Of a stretch of 64,000 nt of DNA, positions 1-64,000 are shown piece after piece; positions within the stretch are counted from its first letter, which is position 1, and each line of letters begins with the position of its first letter. The notes beneath the pieces were generated by a model. The model was not told where the DNA came from. It made no database searches and saw only the letters and a list, made by a program, of their open reading frames with translations. Source of the stretch: a virus. A program made the translations under genes and the position numbers. Location: the IMG/VR virus record IMGVR_UViG_3300020220_003261. One strand, given 5' to 3'.

Positions 1-285
1 CTTATTTATGGCGATGCATCCAAAGTGGAAATATTAGATCTTAATAAAGTTATTACATTAAAAGATCAACAGATAACCCTTTTCAAAGAAAAAGATAGTT
101 TGAAGACGAAACAAATTGGTAATTTGGAATTAATTATTCAGAAACAAAATGATCAATTTGCATTAGAAAGACAAAAATCGATAAGTTTATTAAAAGAACT
201 AAAAGGACAAAGAAGAAAAACTTTCTTATATAAAGTTGGGACATTTGTTGGTATAGTAGCAACATCTGCATTACTATTAAAATAG
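1..285 (+). CDS. Coiled-coil protein with C-terminal membrane anchor, possibly spanin-like; open at the left edge
   Basis: Frame is open from base 1 (LIYGDASKVEILDL...). Heptad-rich body, basic stretch, then hydrophobic C-terminus VGTFVGIVATSALLLK. Confidence 0.55.
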   Translation, partial: LIYGDASKVEILDLNKVITLKDQQITLFKEKDSLKTKQIGNLELIIQKQNDQFALERQKSISLLKELKGQRRKTFLYKVGTFVGIVATSALLLK

Positions 286-286
286 A

Positions 287-615
287 ATGAAAAAATATTT
301 TGATTATAAAAATATAACAATTTTACTAATTATAATATTAACAATCCTCACATTATTAAACCCAAAGGGTTATATATTGATAAGATCGAAAATAGTGTAT
401 GTAACAAATATTATCAATATTCGTTACGATTCGGTATCGTATCCCGTTTATGATACTTCAATAGGACAGGTGCAATTACAGCGTCCAGTTGAAACGATTG
501 TTGGATTGGAAAAAAAATTGAAGTATCAGTTTACCAACCTGTGGATACAATGTTGATACTTGAAGATTACTATTCTGAAAATATTTTAACTAATGTATTA
601 AATTTATTTAAATAA
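287..615 (+). pseudogene. N-terminally anchored membrane protein, frameshifted or truncated at an A8 run
   Basis: ORF 287-556 has an N-terminal TM segment. The -1 frame after the A-run at 510-517 continues EKKIEVSVYQPVDTMLILEDYYSENILTNVLNLFK to TAA at 613-615. Confidence 0.4.
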
Positions 616-696
616 AAATGGTTCAATAAGATTAATAGATACAATATCACGAAAAAAATAATTGGTAGATAATTTAAGGAAAAGTTATAATAAAAA

Positions 697-1146
697 ATGA
701 AAACATATCTTCTATTTGTATTCGGGACATTTGATGACCACGAGGATATAGAATTTTTTTGTGCAGAAATATTAGGACAATCAAAGGTGGTTGATACCAT
801 TAGATATGTTATAGAAGGTGATAAAAATATTATAGTCATTTTCGAATCAGAGATGGGACAAAAAGATTTATCTGAAGAATTATATTCTTTGATAATAAAC
901 GAAAACGTGAAATTTTATTTTATATTTGAAAGAGATAATTTAGTAACCGCACATTTACCCATCCAAATGAAAGATTTTATTTTCAAGCCATATACAGAAT
1001 TTGAGATTATGAAAGTCAATTTTGAAAAAAAAGAAATTGACAAACCCTCTTTAGATTTAGACACATTATTAGATAAGATTGATAAGATGGGTGTTGAAAG
1101 CTTAACACCAGAAGAAAAAAATTTCTTAGATAATTTTGAAATTTGA
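697..1146 (+). CDS. Hypothetical phage protein
   Basis: 149-aa ORF with A-rich leader. C-terminal LDxLLDKIxxxGxESLTxEEKxFL helical motif. Confidence 0.75.
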   Translation: MKTYLLFVFGTFDDHEDIEFFCAEILGQSKVVDTIRYVIEGDKNIIVIFESEMGQKDLSEELYSLIINENVKFYFIFERDNLVTAHLPIQMKDFIFKPYTEFEIMKVNFEKKEIDKPSLDLDTLLDKIDKMGVESLTPEEKNFLDNFEI

Positions 1147-1194
1147 TATTTTTTTGTTATCCTATTATATATTACATAATTACACCAACCACTT

Positions 1195-2004
1195 ATGAAA
1201 AAATCAATTATCATCAACACAGAGGAGATACAACAGTATATAAAAGATCTCCGTAAAATTCCAGTTATCACACATCAAAGACAAGATGAGATTTTTATCA
1301 GTCTAACAAATAAAGAGATTACCAAATCTAAAAAACAAAAGTTGTTAGATGAGTTGGTAATAGGAAATTTACGTTTTGTAATCTCTGTCGCCAAGTTATA
1401 TCAAAATCAAGGAATGGATCTTCTTGATTTAATTTCTGAAGGTAACATTGGTTTAATAAAGGCAGCTGAAAGATTTGACCCTACAAGTGGTTTAAAATTT
1501 ATTTCATATGCAGTTTGGTGGGTAAGACAATCTATCATGGCATCTTTGAATGAAAATGCTAGAACTATTAGAATCCCTTCGAATTTAGTTCAAGAAGCAC
1601 AAAAGCAAAGAAAGGAGGAGATTAAAGAAGATGATATGTTACTTAGATTTAGTGATGAGGATGCTATTGGAATGAACTTACCTTATTGTATAGGGTTATA
1701 TAATCAAATAAATGAATCGGGGGACGAGTTAATTGATATCATACCAAACAAAAATGTTGACTCTCCTGATAGCATTTTAAACTCTCCTGAAGAAATTAAG
1801 AAAAAAGTTAATTTAATGTTGAGTGTTTTAGATTATAGGGAAAAGACTATTATTGAAAAATATTATGGTCTTACAGGTATTGAGTGTAATTTAGAAGATT
1901 TGGGTGAAGAGTTTGGTTGCACTAAGGAAAGAATAAGACAATTAAGAGATAAAGCAATAAAAAAGTTAAGAAACGAGAGTTTTGACTTGTTAAACTATTT
2001 ATAA
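1195..2004 (+). CDS. rpoD: RNA polymerase sigma-70 factor, short RpoD/SigA type lacking region 1.1
   Basis: Region 2 NLRFVISVAKLYQNQG...DLISEGNIGLIKAAERFDP...KFISYAVWWVRQSI. Region 4 HTH LEDLGEEFGCTKERIRQLRDKAIKKLR. Confidence 0.95.
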   Translation: MKKSIIINTEEIQQYIKDLRKIPVITHQRQDEIFISLTNKEITKSKKQKLLDELVIGNLRFVISVAKLYQNQGMDLLDLISEGNIGLIKAAERFDPTSGLKFISYAVWWVRQSIMASLNENARTIRIPSNLVQEAQKQRKEEIKEDDMLLRFSDEDAIGMNLPYCIGLYNQINESGDELIDIIPNKNVDSPDSILNSPEEIKKKVNLMLSVLDYREKTIIEKYYGLTGIECNLEDLGEEFGCTKERIRQLRDKAIKKLRNESFDLLNYL

Positions 2005-2021
2005 TAATAAAATTTTAAAAT

Positions 2022-2303
2022 ATGAAAGAATTCTTAGAGAAAAATTTTACGATAATTGTATTTGTTTTTGTTTTGTTAACATTCTTTAAAGGTTGTTCTG
2101 ATAGTAGAGAAATAACAAAAATTAAGAATGAAATAAAACAAATAAAAGATTCAACATATACAAAAAAAGAATTATATCTTGTTTTACAAATCGAAGGTCT
2201 TAAATCTGAAAAGAGAATGATACAAGCTACAGATCGTAAGATACTTGATGTTCAACGTCAAACCGAAATTGATAATGAAATACTTCGATTAAAAGGTGAT
2301 TAG
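2022..2303 (+). CDS. Small membrane-anchored protein, possibly a lipoprotein
   Basis: N-terminal hydrophobic segment followed by FFKGC (lipobox-like), then coiled coil. Confidence 0.65.
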   Translation: MKEFLEKNFTIIVFVFVLLTFFKGCSDSREITKIKNEIKQIKDSTYTKKELYLVLQIEGLKSEKRMIQATDRKILDVQRQTEIDNEILRLKGD

Positions 2304-3438
2304 TGGTAAGATGAAACATTGGATTAACACACATTATAAGAATTTAATCATTGGGGCCTTTTTGGTTCCTATCATAACTGTCGCAATTGTATCTATTTCC
2401 CACGTAACAAAATGGTATGGTATTTCTAATCCAGTTAGTTGGGCTATTTATCTTTCTATCGGTATAGAAATCGCGGCTTTATCTGCACTTGCAGCTATAT
2501 CAGCTGATATGGGTAAAAAGATATATTTTCCTTTTGCAATTGTAACATTAGTTCAATTTATCGGTAATGTCTTTTTTGCATATTCTTTTATAGATATAAA
2601 TTCAAAACTTTTTATTGATTGGATTGATTTGGTTTCACCATTAGTTTCTTTCATGGGTGTTGAACCAACAGATTTAGTTGGACATAAAAGGTTTTTAGCA
2701 TTTTTTTCAGGTGGAATGTTACCAATAATTTCACTCTCTTTTCTTCATATGTTAGTTAAGTTTACTGAAGAAGGTAGAAAAAAAGAGTTGGAGCAAAAAA
2801 AGGTGATAATCGAAAATAAAGAACCACTACCAACAGTAGAGGCTAAAGATATAATTGGTGAAGTTTCAAGATTAAGGCTTTCTGAAAACGATTTAAAAAA
2901 ACTTGAAGATGCATTATTAAATTCACCTTTACCAAGTGAAAATTTAAAAGAAGATTCGCAAATATATAAAAAAGAGGTTGAGATCAGAAAACCTGTTGAG
3001 GACAATCTGTATTTAGAAAAAGAGGAAATTGTAAATAATAAACCTGTTTCAATAGAAGAGAAAACTCTTAATCTAAAACAAGTGGTATTTGAACCAAAGG
3101 AAGAAAATAAATCGATATTTCCTGAAAACATGGAATACGACGAAGAATATAATAGAACAGTTTACCCGAGTCGAGAAGAATTAAAACAAGAACCAATTAC
3201 TCCTGCGATATCCGATGAAAAAGTTAGAGAAATGTTTATGGATGAATGGGAAAGAAAATTTGAATTAGTTGAAGAAGATGAGAATGAAGAAGAAATTTAC
3301 AATGTAGAACCAACAGAAGAGGAGGAAAACCAAAATTTTTCGACTATAGAACAAAATCCTGAAAATATCTTACAAAATACCGAATCTATTTTGGATACCC
3401 AAACAAATACGTCAAAAGAAGACGAAAAAAAAAATTAG
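2296..3438 (+). CDS. Multi-pass membrane protein with long acidic C-terminal region
   Basis: About 4 hydrophobic segments in the first 155 aa, then an E/K-rich tail. Ends EKKN at an A10 run. Confidence 0.8.
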   Translation: MISGKMKHWINTHYKNLIIGAFLVPIITVAIVSISHVTKWYGISNPVSWAIYLSIGIEIAALSALAAISADMGKKIYFPFAIVTLVQFIGNVFFAYSFIDINSKLFIDWIDLVSPLVSFMGVEPTDLVGHKRFLAFFSGGMLPIISLSFLHMLVKFTEEGRKKELEQKKVIIENKEPLPTVEAKDIIGEVSRLRLSENDLKKLEDALLNSPLPSENLKEDSQIYKKEVEIRKPVEDNLYLEKEEIVNNKPVSIEEKTLNLKQVVFEPKEENKSIFPENMEYDEEYNRTVYPSREELKQEPITPAISDEKVREMFMDEWERKFELVEEDENEEEIYNVEPTEEEENQNFSTIEQNPENILQNTESILDTQTNTSKEDEKKN

Positions 3439-3476
3439 AAGAGAACCTAACGTCGAACTCAGATTCAACAACCTCA

Positions 3477-3662
3477 TTGGATAATAATTCAATTTCTTTT
3501 TCAAATGTAGGTACACATTTTCCATATTATTACAAATATGGAAAACAAGAAGAACCCATCAATGAAATAGAAACCCGAGATAACCCTGTGGAGGAGCTCC
3601 AACCAAATATTATTGTAAAAAATGTTAACGGTTCAAAGGATAGGAATACTAGAAGAAGATAA
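3477..3662 (+). CDS. Short ORF, probably the -1 frameshift extension of 2296-3438
   Basis: TTG start only. Its frame is open back to the A10 run at 3425-3434. Confidence 0.4.
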   Translation: MDNNSISFSNVGTHFPYYYKYGKQEEPINEIETRDNPVEELQPNIIVKNVNGSKDRNTRRR

Positions 3663-4224
3663 ATTAAACGTAGTTAAAAAGAAAACAAAGAAAACTCAAA
3701 TATTTCTTTATGACACTCAAAGGAGAATAGATGATTATGTCAATAAATTGAAGTATAGAAAAAATGGAAGATATGAAGATATTCCACATTTTATAGTATC
3801 TAAACTTGGTTTAGTATATGAAGTTTTTGATACAAATTTTTATTCAAACACATTTAATAACCCGAATATTGACAAAAAAATTATTAAGATTGCTGTTGAA
3901 AATTTAGGTTGGCTTAATAAAAATACAATTACAGGTATACTTTACAATTGGATTGGTGATCCTTACAGAACAGAACCTCACGTAAGAAATTGGAGAAACT
4001 TTCATTTTTGGGACAAATACACGGACACTCAAATGAAATCCATTTCGGAATTATCCGATTTTTTATGTGAAAAACATAATATTTTCAAACAAGCCGTTCC
4101 CTCACAAGGATACATGGAAAAGATTGATAATTTCAAAGGAATTGTCTGTAAATCGAATTTTTCAAATATTTATACAGATATAAACCCTTCGTTCGATTTT
4201 AGAACTTTATTTAACAATGGCTAA
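3622..4224 (+). CDS. N-acetylmuramoyl-L-alanine amidase-like protein (Amidase_2 fold), apparently lacking Zn ligands
   Basis: IPHFIVSKLGLVYEVFD, IAVENLGWL, WDKYTDTQMKSISELSDFLC and TDINP match T7-lysozyme-like amidases. The His ligand positions read LYDT and VCKS. Confidence 0.7.
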   Translation: MLTVQRIGILEEDKLNVVKKKTKKTQIFLYDTQRRIDDYVNKLKYRKNGRYEDIPHFIVSKLGLVYEVFDTNFYSNTFNNPNIDKKIIKIAVENLGWLNKNTITGILYNWIGDPYRTEPHVRNWRNFHFWDKYTDTQMKSISELSDFLCEKHNIFKQAVPSQGYMEKIDNFKGIVCKSNFSNIYTDINPSFDFRTLFNNG

Positions 4225-4732
4225 TAAAAATGTAGGTTACGATGAAACCAAAAAAATGTTGAATACATTGAGAAATTTCAATGTCAATAAATCATCAACT
4301 AAGACTATAAAAGAAGATGTCACACCTCAAGATGTTGATAGTGTATCAGACACAAAAAAAGATGACATAACAGTAATTAATAATGTTGATGTTAAATTGT
4401 TATTTAACGATGACCAAGATAATGTTTTTAAGGATGAACAAAAACAAGCAATATCAGATCTAATAGATAATTTTAGACAACAAGTTTCACAAGTTGTAGA
4501 TTTTGAACCAGGTTTTACAGTATCACCTGATCAAATAAGATTAGATGGAACTTTAACAGATGAAGATATAAGTTTTGTTTTTATAGCAGGAGAAGAAAAC
4601 GGTGTTTATATTAATGCCGAAATGTTAAAATTAGAACAGAATGTCGGAGATAAATTAGAAAGACTTTCAAAGTTTGAAGAGACATTTAAAACATCAATAG
4701 AACCAATATTAACTCAAAGAAACAATAACTAA
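4217..4732 (+). CDS. Hypothetical protein
   Basis: 171-aa acidic ORF, overlap-coupled to the upstream gene. Confidence 0.75.
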   Translation: MANKNVGYDETKKMLNTLRNFNVNKSSTKTIKEDVTPQDVDSVSDTKKDDITVINNVDVKLLFNDDQDNVFKDEQKQAISDLIDNFRQQVSQVVDFEPGFTVSPDQIRLDGTLTDEDISFVFIAGEENGVYINAEMLKLEQNVGDKLERLSKFEETFKTSIEPILTQRNNN

Positions 4733-4733
4733 T

Positions 4734-4973
4734 ATGGCACTTACAGATCAGGATAAAAGAGAGATTGAAAAAATAGTAAAAAAAGAAATTAAAGATTTTA
4801 TGGACACCACTCAAGCTCATAAAGTAGTTGTTGATATGGTCAAAAAGGAAATGGGAACAAGAGATATAAATGATAAAGTAGTAGATTTATCCACCAAAGT
4901 TGTTGTTGAATTATTCAAAACATTGTGGCAAAGAAAATCATTTTGGGAAAACTCATTAAAAGGTGTTAGATAA
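4734..4973 (+). CDS. Hypothetical protein
   Basis: 79-aa ORF tightly packed between neighbours. Confidence 0.7.
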   Translation: MALTDQDKREIEKIVKKEIKDFMDTTQAHKVVVDMVKKEMGTRDINDKVVDLSTKVVVELFKTLWQRKSFWENSLKGVR

Positions 4974-5989
4974 TGAAATTCAAAAAGCCTAACTTCCAAT
5001 ATGAATGGGAAGAAGCCAAGTTAAGAAAGGGTTTATTCAGTTCAAAACAAGAATGGTTAAAAACTGCAGTAACAGGATCTCCTCAAATCATTGATTGTTC
5101 AATGAATCTAGGGAATACTGACATGTGTGATGATGACCGAGATTTAGAGGATCTGAATCCAGATAAAGTCAAAAGAGCAAAAGAGGCGTTAAAAAGAGGA
5201 ATAATTGAATTACCAATAGTTTTACATGTTGAGGACAGATATGAGATTCTAGGGGGTAATACTCGCTTAACAGCGATGAAAAAAGCAAATATTCCAGCAT
5301 ATGCTTGGGTAATCGAATTACCAGATAAAAAAATTGAGGACCTATTTATAGATGGATATGATGAAGAAAATTTTTATGATTATCAAAGTATGGAAGAAAC
5401 AAAAGATATGATTGAAAAATGGTCACAGAAATACAAAAATTCAATTGACTGTAATAATCCTAAAGGATTTAGTCAAAGAGCCCATTGTCAAGGAAAGAAG
5501 AAAAAAATAGAGGCCAAAGAAACCGATGCATCTTCATCAGGTTCATATATAGGTTCTGCATTTGGTAAATTCATGTCAAAAAGAGAAATTTATAAATTAC
5601 ATAATGCAAATCTTAAAGAAGAGGTAGAATTAGACGAAGTAACAGATGCGTCATCATCTGGTTCATACGATGTTCCATTTTTAGGAAAGACACCTAAAGG
5701 AAGAAAAAATCCATTAAAAATTGATGGTCCTGATAGTATCTATAATAACAGAGCTGTTAAAGACAAAAAATTTCCAAGATTCGGTGGTCCAAATGGGATA
5801 TATGTTAAAGTGAAAGAAAAATGTAAAAAGTTTCCTTATTGTAATCAAGGTAATACGGGGGCGTTAGAATTTATACGTGAAAATCAAGATATAAAAAATT
5901 CAATAATGGAAATCTCAAAAAAAATGGGGATTCCGTATAAGGAAATTGAAAAATTGGTATTAAACGAGATTAATAAGATATTTATTTAG
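4973..5989 (+). CDS. Mosaic protein with N-terminal ParB/Srx-like domain
   Basis: LPIVLHVEDRYEILGGNTRLTAMKK is a ParB-like core. Also a KWSQKYKNSIDCNNPKGFSQRAHC module and a duplicated TDASSSGSY motif. Confidence 0.65.
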   Translation: MKFKKPNFQYEWEEAKLRKGLFSSKQEWLKTAVTGSPQIIDCSMNLGNTDMCDDDRDLEDLNPDKVKRAKEALKRGIIELPIVLHVEDRYEILGGNTRLTAMKKANIPAYAWVIELPDKKIEDLFIDGYDEENFYDYQSMEETKDMIEKWSQKYKNSIDCNNPKGFSQRAHCQGKKKKIEAKETDASSSGSYIGSAFGKFMSKREIYKLHNANLKEEVELDEVTDASSSGSYDVPFLGKTPKGRKNPLKIDGPDSIYNNRAVKDKKFPRFGGPNGIYVKVKEKCKKFPYCNQGNTGALEFIRENQDIKNSIMEISKKMGIPYKEIEKLVLNEINKIFI

Positions 5990-5990
5990 T

Positions 5991-7526
5991 ATGAAGTTAT
6001 CTGAATTAAATAATATAATTGAAAATACCTTATCTGAAGAAATCAGAAAAACGATTATTTCAGAAAAAGAGATTGGTAAAAAGACCGTTTATCATGTAAA
6101 ATGTGAAGGAGAACCCGTTGCAACTTTTTCAAATGAAGAAGAGGCTTTAGGTTATATGAAAAAAGTTAAGGATGATGTTTCAGGTAAACCTATGATAATA
6201 GAAAAAGAAGTTTATGAATCATATTCAGATATGATAGAGAAACTTGATAAAATGGGAGAAAAACTACAAGAAAAAGAAAATCAAAATATGAAAAATAAAG
6301 AAACAATGGAAGGTAATCCTTTCGCTTATGCTGCGTTAATGGCAAAAAAAGAAGGAAAAAAAGAATTTAAATTTGGTGGTAAAACACATGATGTAGAAGA
6401 AGTGTATAACCAATTCGACGAATCTTTAGAAGTTAACGAAGATAAGTTGGAAGAGGAGGAAAAATGTAATGAGTGTGGTAAAAAATCAATCGAAGAAGAT
6501 TTTGGTGAAGATCCTCAAACAATGGGTAAAATAAAATCTCTTTACAATAAATTACATTCTAATTCACAAATGGAAGAAGAATTAAGAGGTAATCAACATA
6601 GGTTAGATTTTGATAAAGATGGTGACATAGAAAGTGATGATTTAAAAGATTTAAGAGCAGGCAAAAAGGGAGATACCAACGAAGGATTTACTATGTTTAT
6701 GTCAGCCATTATTTCTGATTATAGAGAAAAATATGGTAGAGACCCAAGTGATGAAGAATTGGGGAAAGAAATGAAAAAGATTTACGGCGAACCAGAAAAA
6801 GACGAAGATAAAAAAGACGATAAAGATAAAAAGAATGTTAAAGAAGGTTACGGTAATTGTAATGAGTGTGGAAAAATGTTAAATGAAGAAGGTACGTGTT
6901 CTGAATGTAATTCTATGATTAAAGAATCAAAAAAGAAAACACTTAGATTGACTGAAATAGAAATGATTAAAATTATTAAAAATATCATCAATGAAACTGT
7001 TCCTGGTTTAGTAATGGCAAAAAAATCAAGTGGAAGATCGGGTAAAGAATCAAAAGAATATTTATCAACAGTTGAAAAGAAAATGAAAGATTTTTTATCA
7101 TTTGATGGTAATGATAATCCTGAATTTCCAAAACAAGTAGGTAAAGGAGATAAAGTTGCAAGACAAAATTCTGAAAAAGAAGACGAAGAAGTTGCAAAAA
7201 ACTTTTCAGGTTTACAGAATTTAGATTATGATATTGAACCATCTGAAAATTTTAAGAAAAGATTAAAAATGGCTATTGAAGGTGATAAAATGATGGGTAA
7301 CGGATCAAAAGATGTTGCCAACGTGGTAGCATCTAAAGTTGCAATGGACAAGATGGAGAAACAAATAAAGAATAGAAAAAAAGATAAGGAAGAGAGAGTA
7401 ATATATAAGAAAGAAGTGTTACCTGTCAAAAATGTTAATGAATCAAAAATTAATTTATCAGGTCTTCTTGATGAAGAAATTAACAAAATGAAAAAGATTT
7501 CTTCATACAATAAGAAAACACAGTAA
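5991..7526 (+). CDS. Acidic, charged, repeat-containing protein, possibly a head-internal or scaffold protein
   Basis: E/K-rich. Repeated CNECG motifs and an EF-hand-like loop DFDKDGDIESDD. Confidence 0.6.
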   Translation: MKLSELNNIIENTLSEEIRKTIISEKEIGKKTVYHVKCEGEPVATFSNEEEALGYMKKVKDDVSGKPMIIEKEVYESYSDMIEKLDKMGEKLQEKENQNMKNKETMEGNPFAYAALMAKKEGKKEFKFGGKTHDVEEVYNQFDESLEVNEDKLEEEEKCNECGKKSIEEDFGEDPQTMGKIKSLYNKLHSNSQMEEELRGNQHRLDFDKDGDIESDDLKDLRAGKKGDTNEGFTMFMSAIISDYREKYGRDPSDEELGKEMKKIYGEPEKDEDKKDDKDKKNVKEGYGNCNECGKMLNEEGTCSECNSMIKESKKKTLRLTEIEMIKIIKNIINETVPGLVMAKKSSGRSGKESKEYLSTVEKKMKDFLSFDGNDNPEFPKQVGKGDKVARQNSEKEDEEVAKNFSGLQNLDYDIEPSENFKKRLKMAIEGDKMMGNGSKDVANVVASKVAMDKMEKQIKNRKKDKEERVIYKKEVLPVKNVNESKINLSGLLDEEINKMKKISSYNKKTQ

Positions 7527-7554
7527 CAACCTTTTTTTTATTTTCTTTTCTCCT

Positions 7555-7562
7555 TATATTTG
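7555..7562 (+). promoter_or_regulatory. Bacteroidota-type -7 promoter element (TAnnTTTG)
   Basis: TATATTTG lies 11 nt upstream of the ATG at 7574, in an intergenic gap. Confidence 0.45.
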
Positions 7563-7573
7563 ATTGTAGGGTT

Positions 7574-8032
7574 ATGGAAAATAATAAAGAAGGTTACTTG
7601 GAGTTCATATCCTCCGAAAGTTACAAACACCAAATAGACGTTTGGTATCGTGCATACAATATAAGTCGTGAAAAAACTGAGTTATTTTACGATTTCATAA
7701 GTTCAATATTTTTTTTAATTGAAGAAACATATTTGGGTGAAGATGTAATGGATTTAGAATTAAATCAAAAAAATCATTTTACATGGTGTTGGGATAAAAC
7801 AATAGAAAATTATAATAAAGAAAGGATTTTCTTTAAGGATAGAGGTGTTCATTATGAATACTTTTGGAATTTTTTTTTAGAAGCGTATTATGTTAACAAA
7901 CAAGATAATGGTATAATTAGAATAAAAGAATACTTTTATAAACTTTTTGATTTCCAACATAAAAAAACAAGGTCTGAATTGGACATGTTGACAGAAATAT
8001 ATAAATTATTAGATCAAAACTTGAAAAAGTGA
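7574..8032 (+). CDS. Hypothetical protein
   Basis: 152-aa ORF downstream of a TATATTTG motif. Confidence 0.75.
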   Translation: MENNKEGYLEFISSESYKHQIDVWYRAYNISREKTELFYDFISSIFFLIEETYLGEDVMDLELNQKNHFTWCWDKTIENYNKERIFFKDRGVHYEYFWNFFLEAYYVNKQDNGIIRIKEYFYKLFDFQHKKTRSELDMLTEIYKLLDQNLKK

Positions 8033-8072
8033 ATTTTTTTCCATATATTGATAGTAAAAACTGAAATAAAAT

Positions 8073-8261
8073 ATGGAAACTCTTAAGAAAATCAAGGATT
8101 TGATTGAAAAAATGTCAATGGACACAATCAAAGTTTATGATAAGGGAAATAGAAGTGCGTCAATTAGAGCTAGAAAGTATGCTCAAGAAATAAAATTTTT
8201 GATTGCGGTTTACCGTAAAGAAATTTTAGAAGAAATGAAAAAACAGGATGGAACAAATTAA
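8073..8261 (+). CDS. Histone H1-like (Hc1 family) small DNA-binding protein
   Basis: GNRSASIRARKYAQEIK resembles the Hc1-family GNKxAGxRARKxxxEL motif. 62 aa, helical. Confidence 0.65.
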   Translation: METLKKIKDLIEKMSMDTIKVYDKGNRSASIRARKYAQEIKFLIAVYRKEILEEMKKQDGTN

Positions 8262-8427
8262 ATTATTTTTATTTGTATTAAGTGTAATTTACACTTTAAG
8301 ATTTATAATTGAATTTGCATTAAAACTAATATTGCAAAACAATCCTGATCCTATGAAAATATCAAATGTAAATCAAATTTTTTTATATTTCTCAATTTCA
8401 TATATTATAACATTTATATTAATTTAG
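8248..8427 (+). CDS. Small two-TM membrane protein (59 aa, below the ORF track cutoff)
   Basis: Translated by hand: MEQIKLFLFVLSVIYTLRFIIEFALKLILQNNPDPMKISNVNQIFLYFSISYIITFILI*. Fills the gap between neighbours. Confidence 0.65.
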   Translation: MEQIKLFLFVLSVIYTLRFIIEFALKLILQNNPDPMKISNVNQIFLYFSISYIITFILI

Positions 8428-8433
8428 TCAAAA

Positions 8434-8889
8434 GTGTTTGAAAATATAAAATATTTAAGACCATACTTTCATTCATTAAGAGAGATAGAAAATAATGTTA
8501 GTTTAGACATAAAGTTACCTTTGACTTGGATTATAGATGATATTTTGAAACCATATAGGTCTTTACAAACTAAGATTCAGCATAAAAATGAAAAATTAAT
8601 ATTAATATCTTTGATTGCAAACGCGACACAAGAAGGGTATGATTTGGTTTTTGTTGCGGCTTCAAATATTATTAAAGTTAATGGAGAATTAGAAGAAAAA
8701 GAAAAGTTATTTCAAGAAAAAGTAAAAGAATTAGAAATATTATTTAAAAAAGAATCTATAGATAAATTAAAAGATATTAATCTTCTCGAAAACTATGAAC
8801 AAGAAAATGAAACAAGCATCGGATTGGTTGATCGCAGAGATGGAAAAGGACAAGACGGAGATATCAATTCACAAGAAGCAGATGATTGA
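8434..8889 (+). CDS. Hypothetical protein
   Basis: 151-aa ORF, GTG start, coiled-coil C-terminal half. Confidence 0.7.
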   Translation: MFENIKYLRPYFHSLREIENNVSLDIKLPLTWIIDDILKPYRSLQTKIQHKNEKLILISLIANATQEGYDLVFVAASNIIKVNGELEEKEKLFQEKVKELEILFKKESIDKLKDINLLENYEQENETSIGLVDRRDGKGQDGDINSQEADD

Positions 8890-8998
8890 TGAAATCAAAA
8901 AGATTGATAAAGAAAAAATATTTCAACCAAAACCAAAAAAGAAAGTATCTATATTAGACAAAATATTAGTGATATTGGGTTATGGAAAAAAAAGGTGA
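8795..8998 (+). CDS. Hypothetical protein
   Basis: 67-aa basic ORF overlapping the upstream gene. True start may be the second ATG. Confidence 0.6.
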   Translation: MNKKMKQASDWLIAEMEKDKTEISIHKKQMIDEIKKIDKEKIFQPKPKKKVSILDKILVILGYGKKR

Positions 8999-9215
8999 AT
9001 TTTTAAATCAACTTGCTGTCATATCAGATTTGATTGAAAGTTTAAGTGTTGATACTAAATCACAAACATTAATTTTTGAATTGTCTAAGGTAGAATTTGA
9101 ACGAGCATTTGATTTAATACAAAAGAAATATGGTAGAAAAATGGATCAACCTTTAGATAGTTTTACAATTTCTATAGGTATGGTTGATATTGTATTTAAT
9201 ACGAGTAATGTCTGA
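8982..9215 (+). CDS. Hypothetical protein
   Basis: 77-aa ORF, overlap-coupled. Confidence 0.65.
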   Translation: MEKKGEFLNQLAVISDLIESLSVDTKSQTLIFELSKVEFERAFDLIQKKYGRKMDQPLDSFTISIGMVDIVFNTSNV

Positions 9216-9834
9216 AAAGTTCCGTTTTTTTAAATCCTTTGGATTCTAATAGTTTGTATAGTAATTTTCTTTGATGAGTTGTAACGTCCTTTACAAAAAT
9301 GAAATTTGTTTTCTTTTTATTTAACAAATCATCCCTAACGATTTCAAATAATCTTTCACTATCTTTTATATTTTTATTACCAAATAATTTAACATCATCC
9401 TCAATTTGAACAAATAATTTATTATTCAATGTAAAAATTTGTGCGATTTCATTTATTGGGTAAATTTTTTCCATCATCTCATAAAACCTTACTCTTTTTT
9501 TTATTTGAAAATCGTACACTAACTCTTCTTTCCAATAAGGGATTATTTCTTTTATTCTATACTTACCATCTTCAATCTTTGCTTCTAAATTTCTACCTAA
9601 ACTATCTTTTACCCAAGGATTAGTTGACCATCTTGTATTAGGATAAATCAGTGCAAGTTCAAATATTTGTTCATGACTTCTTTTACCACCTTGTATTTTA
9701 ATAAATGGTGGTTTTTTTTGTGTTTTATATTCATTCCATGGTTCGGTAATCGTTGTTCTTTTCATGCAACGATATAATATTTTAACTCTTTTTTTATTAC
9801 AAAAAAGAACAATAAAATATTTTCCATTTTTCAT
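9196..9834 (-). CDS. Hypothetical basic protein
   Basis: 212-aa ORF on the minus strand, convergent with the + operon. Confidence 0.75.
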   Translation of the reverse strand: MKNGKYFIVLFCNKKRVKILYRCMKRTTITEPWNEYKTQKKPPFIKIQGGKRSHEQIFELALIYPNTRWSTNPWVKDSLGRNLEAKIEDGKYRIKEIIPYWKEELVYDFQIKKRVRFYEMMEKIYPINEIAQIFTLNNKLFVQIEDDVKLFGNKNIKDSERLFEIVRDDLLNKKKTNFIFVKDVTTHQRKLLYKLLESKGFKKTELFRHYSY

Positions 9835-9992
9835 ATTATTTTATTTATAAGTGAATATAACCCATATAAACCCAACAATCCCCATATTACAATAACCCAA
9901 ATAACAATTTTATTGACAACGGAATATTGTTTAAACACATCATTTGGATTGGGTTTTCTTCCACTTTTATCTTTACATGTTTTACAACTCAT
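9831..9992 (-). CDS. Small membrane protein with N-terminal CxxC (53 aa)
   Basis: Translated by hand: MSCKTCKDKSGRKPNPNDVFKQYSVVNKIVIWVIVIWGLLGLYGLYSLINKII*. ATGA overlap with 9196-9834. Confidence 0.65.
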   Translation of the reverse strand: MSCKTCKDKSGRKPNPNDVFKQYSVVNKIVIWVIVIWGLLGLYGLYSLINKII

Positions 9993-10096
9993 GTTTTAAT
10001 ATACACATTTTTTACTATAAATCAATGTGTAAATAATCCATCTTTTTTTTTTGAATTTTTTTGGTTATATTTTTTTATATAAAATAGATTAATATT

Positions 10097-10933
10097 ATGA
10101 TATCATATATTGGGGGTAAAGCAAGAATTGGTAAATGGATACAAAATTATATTCCGAGTAGTATAGAAACATATGTTGAAGGGTTTTCAGGAATGTTTTG
10201 GGTTTTTTTTAATATGGACTTAAAGAAATACCCAAATTTAAAAACTGTTGTATATAATGATTTTAATAGATTGAACACTAACCTATTAAAATGGGTAAAA
10301 CAGTATGATACACTATGGGATGCATTAAGATTATATCCTTGTCAACAATTAAATGTTGTCGATACTCCACCTGAGTATGAACAAATGTTTAATGAATATC
10401 AAAAAGAAGTATTTAATCCTGAATTAGTTATGACAGAAGAAAATGGATTGGAAATTGCCTGTAAGTATATTTATGTTCTATGTCAGGTATTTTCGGGTTC
10501 TAAACCTGAAACTGCATCATATATGGATTATAAAGGGAAATATAGATGTAAAGTTCTTGTGTTCATGGACAAACTTAAAAACCCAAAGTATAGGGAACAT
10601 TTTGATAGAATAACCTTTGTTGAAAATTCTGATTTTCAGGATATCGTGATAAAATATGATTCCCCAACTACATATTTTTATATGGATCCACCATATTGGA
10701 AAACAGAAAATTATTATTCAAATCATGATTTTGATAGTAAAGATCACGAAAGACTCGCGAATTGTATAAAAGGAATAAATGGTAAATTTAGCTTATCCTA
10801 TTATGATTTTCCTTTGTTATCGGAATGGTTTCCCAAAGATTCGTATAGGTGGGAACAAAAAGATTTTAGAAAGGCGGCTTCAACAAAAAAAGAAAAGAAC
10901 ATTGGAACCGAACTTTTAATTATGAATTATTAA
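10097..10933 (+). CDS. DNA adenine methyltransferase (Dam/D12 class)
   Basis: N-terminal SYIGGK, motif I YVEGFSG, catalytic YMDPPY. Confidence 0.9.
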   Translation: MISYIGGKARIGKWIQNYIPSSIETYVEGFSGMFWVFFNMDLKKYPNLKTVVYNDFNRLNTNLLKWVKQYDTLWDALRLYPCQQLNVVDTPPEYEQMFNEYQKEVFNPELVMTEENGLEIACKYIYVLCQVFSGSKPETASYMDYKGKYRCKVLVFMDKLKNPKYREHFDRITFVENSDFQDIVIKYDSPTTYFYMDPPYWKTENYYSNHDFDSKDHERLANCIKGINGKFSLSYYDFPLLSEWFPKDSYRWEQKDFRKAASTKKEKNIGTELLIMNY

Positions 10934-10955
10934 TAAATATTTATAAAAAAAAGAT

Positions 10956-11492
10956 ATGAATACATTTTGGTATGTGGTTAAGGTTACGCCTGGCAAAGAG
11001 AGATCTTTAAATGAAGAATTTAACAAATTAATTTCTTTAGGTAAAATCGAATTTATCAATAGATTTATTTGTCCAACTGAAAAAGAATTTATTATTATTA
11101 AGAAAAAAAAGGTATTAAGGGAAAAGGTGATATATGGTGGTTATCTCTATTTTGAATCAAAAAATAGATTAAATGAAGATGAGTTAAAAAATGTATCCAT
11201 GATGCCAAACATTATGGGGTTAATGGGTGATAAAAAACCTTTACTAATGTCACCGACTGATATATCACGAATATTGAAAGACGAATCTTTAACAGAGCAC
11301 ATTGAATCAAAAAAAGTAAAATATATTGTGGGAGAAAACGTCATGGTTTCTGATGGACCCTTCAAAGATTTTTATGGTATTATTGAAGAAGTGAAAAATG
11401 AAAAAGTTTACGTAAAAATAAAAATATTTGGAAGAGATAATAAAGTAGAATTAACTTTGTCACAAGTTGAAAAAGCACAAAATGTCATCTGA
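10956..11492 (+). CDS. nusG: Transcription termination/antitermination factor NusG
   Basis: NGN domain WYVVKVTPGKE...GGYLYFE. KOW domain VGENVMVSDGPFKDFYGIIEEV...KIKIFGR. Confidence 0.9.
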   Translation: MNTFWYVVKVTPGKERSLNEEFNKLISLGKIEFINRFICPTEKEFIIIKKKKVLREKVIYGGYLYFESKNRLNEDELKNVSMMPNIMGLMGDKKPLLMSPTDISRILKDESLTEHIESKKVKYIVGENVMVSDGPFKDFYGIIEEVKNEKVYVKIKIFGRDNKVELTLSQVEKAQNVI

Positions 11493-11769
11493 GGTTTTAA
11501 TTTATTTACAGACGGTCAAAAATTACTTTACAAGTAATGATGAAGCAAGAATTTATTTTATTGGATCTTCAGATGAAGAATTGTTTTACGAACATTTAGC
11601 AGAGATATCACAAAAAAATTTCGAAAAAGAAGGTGAGGTTTACTTATCAAAAGAACAGTTTGAACTTCTTAGAAAAACTATGATAGCGGTCGGCATTGCA
11701 AAAGGTAATGTTGAAAATTCAGGTTTATTTTTTTATGTTTCAGGTTATGGACACTTTTCATTGAACTAA
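11467..11769 (+). CDS. Hypothetical protein
   Basis: About 95-100-aa ORF. Likely starts at MSSEV. Confidence 0.7.
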   Translation: MKKHKMSSEVLIYLQTVKNYFTSNDEARIYFIGSSDEELFYEHLAEISQKNFEKEGEVYLSKEQFELLRKTMIAVGIAKGNVENSGLFFYVSGYGHFSLN

Positions 11770-11770
11770 C

Positions 11771-11801
11771 TTTGTTATTAGTTAATTTTATTTTATATTT
11801 C
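11771..11801 (+). promoter_or_regulatory. Bacteroidota-type -33/-7 promoter (TTTG-N19-TATATTTC)
   Basis: Correct spacing with one mismatch in the -7 box. Upstream of the AAA ATPase. Confidence 0.4.
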
Positions 11802-11805
11802 ATAT

Positions 11806-12879
11806 ATGAATAGAAATATACCAAACAATTTTTTATTGTATGATACTTCTTACGGAAATGAAATTCCAGCTGAACAATTATTCATAATATTTTTTGATGA
11901 AATGCCATCTAAACAAGTTGATTCAAACATTTATTATGATGTCTCTATTGTAGATGAATTTAAAAAAATGGATTTTGTGGAGGAGTCAAGAGTTTATTGT
12001 AATAACAGAAGATTAGAATTACAGTCGCAAATTTTGTTTACTAACAAAAAAACAAAACAAATGGTAAGAATAAACGGAACCACAGATAAAAACAAAGATA
12101 ATTTATTACAATTAGAGTTTATTTTTTCTATCAAAAATGGAACACTTGAAGAACAATATGATTTAGATAGATTAAAAAAATTCCAAAGACAAAAGAAAAA
12201 GTCAAACATAAAATTAGTAAAAAGTGATATGGGTCACTTAGATACTGAAGATTATGACTTGTTAATACCTCAAATAAATTTGGAATTAAATTATGGTAAA
12301 GAATTTATAAAAATTCATGATACTATTGTTGAGAAACTAAATAAGACTGAAGGTAAAGGAATTATTTTATTACATGGTGATCCTGGAACTGGTAAAACAT
12401 CCTATATAAAATATCTAACATCTCTTGTTAAAGAAAAGGATATATTATTTATACCACCATCTATGGCGGAAATGTTATCAGACCCATCAATTATACCATT
12501 TCTAATGGAACATAAAAATTCTATTTTAGTTATTGAAGATGCTGAAAGAGTGATATCGGACAGAGAAAATAATGGTTCGCCTGAGGGAGTATCTAATATT
12601 TTAAATTTGACTGACGGTATACTTGGGGATTGTTTAAGTATACAAATAGTTGCGACATTTAATATGAAGAGGGAAAAAATAGATCCGGCATTACTAAGAA
12701 AAGGAAGACTGATAGCGGAACACAAATTTGAAAAACTTTCTATATATGATACTGAAAAATTGTTAAGACATTTGAAAAAAGAGAGAACAATATATGAGGG
12801 TATGTATTTGGCTGATATTTACAATATCGACGTTGAGGAATTCAAAAGTAATAAAACAATAAAAATTGGATTTACATAA
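11806..12879 (+). CDS. AAA+ ATPase
   Basis: Walker A GDPGTGKT, Walker B LVIEDAE, SRH ATFN...DPALLRKGR. Confidence 0.9.
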   Translation: MNRNIPNNFLLYDTSYGNEIPAEQLFIIFFDEMPSKQVDSNIYYDVSIVDEFKKMDFVEESRVYCNNRRLELQSQILFTNKKTKQMVRINGTTDKNKDNLLQLEFIFSIKNGTLEEQYDLDRLKKFQRQKKKSNIKLVKSDMGHLDTEDYDLLIPQINLELNYGKEFIKIHDTIVEKLNKTEGKGIILLHGDPGTGKTSYIKYLTSLVKEKDILFIPPSMAEMLSDPSIIPFLMEHKNSILVIEDAERVISDRENNGSPEGVSNILNLTDGILGDCLSIQIVATFNMKREKIDPALLRKGRLIAEHKFEKLSIYDTEKLLRHLKKERTIYEGMYLADIYNIDVEEFKSNKTIKIGFT

Positions 12880-13184
12880 TGGAAAATTTGAACTCAGAAC
12901 AAGTAAAAAAATTAAAGAATCAAGGTAAAAAATTATTAGTGGATTACTATGCGAAATGGTGTGGTCCATGTAAATCATTGATACCAAGACTTGAATTAAT
13001 TGAAAAAGAATACGATTACGTCACATTTGTAAAAGTTGACGTAGACGAAAATAAAGATTCATTAATAGAATTGAGTATAAACAGTGTACCTACAGTAATG
13101 ATATATGACGGAAATACTTTAGTTGAAAGATTAATAGGTGCAAACCCCGACTACATGTATAAAGATATTTTGAATAAATTATAA
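12879..13184 (+). CDS. trxA: Thioredoxin
   Basis: WCGPC active site and cis-Pro VPT. Confidence 0.92.
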   Translation: MENLNSEQVKKLKNQGKKLLVDYYAKWCGPCKSLIPRLELIEKEYDYVTFVKVDVDENKDSLIELSINSVPTVMIYDGNTLVERLIGANPDYMYKDILNKL

Positions 13185-13466
13185 ATGTCAAATACTATTA
13201 TTTTATTTACATTAAATGGATGTAGTCATTGCACAAGTTTGAAAAAAAGATTAAACTTATCTAATATAGAATATCAAGATATTGAGATATCTCAGAATCA
13301 AAAAATTTGGGATCAAGTTGTAAAACAAACAGGACACAATGTTTTACCGACAATATTTGTAAAAAACTCAACGACGGATCTTGGGCCGGTTTATGTTCCT
13401 GGTCGTGATTATCAAAACGAAGATGAGATTTTTGAGATAATTGAATCTTACCTTAGAGAAGATTGA
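13185..13466 (+). CDS. Glutaredoxin / NrdH-like redoxin
   Basis: FTLNGCSHC active site and LPTIF cis-Pro motif. Confidence 0.85.
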   Translation: MSNTIILFTLNGCSHCTSLKKRLNLSNIEYQDIEISQNQKIWDQVVKQTGHNVLPTIFVKNSTTDLGPVYVPGRDYQNEDEIFEIIESYLRED

Positions 13467-13768
13467 AGAGTATCAAGTAATTTTTTGTAAAAAATATCTT
13501 GGTTAACACCGATAGATCTATTTACTAACTGATTTCCATTAAAAACCATTGTTGTTGGAGTAACACCAATACCGAGTTCTTCTGCGTTTTTTTTATGTTC
13601 TGCTATATTAATTTTTACAAAAGTAACATCGGTATATTCATTTTCGAATATTTCTAATCGAGGAATTAGTGTTATTGACGGTCCACACCAAGGTGCGTAA
13701 TAATCAACAAATAGTTTTTTCCCTTCCAATTTTAGTTGATCTAATTCTTGTGGTGTTACACTTCTCAT
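13448..13768 (-). CDS. Monothiol thioredoxin paralogue (WCGPS)
   Basis: Aligns end to end with 12879-13184 (GKKLxVDYYAxWCGP, LIPRLE, VTFVK) but has Ser in place of the resolving Cys. Confidence 0.85.
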   Translation of the reverse strand: MRSVTPQELDQLKLEGKKLFVDYYAPWCGPSITLIPRLEIFENEYTDVTFVKINIAEHKKNAEELGIGVTPTTMVFNGNQLVNRSIGVNQDIFYKKLLDTLQSSLR

Positions 13769-13893
13769 TATTTTTAATTTATTTTTAAAATTTTTATGAG
13801 TTATCTCTCTAATATGTAAATATCTGATAAAAAATTAAGTTTTTATTGTTGATAACACAAATAAAAAGTATTTATGTAAAAGATCTTTTTTAG

Positions 13894-14661
13894 ATGCCAT
13901 TACAACGAATTAATTGGTTACAAATTGACACTGCTAATGTCCCTTCTGGTTATACAATAGATTTAGGTGCGGTATCAGGACCATTGAATACAGGATATTT
14001 TGAAAATTTATATATCTCTGGTTTAGAATTTATTGACTACATTGGAGAGGTAGGTGGGGTCGACACTTTAAATACATATACATCTTCACTAAATCAAGCA
14101 ATTGAACTAACTGGATCTAATCTTACAGTCAAAGGAAATCTACTTGTAAAAGGAACAACGACGACAATTAATTCTAATGTAATAGATTTAGGTGATAATA
14201 TAATATCATTAAATGGTTCAGCGGGAAATTTTGGAGGTATATACGTAAATGATCCAACGAATCCAAAAAAAATCTCTGGTTCTTTATTATGGGATTCAAT
14301 AAATGATTATTGGATTGCTGGCCCAAGTGGTAGTGAAAGTAAAGTTATTTTATCAACTGATAACAATGCAGGTATTTGGAGGGAGACAGGTTCGTTCTTC
14401 GCGGCAACTAAAGATTTACAAGTTACGGGGTCGATGTTAATTAAGGGTGACTTAAAGGTTGAAGGTACAACCACATTAGTTCAAAAATTAGATTCAAATG
14501 TAGAATCTTTAATTGTTTCAGGTGCTATGAGTATTGTAAGGAACGAATTGACGCCTCAAATAGTTTCCGCATCTATGACAATACAAAATTTAGGCACGCT
14601 AGCAGACAGAAGCAAAATGTCCGTATTTAATGAGATTGATTGTGGAGACGGTTTTTTTTAA
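13894..14661 (+). CDS. Virion structural / tail-fibre-associated protein
   Basis: G/S/T/N-rich beta-repeat character. LTVKGNLLVKGTTTTINS and DNIISLN...GSLLWDSINDYW module shared with 14711-16828. Confidence 0.7.
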   Translation: MPLQRINWLQIDTANVPSGYTIDLGAVSGPLNTGYFENLYISGLEFIDYIGEVGGVDTLNTYTSSLNQAIELTGSNLTVKGNLLVKGTTTTINSNVIDLGDNIISLNGSAGNFGGIYVNDPTNPKKISGSLLWDSINDYWIAGPSGSESKVILSTDNNAGIWRETGSFFAATKDLQVTGSMLIKGDLKVEGTTTLVQKLDSNVESLIVSGAMSIVRNELTPQIVSASMTIQNLGTLADRSKMSVFNEIDCGDGFF

Positions 14662-14673
14662 TTGAAAATAAAG

Positions 14674-14681
14674 TATTTATA
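14674..14681 (+). promoter_or_regulatory. TATTTATA putative late promoter
   Basis: The same octamer precedes successive structural genes (also 16903, 19240, 22753; TATTTATG at 13869). Confidence 0.5.
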
Positions 14682-14710
14682 GATAATAAAATAAGACTAT
14701 AATTTAGAAA

Positions 14711-16828
14711 ATGGCACAAATAATTAAACACAGAAGGGGTTCAATTAATTCACTATCCGCTGCGACTGCGAAAAAGGGCGAATTAGTAATGGCCACAGGT
14801 TCTGTAGGAAACATGCAAGGTCCATGGATTTTCGTTGGTGAAACAGAGGGAACAGCCGGCGCATTCAGAAGTTTATCTAAAATTTACCAAGGTACGGATG
14901 TACCAAATTTAACAGGTGGAGAATTCGGATCAACACTTAATGGAACACCTTATTACGGTACAGCAAATCAATCTTTATATATTTTAAGTAATGCGGGTAA
15001 TACCTTAATGGATTTGACAGGTAACATCGAGGGAAATCTTATTAGTGGAGTTACAATAAATAATCTAACAGGTACCACAGTAACGGTCACAGGATTAACA
15101 AATAATAGATTAGTTGTGGTCGGTGCCAATGGATTGCTACAAGACAGTGCAGATTTAACTTTTGACGGAAGCAAGTTTAAAATTGGACAAGGTCAATTCG
15201 AAATTGATAACACTACGGGTAACATTAGAACTTCAGGTTCTATTACTATGAAAGGTAACATCATAATTGGCGATAGTCAAACTGATATTATTGATTTTAA
15301 TGGTGAGGTTAGTTCATCTATTATTCCATCTGGTTCAAATTTATTTGATTTAGGTTCCACAACTAATGCGTGGAAAGATTTGTACGTAAGTGGAACCGCA
15401 TATGTTGAAAACATTAATATTGGCCAAGTTTCATTAACAAATTTAGCATTACCCGGTAATTTAACAGTAAGCGGCACAACAACACTAAGTGGTTCTGTTT
15501 TTATTGAAGATTTAACAGACAATAGAATTGTAATTGCGGGTTCAGGTGGCCAATTAGAAGACGACGTAAACTTCACTTTTAATGGAACTCAATTAAACAT
15601 TGGACAAGGTAAATTTACAATACAACAAGGTAGTGGAAATATCAATACCTTAGGTACTTTAAACGTAAGCGGTGCAACGATTTTACAAAACACATTAACA
15701 GTAGACGGTGCATCAGAATTAAAAGGTGCCGTTGGAATGAATTCAACACTTGATGTTACAGGTTCAGCAAATTTAAAAAATAATCTCTCAGTATCAGGAA
15801 CAACAAATGTTGTTGGAGCAACAACTTTACAAAACACATTAACAGTAAATTCAACATCGGAACTTAAAGGTGCTGTTGGAATAAATTCAACACTTGATGT
15901 TACGGGTTCAGCACAATTCAAGAGTACAATTAATGTTGATGGTGAAGCGACACTAGCATCAGCAACGGTTGAGGATTTGACACAAGACAGAATTGTAACT
16001 GTGGGCGCCGGTGGTTCATTAATAGACAGTTCAGGATTTACATATAATGGTTCACTTTTCAAAATTGGTGATGGAAAATTTGAAGTAGACACAAATGATG
16101 GTGACATAAGAACATCGGGTTCATTAACTATTCAAAACGGAATAACAATTAATGGTAATCAAACAATTAATGGTGCTCTTACTGTTACTGGAAACACAAT
16201 AATTAATAGTAATCTTTATGTTTCTGGTAATGTTGAGTTTTTAGCAACATCATCCTATGTTCACATTTCTTCTTCAATAGTTGAATTAGATGACAACATT
16301 ATAAGATTAAATGCATATTCACCATTTGAAAGATATGCCGGTTTTGAGGTTATGGATTCAGGATCAAGTGGAGTTTCAGGTTCAATTCTTTGGGATTCAC
16401 TTAATGATTATTGGATGTTTGTTTCAGGTTCAGGTCAATCAAGTAAAATAATTGGAACAACAACCGGAGCTTATGGATCGGAGGTAAGTTTAACAAGTAA
16501 CACAATTCCAAAAGCAACTGGTACAAATACAATTGGCGATAGTTTATTAACAGATAATGCAACAACTTTAGCTTATAACACCAATAAATTTACAGTGACA
16601 TCAAGTAATGGTGCAACATTAATTGCTGGCAATGTAACATTATCGGCAAGTGGTGGTTCAGACGGTGGTGCCAATAGTTCAGCAATAGTATTCAGAAATT
16701 CATCAAATGTACTTGGTTATGTTCCAACAGCAGTATCAACAGTTGAAACAAACGGATTGCTTGGATATAGACCATCAAGTGGTCAATTAATATTTTCTGA
16801 TCTTATTGATGGCGGAACATACGATTAA
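14711..16828 (+). CDS. Tail fibre protein with beta-repeat shaft
   Basis: MAQIIKHRRG...GELVM head-attachment motif. Three LTxxRxVxxGxxGxL repeats and a tandem TLTVxxxSELKGAVGxNSTLDVTGSA duplication. Confidence 0.8.
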   Translation: MAQIIKHRRGSINSLSAATAKKGELVMATGSVGNMQGPWIFVGETEGTAGAFRSLSKIYQGTDVPNLTGGEFGSTLNGTPYYGTANQSLYILSNAGNTLMDLTGNIEGNLISGVTINNLTGTTVTVTGLTNNRLVVVGANGLLQDSADLTFDGSKFKIGQGQFEIDNTTGNIRTSGSITMKGNIIIGDSQTDIIDFNGEVSSSIIPSGSNLFDLGSTTNAWKDLYVSGTAYVENINIGQVSLTNLALPGNLTVSGTTTLSGSVFIEDLTDNRIVIAGSGGQLEDDVNFTFNGTQLNIGQGKFTIQQGSGNINTLGTLNVSGATILQNTLTVDGASELKGAVGMNSTLDVTGSANLKNNLSVSGTTNVVGATTLQNTLTVNSTSELKGAVGINSTLDVTGSAQFKSTINVDGEATLASATVEDLTQDRIVTVGAGGSLIDSSGFTYNGSLFKIGDGKFEVDTNDGDIRTSGSLTIQNGITINGNQTINGALTVTGNTIINSNLYVSGNVEFLATSSYVHISSSIVELDDNIIRLNAYSPFERYAGFEVMDSGSSGVSGSILWDSLNDYWMFVSGSGQSSKIIGTTTGAYGSEVSLTSNTIPKATGTNTIGDSLLTDNATTLAYNTNKFTVTSSNGATLIAGNVTLSASGGSDGGANSSAIVFRNSSNVLGYVPTAVSTVETNGLLGYRPSSGQLIFSDLIDGGTYD

Positions 16829-16849
16829 AACAAATTATACATTTATTTA

Positions 16850-16875
16850 AAAGGGAGAAATTTATTTCTCCCTTT
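16850..16875 (+). terminator. Rho-independent terminator-like hairpin
   Basis: Stem AAAGGGAGAAA / TTTCTCCCTTT with a 4-nt loop, just after the stop of 14711-16828. Confidence 0.7.
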
Positions 16876-16902
16876 CTCATTTATTTAATCCAAAATTTTA
16901 TG

Positions 16903-16910
16903 TATTTATA
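16903..16910 (+). promoter_or_regulatory. TATTTATA putative late promoter
   Basis: Intergenic, after a terminator and before fibre gene 16975. Confidence 0.5.
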
Positions 16911-16974
16911 GAGAGACTTAAATAAGTCTGATTAACCGTGGTATATACCACAATCGATTGAGGGAACCATAAAT

Positions 16975-19194
16975 ATGGCACAAATAGTAAAGTTACGTAG
17001 GAGTGCTGTTTCAGGTCAAAAACCAACAAACAGTAATCTACAACTTGGAGAATTAGCATTAAATACTACGGATGGTAAGGCGTTTATGGCCAAATCGGGA
17101 TCATCAGGTCCCTCTGTTGAAGAGTTAATCATAACGAACACGGTTAATACAGGATCAATCCATCTTACTAATAATGTAACCGCATCATTTTTTACAGGTT
17201 CATTCATAGGAAATGGTTCAGGTCTTTATAATGTTCCAGCAAGTGGTGTTACGGGTTTAAATTTATCACAAATTGCAAATGGTTCAGCAACTGCATCAAT
17301 TGATATTAGTGGATTAAATGTAAATGTGGCATTATCTGTCACTGGCTCTGTTAATGCAACTCAATTTACTGGTAGTGGTTTAGGTTTAACAAACGTACCC
17401 TTTCATATTAGTGGCTCTGATATTGATGGTGTAAATTATAATAAACAATTTACCAAATTACAATTTGACGATAGCACAGGTTTAAATGTTAGTGAATCTT
17501 TTAGTGGAACGGCATTCGTATCAATTGGTTCACATTTTAGAGATATTTTTGTTCAAGGACAGAATTTAGTAAGGGCAACTGGCTCTGATTCTGTTGAATT
17601 TATTACACAAGGTGGTTTACAAATTACAACATCACTTTCCGATACTAATTCAAATGGATACGCGAAAGAAATTATTTTCAACGTTTCACCTCTTTCGGCT
17701 TCATTGGTTAATTATGTTGATACACAATATCCTGTTTCAGGTATAACAAGAACTTTAACTGTATCATCACAACAAACAACGTGGTCATTAAATCATAATT
17801 TAGGTTACAAATATCCCGCAATTAATGTTTTTGATAATACGGATAGAGTAATTGTTCCGACTGAAATAAAATTAATTGATAATAATAATTTAGATGTATA
17901 TTTTAATGTTCCTACTGCGGGAACGGTAATAGCAACAATTGGTGGTAGTGGATCCAGTGGAACATCTGGAACAAGTGGATCATCTGGCACATCTGGTACT
18001 TCTGGTTCCTCAGGTACTAGCGGTACAAGTGGAAGTAGTGGAACCTCAGGTACATCGGGTACATCTGGCACATCAGGTTCGAGTGGTTCATCGGGTTCCA
18101 CAACAGTTGGTGCCTATGAATCAATGACTGTATCAACACCTTCAAGTGTGTGGTATTTCAATCATAATTTAGGTGCGAGATATCCAGTTTTTCAAGTTTT
18201 TGATCAGAATGGGTATCAAGTTATACCACAAGAAATATTAGCAGTTGATTTATACAACGCAACAATAACATTCTTATTTCCCGTTTCGGGTGTTATTGTT
18301 GCAACACTCGGTGAAGGCGGTGGTGGATCTTCAGGCACATCGGGTTCCTCAGGAACCGCTGGTACATCAGGAAGTAGTGGAACAAGTGGTACTTCAGGTA
18401 GTGCTGGTACAAGTGGAACATCTGGCACAAGTGGTTCAAATGGTAGTTCTGGTACTTCGGGTTCAAGTGGAACATCTGGCACAAGTGGTTCTAGTGGATC
18501 TTCGGGGACCAGTGGAACGTCTGGAACTTCAGGAAGTAGTGGAACAAGTGGGACAGCTGGAACAAGTGGTAGTTCAGGAACTTCTGGCACATCGGGTTCA
18601 TCTGGCACAAGTGGTTCTTCAGGCACAAGTGGTACAAGCGGTAGTAGTGGTACATCGGGCACATCTGGTAGTTCAGGAACATCTGGTACTTCAGGTTCTA
18701 GTGGCACTGCAGGAACATCTGGTACATCTGTTTCTATAAATGGTGCAACTAACACCGTTCTCAAATTTGAATCATCAACAGGAGTTACTAATTCATCAAT
18801 TGTTGATACAGGAACATTAGTTAAAATTGATAATAATACAACAATAACAGGTTCATTAATTGTTACAAATAATTTTGATATTAAAAATGCACAATTAAAA
18901 AATTTATCATCAAATGTTATCTCAGGTTCAAACACATTAGTATCAACATTGACAGGTTCGTATAATTCTGCATTTTTTAATTATTCAATTTTTGATAATT
19001 CAAATGCGAGAGCGGGTATTATTGTTGCTGCTTGGAATGGTAATAATATAAATTTTAATGAGACAACAACCGCAGATATCGGAAATACAAGTGACGTATT
19101 TTTTAATGTAAATCTTTCTAATGAAGGACATGTTCAGTTTAAAGTTAATACGAATTCAAGTTGGACATTTAAAACAATAACAACATTTTTATAA
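16975..19194 (+). CDS. Tail fibre with Gly-(S/T)-Ser collagen-like blocks and HNLG modules
   Basis: MAQIVKLRRSAVSGQKP...GELALNTTDGK phage fibre N-terminus. About 17 and 45 G-X-S triplets. Two HNLG..YP modules. Confidence 0.85.
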   Translation: MAQIVKLRRSAVSGQKPTNSNLQLGELALNTTDGKAFMAKSGSSGPSVEELIITNTVNTGSIHLTNNVTASFFTGSFIGNGSGLYNVPASGVTGLNLSQIANGSATASIDISGLNVNVALSVTGSVNATQFTGSGLGLTNVPFHISGSDIDGVNYNKQFTKLQFDDSTGLNVSESFSGTAFVSIGSHFRDIFVQGQNLVRATGSDSVEFITQGGLQITTSLSDTNSNGYAKEIIFNVSPLSASLVNYVDTQYPVSGITRTLTVSSQQTTWSLNHNLGYKYPAINVFDNTDRVIVPTEIKLIDNNNLDVYFNVPTAGTVIATIGGSGSSGTSGTSGSSGTSGTSGSSGTSGTSGSSGTSGTSGTSGTSGSSGSSGSTTVGAYESMTVSTPSSVWYFNHNLGARYPVFQVFDQNGYQVIPQEILAVDLYNATITFLFPVSGVIVATLGEGGGGSSGTSGSSGTAGTSGSSGTSGTSGSAGTSGTSGTSGSNGSSGTSGSSGTSGTSGSSGSSGTSGTSGTSGSSGTSGTAGTSGSSGTSGTSGSSGTSGSSGTSGTSGSSGTSGTSGSSGTSGTSGSSGTAGTSGTSVSINGATNTVLKFESSTGVTNSSIVDTGTLVKIDNNTTITGSLIVTNNFDIKNAQLKNLSSNVISGSNTLVSTLTGSYNSAFFNYSIFDNSNARAGIIVAAWNGNNINFNETTTADIGNTSDVFFNVNLSNEGHVQFKVNTNSSWTFKTITTFL

Positions 19195-19239
19195 TAAAAA
19201 GTTTTTTATGGATTATGATTAACATCTGTAATTATGAAA

Positions 19240-19247
19240 TATTTATA
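19240..19247 (+). promoter_or_regulatory. TATTTATA putative late promoter
   Basis: Intergenic, before fibre gene 19282. Confidence 0.5.
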
Positions 19248-19281
19248 AAAGACTTAGTCTAATAAAACCAAATAAGAAGAA

Positions 19282-22200
19282 ATGGCAAATCAATTTATAG
19301 TAAAAAATGGTCTAATTGTTGACCAAGGTGGATTAAATGTAACGGGATCCTCACAAATATCTGGATCGTTGGGTATAACTGGATCATTAAACGTTTCAGG
19401 TAGTCAAAATATTATAGGTAATTTGGTTGTTGGTGGTAACTTATCCGCTAATCAATTTATTGTTTCTTCTTCTGTTAGTCATATTACTACGTCATTTTCT
19501 TCTGGTTCTACAAAATTTGGTGATAGTTTAGACGACACTCACCAATTTACTGGTTCTTTTTCTGTTACAGGTTCTTTATCAATAAATGGTACAGAATATT
19601 TAGCCGCGACATCAGGTACCTCTGGTACAAGCGGTAGTAGTGGTACAAGTGGTTCTAGTGGTTCTTCAGGAACGGCTGGTACATCGGGAACTTCTGGTAC
19701 ATCAGGAAGTTCTGGTTCTTCAGGAACAAGTGGTAGTAGTGGAACTAGTGGTACCTCAGGTACATCTGGTTCTAGTGGTACTTCAGGAAGTTCAGGAACA
19801 AGTGGTACATCAGGAAGTAGTGGTTCAAGTGGTTCAAGTGGTTCGAGTGGTTCTAGTGGAACGTCAGGTTCATCTGGTTCTTCAGGTACATCGGGTACCT
19901 CAGGTTCAAGTGGAACATCAGGTTCTTCAGGAACTAGTGGTACAAGTGGTTCATCTGGAACAAGTGGTACATCAGGAACATCAGGTAGTAGTGGAACATC
20001 AGGTAGTAGTGGAACATCAGGTAGTAGTGGATCATCAGGTTCTTCAGGTTCTAGTGGTACTTCAGGTTCTTCGGGAACCTCAGGCACTAGTGGAACATCA
20101 GGTAGTAGTGGAACTTCAGGTAGTAGTGGAACTTCAGGTACATCTGGTAGTTCGGGTAGTTCGGGTTCTAGTGGAACAAGCGGTAGTAACGGTTCTTCTG
20201 GTACATCAGGAACTTCAGGAACAAGTGGTTCATCAGGATCTTCAGGAAGTTCTGGTACATCTGGTACATCAGGAAGTAGTGGTACATCAGGTAGTTCAGG
20301 TTCATCAGGAAGCTCTGGAACATCAGGTACTTCAGGAACATCTGGTTCTTCAGGATCAAGTGGTAGTAGTGGAACATCAGGAACCTCAGGTTCATCGGGT
20401 TCAAGTGGTAGTAGTGGAACAGCTGGTACATCAGGTACATCTGGTGTGGATGGTGCTTCAGGTACATCCGGTACAAGTGGTTCATCTGGCACTTCAGGAA
20501 CATCAGGAACTAGTGGTAGTTCAGGTTCTAATGGTTCTTCAGGAACAAGTGGTACATCAGGGACTGCTGGTACATCAGGAAGTTCTGGTTCAAGTGGTAG
20601 TAGTGGTACAAGTGGAACAGCTGGTACATCCGGTACAAGTGGTTCTTCTGGTACTTCGGAGGTTTATAAGACCACCTCAGCAACTTCACATACATTAGGT
20701 CAAGGAGGTTCATTAACAGTTCCAAGTGGGTTAAGTTACTCAGTTGGACAATCAATTATAATTGCATATGATGTAAATCATTACCAAGAATCAGATGTGG
20801 TATCATATAGCGGTACAACATTGACATTCACAGCACCAGATGCAAATGGTACTGTTGGTAGTGGAACATATTCATCATGGACTATCAACTTAGATGGCGC
20901 TACAGGTGCTGATGGTACATCAGGTACATCAGGTTCTTCTGGAACGTCAGGAACATCAGGTAGTTCAGGTTCAAGTGGTTCTTCAGGAACTGCAGGTACA
21001 AGTGGAACATCAGGAAGTTCAGGTAGTTCAGGATCATCAGGAACTAGTGGAACGTCTGGAACATCAGGAACAAGTGGAAGTTCAGGATCATCAGGAAGTA
21101 GTGGAACGTCCGGTACATCAGGTACTTCAGGAACTTCTGGCTCTTCGGGTTCTTCTGGTAGTAGTGGAACCGCGGGAACGTCTGGTTCTTCAGGAACATC
21201 AGGAAGCAGTGGAACGAGTGGAACGTCGGGTTCTTCTGGAACGTCAGGAACATCAGGAACAAGTGGAAGTTCAGGTTCATCTGGTTCTTCAGGAACAAGT
21301 GGCACATCAGGTTCTTCAGGAAGCTCAGGTTCTTCAGGAACTTCGGGTACTTCAGGAACTTCAGGAAGTAGTGGTACTTCAGGTTCTTCAGGTAGTACAA
21401 CTGTAGGTGCATATAACTCATTAACGGTTAATTCACCATCAACAACATGGGCATTCCAACACGATTTAGGTGCGAGATATCCTGTTGTTCAAGTTTACGA
21501 TACTGAAGGTTTTGCGATAATACCACAATCAATCAAAGCAATTGATTTATACAATATTGAAATAGGATTCTCATCACCACAAGCAGGTTTAGTGGCAGTT
21601 ACACTTGGTGAAGGTGGTGGTGGTTCATCAGGTACTTCAGGAACATCAGGTTCAAGTGGAAGTTCTGGTACTTCAGGAACATCAGGTTCTTCTGGTACAA
21701 GTGGTTCCAGTGGATCAAGTGGAACATCAGGTTCTTCTGGTTCAAGTGGTACTTCAGGAACAAGCGGAACATCTGGTTCTTCAGGAACCGCAGGTACTTC
21801 AGGAACTTCAGGTTCATCTGGTACATCAGGCAGTTCAGGAACATCGGGTTCAAGTGGTACAAGTGGTTCATCAGGATCTTCAGGAAGTTCAGGAACAAGT
21901 GGTTCTTCAGGTAGTTCTGGTTCTTCTGGTACTTCAGGAACATCTGGTACTTCAGGAAGTTCAGGAACAAGTGGTTCTTCAGGTAGTTCTGGTTCTTCTG
22001 GAACATCTGGTACAAGTGGTTCATCAGGAACTTCAGGAAGTTCTGGCACATCAGGAAGTTCAGGAAGTAGTGGAACATCTGGAACATCAGGTTCAAGTGG
22101 TACAAGTGGAACATCTGGATCTTCTGGAACGTCTGGAACAAGCGGTAGTAGCGGAACATCTGGTACCTCGGGTACGTCAGGTTCGTCAGGATCATCTGGA

Positions 22201-22686
22201 AGTAGTGGAACATCTGGTTCATCTGGTACGTCAGGAACGGCCGGTACTTCAGGATTATTAACACTAACAGGTTCAACTAATAATGGTGTTATAACATATG
22301 ACGGAAGTGGAACAAATGCTACTGTTGAGTCTAACATAACCTTTAGTGGTTCAACACTATCATTGACAGGTGACTTGTTATTAAATGGTAAGGTAGATGT
22401 TCGTACAAGTAATCAATCTGTAAGTACTAGTACAACAATGTTCACATTATCAGAATATAACGGTGTGGTTCTTGATTACTTAGTAAAGAGTGGTTCTAAT
22501 ATGAGAGCGGGTAGTATAGTTGGTATATGGAATGGTTCAACATCTAATTTGACTGAAACCACAACAACTGACTTAGGTAATACAACAGCGATTTCATTCA
22601 CTATATCTAATAGTGGCACGGTTACTGTAACATCATCTTCAGGAACTTGGAGTGTAGTTATGTTCGCAAGAGCACTATCTATATAA
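19282..22686 (+). CDS. Long collagen-like (Gly-S/T-Ser) fibre protein, 1134 aa
   Basis: Three periodic blocks of about 116, 56 and 71 triplets separated by globular modules. Confidence 0.88.
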   Translation: MANQFIVKNGLIVDQGGLNVTGSSQISGSLGITGSLNVSGSQNIIGNLVVGGNLSANQFIVSSSVSHITTSFSSGSTKFGDSLDDTHQFTGSFSVTGSLSINGTEYLAATSGTSGTSGSSGTSGSSGSSGTAGTSGTSGTSGSSGSSGTSGSSGTSGTSGTSGSSGTSGSSGTSGTSGSSGSSGSSGSSGSSGTSGSSGSSGTSGTSGSSGTSGSSGTSGTSGSSGTSGTSGTSGSSGTSGSSGTSGSSGSSGSSGSSGTSGSSGTSGTSGTSGSSGTSGSSGTSGTSGSSGSSGSSGTSGSNGSSGTSGTSGTSGSSGSSGSSGTSGTSGSSGTSGSSGSSGSSGTSGTSGTSGSSGSSGSSGTSGTSGSSGSSGSSGTAGTSGTSGVDGASGTSGTSGSSGTSGTSGTSGSSGSNGSSGTSGTSGTAGTSGSSGSSGSSGTSGTAGTSGTSGSSGTSEVYKTTSATSHTLGQGGSLTVPSGLSYSVGQSIIIAYDVNHYQESDVVSYSGTTLTFTAPDANGTVGSGTYSSWTINLDGATGADGTSGTSGSSGTSGTSGSSGSSGSSGTAGTSGTSGSSGSSGSSGTSGTSGTSGTSGSSGSSGSSGTSGTSGTSGTSGSSGSSGSSGTAGTSGSSGTSGSSGTSGTSGSSGTSGTSGTSGSSGSSGSSGTSGTSGSSGSSGSSGTSGTSGTSGSSGTSGSSGSTTVGAYNSLTVNSPSTTWAFQHDLGARYPVVQVYDTEGFAIIPQSIKAIDLYNIEIGFSSPQAGLVAVTLGEGGGGSSGTSGTSGSSGSSGTSGTSGSSGTSGSSGSSGTSGSSGSSGTSGTSGTSGSSGTAGTSGTSGSSGTSGSSGTSGSSGTSGSSGSSGSSGTSGSSGSSGSSGTSGTSGTSGSSGTSGSSGSSGSSGTSGTSGSSGTSGSSGTSGSSGSSGTSGTSGSSGTSGTSGSSGTSGTSGSSGTSGTSGTSGSSGSSGSSGTSGSSGTSGTAGTSGLLTLTGSTNNGVITYDGSGTNATVESNITFSGSTLSLTGDLLLNGKVDVRTSNQSVSTSTTMFTLSEYNGVVLDYLVKSGSNMRAGSIVGIWNGSTSNLTETTTTDLGNTTAISFTISNSGTVTVTSSSGTWSVVMFARALSI

Positions 22687-22705
22687 TATAAAAAAAAATT
22701 AAATG

Positions 22706-22733
22706 AAAGGGGGATTTATTCCCCCTTTTTTAT
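22706..22733 (+). terminator. Rho-independent terminator
   Basis: Stem AAAGGGGGA / TCCCCCTTT followed by a T-run, downstream of 19282-22686. Confidence 0.8.
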
Positions 22734-22752
22734 TTTATGACCAATGATTAAA

Positions 22753-22760
22753 TATTTATA
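22753..22760 (+). promoter_or_regulatory. TATTTATA putative late promoter
   Basis: Intergenic, after a terminator and before fibre gene 22807. Confidence 0.5.
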
Positions 22761-22806
22761 GTAAACATTTGAACACCATTAGTGGATAATGAAACTAATT
22801 TGATAA

Positions 22807-24975
22807 ATGGCAAACGAATTTAAAGTCAAAAATGGCCTGATTGTATCAGGCTCGGCGGATATAATAGGAGATTTAAATATTAAAGGTAATATTGTTGCTC
22901 AACAATATATTATATCCTCTTCAGTAATTTACCAAACCGCGTCTTTTGTTAGTGGTTCTAACAAATTCGGTAATTCAAGTGATGATACTCATGACTTTAC
23001 AGGTTCATTAAAAGTTAGTGGTAGTTTAGTTTTAAATGATGTAATATTTGTTGCATCTTCATCTGGTACATCTGGTACTTCAGGATCAAGTGGTAGTTCG
23101 GGTTCTAGTGGTACATCAGGAACATCTGGTTCTAGTGGTACTTCAGGTAGTAGTGGAACATCAGGTTCAAGTGGATCATCAGGTTCTTCAGGTTCTAGTG
23201 GTACTTCAGGTTCTTCGGGAACAAGTGGAACATCTGGTTCATCAGGAACATCAGGTAGTTCGGGAAGTAGTGGTACATCAGGAAGTAGTGGTTCTAGTGG
23301 TTCTTCAGGTACTTCAGGTACATCAGGCAGTTCAGGAACATCTGGTTCATCAGGATTAAGTGGGTCATCGGGAACATCTGGCACAAGTGGTTCTTCAGGA
23401 AGTTCGGGTTCATCAGGTAGTTCAGGTAGTTCAGGTTCATCGGGGACATCGGGGTTAAGTGGTACTTCAGGTACATCCGGTTCAAGTGGAACAAGCGGTA
23501 GTTCTGGTTCAAGTGGTTCTTCTGGTTCATCTGGTACAAGTGGTAGCTCAGGTATCTCGGGTTCATCGGGAACATCTGGTAATAGTGGTAGCTCGGGTAC
23601 CAGTGGTACTTCAGGTTCGTCAGGAAGTTCGGGTTCTTCGGGTAATTCAGGAAGTAGTGGAACAAGCGGTAGTAGTGGAACATCTGGTACTAGCGGTTCT
23701 TCAGGAAGTTCAGGTAGCTCTGGTTCAAGTGGAAGTAGTGGTTCTAGTGGTTCTTCTGGTTCATCTGGTACAAGTGGAGCTAATGGTTCATCAGGAACAT
23801 CAGGGTCCAGTGGAAGTAGTGGTTCAAGTGGAAGTAGTGGAACAAGTGGAAGTAGTGGTAGTTCTGGTTCATCAGGAACCTCAGGAAGTAGTGGTACATC
23901 GGGAACTTCAGGAAGTAGTGGAACGAGTGGAACATCTGGCTCTTCAGGAACTAGTGGTAGTAGTGGTAGTAGTGGAAGTAGTGGAAGTAGTGGTTCATCG
24001 GGAACATCAGGTTCTAGTGGTTCTTCAGGTTCATCGGGAACATCAGGTTCTAGTGGTTCTTCAGGTTCTTCAGGTTCATCAGGTTCTAGTGGTTCATCTG
24101 GTACTTCGGGAACATCAGGTAGTTCAGGTTCATCTGGCTCAAGTGGAACATCAGGATCTTCGGGGTCGAGCGGAAGTTCTGGATCATCAGGTTCAAGCGG
24201 GTCAAGTGGTAGTTCGGGAAGTAGTGGTACTGTAACACTTAGTGGTACCTTAGATAATGGTATATTAACCCTTAATGGTTCATCACCAAACGTAACTGTT
24301 GAATCAAATGCAAGATTCACAGGAACATTAATGTCGGTTACGGGTTCCGTTGAAATATATAAATCAGGGTCAATTGTATTGGACGTTCAGGGTTCATTAG
24401 GTCAATTGTTTTCCGTAACAGACAGTTTAACAGGAGATATATTTTCAGTATCTGATCAATCGGGTATTCCTATATTAAATGTAAACGCTAGTGGTAGTGT
24501 TCAAATAGACGGTCAATTAACTGTAAGTGGGACAACAACATATTTGACAGGTGCCCTTGGTGTCGGAACAAATACACCAACAACTGTTGGTTTAATTAGA
24601 GCAACAAACGATGTAATTGCCTTTTATGGGTCAGACGAACGATTGAAAACAAATGTTGAACCAATAAGGGGTTCTTTAGATAAACTATCTCAAATAAATG
24701 GTTACGAATTTGATTGGATAGAAATGAAAGGTATTCACGAAAATGAGGGTCATGATATTGGTGTGATAGCACAAGAAATTGAAAAGGTTTTACCTGAAAT
24801 TGTAACAACTAGAGATAATGGGTATAAGGCTGTTAAATATGAAAAACTTGTTGCACTTTTAATAGAAACAAACAAAGAATTACTAAAACAGATTGAAAAT
24901 ATTAATAATAATAATCATAAATTATTAAAACGTATTGAAACGTTAGAACAAAAAATTAAGTATGGGGATTTTTAG
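22807..24975 (+). CDS. Collagen-like fibre with C-terminal intramolecular chaperone (peptidase S74-like)
   Basis: About 130 uninterrupted G-X-S triplets (23065-24228). GSDERLKTNVEPI...GYEFDW...GVIAQEIEKVLPE...VKYEKLVALLIE chaperone signature. Confidence 0.9.
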   Translation: MANEFKVKNGLIVSGSADIIGDLNIKGNIVAQQYIISSSVIYQTASFVSGSNKFGNSSDDTHDFTGSLKVSGSLVLNDVIFVASSSGTSGTSGSSGSSGSSGTSGTSGSSGTSGSSGTSGSSGSSGSSGSSGTSGSSGTSGTSGSSGTSGSSGSSGTSGSSGSSGSSGTSGTSGSSGTSGSSGLSGSSGTSGTSGSSGSSGSSGSSGSSGSSGTSGLSGTSGTSGSSGTSGSSGSSGSSGSSGTSGSSGISGSSGTSGNSGSSGTSGTSGSSGSSGSSGNSGSSGTSGSSGTSGTSGSSGSSGSSGSSGSSGSSGSSGSSGTSGANGSSGTSGSSGSSGSSGSSGTSGSSGSSGSSGTSGSSGTSGTSGSSGTSGTSGSSGTSGSSGSSGSSGSSGSSGTSGSSGSSGSSGTSGSSGSSGSSGSSGSSGSSGTSGTSGSSGSSGSSGTSGSSGSSGSSGSSGSSGSSGSSGSSGTVTLSGTLDNGILTLNGSSPNVTVESNARFTGTLMSVTGSVEIYKSGSIVLDVQGSLGQLFSVTDSLTGDIFSVSDQSGIPILNVNASGSVQIDGQLTVSGTTTYLTGALGVGTNTPTTVGLIRATNDVIAFYGSDERLKTNVEPIRGSLDKLSQINGYEFDWIEMKGIHENEGHDIGVIAQEIEKVLPEIVTTRDNGYKAVKYEKLVALLIETNKELLKQIENINNNNHKLLKRIETLEQKIKYGDF

Positions 24976-25606
24976 AGGACCCAATATTGTTAAAGATGGT
25001 TTAGTTATGATTGTGGATGCGGGTTCATATAGATCATATCCCGGTTCGGGATCAACGTGGTTTGATTTATCTAAAAACGGACACAATATTTCATTGGGTA
25101 GTTCAGTTACTTTCTCAAGTGATTTTGGTGGTGTTTTGAGATTTGCCGAAAACGGAAACGGATATGGTAGAAATACTTCTATGAATATGTCAAGTACAAA
25201 CTATACTGTGATTTCATATGTAAGAAAAATGAGTAATGGAAATGATGGTAGAACGATAACCGCGTATAATAATAATTGGTTATTAGCACATCATGATAAT
25301 ACATATGGTGATTATTATGCAGAAGGATGGGTAAATGATATTACATCCCCAACGTCTGATACTACTTGGAGAATGTTTACCGGAACAGGAAATATTTCAG
25401 GAGATGTATATCAATTATATATTAATGATTCACTAAGCGTGTCAAATAGTAATGGATCACAGGGTCCTAATGGTTGGAATTTAAATAATCAATACGGACA
25501 ATATTCTGATTGTCAAATAGCAAATTTAATTGTTTATAATAGAGTTTTATCTTCATCAGAAATATCTCAAATATATAATGCAACAAAAAAAAGATTTGGA
25601 ATATGA
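24962..25606 (+). CDS. LamG/concanavalin A-like lectin domain protein
   Basis: GPNIVKDGLVMIVDAG...WFDLSKNG start. LYINDS and IVYNRVLSSSEISQIYNA end, typical of phage LamG domains. Confidence 0.85.
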   Translation: MGIFRGPNIVKDGLVMIVDAGSYRSYPGSGSTWFDLSKNGHNISLGSSVTFSSDFGGVLRFAENGNGYGRNTSMNMSSTNYTVISYVRKMSNGNDGRTITAYNNNWLLAHHDNTYGDYYAEGWVNDITSPTSDTTWRMFTGTGNISGDVYQLYINDSLSVSNSNGSQGPNGWNLNNQYGQYSDCQIANLIVYNRVLSSSEISQIYNATKKRFGI

Positions 25607-25815
25607 AAACTGAAGAATATTATATTGGAGAAATTAAAGTAATTAAGATTATTAATGATGAGGAAGACCTATCGACAGAAGAAGATAGAAATTATTGGCT
25701 ATCTATATGTGAATCTTGTAAAAAATATAATGAAGGAAGGTGTGGTGAATGTGGTTGTATTGTATTAAGTATGATGTCACTCAAGGAATCTAAATGTCCA
25801 ATAAATAAATGGTAG
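25603..25815 (+). CDS. Small Cys-rich putative metal-binding protein (CxxC...CxxCGC...CP..KW)
   Basis: ICESCKKYNEGRCGECGCIV...KCPINKW. Confidence 0.75.
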   Translation: MKTEEYYIGEIKVIKIINDEEDLSTEEDRNYWLSICESCKKYNEGRCGECGCIVLSMMSLKESKCPINKW

Positions 25816-25816
25816 T

Positions 25817-26383
25817 ATGGGAGTATATACTGTAAACTCTACAATAATAAAAGAAAACGACATTTACGGAATTACGTTATATAATTGCACAATTATAAAT
25901 TCCGAAACCGGTAATTATGGTCCGTATGGTGGATATCAAATTAAAGTTTCACATGATACTTCTGGATGTGGAAACCCAGGTAGTAACTTCTATGTAGAAA
26001 TAAAGAGTAGTGTGGTTGGTAAATATTTAAGTTGTGAGTTTGAAATGACAGGAGTTGCTTCTTGTTGGGGATTTAATGACGGTGGATACTCTGGAACAGA
26101 TGGTAATTTACTTTCATATAATGAATCAAGTGGTGATATTATACCAAATTACAGATCTTTAAATTCTTGGGAAAAAACACAATTTCAAACTCACAGTAAA
26201 ATAAGTGCATGCGACAACGACTCAAATAATTTTTTTCATAGTGGTTATCACACCGGCAACCCCAAAATATTTTTAATGAGAAGAAGAAGAAATAATTTAA
26301 ATTCAAATTTCGGTCCAGCACATGGAAGATCGTGTAATAACACTGGTGTACATACAATAATAAGAAATATAAGAGTTTGGTAA
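25817..26383 (+). CDS. Hypothetical Cys/Gly-rich protein, probably virion-associated
   Basis: 188-aa ORF between two LamG genes. Confidence 0.7.
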   Translation: MGVYTVNSTIIKENDIYGITLYNCTIINSETGNYGPYGGYQIKVSHDTSGCGNPGSNFYVEIKSSVVGKYLSCEFEMTGVASCWGFNDGGYSGTDGNLLSYNESSGDIIPNYRSLNSWEKTQFQTHSKISACDNDSNNFFHSGYHTGNPKIFLMRRRRNNLNSNFGPAHGRSCNNTGVHTIIRNIRVW

Positions 26384-27910
26384 ATGAAAATTGGACCTAA
26401 TATATCACAGAATGGAATAGTATTCGGCATCAATGTCGGTAATAGTAGATATTATCCAGGTGAACCCACAACCAATTTATTAGATAATGCATCCACAAAT
26501 GCTATACCTCTTTTAGGTAATGCTTGGGGAACATATAACACGAATCAATATGGAAGTGGAACATATTTTTCAATTGGTTCTGTTAGTAGTGTGTCAAATA
26601 ATATAGTAACAATGACATCGTCACACGGACTTAGAACCTATGATGTGATGCAACCACAAACAACAGGAGGAGGTGTTACGGCTGGTACTAACTATTTTAT
26701 AAAAAAAGTAAGTAATACTCAATTTTCTTTACATTCTTATAATAGTAGTCAGGATGGTTCACAAGGATATATAAATCCATCCACAGGAACACACAAGGTT
26801 CATGATAGTATTGCAACGGATAGTAAAATATCTATTAGTTCAGAAAATTTTCCAACAATGTGGTGGGGTTACCCACATTTACCAAATTCAGGTTTAGTTA
26901 AAGAATGGATTCCAAATGGATTTACAAATCCATCTGATGGATTTATATCTGATTGTATAAGACAACACATAACGAGAGCTGATGGACCTGATCATATGGC
27001 TTATGGTGCAAATGCGTCATTCACATCAAATTCTCCCGTTTATTGTTCATTTTATGCTAGATCGGTTGATTCTAATGCAGTCGGTAAATCTTGTACATTT
27101 TATCATTACACTTATGGTGTTCAGTCTGCAACTGCATATTCTATGGGATTTACATTAGGTGCAGTGGGTGTTTGGGAAAGATTTGGATATACTTGGACAT
27201 CACCTAATAATACAGCAATTTCTTATTGGTTTAATCCGGGTGGACCATACAAATATGATATTGCAAATATTCAAATTGAACAAAAAAATCACCCAACAAG
27301 ATTCACAACAGGAACTAGATCGACAACACAAAGTCTTATTGATGTTGCAAGAGGTGGTTCTATTGATGTTGCCAATGTGTCATTTGATTCAAATGGTCAA
27401 ATCACATTTGATGGGACGAACGATTATATTGATTTTTTTGCTCCATCATTAGGTGGTACCGCAACAATTGAAATGGTTGCAAAAATTGGTTCAGGATATA
27501 GTGGAAAAATGTTTTTTGGTTGGAATACTTATGATGTGTGGTGTGGTGGTGGTCATTTAGGATATAACACTGGCAATGGTGATGTTTATGGAATTTCATC
27601 TTCATCAGTTTCAAGTTTAGGATTAGTTAGTAATTGGAAACATTATGTTTTTGAAATGAGAACTGATGTTTCCTATACAAATAATAAAATATATATTAAT
27701 GGTGTGCAACAATCATTATCGCAACAACAAAGTAGTGAGGGTTCAAAAAGCTTTAATAGTGGTAATGGAAGAATAGCGGTTTGGAAACATGATTTAAATT
27801 ATTGTATGCCTATGGATTGTCATGTATTTAGAGTTTATAATAGAGCTCTTTCACAAGAAGAAATAACCCAAAATTATGTTTCTTACAAAGGAAGATTTGG
27901 AATTTCATAA
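26384..27910 (+). CDS. Multi-domain carbohydrate-binding protein (HGL module, CBM-like domain, C-terminal LamG)
   Basis: SHGLRTYD...YFIKKVSNTQFSL module. CSFYARS...WERFGYTW...IANIQIE CBM-like region. FDGTNDYI...WKHYVF...YINGV...VYNRALSQEEI LamG. Confidence 0.8.
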   Translation: MKIGPNISQNGIVFGINVGNSRYYPGEPTTNLLDNASTNAIPLLGNAWGTYNTNQYGSGTYFSIGSVSSVSNNIVTMTSSHGLRTYDVMQPQTTGGGVTAGTNYFIKKVSNTQFSLHSYNSSQDGSQGYINPSTGTHKVHDSIATDSKISISSENFPTMWWGYPHLPNSGLVKEWIPNGFTNPSDGFISDCIRQHITRADGPDHMAYGANASFTSNSPVYCSFYARSVDSNAVGKSCTFYHYTYGVQSATAYSMGFTLGAVGVWERFGYTWTSPNNTAISYWFNPGGPYKYDIANIQIEQKNHPTRFTTGTRSTTQSLIDVARGGSIDVANVSFDSNGQITFDGTNDYIDFFAPSLGGTATIEMVAKIGSGYSGKMFFGWNTYDVWCGGGHLGYNTGNGDVYGISSSSVSSLGLVSNWKHYVFEMRTDVSYTNNKIYINGVQQSLSQQQSSEGSKSFNSGNGRIAVWKHDLNYCMPMDCHVFRVYNRALSQEEITQNYVSYKGRFGIS

Positions 27911-27939
27911 AAATTTAAAATTATGTTTGAAAATAGAAG

Positions 27940-28041
27940 GTGATTAAGTATGATAAAATAGTAGCATTATTAATTGAAACAAATAAAGAATTATTAAAGA
28001 GAATTGAAGATTTAGAAAAAGTAATAAAAAAACACAAATGA
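27940..28041 (+). pseudogene. Orphan remnant of a tail-fibre chaperone C-terminal coiled coil
   Basis: Translated by hand: VIKYDKIVALLIETNKELLKRIEDLEKVIKKHK*. Near-copy of the 22807-24975 C-terminus (VKYEKLVALLIETNKELLK...KRIETLEQK). Confidence 0.75.
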
Positions 28042-28691
28042 GTTATTTGATTGCTAATATACCACCAATAGAAGTTTATGTAGATAAAAGGTTTCTTTAC
28101 GATTTTCAAACCGATAAAGATGGTAAATTATTGGGCGATAAGGAATGGGAAAAGGGTCATTGGGTAAGTGTTAAATCAATTATAAATCGAGCACTCCTTT
28201 TTGAAACCTATATTGACAAGTTTGGTGCTGTATATGATAAGCTACCGATTCATGCATTTCGTTGGAGACATAAAAAATCAAATGATAAGGAGTTTCCTTT
28301 AGATTTTTTACAACTTTGGGATTGTCTATCATATAACATATCAGTTATAGAAAAAAGGGTTCTAACGGGTGTCAAAACCTTTACAACAATGAAGGATCAT
28401 AGTGTTGTTGAGGGTGAATATCTTTTTACAATTGATACCGCACATTCAGAACCAAATGAAGTGGATTGTGGATGGAGTGAAACACCAAATGAGCATAAAT
28501 GTTATAACATATCTAAATTGGAAAACGGTCAATTTTGTGCACAACCAAATAATAGAACTCGTTGGTATCAACCTTCTCGAACCGAATCAATAAATGAAAT
28601 TCCGTATTTTAGATACTCTACTAAAATATGGAGATGTGAAGATAATAGTAAATGGAGACCTTCTGATTCTAAATGGGATTATACATTTTGA
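28038..28691 (+). CDS. Conserved hypothetical phage protein
   Basis: MSYLIANIPP...YDKLPIHAF...LQLWDC...GEYLFTID...EHK...NGQFCAQPNNR pattern, recalled from aquatic phages. Function unknown. Confidence 0.75.
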   Translation: MSYLIANIPPIEVYVDKRFLYDFQTDKDGKLLGDKEWEKGHWVSVKSIINRALLFETYIDKFGAVYDKLPIHAFRWRHKKSNDKEFPLDFLQLWDCLSYNISVIEKRVLTGVKTFTTMKDHSVVEGEYLFTIDTAHSEPNEVDCGWSETPNEHKCYNISKLENGQFCAQPNNRTRWYQPSRTESINEIPYFRYSTKIWRCEDNSKWRPSDSKWDYTF

Positions 28692-28797
28692 ATGCACATA
28701 TTCAATGATTTTATCTTTACTCGAAACACCAATATGGAAAAAATAAACAAACTTTTACAAAATGTAAAAATTGTTTATATTTTATTAATTAATTAAA

Positions 28798-29538
28798 ATG
28801 AATAATATTGCTTTTGGTATCTTTTGTTTTGGAGACCATTATTATTTTGAAGGATCTATACACAAAATAAAAAGATTATTAGAAGATGGATATTCTTGCT
28901 ATGTTCTAACAGATAATATAGAATATTTTAACAAATATTATTCTACAAATTATTTAAAACTAATTCCATATAAAAAAGAAATTAAATCATATCATGACAA
29001 AATGTTATTACCAAAATATATTTTGGATAATCATGATATCTGTATTTTAATCGATGCAGATTTAGAAGTATTCGATTATTCTTTTTTAAAAAAAATTAAA
29101 ACATTCGATTTTAAACACGGAATATCCTTTGTTGAAACACTATCAAAACACCCGAGCAAGTTGGAAACCATTTCAAATATTGATATGACAACAAATGAGT
29201 GGAAATTTTATAAAGATTATATCAAAAATTTAAATGTAGATATATCAAATGAAAATACAATGTGGGAATATTTTTTAGTTATTAATAAAAAAGGTTTTAA
29301 CCAAAAAGATTTTTACAAACACTATGAAAAATTACAAATAGTTAAAGATTTTTGTAACATAGATGGTAAAAAAGAAATATCTGGTATGGGTGAAGGTGTT
29401 TCTATTCTAATATCATCTTTATTATCAAACACAAAATTGACTTTGGATGAAAATTTGTTTAAATTAATCCAAAATAAGGTGGTTAGTATTAGTAGAAAAT
29501 TTACTAATCCTGATTTTTTACCTGATTGGATGAAATGA
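28798..29538 (+). CDS. Putative GT-A fold glycosyltransferase-like protein
   Basis: CILIDAD (DxD after a hydrophobic strand). First gene of the glycan island. Confidence 0.5.
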   Translation: MNNIAFGIFCFGDHYYFEGSIHKIKRLLEDGYSCYVLTDNIEYFNKYYSTNYLKLIPYKKEIKSYHDKMLLPKYILDNHDICILIDADLEVFDYSFLKKIKTFDFKHGISFVETLSKHPSKLETISNIDMTTNEWKFYKDYIKNLNVDISNENTMWEYFLVINKKGFNQKDFYKHYEKLQIVKDFCNIDGKKEISGMGEGVSILISSLLSNTKLTLDENLFKLIQNKVVSISRKFTNPDFLPDWMK

Positions 29539-30263
29539 TCTTAAACGAAGAATATTTAAAAAAATTTATTACAAATAATAATGATAAACCTGTTCCTTAT
29601 AGGTGGACACACGGTGCAACCGATTTACATTTAGGAGATGGATTAATAGTTTACTCATTAATACAGATGATGAGGTTTAAAACTTGTGTTTGTATAGGAT
29701 CTGGTGGTGGATTCATACCTCGCCTGATGACACAAGCTAGATTAGATTTACATAAACAAGAAATATTCGAAGGAAATTCAGATTATAATTGGGGTGATAT
29801 TGGCGTCACATATGTTGTCGATGCGTGTAATGGTATTGGTGGACCAACAGATATAGAAGATGAAAATTCATTTTTTAGAAGAACTTTTTGGCCAAGGTTT
29901 ATAAAATCAACATCTGTTGATGCGTATCATGATTTTTTTGTTAGGCAAGATATTAAAATTGATTTACTTTTTTTAGATGGTGACCATACGTATGAGGGTA
30001 TTAAAAATGATTTTAATTTATATTCATCATTATTAACAAATAATGGAATTATTGTTATACACGATACTGATAAAAATTATGAAAAAACTTTGATTGTATC
30101 TGAAGATGCAAAAAAAGATTATCACAAATTCGATGGGCCTTCAAAATTTGTTGAAGAATTACAACAAAGTAAAGAGTGGAACTTGATTAATCTTTTTAAT
30201 TTTTGTATATTATCAACAAAACCAACCTCATCAGGAATTACAATTATTAATAGAAAAAAATGA
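29526..30263 (+). CDS. Class I SAM-dependent methyltransferase (Methyltransf_24-like)
   Basis: VCIGSGGG motif I. IDLLFLDGDHTYEG...GIIVIHD. Confidence 0.85.
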   Translation: MDEMILNEEYLKKFITNNNDKPVPYRWTHGATDLHLGDGLIVYSLIQMMRFKTCVCIGSGGGFIPRLMTQARLDLHKQEIFEGNSDYNWGDIGVTYVVDACNGIGGPTDIEDENSFFRRTFWPRFIKSTSVDAYHDFFVRQDIKIDLLFLDGDHTYEGIKNDFNLYSSLLTNNGIIVIHDTDKNYEKTLIVSEDAKKDYHKFDGPSKFVEELQQSKEWNLINLFNFCILSTKPTSSGITIINRKK

Positions 30264-31111
30264 TTAGATTAATATCTGTTATTGGTCACGGAATTGATTT
30301 AATACCACATTTCGTAAAACATTATTCAAAATATGTTGAGGAGATCCAATTTGTTGTATATCAATCATCAATTCATCCAAATTTGATTCAAAATGTAAAA
30401 GATAAAGTCAAACAATATAAAAACGTAAAGATTGTAAAAACTATTGAGGACAGAGTATTTGATTGGGAAAAAGTTACACAATTATACAATTTCATTAAAT
30501 CAAAAAATCCACATGATTGGTGGGTGGTTGCTGATATTGATGAATTTCATTTATATCCAAATAATAATTTAAAGCAATGTATATCAGATTGTGAGGATAA
30601 CGGATGGGAAATAATAAGAGGTGGTTTTATAGATAGGATTGGACCGAATGGAGAATTTTCAGTTTTAAATATGAATGAAGAAATATTTTCACAATATCCA
30701 AATGCGGGTTTTTTTAGATATCGTTTAAGTAAAGCCAATCCAAATAAGGTTTGTGTTATGAAGGGGTCTATTGAAATTACATCTGGACAACATTATGCAA
30801 AAATAGATAATCAAACAACTTGGAAATGGCAAGGATGGAATCACCCATTAATTAATCCTAAAGACCACGTACAAGTTCACCATTTCAAATGGGATTCCAC
30901 ATCGATAGAAAGAATTAAAACAGTTGCAGATAATAATCAAGATTATTCCTATTCGAATGAGTACGGAATTATGTACAATTCATTAAGAAAAAATAAGTTT
31001 TGTATTAACATAGAAGACCCCTTGTTTTTATTCAAAAAAAATTGTATATTAGGTAATTATGGGGAGTACTCCAAATGGAATAATTTAATTAATAAAATAA
31101 AATCAATATGA
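30260..31111 (+). CDS. Glycosyltransferase, GT2/GT92-like
   Basis: LIPHFVKHYSK start, WWVVADIDEF DxD motif, K...GQH and HHFKW. Confidence 0.8.
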   Translation: MIRLISVIGHGIDLIPHFVKHYSKYVEEIQFVVYQSSIHPNLIQNVKDKVKQYKNVKIVKTIEDRVFDWEKVTQLYNFIKSKNPHDWWVVADIDEFHLYPNNNLKQCISDCEDNGWEIIRGGFIDRIGPNGEFSVLNMNEEIFSQYPNAGFFRYRLSKANPNKVCVMKGSIEITSGQHYAKIDNQTTWKWQGWNHPLINPKDHVQVHHFKWDSTSIERIKTVADNNQDYSYSNEYGIMYNSLRKNKFCINIEDPLFLFKKNCILGNYGEYSKWNNLINKIKSI

Positions 31112-31356
31112 CACAAATTAAAAAAACTAATGGTAAAGATGACGAATTATTGATTCTTGAACAAAGAAAAGTTAAAGCACTGGAAAAAATTTCAAATTCT
31201 TTAGACGCACTTACTGTGTGGGTTGAAGAAATTGATAAAGAGGAGTGGGGTAACAGAATACAATTCTATTTAGCAGAGTTTCATAACAAAATCGTAAAAG
31301 AAATTGTATTCAAAGATGGTCAAGAGGTAAAAATATCCAATAAGAAAATAAAATAA
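31108..31356 (+). CDS. Hypothetical protein
   Basis: 82-aa helical ORF, overlap-coupled. Confidence 0.7.
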   Translation: MTQIKKTNGKDDELLILEQRKVKALEKISNSLDALTVWVEEIDKEEWGNRIQFYLAEFHNKIVKEIVFKDGQEVKISNKKIK

Positions 31357-32777
31357 TGAGTCATAAACTTGGTATAATCGTACCATATAGAGACCGTTAT
31401 AAACAACTTGTTCGATTTAAAGTATCATTAAAAAATTGGTTATCGAAATTTGATATTGACTATGAAATAATTGTAGTTGAACAAGATGACGGGCTAGCGT
31501 TCAATAGAGGAAAACTATTGAACGTTGGTTTTTTATATTCCAAAAAGTTAAAATGTGACTACGTTATTTTTCACGATGTTGACATGTTACCTTATGATGT
31601 TGATTATTCATATTGTGATATACCATTACACATGGCAACTGATTTCATAACGACAGGTGGATTCAAAAGAATAGTATTTGATGAATATTTTGGGGGAGTT
31701 ACACTTTTTCCAGTGGACATGTTCGAACTTGTAAATGGTTACTCAAACAAATATTGGGGATGGGGTTATGAAGACACCGAACTTTTACATAGATGCAAAT
31801 TGTCTAAAATTCCATTAGACACAAAAGAAATCAGTCTAAAAGGTGGTAATGTGGCATCTCTAAGATTTAATGGTGTAGACGCATATATTGAGGGAAACAA
31901 CATATTCGATTTCAAATATAAAAATACAATTTTTATTAGTTTCAATCCCGATGAATTAACATTAAATCATGAAAAAGATGATGATGTGTTTGCGTCTTTT
32001 GGTATACCCGGTTATGATTTTTTAATCGGATTTACCTCGTATTCAAGATACGCAGTTCAAATATTTGATATTGATAATAATATTATTCATTTAGAATCTA
32101 ATATAACAACCAATTATAAAACTAATATTGCTTTAACTATTGACACATATGAAAAAGAAATAAAGATGTATCAAGATGGTGTATTAGTGGACAGTAAAAA
32201 AATAAAAAAATTAAGAGATTATTATAGTAAGAATAGAAAATTTTATTTAGGATGTAGTAACCCTAATAGAAAAGACAATCAAAAATTTTTTAAGGGCACC
32301 ATATCTAACTTTGCAGTTTTTTCTGACGTGTTAAATTATGATGAAATCAAAGAAATTTCAGATAACAAGTATTTTGGATTGACACAAAACTTCGGTAACT
32401 ATAAATCAGACCATAGAGTGATATTATATTATGATGCTAAATTTATAAAGGGTTATAAATTAATTGATTTAAGTGGGAATGGTAATGACGGTGAAATACA
32501 CAATTGTGAAATCGTAGGTGAATCATTTGAAGATTACATTGAAATCGAAATACCATACAGAAGAAAATCAACATTTGAATTGATTCCACATAGAGAAAAT
32601 GGGTATATTAAAAATGGATGGAAAAATAAATTAACCAGATACAATCAATTAAGATTTTATAATGAAACTCTTAAAGGTTCTACAGATTTTAAAAAAGATG
32701 GTTTAAATAATTGTGAATATGTTGAACATTCATACGTAAAAAATAAAAACGAAAATCATATTATTGTAGGAATATAA
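31356..32777 (+). CDS. GT7 (beta-1,4-galactosyltransferase-like) enzyme with inserted LamG domain
   Basis: IIVPYRDR, FNRGKLLNVGF, FHDVDMLP, YFGGV, NGYSNKYWGWGYED. LamG insert. C-terminal H...NQLRF...KDGLN. Confidence 0.88.
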   Translation: MSHKLGIIVPYRDRYKQLVRFKVSLKNWLSKFDIDYEIIVVEQDDGLAFNRGKLLNVGFLYSKKLKCDYVIFHDVDMLPYDVDYSYCDIPLHMATDFITTGGFKRIVFDEYFGGVTLFPVDMFELVNGYSNKYWGWGYEDTELLHRCKLSKIPLDTKEISLKGGNVASLRFNGVDAYIEGNNIFDFKYKNTIFISFNPDELTLNHEKDDDVFASFGIPGYDFLIGFTSYSRYAVQIFDIDNNIIHLESNITTNYKTNIALTIDTYEKEIKMYQDGVLVDSKKIKKLRDYYSKNRKFYLGCSNPNRKDNQKFFKGTISNFAVFSDVLNYDEIKEISDNKYFGLTQNFGNYKSDHRVILYYDAKFIKGYKLIDLSGNGNDGEIHNCEIVGESFEDYIEIEIPYRRKSTFELIPHRENGYIKNGWKNKLTRYNQLRFYNETLKGSTDFKKDGLNNCEYVEHSYVKNKNENHIIVGI

Positions 32778-34201
32778 TGGGACATAAGTTAGGTATTTGT
32801 ATACCATATAGAAATAGAAAAGATCATATTGATAAATTGATTCCTCATCTATCAAAGTATCTCGGTAATGTTGGAATTGATCACAAATTTTATGTCGGTC
32901 ATCAAGTAGACGATAAACTTTTCAATAGAGGGGCAATGAAAAATATTGCAGCTCATTATGCTTTTCAAGAAGGATGTGATTATATTGCTTGGCATGATGT
33001 AGATATGTTAAGTGAAGATAGAGATGGTTTTATTTGTGATTATTCGTATCCGAATTTGAATCCAATTCACATTGCCACAAAATTGTCAAAATACAATTAT
33101 GGTTTAGGTTACGATCAATACTTTGGAGGAGTAGTTCTTTTTACAAAGGAACAGGCTTATCAAACAAATGGTTATTCAAATGATTATTGGGATTGGGGTC
33201 AAGAAGACGATGATTTATTTTGGAGATGTTATTTTGAAGGTATGACGACTGGAAAAATGCTTGAGGGTCATGGTGAAAGAATTGTTGCTGAATTTAATGG
33301 AGATAGTTCTTTTTTAAAAATACCAACAAACAGAGAAATATCTTATTCATTACACAACGAATTCACAATTTCTATTTTATTCAAGGCAGAACAACAACCT
33401 GAAAAAGTTCCAATTTGGCTTGTTGGTGATAAAGAAAAAAAATTCATAGAATATCCTTTAATAAGAAAAGATGGTGCGTGGACTTGGGGACTATCATTCA
33501 ATAATTCAAGAGCTGTAACTATGGTCTTGTTTGATAAAAATAATCAACATTATTATAATTGGGCAAAAAGATTTGAAAACTTATGGACGTGGGTAACTTT
33601 ATCATATTCAAAAGAAAAACGAGGAGCATACCTTTTTGTAAATAATGAATTAATTTGTCAAATGAATGGTGTTAAGGAAAACAAACCATTTTCTGTTAAA
33701 GAAGATCTTAGAACTTTAGATTCAATAAAACCATTTATTATTGGACACTGTCCACATTTAAACACTTTTTATAAAGGGAAAATTGCAGAGATAAAAATCT
33801 CAAATCAATTTACCGAAAATGTTAAAAAAGGAGTCAATAATTTACTATCTCATTATGATTTTGATAAAGGTTTTTTAAATCTTATTGATAAAAAAGAATT
33901 TGAAAATTTTGATGTTAAATTTTCAAAAGAAAATGTTGAAATTATCGAAAATATTTTACCTTTTAGAAGAGAAGGTAATTTTTATTGTATACCACATACT
34001 GATGAAGGTTTTGTAAATGGAACTTGGGCTAAGGGTGAATCAACTGCAAGAAATGAAAGGAGATTTGTAACAGAAATGCAACAGAAAAAAATTAACTATA
34101 AAGAAGATGGATTAAATAAAATTTTAGATGTTTTAACAATTGATGTTATAGATGAAGAACTATACCCTAACACAAAATTTATAAATGTAAGAATGAAATG
34201 A
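32777..34201 (+). CDS. Second GT7-like enzyme with inserted LamG domain
   Basis: ICIPYRNR, FNRGAMKN, WHDVDML, YFGGVV, NGYSNDYWDWGQEDDD. LamG insert. C-terminal PH...NERRF...EDGLN. Confidence 0.88.
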   Translation: MGHKLGICIPYRNRKDHIDKLIPHLSKYLGNVGIDHKFYVGHQVDDKLFNRGAMKNIAAHYAFQEGCDYIAWHDVDMLSEDRDGFICDYSYPNLNPIHIATKLSKYNYGLGYDQYFGGVVLFTKEQAYQTNGYSNDYWDWGQEDDDLFWRCYFEGMTTGKMLEGHGERIVAEFNGDSSFLKIPTNREISYSLHNEFTISILFKAEQQPEKVPIWLVGDKEKKFIEYPLIRKDGAWTWGLSFNNSRAVTMVLFDKNNQHYYNWAKRFENLWTWVTLSYSKEKRGAYLFVNNELICQMNGVKENKPFSVKEDLRTLDSIKPFIIGHCPHLNTFYKGKIAEIKISNQFTENVKKGVNNLLSHYDFDKGFLNLIDKKEFENFDVKFSKENVEIIENILPFRREGNFYCIPHTDEGFVNGTWAKGESTARNERRFVTEMQQKKINYKEDGLNKILDVLTIDVIDEELYPNTKFINVRMK

Positions 34202-36294
34202 AAATAGAATATCAAAAGCCGTGGTTTATAAAACCAAAATTAACTGAACCACAAACTAATCCACTTATTGATGGTCAATTTACTGTTTCACTTACATTTC
34301 AAGTAGGTAAGGATTTTAAAAAAGACAATAAAATTGGATTTTGGGGTGTGCCAGGTAAAAATATTGGAATTAGTTACGATTACGAAGTGAATTATTTTGT
34401 ATTTGAATTTTGGACTAAAGAAGAAAATGGTGAGGGTAAATTTAATTGTCACATTTATGATTGTATAAATGACAAATCACTTCATAAGGTTTTAAACATA
34501 ACAGTTGTATTCGATGGTGAAATTTATTATTTGTACAAAGATTATAAATTATTTGATACAATAATGAATTCAGCTCAATTGATTGATGATTATAAAAATG
34601 AACCCATTTATTTAGGATGTCATAATATTGATAGTTTAAATCAAAAACACAAATGTATAACTGAATTGGATGTTTTTCATTTTAGTGCTTATAAAAATGC
34701 AATAGATATTGACACAATAAAAAAATATATTGAGAATCCTAAAGAATTACAATTATCGGAAGATTTTAAAAGTACATATTGTTTTTATGATTTAGAAAAT
34801 ACGAATGAAGAATTTTTAATTTTAGATTCTTTTGTTAAGAAAACATTTTTGAAGAAAAAAAATAAAATGTCTTCTGTTGGTTTTGAAATTACAAAAGATA
34901 AATTAGATAGTGTTGGATGTGGTTTTTGTTTGGCAAAATGGACACAAGTTACAATGCATTTACATAATGGTACAACACATAGTTGTCACCACCCCGAACC
35001 ACATAAAATAGGTTTAGAAGAGATTAAAAGAAATCCAACCGCATTACACAATAGTAAAATAAAAAAACAGGCAAGAAAAGACATGTTAGAAGATAAACGA
35101 CCTTCAGAATGTCAATATTGTTGGAATGTTGAAGATAATTCATCATCATTTTCTGATAGAATTTTTAAATCTGCAGAACCGTGGTCTGAACCTTATTTTG
35201 ATGAAATTGCGAAATCAGATTGGAGAGAAGATTATAATCCAAAATATGCCGAAATAAGTTTTTCAAACACTTGTAATTTTAAATGTGCATATTGTGGTCC
35301 AGAATATTCATCAAAATGGATGGAAGAAATTAATGAATTTGGACCTTACAATCTTTCGTTTGAGTACAATGGTACGAGAAGAATGGAGGAAAGAAACACT
35401 AAACCATATAAACAAACACAAGAAAATCCATATGTTAATGCATTTTGGGAATGGTTTCCTGAATTGTACAATAGTTTAGATACATTTAGAATAACAGGAG
35501 GAGAACCATTATTACATAAAGATACTTGGAAAGTTTTAGATTATATTATTGATTCTGAAACTCCAAACAAAAATTTAAAATTATCAATTAATAGTAATTT
35601 AGGAGTTCCAGATGAATTGATTGATAAACTAATTGAAAAATTAGATAAAATTATCAGATGGGAAAGAGTACATGAAATGATAATTTTTACAAGTTGTGAT
35701 GGATATGGTAAACAAGCAGAATACACTAGATATGGATTAGATTTTGAAAAATTATTTCAAAATATAGATAAAATATTAACTAAACTGCCAAGAGTTACTA
35801 TAGTGATAATGTCAACTTTCAATGTATTCAGTATATTTTCATATGAATTATTGATTAAAAAGATATATAAAATGAAATTAAAACATTTCAATAATAAAAG
35901 ATATTGGAATACTGCATTAATTTTAGATACATCTTATTTGAGACACCCACCATTTATGAGTTTCAGAATACTTAAAAATTTTATAAATTTAGATTATTTT
36001 AATCGTTGGATTAAGTATATGAAATTCAATTCAACATTTAGAAGTCTTAACTTTCATAAAACCCAACACATAAGTGATGTGGGTTTCTCAACTCAAGAAA
36101 TAGAAAAAATTAATAGAATTAAAGATATATTTGTTGCAGATTATGAAACACCTATTGAACTTTTTAATAAAGATAAAATAGATTTTTCAAAATTTATAAA
36201 AGAATATGAAGTGAGGAGGGGGTACAATTGTTTGGAATATTTTCCTGAATTAAAAGAATTTATAAAATTAATTGAAAATGAAAATACAATATAA
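34198..36294 (+). CDS. Lectin-like N-terminal domain fused to a twitch-type radical SAM enzyme
   Basis: CLAKW...HSCHHP and CQYCW auxiliary-cluster motifs. NTCNFKCAYC (CxxxCxxC). ITGGEPL. Confidence 0.85.
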   Translation: MKIEYQKPWFIKPKLTEPQTNPLIDGQFTVSLTFQVGKDFKKDNKIGFWGVPGKNIGISYDYEVNYFVFEFWTKEENGEGKFNCHIYDCINDKSLHKVLNITVVFDGEIYYLYKDYKLFDTIMNSAQLIDDYKNEPIYLGCHNIDSLNQKHKCITELDVFHFSAYKNAIDIDTIKKYIENPKELQLSEDFKSTYCFYDLENTNEEFLILDSFVKKTFLKKKNKMSSVGFEITKDKLDSVGCGFCLAKWTQVTMHLHNGTTHSCHHPEPHKIGLEEIKRNPTALHNSKIKKQARKDMLEDKRPSECQYCWNVEDNSSSFSDRIFKSAEPWSEPYFDEIAKSDWREDYNPKYAEISFSNTCNFKCAYCGPEYSSKWMEEINEFGPYNLSFEYNGTRRMEERNTKPYKQTQENPYVNAFWEWFPELYNSLDTFRITGGEPLLHKDTWKVLDYIIDSETPNKNLKLSINSNLGVPDELIDKLIEKLDKIIRWERVHEMIIFTSCDGYGKQAEYTRYGLDFEKLFQNIDKILTKLPRVTIVIMSTFNVFSIFSYELLIKKIYKMKLKHFNNKRYWNTALILDTSYLRHPPFMSFRILKNFINLDYFNRWIKYMKFNSTFRSLNFHKTQHISDVGFSTQEIEKINRIKDIFVADYETPIELFNKDKIDFSKFIKEYEVRRGYNCLEYFPELKEFIKLIENENTI

Positions 36295-37015
36295 AGAACC
36301 ATATTGGGTAAAATTTGAATGGGATGTATCTGAACATCATGATAACCAATATGTGACCGCATTTGATAAAAGTGAAAACATAATATTTAGAGATTTTTTA
36401 CACAAAGACAAATACATATTAACTTGTAACTTCAAGTTAAAAAAACACTATAAAAAAGATGAAATATGTATGGTATTTGGTAAACCAGGTAAAAACTTAG
36501 GTTTATCGTACAATGAGGGGTCTAAAGTTTTAGCTTTTGAATTTTGGACTAAATCCGAAGATGGGGATAAGTTCAATATGGTAATATCTAAAACTGTAAC
36601 AACTAAGGACATTGAAAACGGAGTCACTATATCAATAGTAAGAGACGTTAATAAAATATCAATTTTTAAAAATTTTGAATTTGATAATACAGTAGAATTC
36701 AATGGTAATTTAGTTGATGACTATAAGGATAATGCTTTTTTTATTGGTTGTTCAAGTCCAGATATAGAATCAGAAAAACATAGATATTATTGTGAGGTTA
36801 GTATAAATCATTTATCACACATATCAAATACAAATAGTATTGAAATAGCTAAAGAAATTTGTGAAAACGAAACTCATAACTTACCAATGAGAAAATATTA
36901 TGAAGATATTTTATTCTATTATGATTTCAAAACAGTAAACAATATTGGTATTGTTTATGATGAATCAAAGTATACAAATTTTTTAGAAAAAGTTCCAACA
37001 GAGTATATTAAGTAA
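36272..37015 (+). CDS. Stand-alone paralogue of the N-terminal (LamG-like) domain of 34198-36294
   Basis: Shares MKIxYxxPxxxK and GxPGKNxGxSY...FEFWTK with the upstream protein. Confidence 0.75.
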   Translation: MKMKIQYKEPYWVKFEWDVSEHHDNQYVTAFDKSENIIFRDFLHKDKYILTCNFKLKKHYKKDEICMVFGKPGKNLGLSYNEGSKVLAFEFWTKSEDGDKFNMVISKTVTTKDIENGVTISIVRDVNKISIFKNFEFDNTVEFNGNLVDDYKDNAFFIGCSSPDIESEKHRYYCEVSINHLSHISNTNSIEIAKEICENETHNLPMRKYYEDILFYYDFKTVNNIGIVYDESKYTNFLEKVPTEYIK

Positions 37016-37046
37016 AATAAATTAATTAAATTATAATAAAAAAATT

Positions 37047-38495
37047 ATGTCAAAACAATTAGTAAAATGGAGAGATAAACATTTAAATTCTATAAGTAAT
37101 AGTTTTTGTGCGGCAAAATGGTTCAATGTAAGTTTACATTTAGGACACGGTTTTACAAATTCGTGTCATTTACCACTACCACATCCAATAGATTTGGAAA
37201 AAATTAAAACAAATCCCTCTGCACTTCATAATACTGATTTCAAAAAGGAGATTAGGAAGATGATGTTAGAAGGAACAAGACCGGCCGAATGTTCGTATTG
37301 TTGGAGAATTGAGGACATTGGTAGAAATAATGTTTCTGACAGGGTCTATAAAAGTCAAATATACAAGGAACAAGACATTGCTTCCATAAAAGACATACCA
37401 TGGGACGCTGATGTTATGCCAAAAACAATTGAAGTAAGTTTTGATAGAATTTGTAATTTTGCATGTACTTATTGCAATTCGGGTTATAGTACGAAATGGG
37501 GAAAAGACATTAAAGATAATGGACCGTATCAAAAGTTCAAAACAACGAGTGCGGGTGCATATTATGCAGACGGTTCATGGTCTGAAATATATGGAAAGTA
37601 TGGTGAGAATAATCCTTATGTTAAAGCATTCTTAGAATGGTGGCCTGAATTATCACAAAATTTAGAAGAAATTAGAATTACTGGTGGAGAGCCCTCCCAA
37701 AGCCATAACTTTTGGAAGTTTATGGAAATAGTAAAACAATATGATTCTCCGAATCTAAGAGTAGCTATTAATTCAAATTTAGGACAAACAGAGAGAACTA
37801 TTGATAGACTTATAAATGTAACAAAAGAAATAAAGGTAAAAGAATTTGATTTATACACAAGTTGTGAAGCATATGGAAAACATGCAGAATATATTAGAGA
37901 TGGTTTGAATTATAAAATATGGAGACAAAACTTAGTCAATATAATTGAAAATGCGAATATCAGACAAGTTGTTATTATGATGACAATAAATAATTTGTGT
38001 CTATTCAGTATCACTGATTTTATGAATGATATGTTAGAATTAAAAGCTAAGTATGGTTGGAATAAACCAATTTTAGATTTAAACATTCTGAGATGGCCCG
38101 CATTTATGTCACCACTTACCTTACCCAATGAATTTAAACACATATTACATGACAATTTGAAAACATGGTATGAAATGCAAGAGAATAATGAACTTTTAAA
38201 CATACATGAGAGAGGTCAAATTGAAAGACTAATTGATTACATAGAAGTTGTCAATAGAGGACATATTACAACAGAATTAGATAATGTATCACAATATCAT
38301 GATTTTAAAAGCTTTTATGTCCAATACGATTTAAGAAGAAATAAAAATTTTCAAGATACTTTTCCACAATTATCAGATTGGTTTAATGAAATTATAGTTG
38401 ATAAAAGTATACCTGATGTTAGTGTAACAGACGGAAGAATCACACATTTTGAACCAGGAATATACGTGTCAGATAAAGATAATTACAATAAGTAA
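37047..38495 (+). CDS. Twitch-type radical SAM enzyme
   Basis: CAAKW...NSCHLP, CSYCW, RICNFACTYC, ITGGEPS. Paralogue of the C-terminal part of 34198-36294. Confidence 0.88.
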   Translation: MSKQLVKWRDKHLNSISNSFCAAKWFNVSLHLGHGFTNSCHLPLPHPIDLEKIKTNPSALHNTDFKKEIRKMMLEGTRPAECSYCWRIEDIGRNNVSDRVYKSQIYKEQDIASIKDIPWDADVMPKTIEVSFDRICNFACTYCNSGYSTKWGKDIKDNGPYQKFKTTSAGAYYADGSWSEIYGKYGENNPYVKAFLEWWPELSQNLEEIRITGGEPSQSHNFWKFMEIVKQYDSPNLRVAINSNLGQTERTIDRLINVTKEIKVKEFDLYTSCEAYGKHAEYIRDGLNYKIWRQNLVNIIENANIRQVVIMMTINNLCLFSITDFMNDMLELKAKYGWNKPILDLNILRWPAFMSPLTLPNEFKHILHDNLKTWYEMQENNELLNIHERGQIERLIDYIEVVNRGHITTELDNVSQYHDFKSFYVQYDLRRNKNFQDTFPQLSDWFNEIIVDKSIPDVSVTDGRITHFEPGIYVSDKDNYNK

Positions 38496-38560
38496 TGATT
38501 ACATATAATAAGACCTTAAGGTGAATATAAATTAGATTCAAAACCCATTTCTAAATCAAA

Positions 38561-39865
38561 ATGATGAATTTTTTGTTTGAAGATATTAAAGAATTAAAAA
38601 ATTTTATTGCATGTAAAGATCTTTGTCCTTCAGGTATTCCAAGATTTGGAGTTTCACCATTAGTTAATGTTATAAACATTCTCATATACGAAAAAAAACA
38701 TGGATTCAAATCTGTTGAGGTTGAGTGTGATAATTACATAATTTCAGCGGGTGTTAACCATAGTCCAGATGATTGGACAGGGTATAATCCGAGAGTTGAA
38801 AGTCTATTCAGTTACTTAAATGAAAAATACCTTAACGATTTAAGAAGTGGAAAGGCACTCATTATGTTAGATCAAAGTTTTGAAGGGTACCAAACTAATT
38901 GGTTATGGGAATGGTTTCATCAAGAATGTTCAAATCATAATATTCCCCCACAATCAATTGTATATGTGACGGGTAACATGATTGTAGATGAGGTATATAC
39001 AGAATGGGCAGATAAAAATAATATCAATGAAAGAATAAAACCAATTGGTTATCCACATTTTGAAATTGATGTAGCAATGAATGCAATAAACAGACCTACA
39101 GTTTCAAATCAACTACCATTACCAACATTCAAAGAACATGTGGAATATAAAAGTAAAAATAAGATAAAAACTTTTTCATGTCTTAATAAAAGAATTAGAC
39201 CACATAGGGTTTGGTTTTATAATTATTTATTTCACTCAGGATTGATTGAAATGGGTTTGGTGAGTATGAATGAGTTTTATAAAAATTCATATAAATGGGA
39301 AGGAAAAGAAATACCTTTGGATGTAATTGATAAATTAGGAGATTCATTACCACTTAGAGTTTACGGCAAACCAAACGACGAACTCGATGATAATTTTTAT
39401 ATTAATAGATTTAATCCTGAAATTTGTTTAGATACGTATGTTAGTGTCGTTAGTGAAGCACATTGTGGTGATAGTGATCAAACTATGTTTTTGAGTGAAA
39501 AAATATTCAAACCTATTGCAACAAGGCATCCGTTCATGGTAATGGGTAATAAAAATAGTATGAAAAAAATGAGGGAAATTGGTTACAAAACATTTGATGA
39601 ATTTATTGACCAATCTTATGACTCTTTACCTACACACGAAAGATTACAATATCTTATAGAGTGTATAAGAAAAATTGATAATATCGAGGATAAACAATCA
39701 TGGTTTAAATCTATGGAAAACGATGTGGAACATAATTATAATGTTTTAATTGGTAATATATTTAATAAAAAAGTTCCCGCTTTTACAAAATTAGAAGAAT
39801 ACTATAAACAATATTTTAAAATAGAATTTGATGCAACAAAGAAGATACCTACCAACATTATCTGA
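38561..39865 (+). CDS. Orphan GT-like family protein, paralogue 1
   Basis: CLNKRIRPHR ... SVVSE...FLSEKIFKPI...HPFMVMG...GYKTFDEFIDQSYD. Confidence 0.75.
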   Translation: MMNFLFEDIKELKNFIACKDLCPSGIPRFGVSPLVNVINILIYEKKHGFKSVEVECDNYIISAGVNHSPDDWTGYNPRVESLFSYLNEKYLNDLRSGKALIMLDQSFEGYQTNWLWEWFHQECSNHNIPPQSIVYVTGNMIVDEVYTEWADKNNINERIKPIGYPHFEIDVAMNAINRPTVSNQLPLPTFKEHVEYKSKNKIKTFSCLNKRIRPHRVWFYNYLFHSGLIEMGLVSMNEFYKNSYKWEGKEIPLDVIDKLGDSLPLRVYGKPNDELDDNFYINRFNPEICLDTYVSVVSEAHCGDSDQTMFLSEKIFKPIATRHPFMVMGNKNSMKKMREIGYKTFDEFIDQSYDSLPTHERLQYLIECIRKIDNIEDKQSWFKSMENDVEHNYNVLIGNIFNKKVPAFTKLEEYYKQYFKIEFDATKKIPTNII

Positions 39866-40235
39866 ACTTATAGATAGACTGACAATAACACAATTAAAAG
39901 AGGTTAAAATACCAAAACATAAAGAAATGTATGCTCAAGAAATTGCGGATATTGTTCACGATATTCAACTTATCTTAAATAATTCAGATAATGTGATTAC
40001 TGCTGAGCAAATAAGAGCAATTATAGTTTTAGCACAAATGAATGCACATATTTGGTATAACGAATCAAATGTTAGAAGTGGATCCGCGGGTCCAAATATG
40101 TTAGCTCTAACTCATGGTATCAATGGGATTAGAAATACTGCAAAAAATAAAATTCAAGAAGTTGTTGGTGGTAGAAAAGACTATAAAATAGATTGTTTGG
40201 CTGCAGAGTTTAAAGATTGGGAAATTAGTTGGTAA
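39828..40235 (+). CDS. Conserved hypothetical helical protein of sugar clusters
   Basis: YLPTLSELIDRLTITQLKEV...NAHIWYNE...RNTAKNKI. Confidence 0.7.
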   Translation: MMQQRRYLPTLSELIDRLTITQLKEVKIPKHKEMYAQEIADIVHDIQLILNNSDNVITAEQIRAIIVLAQMNAHIWYNESNVRSGSAGPNMLALTHGINGIRNTAKNKIQEVVGGRKDYKIDCLAAEFKDWEISW

Positions 40236-40238
40236 CTT

Positions 40239-41012
40239 ATGTTAAGAGTATATGGAGATAGTTGGACAGAAGGTCAAGGCGCTAACCTTGAAAAAGAAAA
40301 TTCACTAAAGAATAGAGATGAATTACAGAAATTTAGGAATGAATTTTCTTGGGCCAAAGTATTATCTGATAAAATCAATTTAGAACACACAAATGATGGT
40401 TTATCGGGGCACTCAAACTTAAAAATTTTTAATAAAATTTCATCAGACGTAAAGAATGGTATAATTACAAAGAATGACTTAGTGATAATAATGTGGTCAT
40501 CTTCACTTAGAGATACTGTAAACTTTCTTCCTAATAATGAATGGATTAGTTGGTCTGTTAGGCAATTAATAAATACACCTAATAGATTTATAAATTCGTT
40601 TGTAAGTGGAGATGAAAAATACGATAACTTTCTTCAAACATATAAAGAATTATATATAAGTGAACTTTTTAATCAAAATTATTATAACATAGTCAATCAA
40701 AAATATATAATATTTATACAGAAATTATTAGAATTTTATAATGTGAAATATATAATGTGTGACGCATTTGAAAGAATGATCATAGATTTAAATAAAAAAG
40801 ATGATATTACTAAACATATAAATAAAGATTCATATTGGGGTTTTAATAATAAATGTTTTAGAGAGTATCTAACTGAATTAAAAAGAGACGACATTTGGGA
40901 AGTAAAAAATATGACAAAAGATATTTTTTTAAGTCTACATCCTAATAAAATTGGTTATCAAATTATTTCAGATGTTTTATATAATTTTTTAAAAAAATTA
41001 AAATATGTTTAA
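40239..41012 (+). CDS. SGNH/GDSL-like hydrolase or acyltransferase
   Basis: VYGDSWTEG block I, GHSN block II, LHPNKIGY block V. Confidence 0.75.
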   Translation: MLRVYGDSWTEGQGANLEKENSLKNRDELQKFRNEFSWAKVLSDKINLEHTNDGLSGHSNLKIFNKISSDVKNGIITKNDLVIIMWSSSLRDTVNFLPNNEWISWSVRQLINTPNRFINSFVSGDEKYDNFLQTYKELYISELFNQNYYNIVNQKYIIFIQKLLEFYNVKYIMCDAFERMIIDLNKKDDITKHINKDSYWGFNNKCFREYLTELKRDDIWEVKNMTKDIFLSLHPNKIGYQIISDVLYNFLKKLKYV

Positions 41013-41769
41013 ATATTTGAATGATTTAGAAGTAAAAAAATTACTATTTGATTGGAAATACAAAGGATATGCAATTATTGATATGTTATCTATAGAAGAA
41101 TGTAATGATATAAATAATGAATTAAATAAATTGAGAATTAATAGAAATAATAATTTAGAAAAAAATTGGGATATATATGAACCATATATGCACCCACATA
41201 AAGAATCAGAATTAATTGAAAAGATTTTTGCTCATCCTAAGGCAATAGAAGTAATGGAATTACTTTTAGGGAATAATTTAGAGGGAGTTCAAACGTGGGC
41301 GTATTTTAAACCACCCGGTGAATTAGGTAGAGACGCTCACCAAGACGGGTTTTACAGTCAATCTATATGGAACACAATAGCTAATGTTAGTGTTGCACTC
41401 GATGACACCGATGAAACAAATGGAGGTATTTGGGCTTATGAATCTTCCCATTTATTACCACTATTGGAAATTGAGGTTGATGAAGAAAGAATTAAAACAA
41501 ACCCATCCAACTGGAGAAATGAGAGAGGTAAACCTTGTAAAATGCCAAATGGGCATAATTTTTCAAAAGTTTATCCATCATTGAAAAAAGGACAATCATT
41601 TTTAATACATTCACATTTAGTTCATGGTTCAGATGATAACAATTCAGAAAATTTTAGAAGATCAATTCTGATGGGTTATAAAACTATTGGGACACCTATT
41701 AGACAAGGTGAACATATGAAAAGAATTCCGGTTGATGTGTATGAGTTAAGAAATAAATTATGGAATTAA
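41005..41769 (+). CDS. Phytanoyl-CoA dioxygenase (PhyH) family 2OG-Fe(II) oxygenase
   Basis: FKPPG...AHQDGFY (HxD), VALDDTDETNGG, LVHGS..N.S..FRR. Confidence 0.88.
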   Translation: MFKYLNDLEVKKLLFDWKYKGYAIIDMLSIEECNDINNELNKLRINRNNNLEKNWDIYEPYMHPHKESELIEKIFAHPKAIEVMELLLGNNLEGVQTWAYFKPPGELGRDAHQDGFYSQSIWNTIANVSVALDDTDETNGGIWAYESSHLLPLLEIEVDEERIKTNPSNWRNERGKPCKMPNGHNFSKVYPSLKKGQSFLIHSHLVHGSDDNNSENFRRSILMGYKTIGTPIRQGEHMKRIPVDVYELRNKLWN

Positions 41770-42314
41770 TTTGAATAATATAATTCGGGATATTCGACTA
41801 TTATATGTATACCACCTTTTTCATAGACATTTTTATATATCGATTCAATATTTTCCCAAGATAATAAATCGTGAAATTGAATGTTTTTACACATTGATTT
41901 ATATTCATTTATATAATTACCCTTATGTTGGTGACCAGGATCTAAAGGTTTGACTGATCCCTTTCCGAGTCTTATAATCATATTAGGTTTCCATTCACCT
42001 TTACTCATCAAAACAATTTTATCAACGTGATTTACCAATTGATTTGTTGCACATATTAAAAAATCCCATCTTGGATAAAAAGTAATAACAAATTTACCAG
42101 CCATCGCCATTCCTAAAGACATACCCATTTGAGATTCCTCCATTACTGGCAACTCAATAAGTTTATTTTTGGGAACGTTTCCAATCGTTGTGCTCATAGG
42201 ATTCCCATGCCAAACTATTTGTTGACCAATAAAAATCGTATCTTCTTTTTGACCTAGTAATGTCATTGAATTTGTTAACGCATCTTTGTATGGTGTATAT
42301 TCTGGTTTACTCAT
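41766..42314 (-). CDS. ThDP enzyme beta subunit (PYR domain only; transketolase/PDH E1-beta-like)
   Basis: IELPVMEESQMGMSLGMAMAG, FLICATNQLVNH, HKGNY. 182 aa, no C-terminal domain. Confidence 0.85.
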   Translation of the reverse strand: MSKPEYTPYKDALTNSMTLLGQKEDTIFIGQQIVWHGNPMSTTIGNVPKNKLIELPVMEESQMGMSLGMAMAGKFVITFYPRWDFLICATNQLVNHVDKIVLMSKGEWKPNMIIRLGKGSVKPLDPGHQHKGNYINEYKSMCKNIQFHDLLSWENIESIYKNVYEKGGIHIIVEYPELYYSN

Positions 42315-43140
42315 TCTCTATTTTTTTTATAATATTATCTGCAATTATTTTATGACACAATAATGATGGATGGGAATCTTGGGGACAATCATCACCAAAA
42401 AAAGCAAGATCTTCTTTTATTAATAAATTTTCATTTGATTTAATCATATAATCTAAACATTTATAATTTTTTCCCATATAATCGAAGGTTATTAACCTTT
42501 TGTTCAAAAAATCATCCTTCGTGATAACACGAGAATAATCATCTGACCAATTCCAAATCCAACATTTTATACCTTTGCTTTCATAAAATTCAAAAAAAGA
42601 TTTTATATCATTCATTATATTTTCTGCCATATGATTCATCAAATCAGGTAAACCATATAATTTTTTCAATTCCATATATTCATATAATAATCTTTGGTTT
42701 TCTTTGTCTTCATTAATAATTTGCAAATTATGTTTATGACCATCCTTTTCAATTTTTATATGATTTCTCATAATTAGTGATGTTTGTAGAACAATATGAC
42801 TTATTTCACTATAGTCAAATTTACCATCATAATTTGTATTTCTATGTGGGTTGTAATGGTCATCATACAACGGACCATCAACACTTATAACCCCTTTCAA
42901 AAAATTTATACTTGTTTCTTCATTTCCTCCGTTAGACTTTTTAACAACTTCGAATGTATTGAAATGTTGTGCCACAAGTCTTGCAAACCTGTTGGCATAC
43001 ATGTATTGATAATGTGCCTCCGTCAAATATTTAAAATCAAATTTTTCAGGTGGAGGTCTTTTAATCGTAGGCATTTTAGAATAATAATATAAACCTTGAC
43101 CCCATGTGAATGAACAACCTAAAAATATTATTCCATTCAT
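42307..43140 (-). CDS. SGNH-like protein (GCS variant)
   Basis: FLGCSFTWGQG, GGNE, C-terminal DSHPSLLCH. Confidence 0.7.
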   Translation of the reverse strand: MNGIIFLGCSFTWGQGLYYYSKMPTIKRPPPEKFDFKYLTEAHYQYMYANRFARLVAQHFNTFEVVKKSNGGNEETSINFLKGVISVDGPLYDDHYNPHRNTNYDGKFDYSEISHIVLQTSLIMRNHIKIEKDGHKHNLQIINEDKENQRLLYEYMELKKLYGLPDLMNHMAENIMNDIKSFFEFYESKGIKCWIWNWSDDYSRVITKDDFLNKRLITFDYMGKNYKCLDYMIKSNENLLIKEDLAFFGDDCPQDSHPSLLCHKIIADNIIKKIENE

Positions 43141-43961
43141 AGTTTACTTTTCATTTTTTTTATTATGTTATTTGCAAAAATTTGATGACATAGTTTTGAT
43201 GGATGATGATCTTTAGGTGGATTAGCACCAAAATTCTCATAATCTTTAGAAATTTCTAATTCAGGATTTTGATATATCATTTCGTATATGTTACTGTATA
43301 TTTTTTCTTTATATTCTAAATCAATGTATCTTTCACTTAAATATGGATCTTTTTTTATAAAAGGTAAATGATTTGTTTCCCATGAAAATAATAAACATTT
43401 TATACCCTTACTTTCATAAAATTCGAATTTTTTTTTAATTCTTTGGACTTGTTGTTCTGTAAATAAAACAACCCATTCATCAAATTCTAAATTATTTTCA
43501 TCTAACCATTCATGAAACTTATCTAAATTTTCACCAATACCACTTTTCCAAACATAAGACCAATAATCAACACCTTTTAATTTGTAATTAAATTTATTTC
43601 TCCAAATTTGAGATGTTTGTAATATTATAAATTCAAAGTCGTCATAATGAAATCTCTGATCACGAGCAATTAAATGTTCTTTTGGGTTTATTTTTTTATC
43701 TATATCAAATACTTGATCAAAAAAATCAAATGTCTCATCCTCACTACCCCCATTTTGATTTTTAAAAACTTCAAATGTTTTGAAATAATCTGCGACTAAT
43801 CTCGGATATCTTATAGTATTTTTGAATCTTATGTGTGATGTTTTTACTAAATGTGGATCGAATTGCCATTCAGGTGGATACTGAAGTCTATTTAAATCAG
43901 AATAAAAATATAAACCTTGACCCCATGTGAATGAACACCCACCAAATAATAATCCTTTCAT
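43137..43961 (-). CDS. SGNH-like protein (GCS variant), tandem paralogue
   Basis: FGGCSFTWGQG, GGSE, C-terminal DHHPSKLCH. Confidence 0.7.
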   Translation of the reverse strand: MKGLLFGGCSFTWGQGLYFYSDLNRLQYPPEWQFDPHLVKTSHIRFKNTIRYPRLVADYFKTFEVFKNQNGGSEDETFDFFDQVFDIDKKINPKEHLIARDQRFHYDDFEFIILQTSQIWRNKFNYKLKGVDYWSYVWKSGIGENLDKFHEWLDENNLEFDEWVVLFTEQQVQRIKKKFEFYESKGIKCLLFSWETNHLPFIKKDPYLSERYIDLEYKEKIYSNIYEMIYQNPELEISKDYENFGANPPKDHHPSKLCHQIFANNIIKKMKSKL

Positions 43962-44600
43962 TTATTTAATTCGTAAAACTATTGTGTAAAATTTTGATTC
44001 TCCAGTCCAACCATAACTGTCATATTCTATATAACATACGTCATAATCAGATTTAGCGATTTCAATTATATCTTGAACAGATACACCATCTGCATTTTCT
44101 ACTAATATAATTGATGAATAACCTTCAACGTAATTTTGTGCATCTTTTAAAAACTTAGTATGAAATTTCATTTCTTCATCTAATGATATTAATTCTTCGT
44201 GTTCGTTTCTATATCCACCTGGTCTTCTTGTTTTGAAATGTGGAGGATTACTAATAATCGTATCAAATTTATAACTAAATTCAGGAAATGAATCAAAAAC
44301 ATTTGATTCTATAAATTTTGTATTTTTAATATTATTAGTTGATATTGTTTTATCAATATATTCTTTATTCTCAGCATTAATATCACTCAATATTAAGTTT
44401 TCACATTGATAGTTGAAATTGAGATAAAATCCCATGAAGCCAGGGCCACTACACATTTCTAAAACATTTTTTGGCCTTAAATGTTTTTTTACACCCTCAC
44501 TTTTTAGGGCATTAATACCAAAAACGGTTCCACCTCCATCCAATGTTTTGTGATAGTAAACTACCTTTTCATTTATTTTGAATTCTTCCATTTTAAGCAA
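43962..44600 (-). CDS. SAM-dependent amino-methyltransferase (PrmC/small MTase-like)
   Basis: VLEMCSGPG motif I and IISNPPHF motif IV. Confidence 0.8.
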   Translation of the reverse strand: MLKMEEFKINEKVVYYHKTLDGGGTVFGINALKSEGVKKHLRPKNVLEMCSGPGFMGFYLNFNYQCENLILSDINAENKEYIDKTISTNNIKNTKFIESNVFDSFPEFSYKFDTIISNPPHFKTRRPGGYRNEHEELISLDEEMKFHTKFLKDAQNYVEGYSSIILVENADGVSVQDIIEIAKSDYDVCYIEYDSYGWTGESKFYTIVLRIK

Positions 44601-45567
44601 ATTCAGTTTTGTTATCCATATACCATTGATATGTTATTTTTAAACCTTCATCTAAAGAAAATTTTGGTTCCCATCCTAAATTGCTCTTTATTTTATTTGA
44701 ATTAATTCTTCTTGTTGGAATCATAGATGGTTTGCCTTTAATAAATTCTGTTGGAGCGTCATAATCAACAATTTTTTTCATCTTATCGAGAACTTCTAAC
44801 ACAGAATAAACTTGATTTGATCCTACATTATAAACATTATATAATTCTTGTTCTTTTTCCATTATAATTTTTAAAGATTCTACAAAATCATCAACATATA
44901 ATAAATCCCTTAATTCACTTCCATCACCCCATACAGGTATTGGATTCATTTTGTCCGCGACTTTTCTTATTGTTGCAGGTGTAACATGACATTTATTGAA
45001 ATCATACTTGTCATGTGGACCAAAAAGATTTGCTGGTCTTACTACAGTGCATTTCATTTTTCTTGGTAAATGATTACCATACAATTCACATTGAAGTTCC
45101 GCATATCTTTTCATCCAACCAACAGCAAAATATACAGGATATGGTGGATTGAACATAAAGTCCGTTTCAACTACTGGTTCGTCTCCTTTAGGTGGGTAAA
45201 CTGTATTCGAAGAAATGAAAATATAATGTTTTACGTCGTTTCTCCAAGAAGCATCGATTAGAAAATTATTCATTGCAACATTTGGTGTGACATGTAAAAG
45301 AGGGTCTACAATAGTATCGACAGCATTTGATGTTTGAGCCGCACAATGAAACACAACATCGACATTTTTAGTGATATCCATACATTTATCGTGCGTCATT
45401 AAATCACCAACCCAATATTCAATTTGATCATATTTTATTCTTGGTTCTTTTCTATGAACTAAAACTCTTATATTATTGTATCCATTAGAAATTAAATGAT
45501 TAGTTAAATTTTGTCCAACTAATCCTGATCCACCTGTTATAAGTATTTTTGCGTTTTTATCTATCAT
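44593..45567 (-). CDS. NAD-dependent epimerase/dehydratase, GDP-fucose-synthase (WcaG)-like
   Basis: TGGSGLVG, RPANLFGPHD, VWGDGSELRDLLYVDD. Catalytic Tyr position holds Val (VGWMK). Confidence 0.88.
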   Translation of the reverse strand: MIDKNAKILITGGSGLVGQNLTNHLISNGYNNIRVLVHRKEPRIKYDQIEYWVGDLMTHDKCMDITKNVDVVFHCAAQTSNAVDTIVDPLLHVTPNVAMNNFLIDASWRNDVKHYIFISSNTVYPPKGDEPVVETDFMFNPPYPVYFAVGWMKRYAELQCELYGNHLPRKMKCTVVRPANLFGPHDKYDFNKCHVTPATIRKVADKMNPIPVWGDGSELRDLLYVDDFVESLKIIMEKEQELYNVYNVGSNQVYSVLEVLDKMKKIVDYDAPTEFIKGKPSMIPTRRINSNKIKSNLGWEPKFSLDEGLKITYQWYMDNKTEFA

Positions 45568-46340
45568 ATAGAATTTTTAAATATTTTTTTTGCGGCTCTA
45601 CTATGAAATTTCCACATTTCTTCTTCTGTTATTTTTCCCTTATTTAGTTCTTCTTTATAAAATAACTCTTCGTTATATACAAAACTTAAATAAGTAAACC
45701 TGTGAAAATCATTCTTTACGGGTTCTACTTCGTGTATAATATCGTGATTTAAAAAATCCATTATTACAAAATTATCAATTACAGGTTCTACTTTTTCTAG
45801 TTCATTTTCAGTCCTACCCACAACTAAATGTCCACCACCATCAATATAATCTTTTTTATCTGAAAGGTAAATTAAAATAACACAATATCTTTCAGGTGAC
45901 CTACCATCAAAATGCCTTTCGATAAAATCACCATTATCGTAGATGGTAAATGCGTCATGATGTTTTATATTATTTTGTAAATCAGGATATATTTTTGGTA
46001 AGAAACTATTCAAAGTATCCCTCATAAAAGATGTATGTTTTTCAAAATCACCACCTCCACCCTTTTCCCACCATTTTTGTATTATTCTATAATTATTTTT
46101 TTTTATATGATTTTGTCTTTCTTCAATTTCATCAAGACTTGTTACCCAATGTCTTTTATTTTCTTGATCAAGTTGTGGATATTGAAAACGGTATTTATAC
46201 CCTTTTCTAAATCTCGCATTGTAATCCTTGCCGTGTTCACGAACCTCTTCAGCAATTTTTTCAAAGGTTTCCATTTCTTTTATAATTTCATTGGTTTTAC
46301 CTATGTAATAACCACTTTCTAAATAGTCTTGTATATTCAT
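45564..46340 (-). CDS. 2OG-Fe(II) oxygenase
   Basis: TIYDNGDFIERHFDG, GGHL, IIHEVEPV...RFT. Confidence 0.8.
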   Translation of the reverse strand: MNIQDYLESGYYIGKTNEIIKEMETFEKIAEEVREHGKDYNARFRKGYKYRFQYPQLDQENKRHWVTSLDEIEERQNHIKKNNYRIIQKWWEKGGGGDFEKHTSFMRDTLNSFLPKIYPDLQNNIKHHDAFTIYDNGDFIERHFDGRSPERYCVILIYLSDKKDYIDGGGHLVVGRTENELEKVEPVIDNFVIMDFLNHDIIHEVEPVKNDFHRFTYLSFVYNEELFYKEELNKGKITEEEMWKFHSRAAKKIFKNSI

Positions 46341-46341
46341 T

Positions 46342-47274
46342 CTAAATCGTTTTAATATAAAAATTATACGTTTTTTCTAAAGCTTGTTTAAATCCTAATT
46401 TTGGTAAAAGATTATATTTCTCCTGTTTAGTTGTGTCCATTTGTCTTCTTAAATCACCATTTGGTTTTGATGTATCCCAACTGACATCTAAACTTTTACC
46501 ACTAATATTAATTATCTGGTCAACCATATATTTTATTGATATTTCTTCTCCAGAACCAAAGTTTATAATTTCATTTATTTCATCCTCAAAAAGTTGAATA
46601 ATTGCATCTGCTACGTCTCCAGCATATACAAAATCTCTAATTGGTGAACCATCACCCCAGCAATCAATTTTATCAATAGATTCATAAACTTTTTTTATTG
46701 TGGATGAAATAACAGTTCCATTACCACTAAAATCATCATACTCACCAAAAATGTTAGCGGGTCTAACAATTGACCATCTATTATAATTGTATTGAACTTC
46801 ATATGCCCCTATTAGTATTTCACCCATTCTTTTACTCCATGAGGGAAACCAATCCGCTTCAGACGGAAGAGTCTTCCAAACTGTATCTTCCATAAACTTT
46901 TCAGCTGGTGCATAAACACCAACAGAACTAACGAATACTAACCATATATTATTGATTGCACATTGATTGATAATTTCTGTGTTTATCTTGAAAGAAGGTA
47001 ACAAAAAATCAACTGGTTTAGTTTTTGCCCTGATAGGAGAACCCTTTATGCCAAATGTGTTCAAAACAACATCTGGCTTTTCATAGAAAAATAAATTCTT
47101 GATGTTTTGATCATCAGTCAAATCTAATTTATAAAATATGAAATTATCTGACATCGGTAAATTTTGAGATTCCCTAATGTCTATACCAATAACAAAATAA
47201 CCCTTTTCTAAACATTTATTTACTAAATGAATACCAACTAATCCACTACAACCCGTTATTAAAATCTTTTTCAT
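46342..47274 (-). CDS. NAD-dependent epimerase/dehydratase, WcaG-like
   Basis: TGCSGLVG, RPANIFGEYD, WGDGSPIRDFVYAGD. Catalytic Tyr position holds Pro (PSWSK). Confidence 0.88.
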   Translation of the reverse strand: MKKILITGCSGLVGIHLVNKCLEKGYFVIGIDIRESQNLPMSDNFIFYKLDLTDDQNIKNLFFYEKPDVVLNTFGIKGSPIRAKTKPVDFLLPSFKINTEIINQCAINNIWLVFVSSVGVYAPAEKFMEDTVWKTLPSEADWFPSWSKRMGEILIGAYEVQYNYNRWSIVRPANIFGEYDDFSGNGTVISSTIKKVYESIDKIDCWGDGSPIRDFVYAGDVADAIIQLFEDEINEIINFGSGEEISIKYMVDQIINISGKSLDVSWDTSKPNGDLRRQMDTTKQEKYNLLPKLGFKQALEKTYNFYIKTI

Positions 47275-48554
47275 AAATTTTTATTTATCAAACTTTTAAA
47301 AAAATTAAAATCATAATTATCGTCTGCTAATGACATCACTTTAATTTTATTTTCCCATAATCTCCTTTCATTTTTTTTATAAAATTCGATGATACTATTT
47401 TTATTTTTTATTAGTCTTGTGACCTCATTAAAAAATTTGAAAAACCTTTCTCTTGGATCAAAAATCGTATCATAATCATGGTTAATAATATCTTCAAATA
47501 AATCGAAATTGTAAATGTATTTTAACTTACTCACATGATTGTGTGATGCCAAAAATATTGGTAATTGAAAAAAATACATCGGTTTTATTGATTTCTCACT
47601 AATATGGACATCATCGACAAAATATGCAGATTCAGTAACACAGTTGATAAAGTTGTTTTCGTAACTTTTTAATTCAAATATCTTCCCCCAATTAATTCTA
47701 CCATGATTATCAAAATCATCAAACCAATTTTTATCCTCTTCAAACATACTTTTTTTTATATCTAAATTATTAAAATAGTCTATTTCGGGTTTAATTCTTT
47801 CAATTTCATTATTGGTAAAAATATTTCTATAAAATTGATAATCAATACCATTTAAATTTCTTTTTTTATGTTCCCAACCCATAACCAAAGACCAATCAAA
47901 TTCGTGCAATATGTTGTATTTTTTTAAAAGAACTAATAACGAATACCTATGAGGTTTTGGTGTTCTATTGTGACACATAAATAAACAACCTTCTTTTTCT
48001 GTCACATATTTACTTTCAAAATGTGATATATTAAGTGCGGTAATTTTAGGAAGAAATCTTATACTATGAACATTTATATCTGTATTGTGTTTCTTTTTAT
48101 AGTCATTTAAATTTGAATTATTATTTATAAAATAAACTTTTTTATGTGGTATACTAACTTTATCTAAATGATAAATTAATTTAGTTAATGCTTTTTCGGG
48201 TTCATACTCGTGTTCAGAAACAAGGCCTAAATAAAAATTATCGTTAGATTTTAAATAATTAATTACCTCATCTGAGATTGGGAGACGATTAATATCCTTC
48301 AACATACTATGTATATCTTGTATATTATTTATAAAATAATAAAAATTTTCATTTGGTTTATCTGTTATTTCACTTAGTTTATAAGATTTACAATTTCTAA
48401 ATTTATAAAAATTTAATAATCCCTCTACTTTTCTTACTTTGAAATCTCCCTTTACTATGTTTTTACCATTTTCGATTGGCATTTCATTATCCCATATGTC
48501 ATATACTAAATTTAAGTAATCCATATTTAAATTTCTAAATTTAAGATATTCCAA
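47271..48554 (-). CDS. Orphan GT-like family protein, paralogue 2
   Basis: CHNRTPKPHR ... NCVTES...ISEKSIKP...LFEDIINHDYD. Confidence 0.75.
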   Translation of the reverse strand: MEYLKFRNLNMDYLNLVYDIWDNEMPIENGKNIVKGDFKVRKVEGLLNFYKFRNCKSYKLSEITDKPNENFYYFINNIQDIHSMLKDINRLPISDEVINYLKSNDNFYLGLVSEHEYEPEKALTKLIYHLDKVSIPHKKVYFINNNSNLNDYKKKHNTDINVHSIRFLPKITALNISHFESKYVTEKEGCLFMCHNRTPKPHRYSLLVLLKKYNILHEFDWSLVMGWEHKKRNLNGIDYQFYRNIFTNNEIERIKPEIDYFNNLDIKKSMFEEDKNWFDDFDNHGRINWGKIFELKSYENNFINCVTESAYFVDDVHISEKSIKPMYFFQLPIFLASHNHVSKLKYIYNFDLFEDIINHDYDTIFDPRERFFKFFNEVTRLIKNKNSIIEFYKKNERRLWENKIKVMSLADDNYDFNFFKSLINKNL

Positions 48555-49836
48555 TTATATTTTTATTTATATAATTAATGTCAGTTTTATCATTCATAAT
48601 ATCTTTCGTAATTTGTTGATTTTTAAAAAGTCTTTCACGATTTTCTACATAAAATTTTTTTACCTGATCTTTATTTTGATGTAATCTTTTTATTTCTTTA
48701 AAAATCATGTTGAATCTTTTGTAATCATCAAATTCCTGATCATAACTATGGTCTATTAGGTCATCAAAAAAATCATAACCATATCTTTCTTTCATACACT
48801 CAACATGTCTCGGTGTTGCAACAAATAAAGGTAATTGTAGGAAATAAAATGGTTTAAAAGATTTTTCTGTAATTGATACATAGTTCTTTTTCGAAAATGC
48901 GGTTTCAGCTGTTATGTTAATATAAGAATTAACATATGTCTCTAACACATAATGATCACCCCAATTATTATTTAATGGGCGTTTATTTGTTCCTAAATCA
49001 AACCAATTTAAGTGTTTTTCGAATTTACTTTTTTTGACATCTATACTCATTAAGTAGTTAATCTCATTTTGATATTCATTTACCTCTTCCACATTCATCA
49101 CATCATTAAAAAACATGTGATTAAAATCTTTCATTTTTTGTCCAGTGTTTCTAAATTGATATCCACAACCTGCAGACCAATCAACATCATCAATTATATT
49201 ATTTTTCATCATTTTCATTATTAGACCATATCTATGAGATTTTGGGACTCTAATATGAAATAAAAAGAGAAAATCTTTTTGTCTTAAAAATTGAATATCG
49301 TATCTTAAGAACCAATAAACATGTGAATGTGCAAGTGCTCTACAGGAATAGACGTTAATCTTAGTATTACATTTTTTATTATATTCCTCTAAAAAATAAT
49401 TATTATTTATTACAAAAATTTGTTCCTCATTTATGTTTTGAAATTTACAAGCTTCCTTCAAGTAGTCTAATATTTCAACAATATCGGCTTCAGAGGGATG
49501 ACAAATTAGAATTTTAAAATTGGCATTTTTTCTAATTGTTTCTAAAAATTCCGAATTAAACGGAAGTCTTTTTCTTTCCATCAAATAAGTACTAATTTTA
49601 TAAAACCAATCAGAAATTACAAAATAAAAATTTTCATCTGGAAACTTTTCAATTTCTTTTAAATCACACTTATTAAAATTTTTCATCTTATAAGTTGTAA
49701 ATAAAGGTTTAGAATGATTAAATAGTTCTTCAGATGTTATTGTAAAATCTTTTTTTATACGTTCTGAAAAATAAGTGTATTGAAAATGAAAATCTACACA
49801 TACTAAATTTATTCTTCTTGTTTCTATACCAAACAT
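48541..49836 (-). CDS. Orphan GT-like family protein, paralogue 3
   Basis: FHIRVPKSHR ... NITAET...ITEKSFKP...FFDDLIDHSYD. Confidence 0.75.
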   Translation of the reverse strand: MFGIETRRINLVCVDFHFQYTYFSERIKKDFTITSEELFNHSKPLFTTYKMKNFNKCDLKEIEKFPDENFYFVISDWFYKISTYLMERKRLPFNSEFLETIRKNANFKILICHPSEADIVEILDYLKEACKFQNINEEQIFVINNNYFLEEYNKKCNTKINVYSCRALAHSHVYWFLRYDIQFLRQKDFLFLFHIRVPKSHRYGLIMKMMKNNIIDDVDWSAGCGYQFRNTGQKMKDFNHMFFNDVMNVEEVNEYQNEINYLMSIDVKKSKFEKHLNWFDLGTNKRPLNNNWGDHYVLETYVNSYINITAETAFSKKNYVSITEKSFKPFYFLQLPLFVATPRHVECMKERYGYDFFDDLIDHSYDQEFDDYKRFNMIFKEIKRLHQNKDQVKKFYVENRERLFKNQQITKDIMNDKTDINYINKNIIGIS

Positions 49837-51080
49837 TTTAAAAATTTTTCGTCATATTGATTATTACTGAATTGTATAATTTTTAATTTATTTTGATAAA
49901 ATCTTTCATAATTATTTTTATAGAATTCAATCACATCTGTTTTTCTATTATAAAGAGAAACTATTTCATTTACTATTTTTTGAAATCTTATTTTATTATC
50001 GGGTTCATTATCATAATCATGATTTACAACATCTTCAAAAAAATCAAATCCGTATCTATTTTTCATTGCTTTTATGTGACCACAAGTTGCAAAAATTATT
50101 GGTATTTGAAAAGAATGAAAGGGTATGTATGATTTTTCAGTTACATGTATTATACCTGGTCTTTCGAATGAAGATTCAGTTGTAATATTCACATAAGATG
50201 TTTCATATGTTTTTGAATCATAATAGTTACCCCACTGACCTTTTGCTGGTGAACCGTTTTCATTCAAATAGTGCCACGTCATATAATCTTCATACTTACT
50301 TTTTTTTATGTCATCTTTTGTAACAAAATCAATATCATTTTCAATTTCTTTTAATTCTGTTTTTTCTATTAAATGTTCAAAAAAAGTATTTTTAATATCA
50401 CCAACATTATCTTTACACATTTTTTTATATTGAAATGATTGTAAATTCGACCAATTGGTGTCTTCTAATAAATTGTTTTTACTCAAGTATGCCAATGTTA
50501 ATAATCTATGTGCTTTCATAGTTTTGTTGTGACATAAAAAGAAAAATTCTTTTTCTTTAACAAAATCTATTTTATAATTTTCCATATCTCTGTTCATTAA
50601 AGACATGTGATGATTTGCTATATGATGTATTGGTTTAAAATTATGTTTATTTACATAATAATCAAAATTATGATCATCATCTATGATAATAAATTGATTG
50701 GGATCTATATCAAAATGATCACAAGTATTTTTAATTAATATAAAAAATTGTTCACCGAAACATTCATGGGCTTCACAAAAAAATATTTTGAAATTTTTGT
50801 AATTTTTAAGATAGTGAACTATTTTATTTGAAAACGGTATGAAATTTGGTCTTAATTTTGTAACAACAGCATAAAAAAATGTGTTACACGCCGGCGGACT
50901 ATAGTAAAAATATTCACTCGGATTATTTTCGATATCCCCAAATTCTTTTTTTACTGGATCCGCAATATTATAAAAGCCGAAAAGTGCACCAGTATTATAT
51001 ATTGCATCTCTTTCATTTATAACAGAAGAATCTTCATTATATAAATCGTAATCTAATATTACATTTAAAATATTACCCAT
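49824..51080 (-). CDS. Orphan GT-like family protein, paralogue 4
   Basis: CHNKTMKAHR ... NITTES...VTEKSYIP...FFEDVVNHDYD. Confidence 0.75.
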   Translation of the reverse strand: MGNILNVILDYDLYNEDSSVINERDAIYNTGALFGFYNIADPVKKEFGDIENNPSEYFYYSPPACNTFFYAVVTKLRPNFIPFSNKIVHYLKNYKNFKIFFCEAHECFGEQFFILIKNTCDHFDIDPNQFIIIDDDHNFDYYVNKHNFKPIHHIANHHMSLMNRDMENYKIDFVKEKEFFFLCHNKTMKAHRLLTLAYLSKNNLLEDTNWSNLQSFQYKKMCKDNVGDIKNTFFEHLIEKTELKEIENDIDFVTKDDIKKSKYEDYMTWHYLNENGSPAKGQWGNYYDSKTYETSYVNITTESSFERPGIIHVTEKSYIPFHSFQIPIIFATCGHIKAMKNRYGFDFFEDVVNHDYDNEPDNKIRFQKIVNEIVSLYNRKTDVIEFYKNNYERFYQNKLKIIQFSNNQYDEKFLKCLV

Positions 51081-51694
51081 TTACCTGTTCCGTAATGCGG
51101 CCATTGTTTTTTATAATCATACCAAATAACATCATCAGGTATTTCACTTTTTATTTTCCAAGTTTCAACTGTCGGTGTATTTGTTGATACTCCGTTATCT
51201 TCTACAACAAATCTTATAGGTAAGTCAAAGTTTTTTGAATATTTGTAATTTTCCATAAAACCACCAGTTTCAAATGCCATGTCACCAACAAAGCACCACA
51301 CTAATTCATCATTACCTTTCAATTTATTTGCCATTGCCACACCTACCGCGATTGGTATGATAGCACCAACAATTGCCGATGCATAAAATTTATATTCTTT
51401 ACTAACAATCGTTATTGATCTACCTTCTAAAATTTCATTTTCTAACCATTCTGAAGGAACACCCTTTATTAATGCATGATAATGTGAACGCCATGTGCTG
51501 AAAACCCAATCAGTTGGTTTAATTCTTTTTCCAATTTCAAGTATTTCATATTCATTTCCACCACTTAAATGAATCGGACCCCTAACTCTACCGGCCTCCC
51601 AATGATCTGCCATTTTTCTTTCAAATCCGATTAATCCGTGTGTATCCCATAGAACTTCATTAACTATTGGATATTTTTCTAAATTTTTTATCAT
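51065..51694 (-). CDS. ThDP enzyme alpha subunit (PDH E1-alpha-like, truncated)
   Basis: GPIHLSGGNE, STWRSHYHAL, ThDP motif GDMAFETG...VVEDN. Only 209 aa. Confidence 0.88.
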   Translation of the reverse strand: MIKNLEKYPIVNEVLWDTHGLIGFERKMADHWEAGRVRGPIHLSGGNEYEILEIGKRIKPTDWVFSTWRSHYHALIKGVPSEWLENEILEGRSITIVSKEYKFYASAIVGAIIPIAVGVAMANKLKGNDELVWCFVGDMAFETGGFMENYKYSKNFDLPIRFVVEDNGVSTNTPTVETWKIKSEIPDDVIWYDYKKQWPHYGTGKWVIF

Positions 51695-52254
51695 CTGTCT
51701 CTTTTTTGTAATATTGGTTTATCTGTTGGCCATTCCATTTGATATTCAGGATCATTCCATTTTACAACATATTGTTTATCAACATCAACATAGCTTTCTT
51801 TATAAAATAAATTATAATGAAACATACAGTCTGTTAATGCATAGTGTCCATTTGCAAAACCTGGAGGAACCAGTACTTGATTTCTTAATCTTTCAGTGAT
51901 AATAAAACTTTCCCATTCTCCAAATGTGTTAGAATTTTCTCTCATGTCCAAAACAACTAAATAGATGTCACCAACCGCCGCTTGAACCATCTTCCAAGTT
52001 TTATTATCCCAATGTAATCCTCTTAAAACCCCTTTATAAGATTTAGAAAATCTTCCGTGAATACTAATTTCATTTTTATCGTAATGAATATGTCTCATTA
52101 CAGGATGATCTTCTGAATGAAAAGTTGTCCAAATTTCTCCTCTATATTCTCTATACACAGAAGGTTGAAATTGTGGAACTTGATACCCAAACTTTTTTGA
52201 TGGTATCTCAATAAATTCATTCCAATTATTATCCATATTATGTTTGATTTGCAT
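51691..52254 (-). CDS. rfbC: dTDP-4-dehydrorhamnose 3,5-epimerase
   Basis: YREYRG, SKSYKGVLRGLH, VLVPPGFANGH, WNDP. Confidence 0.9.
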   Translation of the reverse strand: MQIKHNMDNNWNEFIEIPSKKFGYQVPQFQPSVYREYRGEIWTTFHSEDHPVMRHIHYDKNEISIHGRFSKSYKGVLRGLHWDNKTWKMVQAAVGDIYLVVLDMRENSNTFGEWESFIITERLRNQVLVPPGFANGHYALTDCMFHYNLFYKESYVDVDKQYVVKWNDPEYQMEWPTDKPILQKRDR

Positions 52255-53203
52255 AACCTAAAGGAAATCCGTTTCTAAATTCGGCACCCATTTTGGGAAC
52301 AATCATTTGATATGCTTGTATGAGTTGTTTAATTCCCATATCTAAATCCCAAGTAGGTGACCAACCTGTTGATTCTATTTTTTGATTTGAAACAATATAA
52401 TTTCTTTTATCTGGATCTTCATAATAATCATCATAAACCACAGCAAAGTCTTTTACATGTGTTTGTATTTTTTCAAGTAGTTCTTGTTTTGATAGATTAG
52501 CATCACTCAACCCAACATTAAAAACTTCATTTTTATAAGTTTCATAATTTTCAAGCATGAATAAAAAAGCATCTGCAACGTCCTCTATATGAATAAAGTT
52601 TCTTTTAAAACTCTTTTCAAAAACAACTATATATTTGTCTGTAATAGCCTTGTAAACAAAATCATTTACTAATAAGTCATTTCTCATTCTTGGTGATACA
52701 CCAAAAACAGTTGCCAATCTAAAAATAATAGCATCAGTTGAAGACCTAAGAAAATTTTCAGCTTCAACTTTTGTTGTTCCATAAACTGATATGGGATTCA
52801 AAGGAGACTCCTCGGTGCAAAATATATCGTTTTCACGAACACCGTATCCACTATTTGTGTTTGGATATAATATTTTTTTATTCTTAGAAAACTTAACAAC
52901 GTTGACTATTTGTTTGAAATTTATTTCTTTTGATAATTGTGGATCTGCCGCACAAGCTGGAAATCCAACTATTGCTGCCAATGGTATTATTACATCAGAT
53001 TCACCACATAACTGCTCTAAAAGTTTTTCATTTCTAACATCACCATAAATAAATTTAAATTTTGTATTCGAAGTGTATCCTAAAAGAGAAACTTGATTGA
53101 AAAGAAGTTTATCTAAAACAGTTACACTATATCCTGAATTTAATAATTTTTTTGTTATAACTGACCCCAAGTAACCGGCGCCGCCTGTAATTAAAACTCT
53201 CAT
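52238..53203 (-). CDS. NAD-dependent epimerase/dehydratase (canonical YxxxK)
   Basis: TGGAGYLGS, LAAIVGFPAC, YGTTK, RLATVFGVSPRMR. Confidence 0.9.
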   Translation of the reverse strand: MRVLITGGAGYLGSVITKKLLNSGYSVTVLDKLLFNQVSLLGYTSNTKFKFIYGDVRNEKLLEQLCGESDVIIPLAAIVGFPACAADPQLSKEINFKQIVNVVKFSKNKKILYPNTNSGYGVRENDIFCTEESPLNPISVYGTTKVEAENFLRSSTDAIIFRLATVFGVSPRMRNDLLVNDFVYKAITDKYIVVFEKSFKRNFIHIEDVADAFLFMLENYETYKNEVFNVGLSDANLSKQELLEKIQTHVKDFAVVYDDYYEDPDKRNYIVSNQKIESTGWSPTWDLDMGIKQLIQAYQMIVPKMGAEFRNGFPLGYANQT

Positions 53204-53296
53204 ATATTAATTTATATATATCTGAAAAATAACATTTTTGAAAAGATTAGTAAACGAATTTAAAATTTATTTTTTTTGTTTTATATTTTGTTTTAC

Positions 53297-54586
53297 ATGG
53301 ATAAAATTATATGTAGTTTAGAAGATTGGGATTCTATTTTTGATTATTATAGACCAAACGGATCCTCAAAAACTTGGTACATAAAAGAACTAAAAATTTT
53401 GACATTACCTCTCATGTTGGCGGAATGGACCATTTTTACCGAACAGGGTGAAATGTTCGGAGAAGGACATTTGAGAAACACCATAACGCCAAACTATTCA
53501 AATTTAATACAATATACACCAAAAGAGAAAATTGGTCACTCTCCACACATTTATATTATTAATGTGTATGATAGTAATTTTTTTCACAACAATAGAAATT
53601 TAGGTTTTAGGTGCATTTCAAAAAATTACTTAAATGATATTAGAAATGGTAAATCTAAAATATTAATGTTTTTTTTATATGAAGGATATTCAGGAACAAA
53701 AAACAATGAAGACTTCGAATTGATTGAAAAGTGGAGAATAGATTCTGATTTACCCATCGATTCTATATATTATGTTTGTGGTAACTTATTATGTGAAGAA
53801 ATAGTTCGAGAAAAAGGTTATGGATATCAAGCGAGAGGTATTCATAATTTTGAACCGTGGAATAAATATGGTGGTAACTTATTGAATTTTAACCCTTTAT
53901 ATGATAAATTTTTGTTTCTGTCTTATAACAGACAATGCAGACACCATAGGATTAGATTTATAATTGATTTGTTAGATAAGAATTTAATTAACAAAGGATT
54001 AATAAGTTTAAATAAATTAAATAATATTCCATATGAAACAACGGATCAAAATAAAGATTTTTTAATTAACAAAACACCGTTGATTATTGATTCACTTCCT
54101 GATTTAACGAATAACTTGGCTGTAAACATAACCACTCAAGACTACGAAAGAACATTTATGTCTATTGTCACCGAAACTTTAGCAGATGATAATACTTTAT
54201 TTTTTTCTGAAAAAGTATGGAAACCTATTATGGTTGGTCATCCTTTCATGATTTATGGTAATCGTGGGTCATTAAAATATTTGAAAGATTTAGGATTTAA
54301 AACATATGATAAATGGTTTGATGAATCATATGATAACGAACTTGATAGGGACATTAGATCAAAAAAAATTGTAAATGAAATAGAAAGATTAAGTAAAAAA
54401 AGTTTAGAAGAATTGAAAATAATAAGAGAGGAAATGAAAGAAACTTGTCAATATAATTTTCATTTTTATAAAAAATATTATTCAGAAAAGTATGGTAATA
54501 ATGACCAATCTAAAGCAATAAGAGATATTTTATTAGAAATTTGGTCATCAATTTCTAATACAACGCCAAAACCAAATTTAATATGA
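53297..54586 (+). CDS. Orphan GT-like family protein, paralogue 5
   Basis: ATG at 53297 preferred over the TTG at 53276. SYNRQCRHHR ... SIVTET...FSEKVWKPI...HPFMIYG...GFKTYDKWFDESYD. Confidence 0.75.
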   Translation: MDKIICSLEDWDSIFDYYRPNGSSKTWYIKELKILTLPLMLAEWTIFTEQGEMFGEGHLRNTITPNYSNLIQYTPKEKIGHSPHIYIINVYDSNFFHNNRNLGFRCISKNYLNDIRNGKSKILMFFLYEGYSGTKNNEDFELIEKWRIDSDLPIDSIYYVCGNLLCEEIVREKGYGYQARGIHNFEPWNKYGGNLLNFNPLYDKFLFLSYNRQCRHHRIRFIIDLLDKNLINKGLISLNKLNNIPYETTDQNKDFLINKTPLIIDSLPDLTNNLAVNITTQDYERTFMSIVTETLADDNTLFFSEKVWKPIMVGHPFMIYGNRGSLKYLKDLGFKTYDKWFDESYDNELDRDIRSKKIVNEIERLSKKSLEELKIIREEMKETCQYNFHFYKKYYSEKYGNNDQSKAIRDILLEIWSSISNTTPKPNLI

Positions 54587-55263
54587 AAACATTGTGGACA
54601 TTTGGTGATAGCTACACTGCGGAATATGATTATAGTAACAATGATTCTTATAGTAGATATAAAGAAATAATAGGAAAAGAGATAAAAACATGGCCAACTA
54701 TATTGTCTGATAAATTAAACATACGACTCGAAAATTTGGGGAAAAGAGGAAGTGGAAATTCGGACATATTTGAAACTTTAATAAACAATATTAGATATAT
54801 TAATGAAGACGATATTGTTATTATTGGTTGGGGGCTTAACTCTAAATTCAGAATTGCAAGTAATAATAAACTTATAACATTATTTCCTTTCGGTTCACAT
54901 ACTGATAATAATATGTCCAAAGAATGTTTGAATTTATTGTCAAAAAATAAAGAAGAAAGGATTTGGAATGATGAAATATATCAATGGGAAAAAATTATAA
55001 AATATATTTCAGAACTTAAAAATTTTTACGTGTTTTTTTGGAATTCGGAAGATCCAAACTTGATATATGGACTTTCAAATAAAAATAAAAAAGAATATAT
55101 TTTGTCTGAAAGCAATATCGGGTTGATTTTTTATTTAAAAAACTTGGGAGCTAGAACTATTTCAGATGACACCGAAAACATTATAAACGATTGTCATTTT
55201 GGAGAACATGGACATATTTTTCAAGCCGATTGTTTTTATAAACATATAAATGAATTTTTATGA
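54583..55263 (+). CDS. SGNH/GDSL-like protein
   Basis: TFGDSYT, GSGN, DCHFGEHGH. Confidence 0.72.
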   Translation: MKTLWTFGDSYTAEYDYSNNDSYSRYKEIIGKEIKTWPTILSDKLNIRLENLGKRGSGNSDIFETLINNIRYINEDDIVIIGWGLNSKFRIASNNKLITLFPFGSHTDNNMSKECLNLLSKNKEERIWNDEIYQWEKIIKYISELKNFYVFFWNSEDPNLIYGLSNKNKKEYILSESNIGLIFYLKNLGARTISDDTENIINDCHFGEHGHIFQADCFYKHINEFL

Positions 55264-55841
55264 CACTATTAGATTTATACTATCAAAATGAGTATGATAA
55301 ACTAGATGTTGGTTTCCAATTAGATAAGTTTGATCACATGTATCTTCAGAAATATTATGATAAAGAATTTACACCGAGAAGAAATGACGAAATTAATTTA
55401 TTAGAAATAGGTGTAGCCACTGGTATATCTATGAAATTTTGGTCGGAATGGTTTGTTAATGGTAAAATTTACGGTGTTGATTTGGGACACGAAAGCAGGT
55501 TAAGTGATTTTTACAAAAAACATAATTTAAATAACATTTATTGGGAAAACGCACTTACAAATTCATTTGTAAACAGATTTGAAAATGATTATTTTGATTA
55601 TGTAATTGATGACGGTAGTCATAGAATTGAAGACCAAATTGTTGCGATAAAAAAATATCTACCAAAAATTAAATCAGGTGGAAAACTTGTTATTGAAGAT
55701 ATCATGAACATACATTATATCCCAATAATAATAGAAAGTATTGATAAAAAATTATCAGATGAATGGAATCTTTATGATTTAAGATATGTCGGAGGAAGAC
55801 ATTATCCCAATAGTGTGTTTTTTGAAATTATTAGAAAATGA
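55260..55841 (+). CDS. Class I SAM-dependent (sugar O-) methyltransferase
   Basis: LLEIGVATG, YGVD, DYVIDDGSH, GGKLVIED. Confidence 0.85.
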   Translation: MTLLDLYYQNEYDKLDVGFQLDKFDHMYLQKYYDKEFTPRRNDEINLLEIGVATGISMKFWSEWFVNGKIYGVDLGHESRLSDFYKKHNLNNIYWENALTNSFVNRFENDYFDYVIDDGSHRIEDQIVAIKKYLPKIKSGGKLVIEDIMNIHYIPIIIESIDKKLSDEWNLYDLRYVGGRHYPNSVFFEIIRK

Positions 55842-56602
55842 ACAGATTATTTGCTTTAGGTTGTAGTTTTACCGATTATATGTGGCCAACGTGGGTTGAT
55901 TTTATATCAAATAAATTTGATTTTACATACAACTTGGGTCACAGTGGTGCGGGTAATTTTTATATTGCAACTCAATTATATGAAATTAATTTAAAAGAAA
56001 AAATTACAAAGGATGATACTGTGCTAATTATGTTAACTAGTTTTACCAGATATGACACTATTCTTAGAGATTTTGGGTGGTCTAATAGTGGTAATATATA
56101 CTCCCAAACAATTTTTGGAAAAGAATTTATTGAAAAATATTGGTCAGAAGAATTTGGGTTTTACAACACGTGGTTTTCAATAATGTCTATGAAATCACTT
56201 TTGGACAATATAGGTTGTAAATATAAATTCATGTGTGCATTTAATTTAACAAAAAAAGAAACAGATCCTTTATTATTTGAAGAATTAGATAAACCAAGAT
56301 TAAGTAATGTTTGGTCGTCTTTGCTTGATATAATTTCTGAAAATAATTTTAGAGATTTTTGTGATCAAAATAAAAGATATTACAGTTTTAATGGTGAAAC
56401 CGATTTTCACCCCACAATTTCTGACCACCATGATTGGGTTGAACAAGAATTACCCGAATATTATGACAAGTCATATGATAATATTAGGCAAGAGTGGGAG
56501 AGTAATGTCACTGATGATTTGGAAAAAACGGTGATAAATTTTTTCAACGTTAAACCTGAGTTTAAAAATAAATTTAATAAAAGATTTAATTGGAATTTTT
56601 AA
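55838..56602 (+). CDS. SGNH-like protein (GCS variant)
   Basis: ALGCSFTDYMWPTW, GAGN, DFHPT. Confidence 0.72.
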   Translation: MNRLFALGCSFTDYMWPTWVDFISNKFDFTYNLGHSGAGNFYIATQLYEINLKEKITKDDTVLIMLTSFTRYDTILRDFGWSNSGNIYSQTIFGKEFIEKYWSEEFGFYNTWFSIMSMKSLLDNIGCKYKFMCAFNLTKKETDPLLFEELDKPRLSNVWSSLLDIISENNFRDFCDQNKRYYSFNGETDFHPTISDHHDWVEQELPEYYDKSYDNIRQEWESNVTDDLEKTVINFFNVKPEFKNKFNKRFNWNF

Positions 56603-56603
56603 T

Positions 56604-57740
56604 ATGAAAGTAGGATTTATTGGTGTTGGTAAATTGGGAAAAGATGTTGCCGAGGTTATGGCGGAAAAATATTATGTGGAGGGTTATGATGTAAAAAATA
56701 TCAAACCAATTAACTTTAAAATGGTGGAAACACTTAAAGAGGTGTGTTCCGATAAAGACATAATTTTTATCGCAGTCCCCACACCTCATCATGTAGATTA
56801 TGATGGTAGTAAACCAACATCAAACTTAGAACCAAAGGATTTTGATTATACTACCGTAAAAAATATTTTATTGGAAATAAATAAATTTACAAATATAAAA
56901 CAACTTGTTGTTTTAATTTCAACCGTTCTACCAGGAACAATTAGACGTGAATTTATACCATTGGTTCAAAATTATAGATTTATTTATAATCCTTATTTGA
57001 TTGCAATGGGGACAGTAAAATACGATATGGTTAATCCCGAAATGGTGATTATAGGAACTGAAGATGGGTCATTTACATCGGACGCAAAAATATTAATAGA
57101 TTTTTATGAAACAATTATAAAACCCGATACACGATATGAGATCGGTACTTGGGACGATGCTGAAGCCATTAAAATATTCTACAACACATTCATATCTGCT
57201 AAAATATCAATTGTTAACATGATAATGGATGTTGCTGAAATAAATGGTAACATGAACACAGATGTGGTGACTGGTGCACTTGAAAGAAGTTCATACAGAA
57301 TTACGGGTCCTGCATATATGAAAGCAGGAATGGGGGATGGAGGGGCTTGTCACCCAAGAGATAATATTGCTCTTAGATATATGGCGGAGAAATATGATTT
57401 AGGTTATGATTTATTTGATGCAATTATGAAGTCTAGAGAAAAACAAGCTGAGAATATCGCGAAAAAACTTACAGAATTAAAAAATCTTCATAACCTACCA
57501 ATAGTAATCATGGGAAAAAGTTATAAACCTGGTGTTGAATATGTGGATGGATCATATTCTATTTTGATTTCTCATTATTTACCAAACGACATAAAATTTG
57601 ATGATAATACTACACCCGCAATTTATCTTTTAGGACATAGAAAAGTTTTTAATAACACAATATTTCCAAAAGGAAGCGTAGTTTTAGATCCATGGAGAGA
57701 AAGAACAAAAAAAGATACAATATACTATGGAGGAAAGTAA
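56604..57740 (+). CDS. ugd: UDP-glucose/GDP-mannose 6-dehydrogenase family
   Basis: GFIGVGKLG, IAVPTP, STVLPGT, YNPY, AEAIKIFYN, catalytic GGACHPRD, MGKSYKP. Confidence 0.9.
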   Translation: MKVGFIGVGKLGKDVAEVMAEKYYVEGYDVKNIKPINFKMVETLKEVCSDKDIIFIAVPTPHHVDYDGSKPTSNLEPKDFDYTTVKNILLEINKFTNIKQLVVLISTVLPGTIRREFIPLVQNYRFIYNPYLIAMGTVKYDMVNPEMVIIGTEDGSFTSDAKILIDFYETIIKPDTRYEIGTWDDAEAIKIFYNTFISAKISIVNMIMDVAEINGNMNTDVVTGALERSSYRITGPAYMKAGMGDGGACHPRDNIALRYMAEKYDLGYDLFDAIMKSREKQAENIAKKLTELKNLHNLPIVIMGKSYKPGVEYVDGSYSILISHYLPNDIKFDDNTTPAIYLLGHRKVFNNTIFPKGSVVLDPWRERTKKDTIYYGGK

Positions 57741-58734
57741 AAAAGAATTTATAATATGTTTTTCAAGCCATTACGGTAAAAATGTTTTGAAACCGTTGAT
57801 GGAGGATATTAAAAAATATTCACCAAAAAAGGTTCTGTATTGGGCAGGTGATGAATGGGCATTACCTGGGGATATGATTATAGAAGATTTAGATAATCTA
57901 AAAGATTTGATCATAGACACAAATACACAATTATATGTTCTTTTTGGAAGTTGTGAAACTGAGAAAGGTCATTTCTACAAAAAAGTTTACCCACAAGAAA
58001 ACTTTAAAATTTTAAATTGGCCGACTTATTTCATACACAGGGTTAACTACGATACTAATAATTTTTTAAACGAATTTAACTATCTTTTTTCCAACTTAAA
58101 TTATATACCACATCATCACAGATGTGTTTTAATGGATGAGTTATATAATGTAAATTTATTTAATGTTGGAAAAATATCATGGAACTTAATTGATGAAAAT
58201 TATTCACAATATGATTTTAAGTATTGGAAACAAGAACTTATAGAAATAGACAACTTTATTAAAAACAAAAAAAATTTCACAAATACCTTTTATGAAACCG
58301 ATGACTCACTAATATCAATAGTAACAGAATCAACCACAAGAGATATGTTTTTTACTGAAAAAACATTTAAACCAATCATATCGGAAAGACCATTTATAGT
58401 TTTGGGGTATAAGGGTCAAAATTTAGAATTAAAAAAATATGGATTTGAATTATTCGATGAAATATTTAATTATGAGTTTGATTTATCTGATGATGTGGTT
58501 TATCGAGCAAAAGGTATTGTTCAAAACCTACAAAATTTAAAAAATGAAAACTATAACTTATTATATAATAAAGTATCAGAAAAGTTAAGACATAATAAAG
58601 AAGTCGCACTTAACATATTAGAAAATGACTTATTTATACCACAAGAAATATTGGAATTTAAAAACTTATATAAAGACGAATTCATCGAAGGTTTACACCA
58701 TAAAGTTCCTCAATTTTTCTCAAAGTATTTGTAA
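57727..58734 (+). CDS. Orphan GT-like family protein, paralogue 6
   Basis: NLNYIPHHHR ... SIVTES...FTEKTFKPI...RPFIVLG...GFELFDEIFNYEFD. Confidence 0.75.
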   Translation: MEESKKEFIICFSSHYGKNVLKPLMEDIKKYSPKKVLYWAGDEWALPGDMIIEDLDNLKDLIIDTNTQLYVLFGSCETEKGHFYKKVYPQENFKILNWPTYFIHRVNYDTNNFLNEFNYLFSNLNYIPHHHRCVLMDELYNVNLFNVGKISWNLIDENYSQYDFKYWKQELIEIDNFIKNKKNFTNTFYETDDSLISIVTESTTRDMFFTEKTFKPIISERPFIVLGYKGQNLELKKYGFELFDEIFNYEFDLSDDVVYRAKGIVQNLQNLKNENYNLLYNKVSEKLRHNKEVALNILENDLFIPQEILEFKNLYKDEFIEGLHHKVPQFFSKYL

Positions 58735-60404
58735 TGTATATTATTGGAATATCGGCATTTTATCATGATTCATCGGTCTGTTTATTCAGAAACGACCAAC
58801 TTATATTTGCATGTGAAGAAGAAAAATTCACAGGTATAAAACACGATAGTTCCTTTCCCGAAAAAACATTGAATTATATTTTTAAAAAATATAAAATTCA
58901 AAAAAATGAAATTGAAAGTGTTTGTTATTATGAAAATCCACGTATAAAATTAAATAGAGTAATTAAAAACTTAAAGAAGAATATTTTCAATAGTCCATTA
59001 TATTGTATAAAATCATATTTGACAATTAAAAAAAACATTAAATATTTGGATAAAAGGTTAAATGAAATATGTCCAAATGTTTTTTATTCAACACATCATG
59101 AAGCTCATCAGTATTATTCATTTTACTCATCTCCATTTGATAAATCTGTCTGTCTGTCTGTAGACGGGGTAGGTGAAATTGACACATTGTCTATGGGTGA
59201 AACTAAATATAATGGAATATTATATACTCCTATTGCAGAATATCCTAATTCACTAGGTTTGTTTTATTCTGCCATGACATCATTTTTAGGTTTTAGACCA
59301 AATGAAGGTGAATATAAAGTCATGGGTCTCGCATCATATGGAAACCCTGTAGATCATATTGATAAAGTAAGAAAATTAATAAGATTCAAAAATGGTAGAC
59401 TCGAATGTAACATGGATGTTTTTTGTTGGGATCGATCAGATAGAATTATGTTTAATGAGAAATTACCCTCTTTATTGGAAATTGATCAGAGATTACCAAA
59501 CGAGAAGTTGGAAAAAATTCACGAAAATTTGGCAGCTTCGGTTCAAAAAGTATATGAAGAAATTCTGTTTAATATTTTAAAAATGGTTTCATTATGTTCT
59601 GAAAGTGGAAATTTATGTTTAAGTGGTGGTTGTGCATATAATGGAACCGCAAACGGAAAAATTACAAGTTTTACCAATTTCAAACATCTTTGGATACCAC
59701 CCGCCCCATCTGACGCTGGATCCACAATTGGTTCATGCGTACACTATATGGTTAAAATTAAAAAAAATGATAATAAAATAACAAGGAATCCTTTCTTGGG
59801 TCCTGAATATAATGTTGATGACTATACAAAATATATAAAATCATCTTCCAAGACTTATAAAATATTAAACGAATCTAAAATTAGATCTATTATCTCTAAA
59901 GAATTATTAGATGGAAAAGTGGTAGGTTGGTTTCAAGGTCATATTGAATTTGGTGCCAGAGCATTAGGAAACAGATCAATATTAGCAAACCCAACTGTTG
60001 ATGGAATGAAAGATAAAATAAATAGAGTTATTAAAAAAAGAGAGGGTTTTAGACCATTCGCACCTATGGTTGTCAAAGAAAAACAACATTTATATTTTGA
60101 TGTTACGGATGATGTTCCATACATGAATCAAGTGGTCAAAGTTAAACCTGAATATGTCGATAAATTAAAAGCTGTTACACATGTCGATGGTACCGCTAGA
60201 ATTCAGACGGTATATGAACACACCAGAATTCATGAATTATTAATAGACTTTGAAAAGTTAAGTGGATTTCCTATATTATTGAATACGTCGTTTAATGTAA
60301 AAGATAAAACGATGGTATTAACACCCAAAGATGCGATAGATACATTTTATGATACTGAAATGGATATATTAGTTATGGGTAATTATATTATATACAAATC
60401 TTAA
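58734..60404 (+). CDS. Carbamoyltransferase, NodU/CmcH/TobZ family
   Basis: GISAFYHDSS, HHEAH, VDGVGE, SLGLFYS, GEYKVMGLASYG, LSGGCAYN, EFGARALGNRS, REGFRPFAP, LNTSFN. Confidence 0.95.
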   Translation: MYIIGISAFYHDSSVCLFRNDQLIFACEEEKFTGIKHDSSFPEKTLNYIFKKYKIQKNEIESVCYYENPRIKLNRVIKNLKKNIFNSPLYCIKSYLTIKKNIKYLDKRLNEICPNVFYSTHHEAHQYYSFYSSPFDKSVCLSVDGVGEIDTLSMGETKYNGILYTPIAEYPNSLGLFYSAMTSFLGFRPNEGEYKVMGLASYGNPVDHIDKVRKLIRFKNGRLECNMDVFCWDRSDRIMFNEKLPSLLEIDQRLPNEKLEKIHENLAASVQKVYEEILFNILKMVSLCSESGNLCLSGGCAYNGTANGKITSFTNFKHLWIPPAPSDAGSTIGSCVHYMVKIKKNDNKITRNPFLGPEYNVDDYTKYIKSSSKTYKILNESKIRSIISKELLDGKVVGWFQGHIEFGARALGNRSILANPTVDGMKDKINRVIKKREGFRPFAPMVVKEKQHLYFDVTDDVPYMNQVVKVKPEYVDKLKAVTHVDGTARIQTVYEHTRIHELLIDFEKLSGFPILLNTSFNVKDKTMVLTPKDAIDTFYDTEMDILVMGNYIIYKS

Positions 60405-60407
60405 AGT

Positions 60408-60524
60408 ATGAAAAAATTGATAGAATGGTTAGTAAACAAGGTAAAAGATTACAAAAAAAAGAGAAAATTCAAAAAGAAATTAGAGGAATTGAAGAAAAGA
60501 GACCCATTTATTTATAAACATTAA
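60408..60524 (+). CDS. Small basic protein (38 aa)
   Basis: Translated by hand: MKKLIEWLVNKVKDYKKKRKFKKKLEELKKRDPFIYKH*. Directly follows the carbamoyltransferase. Confidence 0.6.
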   Translation: MKKLIEWLVNKVKDYKKKRKFKKKLEELKKRDPFIYKH

Positions 60525-60561
60525 TTTTATTTTTTGAAAGGAAATCATTATATTATATATT

Positions 60562-60996
60562 ATGATATATTGGTTTACAGGACAGCCCGGATCGGGTAAA
60601 ACAACATTAGCTCTGGAATTAATGAAACATCTTCCGGCCGCAACCACTGTTCATATTGACGGTGATCACTTAAGGGATATTTTTAAAAATAAGGACTATT
60701 CTGAAGCAGGACGGAGAAAGAATATAGAAAGAGCGCAAGATATTGCTAAGTTCTTAAATACCAAAGGTTATTCGGTTATAGTGTCTTTAGTTTCCCCATA
60801 TAAGGACCAAAGAGATAAATTCAAATCAGAAAATTCTGTAGTAGAGATATATGTTCATACCAACGAAACAAGAGGTAGAGAACACTTTTCTGTAGATGAC
60901 TACAACCCACCAACTGAAAGATATCTTGATATGGATACAACAAATCAAACAATAGAAGAATCCACTAATAAATTACTTAATACTATATTTTTATGA
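60562..60996 (+). CDS. cysC: Adenylylsulfate (APS) kinase
   Basis: WFTGQPGSGKTT, DGDHLR, YSEAGRRKNI, VSLVSPY. Confidence 0.88.
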   Translation: MIYWFTGQPGSGKTTLALELMKHLPAATTVHIDGDHLRDIFKNKDYSEAGRRKNIERAQDIAKFLNTKGYSVIVSLVSPYKDQRDKFKSENSVVEIYVHTNETRGREHFSVDDYNPPTERYLDMDTTNQTIEESTNKLLNTIFL

Positions 60997-61367
60997 AAAG
61001 GTACGCAATGTACATTGGCAGGTGGCAAAATTGGCACGCCGGTCACGAATGGCTTATTCGCCAGCAATTAGATAAAGGTAAAAATGTATGGGTAGCTATC
61101 AGAGATGTACAAGTTGATGAAAATAATCCAAAATCAGCAAAAGAGGTATTTTGGTCATTAAAAAATGAACCATTTTTTGCTAATAATACGGACAAAATAA
61201 TGGTATCTGTCATTCCAGATATAGAATCCGTGAATTATGGTAGAGGTGTTGGATATGATGTTATTTATCATGAGCCGCCAAATGAAATCGCCGAAATAAG
61301 CGGAACTAAAATTAGAAAAGGAGAAATTGATGTCAATGGTAAAACGACACATAGCAAAGAGTATTAG
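60993..61367 (+). CDS. HxGH nucleotidyltransferase (cytidylyltransferase-like; candidate minimal ATP sulfurylase)
   Basis: GRWQNWHAGH and ISGTKIR (SxTxIR) motifs. Confidence 0.78.
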   Translation: MKRYAMYIGRWQNWHAGHEWLIRQQLDKGKNVWVAIRDVQVDENNPKSAKEVFWSLKNEPFFANNTDKIMVSVIPDIESVNYGRGVGYDVIYHEPPNEIAEISGTKIRKGEIDVNGKTTHSKEY

Positions 61368-61545
61368 CTATAGATTTGTAGGTACAATAACCACAATCAT
61401 ATTATCTGTATCTGCTGGCCTACCACTAAAGTGGGCGGGTATGGTTGGTTTGGGTGAGTTTATTTTGAAGCCTATCATATATTTTTTACATGAGAGAGTT
61501 TGGTACAAATGGATAAAATATGGGTTAAAAAATAAAACAATTTAG
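61327..61545 (+). CDS. Small membrane protein, DUF2061-like
   Basis: KRHIAKSISYRFVGT...YFLHERVW. Confidence 0.78.
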   Translation: MMSMVKRHIAKSISYRFVGTITTIILSVSAGLPLKWAGMVGLGEFILKPIIYFLHERVWYKWIKYGLKNKTI

Positions 61546-61644
61546 TATATTTATCTATAAAAGGAAAAATTTCTTTTTTAAAACGACTTCCCCCCTACCC
61601 CCAACCCCTTTGGTAAATTAAAATATTTTTCGTATAATTACAAT

Positions 61645-62151
61645 ATGATAAAAGTAATTGATAATATTTTAACTAAATCTGAGTTTTCTTTTCTAAAAAA
61701 AATTATTAACAACCCCAATTTCTATGCGGACAATAAACCACATACTAAGGTTGATTCAAAAAATTATTACAATCGTAAATTCATAACACCTACGGATAAT
61801 ATAGAAAAAAGGATATATGAGTGTTTAAAATTAGAATATGACTCGCTTAAATTCAAAATTTCTAATTGTTGGATAAACCATATATATGTGGATACAAACA
61901 AAAATGATAATTTTCATAAAGACAGTTCAGATGTTTCTACGGTACTTTTTTTAAATGAGGGATTTATTGGTGGTAATTTTGAATATAAAGATTTTAATGG
62001 TGATATTAATATTATAACACCGAAAGAAAATCGTTTAATCGTAATCGATAAAGAATGTTTACATAGAGTTAGCAACGTAATTGAAGGTAATAGATACACT
62101 TTTGTAGCGTTTTTACATTTTCAAGAAAAAACAAGTAAAACAATAATATGA
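61645..62151 (+). CDS. 2OG-Fe(II) oxygenase (prolyl-4-hydroxylase-like)
   Basis: FHKDS, TVLFLNEGFIGGNF, LHRVSNVIEGNRYT. Confidence 0.85.
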   Translation: MIKVIDNILTKSEFSFLKKIINNPNFYADNKPHTKVDSKNYYNRKFITPTDNIEKRIYECLKLEYDSLKFKISNCWINHIYVDTNKNDNFHKDSSDVSTVLFLNEGFIGGNFEYKDFNGDINIITPKENRLIVIDKECLHRVSNVIEGNRYTFVAFLHFQEKTSKTII

Positions 62152-62184
62152 AATTGATATATTTATAAAAAAAGGAAAAAATCT

Positions 62185-63633
62185 ATGAAATCAGTATTAA
62201 TAGCAACAGATTTAATAAAAACAACTTCAGGAGAAATTAAGGTACTCGAAACCAATACTAATGTAAAAATAGGTCAACCTTTTGGTACTAACACACATTA
62301 CATGGATGGTATCATACCATTTATACAGAATGGTGGTTTTCAAACAGTTCATTGTATTTTGCCAAGAAGTTCACATTATTTTAGTGATGAATTAAATAGG
62401 GTTTGTAATTCTTTAAACATACCACTAACCATACACTTTACTACACCTGACGCCATTACAGTTCCTTTTATTGAGGATTCAGATGATGTGTTAATCATAA
62501 GATTAACATACGATACAACAGCAATAATCGATGATGATTATTGTAGAGATAAATTCGCATTACAGAAAATAATTAATACTAAATCTTATGGTTCAAAAAC
62601 ATATATACCAAATGTTTTAGATGATTTTGATGGTATTGAAGATTTTATATTCAATGAGAACGCTCCAAATTTTATAATTAAAAAACGTTTTCCAAACTAC
62701 AATAAAGAAGTGTGGCCAAAATTGTATAAAATTGAAAATTTAAACCAATTAAACACATTAAAATCAGAAATCGAATCTGATTGTTATTTACAGGAATTCC
62801 ATAATTCCGAATTGATTGATGGAAAAAGATGTATTATCAGAACTCTCGATTTATTATATGGTTCAAATTTAGATGTTTTGAATATTTGTAGTTTTTATAG
62901 AACATCAGAATTGGCCGAGGGCTATTGGCCGAATACGTTTGATGAAAATGGATTACTAGCCTTTAAAGACAGATTTAAATATTTATCTCACGCCTCACAT
63001 GAGGATTCATATATATCAGAATATGTTTACGATGTTGACCAAGAAGTTGTAATGGGTGATGGTAGTAAAAAAATGTTCGCACTTTTAGAAGTTGGAGACC
63101 AAGTAAAAGGAATTCACATTGAGGGATTGGATTTAGATGAATCATCATACGATTTAAAAACTTGGACTGGTAATTATTCTGATTTTATTCAAAATTACAA
63201 TTTAGTAACAACCGAAGTAAAATATACACACACTTCACCCCCAACAAACAAATTATTTTTAAGAGTTACTCTTAACGATGGTAATACACAATGGGATGAT
63301 TTGGGTATTTCTCGAATATTAATAAAGGATAACGATTTGATTAGATTTACATTATTTGAAAATTTAGAAGTGGGTGATGAAATTGTCACATATAATTTTG
63401 AAACTAATTCTGTAGAAATCAAATCAATTCAAACAATAGAAGTTGTTTATAAAGAAAATCAAATTTTAGGCGTTCTTGATGCAGAACCAACTGATTTATA
63501 TCTACCATTAGTTTCTGATAAAATAACAATTATACAACATAACCTGTGTAAAGCTCTATGTAGAAGTACTCAATGTGCTAATGCGACACAATGCGGTGAC
63601 TGCACTACATTTCAATGTTTAAACCAAAAATAA
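62185..63633 (+). CDS. Circularly permuted ATP-grasp-like domain + Hint-like domain + six-Cys tail
   Basis: N-terminal TD...KVLETNTN, FIIKKRFP and YLQEF. VVMGDGSKK...LEVGDQV, LEVGDEI, LDAEPTDLY...IIQHN. Then LCKALCRSTQCANATQCGDCTTFQCLNQK. Confidence 0.72.
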   Translation: MKSVLIATDLIKTTSGEIKVLETNTNVKIGQPFGTNTHYMDGIIPFIQNGGFQTVHCILPRSSHYFSDELNRVCNSLNIPLTIHFTTPDAITVPFIEDSDDVLIIRLTYDTTAIIDDDYCRDKFALQKIINTKSYGSKTYIPNVLDDFDGIEDFIFNENAPNFIIKKRFPNYNKEVWPKLYKIENLNQLNTLKSEIESDCYLQEFHNSELIDGKRCIIRTLDLLYGSNLDVLNICSFYRTSELAEGYWPNTFDENGLLAFKDRFKYLSHASHEDSYISEYVYDVDQEVVMGDGSKKMFALLEVGDQVKGIHIEGLDLDESSYDLKTWTGNYSDFIQNYNLVTTEVKYTHTSPPTNKLFLRVTLNDGNTQWDDLGISRILIKDNDLIRFTLFENLEVGDEIVTYNFETNSVEIKSIQTIEVVYKENQILGVLDAEPTDLYLPLVSDKITIIQHNLCKALCRSTQCANATQCGDCTTFQCLNQK

Positions 63634-63656
63634 ATTACTTATAAAATAATTAGAAT

Positions 63657-63767
63657 ATGTTAATAAAAATTATATTTCAGCCAACAGAAGAGTCTACGAA
63701 ACTAAATTTGGATACCGTGATAAAGGATGTTGCCTCCACTATTAAGACAGACATTCAAAACGGTTAA
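63657..63767 (+). CDS. Small hypothetical protein (36 aa)
   Basis: Translated by hand: MLIKIIFQPTEESTKLNLDTVIKDVASTIKTDIQNG*. Confidence 0.4.
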   Translation: MLIKIIFQPTEESTKLNLDTVIKDVASTIKTDIQNG

Positions 63768-63773
63768 AATACT

Positions 63774-64000
63774 ATGGGATTAGATATTAAAGAAATAACT
63801 AAAGCTTGGTTTGATTCTTATTTTGCAAAAGAAGAACAAAAAGCTTTAGCAAAAAAAAGATTTGAAATATGTAAAAATTGTCCATCTTTAAAGAATAAGT
63901 TTCAAATACTTTGGCCAAAAATGGAAATAACAGTTTGTGGTGAATGTGGATGTCCAATAAAAAAAAAGATTTTTTCATCTAACTTTAATGCGTGTCCATT
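63774..64000 (+). CDS. Cys-rich CxxC...CxxCGC protein, truncated at the right edge
   Basis: Translated by hand: MGLDIKEITKAW...RFEICKNCPS...VCGECGCPIKKKIFS...ACP. Same pattern as 25603-25815. Confidence 0.75.
   Translation, partial: MGLDIKEITKAWFDSYFAKEEQKALAKKRFEICKNCPSLKNKFQILWPKMEITVCGECGCPIKKKIFSSNFNACP

Follow-up and report, generated by a model that had tools for sequence, protein, structure and literature searches.

Borosins with their enzyme-fused precursors, the ranthipeptide SCIFF and cyclotides are systems in which a hypervariable core is carried on a fixed Cys scaffold, the enzymes are tethered to it or adjoin it, and the tailoring genes are clustered. Enzymes of the GS/GspS/YgiC type phosphorylate the terminal carboxylate of a peptide and then join it to an amine, and C-terminal cleavage without the N-terminal steps is established intein chemistry. 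YgiC and YjfC are named as peptide-spermidine ligases in a paper that cites Pederick et al. 2023 for this activity (PMC12568646). In the BUBL loci of Tetrahymena, two Hint domains free the N-terminus and activate the C-terminus of a ubiquitin-like domain (PMC8616854). These BIL-ubiquitin-BIL loci, together with payload release by BIL and PT-HINT domains and with the enzyme-fused RiPP precursors, are the closest precedents for the phage locus described here, which joins a ligase, a Hint domain and a Cys-rich peptide in one gene.

The window analysed, a stretch of 64,000 nucleotides from a phage contig with 28% GC, encodes a sigma factor, a DNA methyltransferase, virion proteins, collagen-like tail fibres and radical SAM proteins, and carries a block of sugar and sulfate genes. 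JGI lake-metagenome contigs of up to 94 kb carry identical sequence, one of which (L001) extends 10 kb past the window end. Near this end, an ORF on the plus strand (62185-63633), with an ATG start and AGGA 9 nt upstream, encodes a 482-aa protein. The initial annotation of this ORF proved to be correct to the base, and every motif that it quoted is present: D9, E22 and N24 are in an N-terminal hairpin, K166 in IIKKRFP and Q203/E204 in YLQEF, and the 29-aa tail has six cysteines. By sequence, the whole protein had no match in Pfam, PHROGs or PDB. An AF2 model built on 103 relatives (pLDDT 90.5, pTM 0.86) covers the whole ligase-Hint-peptide fusion, and structure prediction recovered both of the expected folds, ATP-grasp and Hint. 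We interpret the gene as encoding the self-processing hub protein of a phage peptide-making module with tagged tailoring enzymes around it, an interpretation that we hold with about equal belief and doubt. It draws on the two folds, residue conservation, cassette boundaries in relatives, Cys parity, gene linkage and a shared C-terminal tag, all of which were observed, and it extends to points that we infer, namely that the chain is cleaved, what the ligase acts on, what the tag does and what the biological target is.

The N-terminal domain (residues 1-280; 62185-63024) was predicted with a pLDDT of 94.3 when folded alone. Structural comparison with VIA matched it to GspS (2io7; Z 10.3, rmsd 4.2, 205 aa), YgiC (7uka; Z 10.2) and eukaryotic glutathione synthetases (Z 9.5-9.8), and the fungal ligase Cp1B was also among the matches; all 10 of the 10 chains with Z of at least 8 are ATP-grasp ligases of the permuted clade. 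Foldseek likewise found the ATP-grasp fold (E 1e-7), and the ESM-Atlas neighbours included GS and clusters with Pfam CP_ATPgrasp ("circularly permuted ATP-grasp"; TM 0.61). The permuted relatives align from model residue 1, whereas with canonical ATP-grasps (RimK, LysX, Ddl, E. coli GS and a graspetide ligase) the alignment does not begin until about residue 52 of the model and covers their own residues 1-245. Therefore, the domain is circularly permuted, as had been claimed from the position of its metal-binding motif. On the structural models, the permutation is real but belongs to a known clade (eukaryotic GS, GspS, Pfam CP_ATPgrasp) and is not a new event. The Mg ligands D9, E22 and N24, together with R106, D116, K166 and R219, are all kept in 283 of the 293 relatives. 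An hhalign comparison with E. coli YgiC, which is not significant alone (probability 0.8%), sets D9/E22/N24 opposite D102/E115/N117, and the structural alignment with YgiC gives the same register. We read the N-terminal domain as an ATP-grasp of the permuted GS/GspS/YgiC type that is active as an amide ligase, with ATP-dependent joining of a carboxylate to an amine as its predicted activity. Because its nearest relatives act on peptide terminal carboxylates, its substrate may be the C-terminal Lys of the cargo peptide or the C-terminal tags described below. A graspetide system was ruled out: the ligase is of the wrong class (graspetide ligase 7mgv, Z 5.4, aligned from residue 52), and the tails hold no conserved acidic residues, several of them, such as that of relative P0020, being without any Asp or Glu.

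The second domain (residues 281-453; 63025-63543), which had been placed from about 63022, indeed starts at about residue 280 and has a Hint fold. VIA aligned it with the Hedgehog structure 6tyy at Z 16.8 and an rmsd of 2.0 over 143 aa, and in the alignments with many inteins V281 is paired with intein residue 1 and N453 with the last intein Asn. Foldseek matched the Hedgehog autoprocessing domain (E 5e-9), and by sequence the family profile matched the KlbA intein (2jmz; E 2e-6). In Pfam, including the PT-HINT and BIL models, the fusion protein had no match at E up to 1; PF14890, PF07591 or PF01079 match only a second Hint domain that some relatives possess, and the Hint parts of some relatives match PF07591. 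The absence of an N-terminal Cys or Ser and the Leu after the terminal His-Asn, both pointed out in the initial annotation, were borne out. The position of the intein Cys1 is occupied by V281, which is not a nucleophile, and across the family H, V, I or L is found at this position, while about 15 of the 293 relatives have Ser there. Block B TxxH is absent and its position reads W-D-D-L (W-x-D-L). Two block F Asp residues, D432 and D437, are kept, the latter standing in place of the block F His. The domain ends in Q451-H452-N453 followed by L454, and the residue at +1, again not a nucleophile here, is variable in the family (A 64, L 30, S 28, P 23, Y 23), with Cys at +2 in 155 of 270 relatives.

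Without a position-1 nucleophile, TxxH or a +1 nucleophile, this Hint domain is therefore capable of neither splicing nor N-terminal thioester formation, and what remains is the His-Asn pair for C-terminal cleavage; a splicing intein was ruled out on the same three features. The pair (H452-N453; 63538-63543), after which the cut is proposed, is retained in at least 270 of 293 relatives, and most of the others are alignment failures caused by insertions. His is clearly lost in three relatives, in which only Cys-free stubs of 3-7 aa follow. This joint loss of His and cargo counts for release.

What follows N453 in the window protein is a 29-aa tail (residues 454-482; 63544-63630) with a variable residue at +1, Cys at +2, six cysteines at fixed positions (Cys455, 459, 464, 470, 473 and 478) and Lys as its last residue. 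AF2 gives it a pLDDT below 50 and thus no confident structure. Among the 270 HN-bearing relatives, 241 have at least four cysteines in the 45 residues after HN. Tails that end at a stop codon have an even Cys count in 210 of 211 cases (six in 140, eight in 50 and ten in 16) and Lys within the last three residues in 165 of 211; many cargo peptides end in K-[LIV]. In 28 relatives the Cys peptide runs directly into a Peptidase_S74 self-cleaving domain, a Pfam assignment with an E of 5e-5 that lies above the cut-off. This domain keeps the S-x4-K dyad, and Lys precedes its Ser in 24 of the 28 (a K|SD boundary). The Cys count of these peptides is even in 28/28; two short examples (L026 and L080) are 26-aa six-Cys peptides of the same class as their stop-terminated sisters. 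In 21 further relatives, a second Hint domain, complete with Cys1, TxxH and a terminal HN, comes after the payload, and the Cys count is even in 21/21 once the Cys1 of the second Hint is excluded. Parity holds only when the stop, S74 and second-Hint boundaries are applied. Since the count is even at all three types of boundary, the autoprocessing sites delimit one peptide unit and its cysteines are paired. As judged from sequence, the unit that ends at a stop codon, an S74 domain or a second Hint domain is probably an excised cassette.

The homologues number 119 by word-indexed search and 227 by exhaustive search, and the family set comprises 293 distinct full-length relatives, all of which come either from metagenomes or from phage contigs in IMG/VR, the longest being 316 kb. 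With two divergent queries, no relative was found in 50,697 deposited phage genomes, and none was found in 185,579 GTDB species genomes. Among the 51 closer homologues, identity to the window protein is 49% in the ligase region, 48% in the Hint region and 19% at the non-Cys positions of the tail. In 14 independent close pairs, dN was 0.039 for the ligase (dN/dS 0.16), 0.032 for the Hint domain (dN/dS 0.12), 0.121 for the tail at all positions (dN/dS 0.29) and 0.151 for its non-Cys positions (dN/dS 0.37). The number of homologues and the dN/dS values of the two domains show that the fusion gene has not arisen as an open frame by chance. Its tail changes roughly four times as fast as the domains, yet it is still under selection. 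Correspondingly, homologues keep HN and carry behind it a hypervariable tail with fixed Cys positions, the pattern that the initial annotation had proposed to look for. Positive selection on the tail was ruled out by a dN/dS of 0.29-0.37, which is not above 1, and a junk tail was ruled out by the fixed Cys positions, the even parity and purifying selection.

Neighbouring genes were counted in 67 distinct loci within 4 kb of the fusion gene, and these linkage counts are inflated by synteny common to related phages. Both flanking genes named in the initial annotation are real. Upstream lies a 168-aa 2OG-Fe(II) oxygenase (61645-62151, plus strand; PF13640) that ends in K-T-I-I; its family is present in 63/67 loci and a second oxygenase family in 47/67. 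Downstream, a Cys-rich CxxC...CxxCxC...C protein (63774-64000, plus strand) is cut by the window end and in the full contig is 97 aa long, ending in K-T-L-I. Its relatives, of 95 aa with six fixed cysteines, are adjacent to the fusion gene in 60/67 loci and never on the opposite strand, but the side on which they lie differs between clades, being upstream in some and downstream in the rest; the family corresponds to phrog_13558 with a weak DUF6171 match and has a dN/dS of 0.13. A complex prediction for the fusion protein with this partner scored 0.08, which counts neither for nor against an interaction, and a weak match to the partner in Roseobacter phage CRP-143 falls across annotated genes. 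Between the fusion gene and the CxxC gene, 23 nt past the fusion stop codon, lies a small Cys-free ORF of 36 aa (63657-63767, plus strand). Homologous Cys-free ORFs of 25-49 aa occur within about 25 nt of the fusion stop codon in 82 of 88 loci, with a dN/dS of 0.27; they had no match in Pfam or PHROGs, and an Atlas lead to DUF6172 was not confirmed by Pfam. A weakly sulfotransferase-like family is found in 57/67 loci, and a 180-aa family with a P-loop-like N-terminus (motif P-R-T-G-S-T), for which Pfam and PHROGs gave no match, in 43/67. The upstream edge of the island is formed by a 72-aa DUF2061 membrane protein (61327-61545, plus strand), whose C-terminus N-K-T-I is a loose form of the tag. 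The SPASM radical SAM proteins, which the initial annotation had mentioned, lie 24 kb away; a radical SAM neighbour of another kind is present in only 23/67 loci.

Further inspection of the neighbours revealed a common C-terminus. In the genome of the window phage, K-x-[LI]-[ILMF] closes the products of 7 of the 84 genes, and these 7 all lie between 61645 and 68077; the internal frequency of the pattern is 0.004. When looser forms are included, the stretch between 61327 and 70035 has the tag in 11 of 14 genes, not counting the fusion gene. Over the 67 loci, 346 of 846 neighbour ORFs (41%) end in [KN]-x-[LI]-[ILMFV], compared with an internal 4-mer frequency of 0.009. The tagged families are unrelated and include oxygenases, the CxxC protein, sulfotransferase-like proteins, radical SAM and FAD-type enzymes and others; APS kinase and DUF2061 are mostly untagged. 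We know of no precedent for a common C-terminal tag on unrelated enzymes as a recruitment or modification signal. We read K-x-[LI]-[IL] as a possible docking or substrate signal for the hub.

Relatives without cargo, which carry stubs of 3-7 aa, help to separate the parts of the locus. They retain an intact ligase-Hint core, the small ORF and neighbours that still bear tags, but the CxxC protein is absent from 3 of the 4 cargo-less loci with usable flanks, compared with 5 of 65 cargo-bearing ones (Fisher p 0.004, the loci not being independent). The small ORF thus goes with the ligase-Hint core, and the CxxC protein with the Cys cargo. Moreover, since the core, small ORF and tagged neighbours persist in these loci, maturation of its own tail cannot be the sole function of the ligase. 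The initial proposal of an enzyme-Hint-precursor fusion is supported in part, as regards the two folds and the pattern among homologues.

In the self-processing hub that we propose, N453 would cyclise and thereby make a single cut in the chain, behind residue 453, from which the 29-aa six-Cys peptide would emerge bearing a new alpha-amine. Its cysteines would pair to give three crosslinks, most simply disulfides. The module would also include the 36-aa companion and the CxxC protein that tracks the Cys cargo, and the tagged tailoring enzymes (2OG oxygenases, sulfotransferase-like proteins, radical SAM and methyltransferase) would be docked to the hub, or recognised by it as substrates, via K-x-[LI]-[IL]. 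Several points count against this reading. The residue at +1 is often bulky (L, Y, P) and is not a nucleophile, so Asn cyclisation may be slowed; D437 has taken the place of the block F His; disulfides are unexpected in the host cytoplasm; the AF2 model of the tail lacks a confident structure; synteny inflates the linkage counts, and a radical SAM neighbour is confined to 23/67 loci; and cargo-less and tandem-Hint relatives keep an intact ligase, so the substrate of the ligase need not be the tail.

In an alternative that we consider unlikely, the protein is a hub for protein or peptide conjugation. The ATP-grasp would activate the C-terminal carboxylate of the tagged neighbours or of the small ORF product and ligate it to an amine, for which the alpha-amine exposed by the Hint domain, a Lys or a polyamine are candidates; the Cys peptide would be an optional cargo or tag rather than the main product, and the Hint-peptide-Hint relatives would act through a thioester, as in the BIL-ubiquitin-like loci of Tetrahymena. 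That GS, GspS and YgiC/YjfC all use peptide terminal carboxylates, that unrelated enzymes bear the tag at their very C-terminal end, and that ligase, small ORF and tags persist without cargo are in its favour, and a precedent exists in the ATP-independent conjugation by a BIL domain in BUBL (PMC8616854). However, conjugates are not known, it is not obvious what the tagging of a dozen different enzymes would serve, and some other component might just as well read the tag, as a signal for docking, sorting or degradation. Besides, about 90% of relatives carry the Cys cargo.

It is quite unlikely that the tail is never released and serves a larger enzyme or structural protein as a small knob that binds metal or is held by disulfides, with the Hint domain as a degenerate, non-catalytic spacer. 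The lack of Cys1 and TxxH would suit such a spacer, even Cys numbers fit Zn or Fe-S sites equally well, and S74 domains like those of the relatives are typical of tail-fibre C-termini. Nevertheless, HN is nearly invariant exactly at the boundary between the conserved domains and the hypervariable tail, and its His is lost together with the tail. Moreover, a second autoprocessing module brackets the peptide in 49 relatives with Cys parity kept, and fourfold faster evolution with free indels is unexpected of a structural knob. A polymorphic-toxin-like effector, in which a pretoxin-Hint would release a variable toxin or host-manipulating mini-protein at lysis or injection and the ligase would be unrelated cargo-loading machinery, is very unlikely: a constant N-terminal part and Hint before a highly variable C-terminal payload, payloads that include long non-Cys domains (up to 1667 aa, BACON, CBM) and PF07591 matches in the Hint parts of some relatives agree with it, but neither a secretion or delivery domain nor an immunity-like gene pattern is present, the payloads are 25-35 aa Cys peptides without a known toxin fold, and Pfam PT-HINT does not match the fusion protein.

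The self-processing hub can be extended to a new logic of ribosomal peptide synthesis, which is a markedly unlikely outcome in its full form. The substrate would be held on the ligase by a cleavage-only Hint domain, the enzymes would be recruited by their own C-terminal tags without a leader on the substrate, and the ligase would join the freed alpha-amine to the carboxylate of the C-terminal Lys, so that the product would be a head-to-tail cyclic, three-disulfide viral peptide of cyclotide size. In the Hint-peptide-Hint relatives, the last step of this scheme would be done through a thioester.

The layout may represent a novel viral route to a small modified peptide. If so, large freshwater and marine phages would carry widespread (about 290 variants) and fast-diversifying small peptides resembling cysteine knots, and a single protein would serve as ligase, protease and precursor, by which viruses would join the known makers of such peptides. 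Natural peptide release driven by a Hint domain beside an ATP-dependent ligase would be of interest for peptide engineering, and the many orphan 2OG oxygenases and sulfotransferase-like genes of these phages would be explained. The common C-terminal tag on unrelated enzymes offers a testable recruitment or modification signal. A full-text literature search returned no paper that combines the ligase, Hint and Cys-peptide elements, and we found no cultured phage with this layout. New in our analysis are the argument from cassette boundaries and Cys parity, the selection figures, and the split association of the small ORF with the core and of the CxxC protein with the cargo.

Comparison with known systems places each part of the locus near a described one. 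The ligase domain has the same permuted topology as GspS, YgiC/YjfC, eukaryotic GS and CP_ATPgrasp_1/2, with the Mg-binding hairpin first, and its D-x12-E-x-N motif is in the same register as in YgiC. However, it shows 10-15% identity to them, is about 100-200 residues shorter, has no amidase or substrate-binding extension and is fused to a Hint domain. Like BIL and PT-HINT (PF07591) domains, the phage domain has a Hint fold for processing of the protein in which it resides, with neither homing nor splicing, and HN stands directly before a variable payload; in contrast, BIL and PT-HINT keep an N-terminal Cys and block B, neither of which is present in the phage domain, so that only the C-terminal cut is possible, and the phage domain is fused to an enzyme. 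Peptidase_S74 with its Ser-Lys dyad is the intramolecular chaperone of phage tail spikes and follows the cargo in 28 relatives; in tail spikes it follows a trimeric fibre, whereas in the relatives it follows a short Cys peptide, and the window protein is without it. The BUBL loci of Tetrahymena and the Hint-peptide-Hint relatives both set a small domain between two autoprocessing Hint domains. The cargo of BUBL is a ubiquitin fold and not a Cys-rich peptide, and the window protein ends instead at a stop codon and carries an ATP-grasp. The traits of RiPP precursors are present in a hypervariable core, conserved scaffold residues and adjoining tailoring enzymes. In contrast to borosins, SCIFF and cyclotides, the phage system has no leader peptide or RRE, its release would be autocatalytic via the Hint domain, and the common tag is carried by the enzymes rather than by the substrate.

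Several very close pairs of relatives of the ATP-grasp-Hint fusion (L036/L037, L017/L018 and L041/L046, for example) showed synonymous divergence far higher in the six-Cys tail (pS 0.39-0.79) than in the rest of the gene (0.02-0.19). When the independent pairs were pooled, the tail excess was found in 10 of 14 and was not significant. Because tail pS exceeds that of the rest of the gene in the very close pairs, the data hint that tail cassettes may be exchanged by recombination, rather than diverging by point mutation alone. Some relatives (P0114-P0118, P0259 and P0232) carry other inserts or payloads, including a CBM_4_9 domain interrupting the Hint region in one group and BACON repeats or up to 1200 extra residues C-terminal to the His-Asn pair in others.

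An APS kinase gene lies upstream of the fusion (60562-60996, + strand), and two candidate sulfotransferase genes lie downstream, at 12512-13234 and 14906-15403 of L001, the lake-metagenome contig that contains the same sequence and reaches past the window end. Both sulfotransferase assignments are weak calls, one family giving only weak Pfam sulfotransferase matches and the other being recognized from a P-loop-like motif alone. Together, these genes would represent a PAPS supply plus its users, making the cargo peptide or a glycan a possible target of sulfation.

Five large genes run along the forward strand at 31356-38495, encoding proteins of 473, 474, 698, 247 and 482 aa. The gene at 34198-36294 (+) matches a PHROG radical SAM family, and that at 37047-38495 (+) combines a CxxxCxxC motif with a weak radical SAM match from Pfam, scoring under the gathering cut-off; the remaining three had no family match where scanned. 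Twelve tightly packed reverse-strand genes (41766-53203), with epimerase/dehydratase-type and dTDP-sugar isomerase-type genes at the end, probably constitute a glycan or nucleotide-sugar block. The C-terminal K-x-[LI]-[IL] tag was absent from all five large genes and from this block.

On sequence grounds, a 70-aa ORF (25603-25815, +) is a distant paralogue of the Cys-rich CxxC partner encoded just past the fusion. The partner HMM matches it (E 0.006), and both share the layout C-x2-C ... C-x-E-C-G-C ... C-P-x-x-K-W, but the ORF, unlike the partner, lacks the C-terminal tag. It lies directly 3' of the tail-fibre genes. Three collagen-like tail-fibre genes (16975-24975, +; 739, 1134 and 722 aa) have a GC content of 36-43% versus 28% for the genome, and PHROG matches place a T4-type distal long-tail-fibre domain at the C-terminus of the last.
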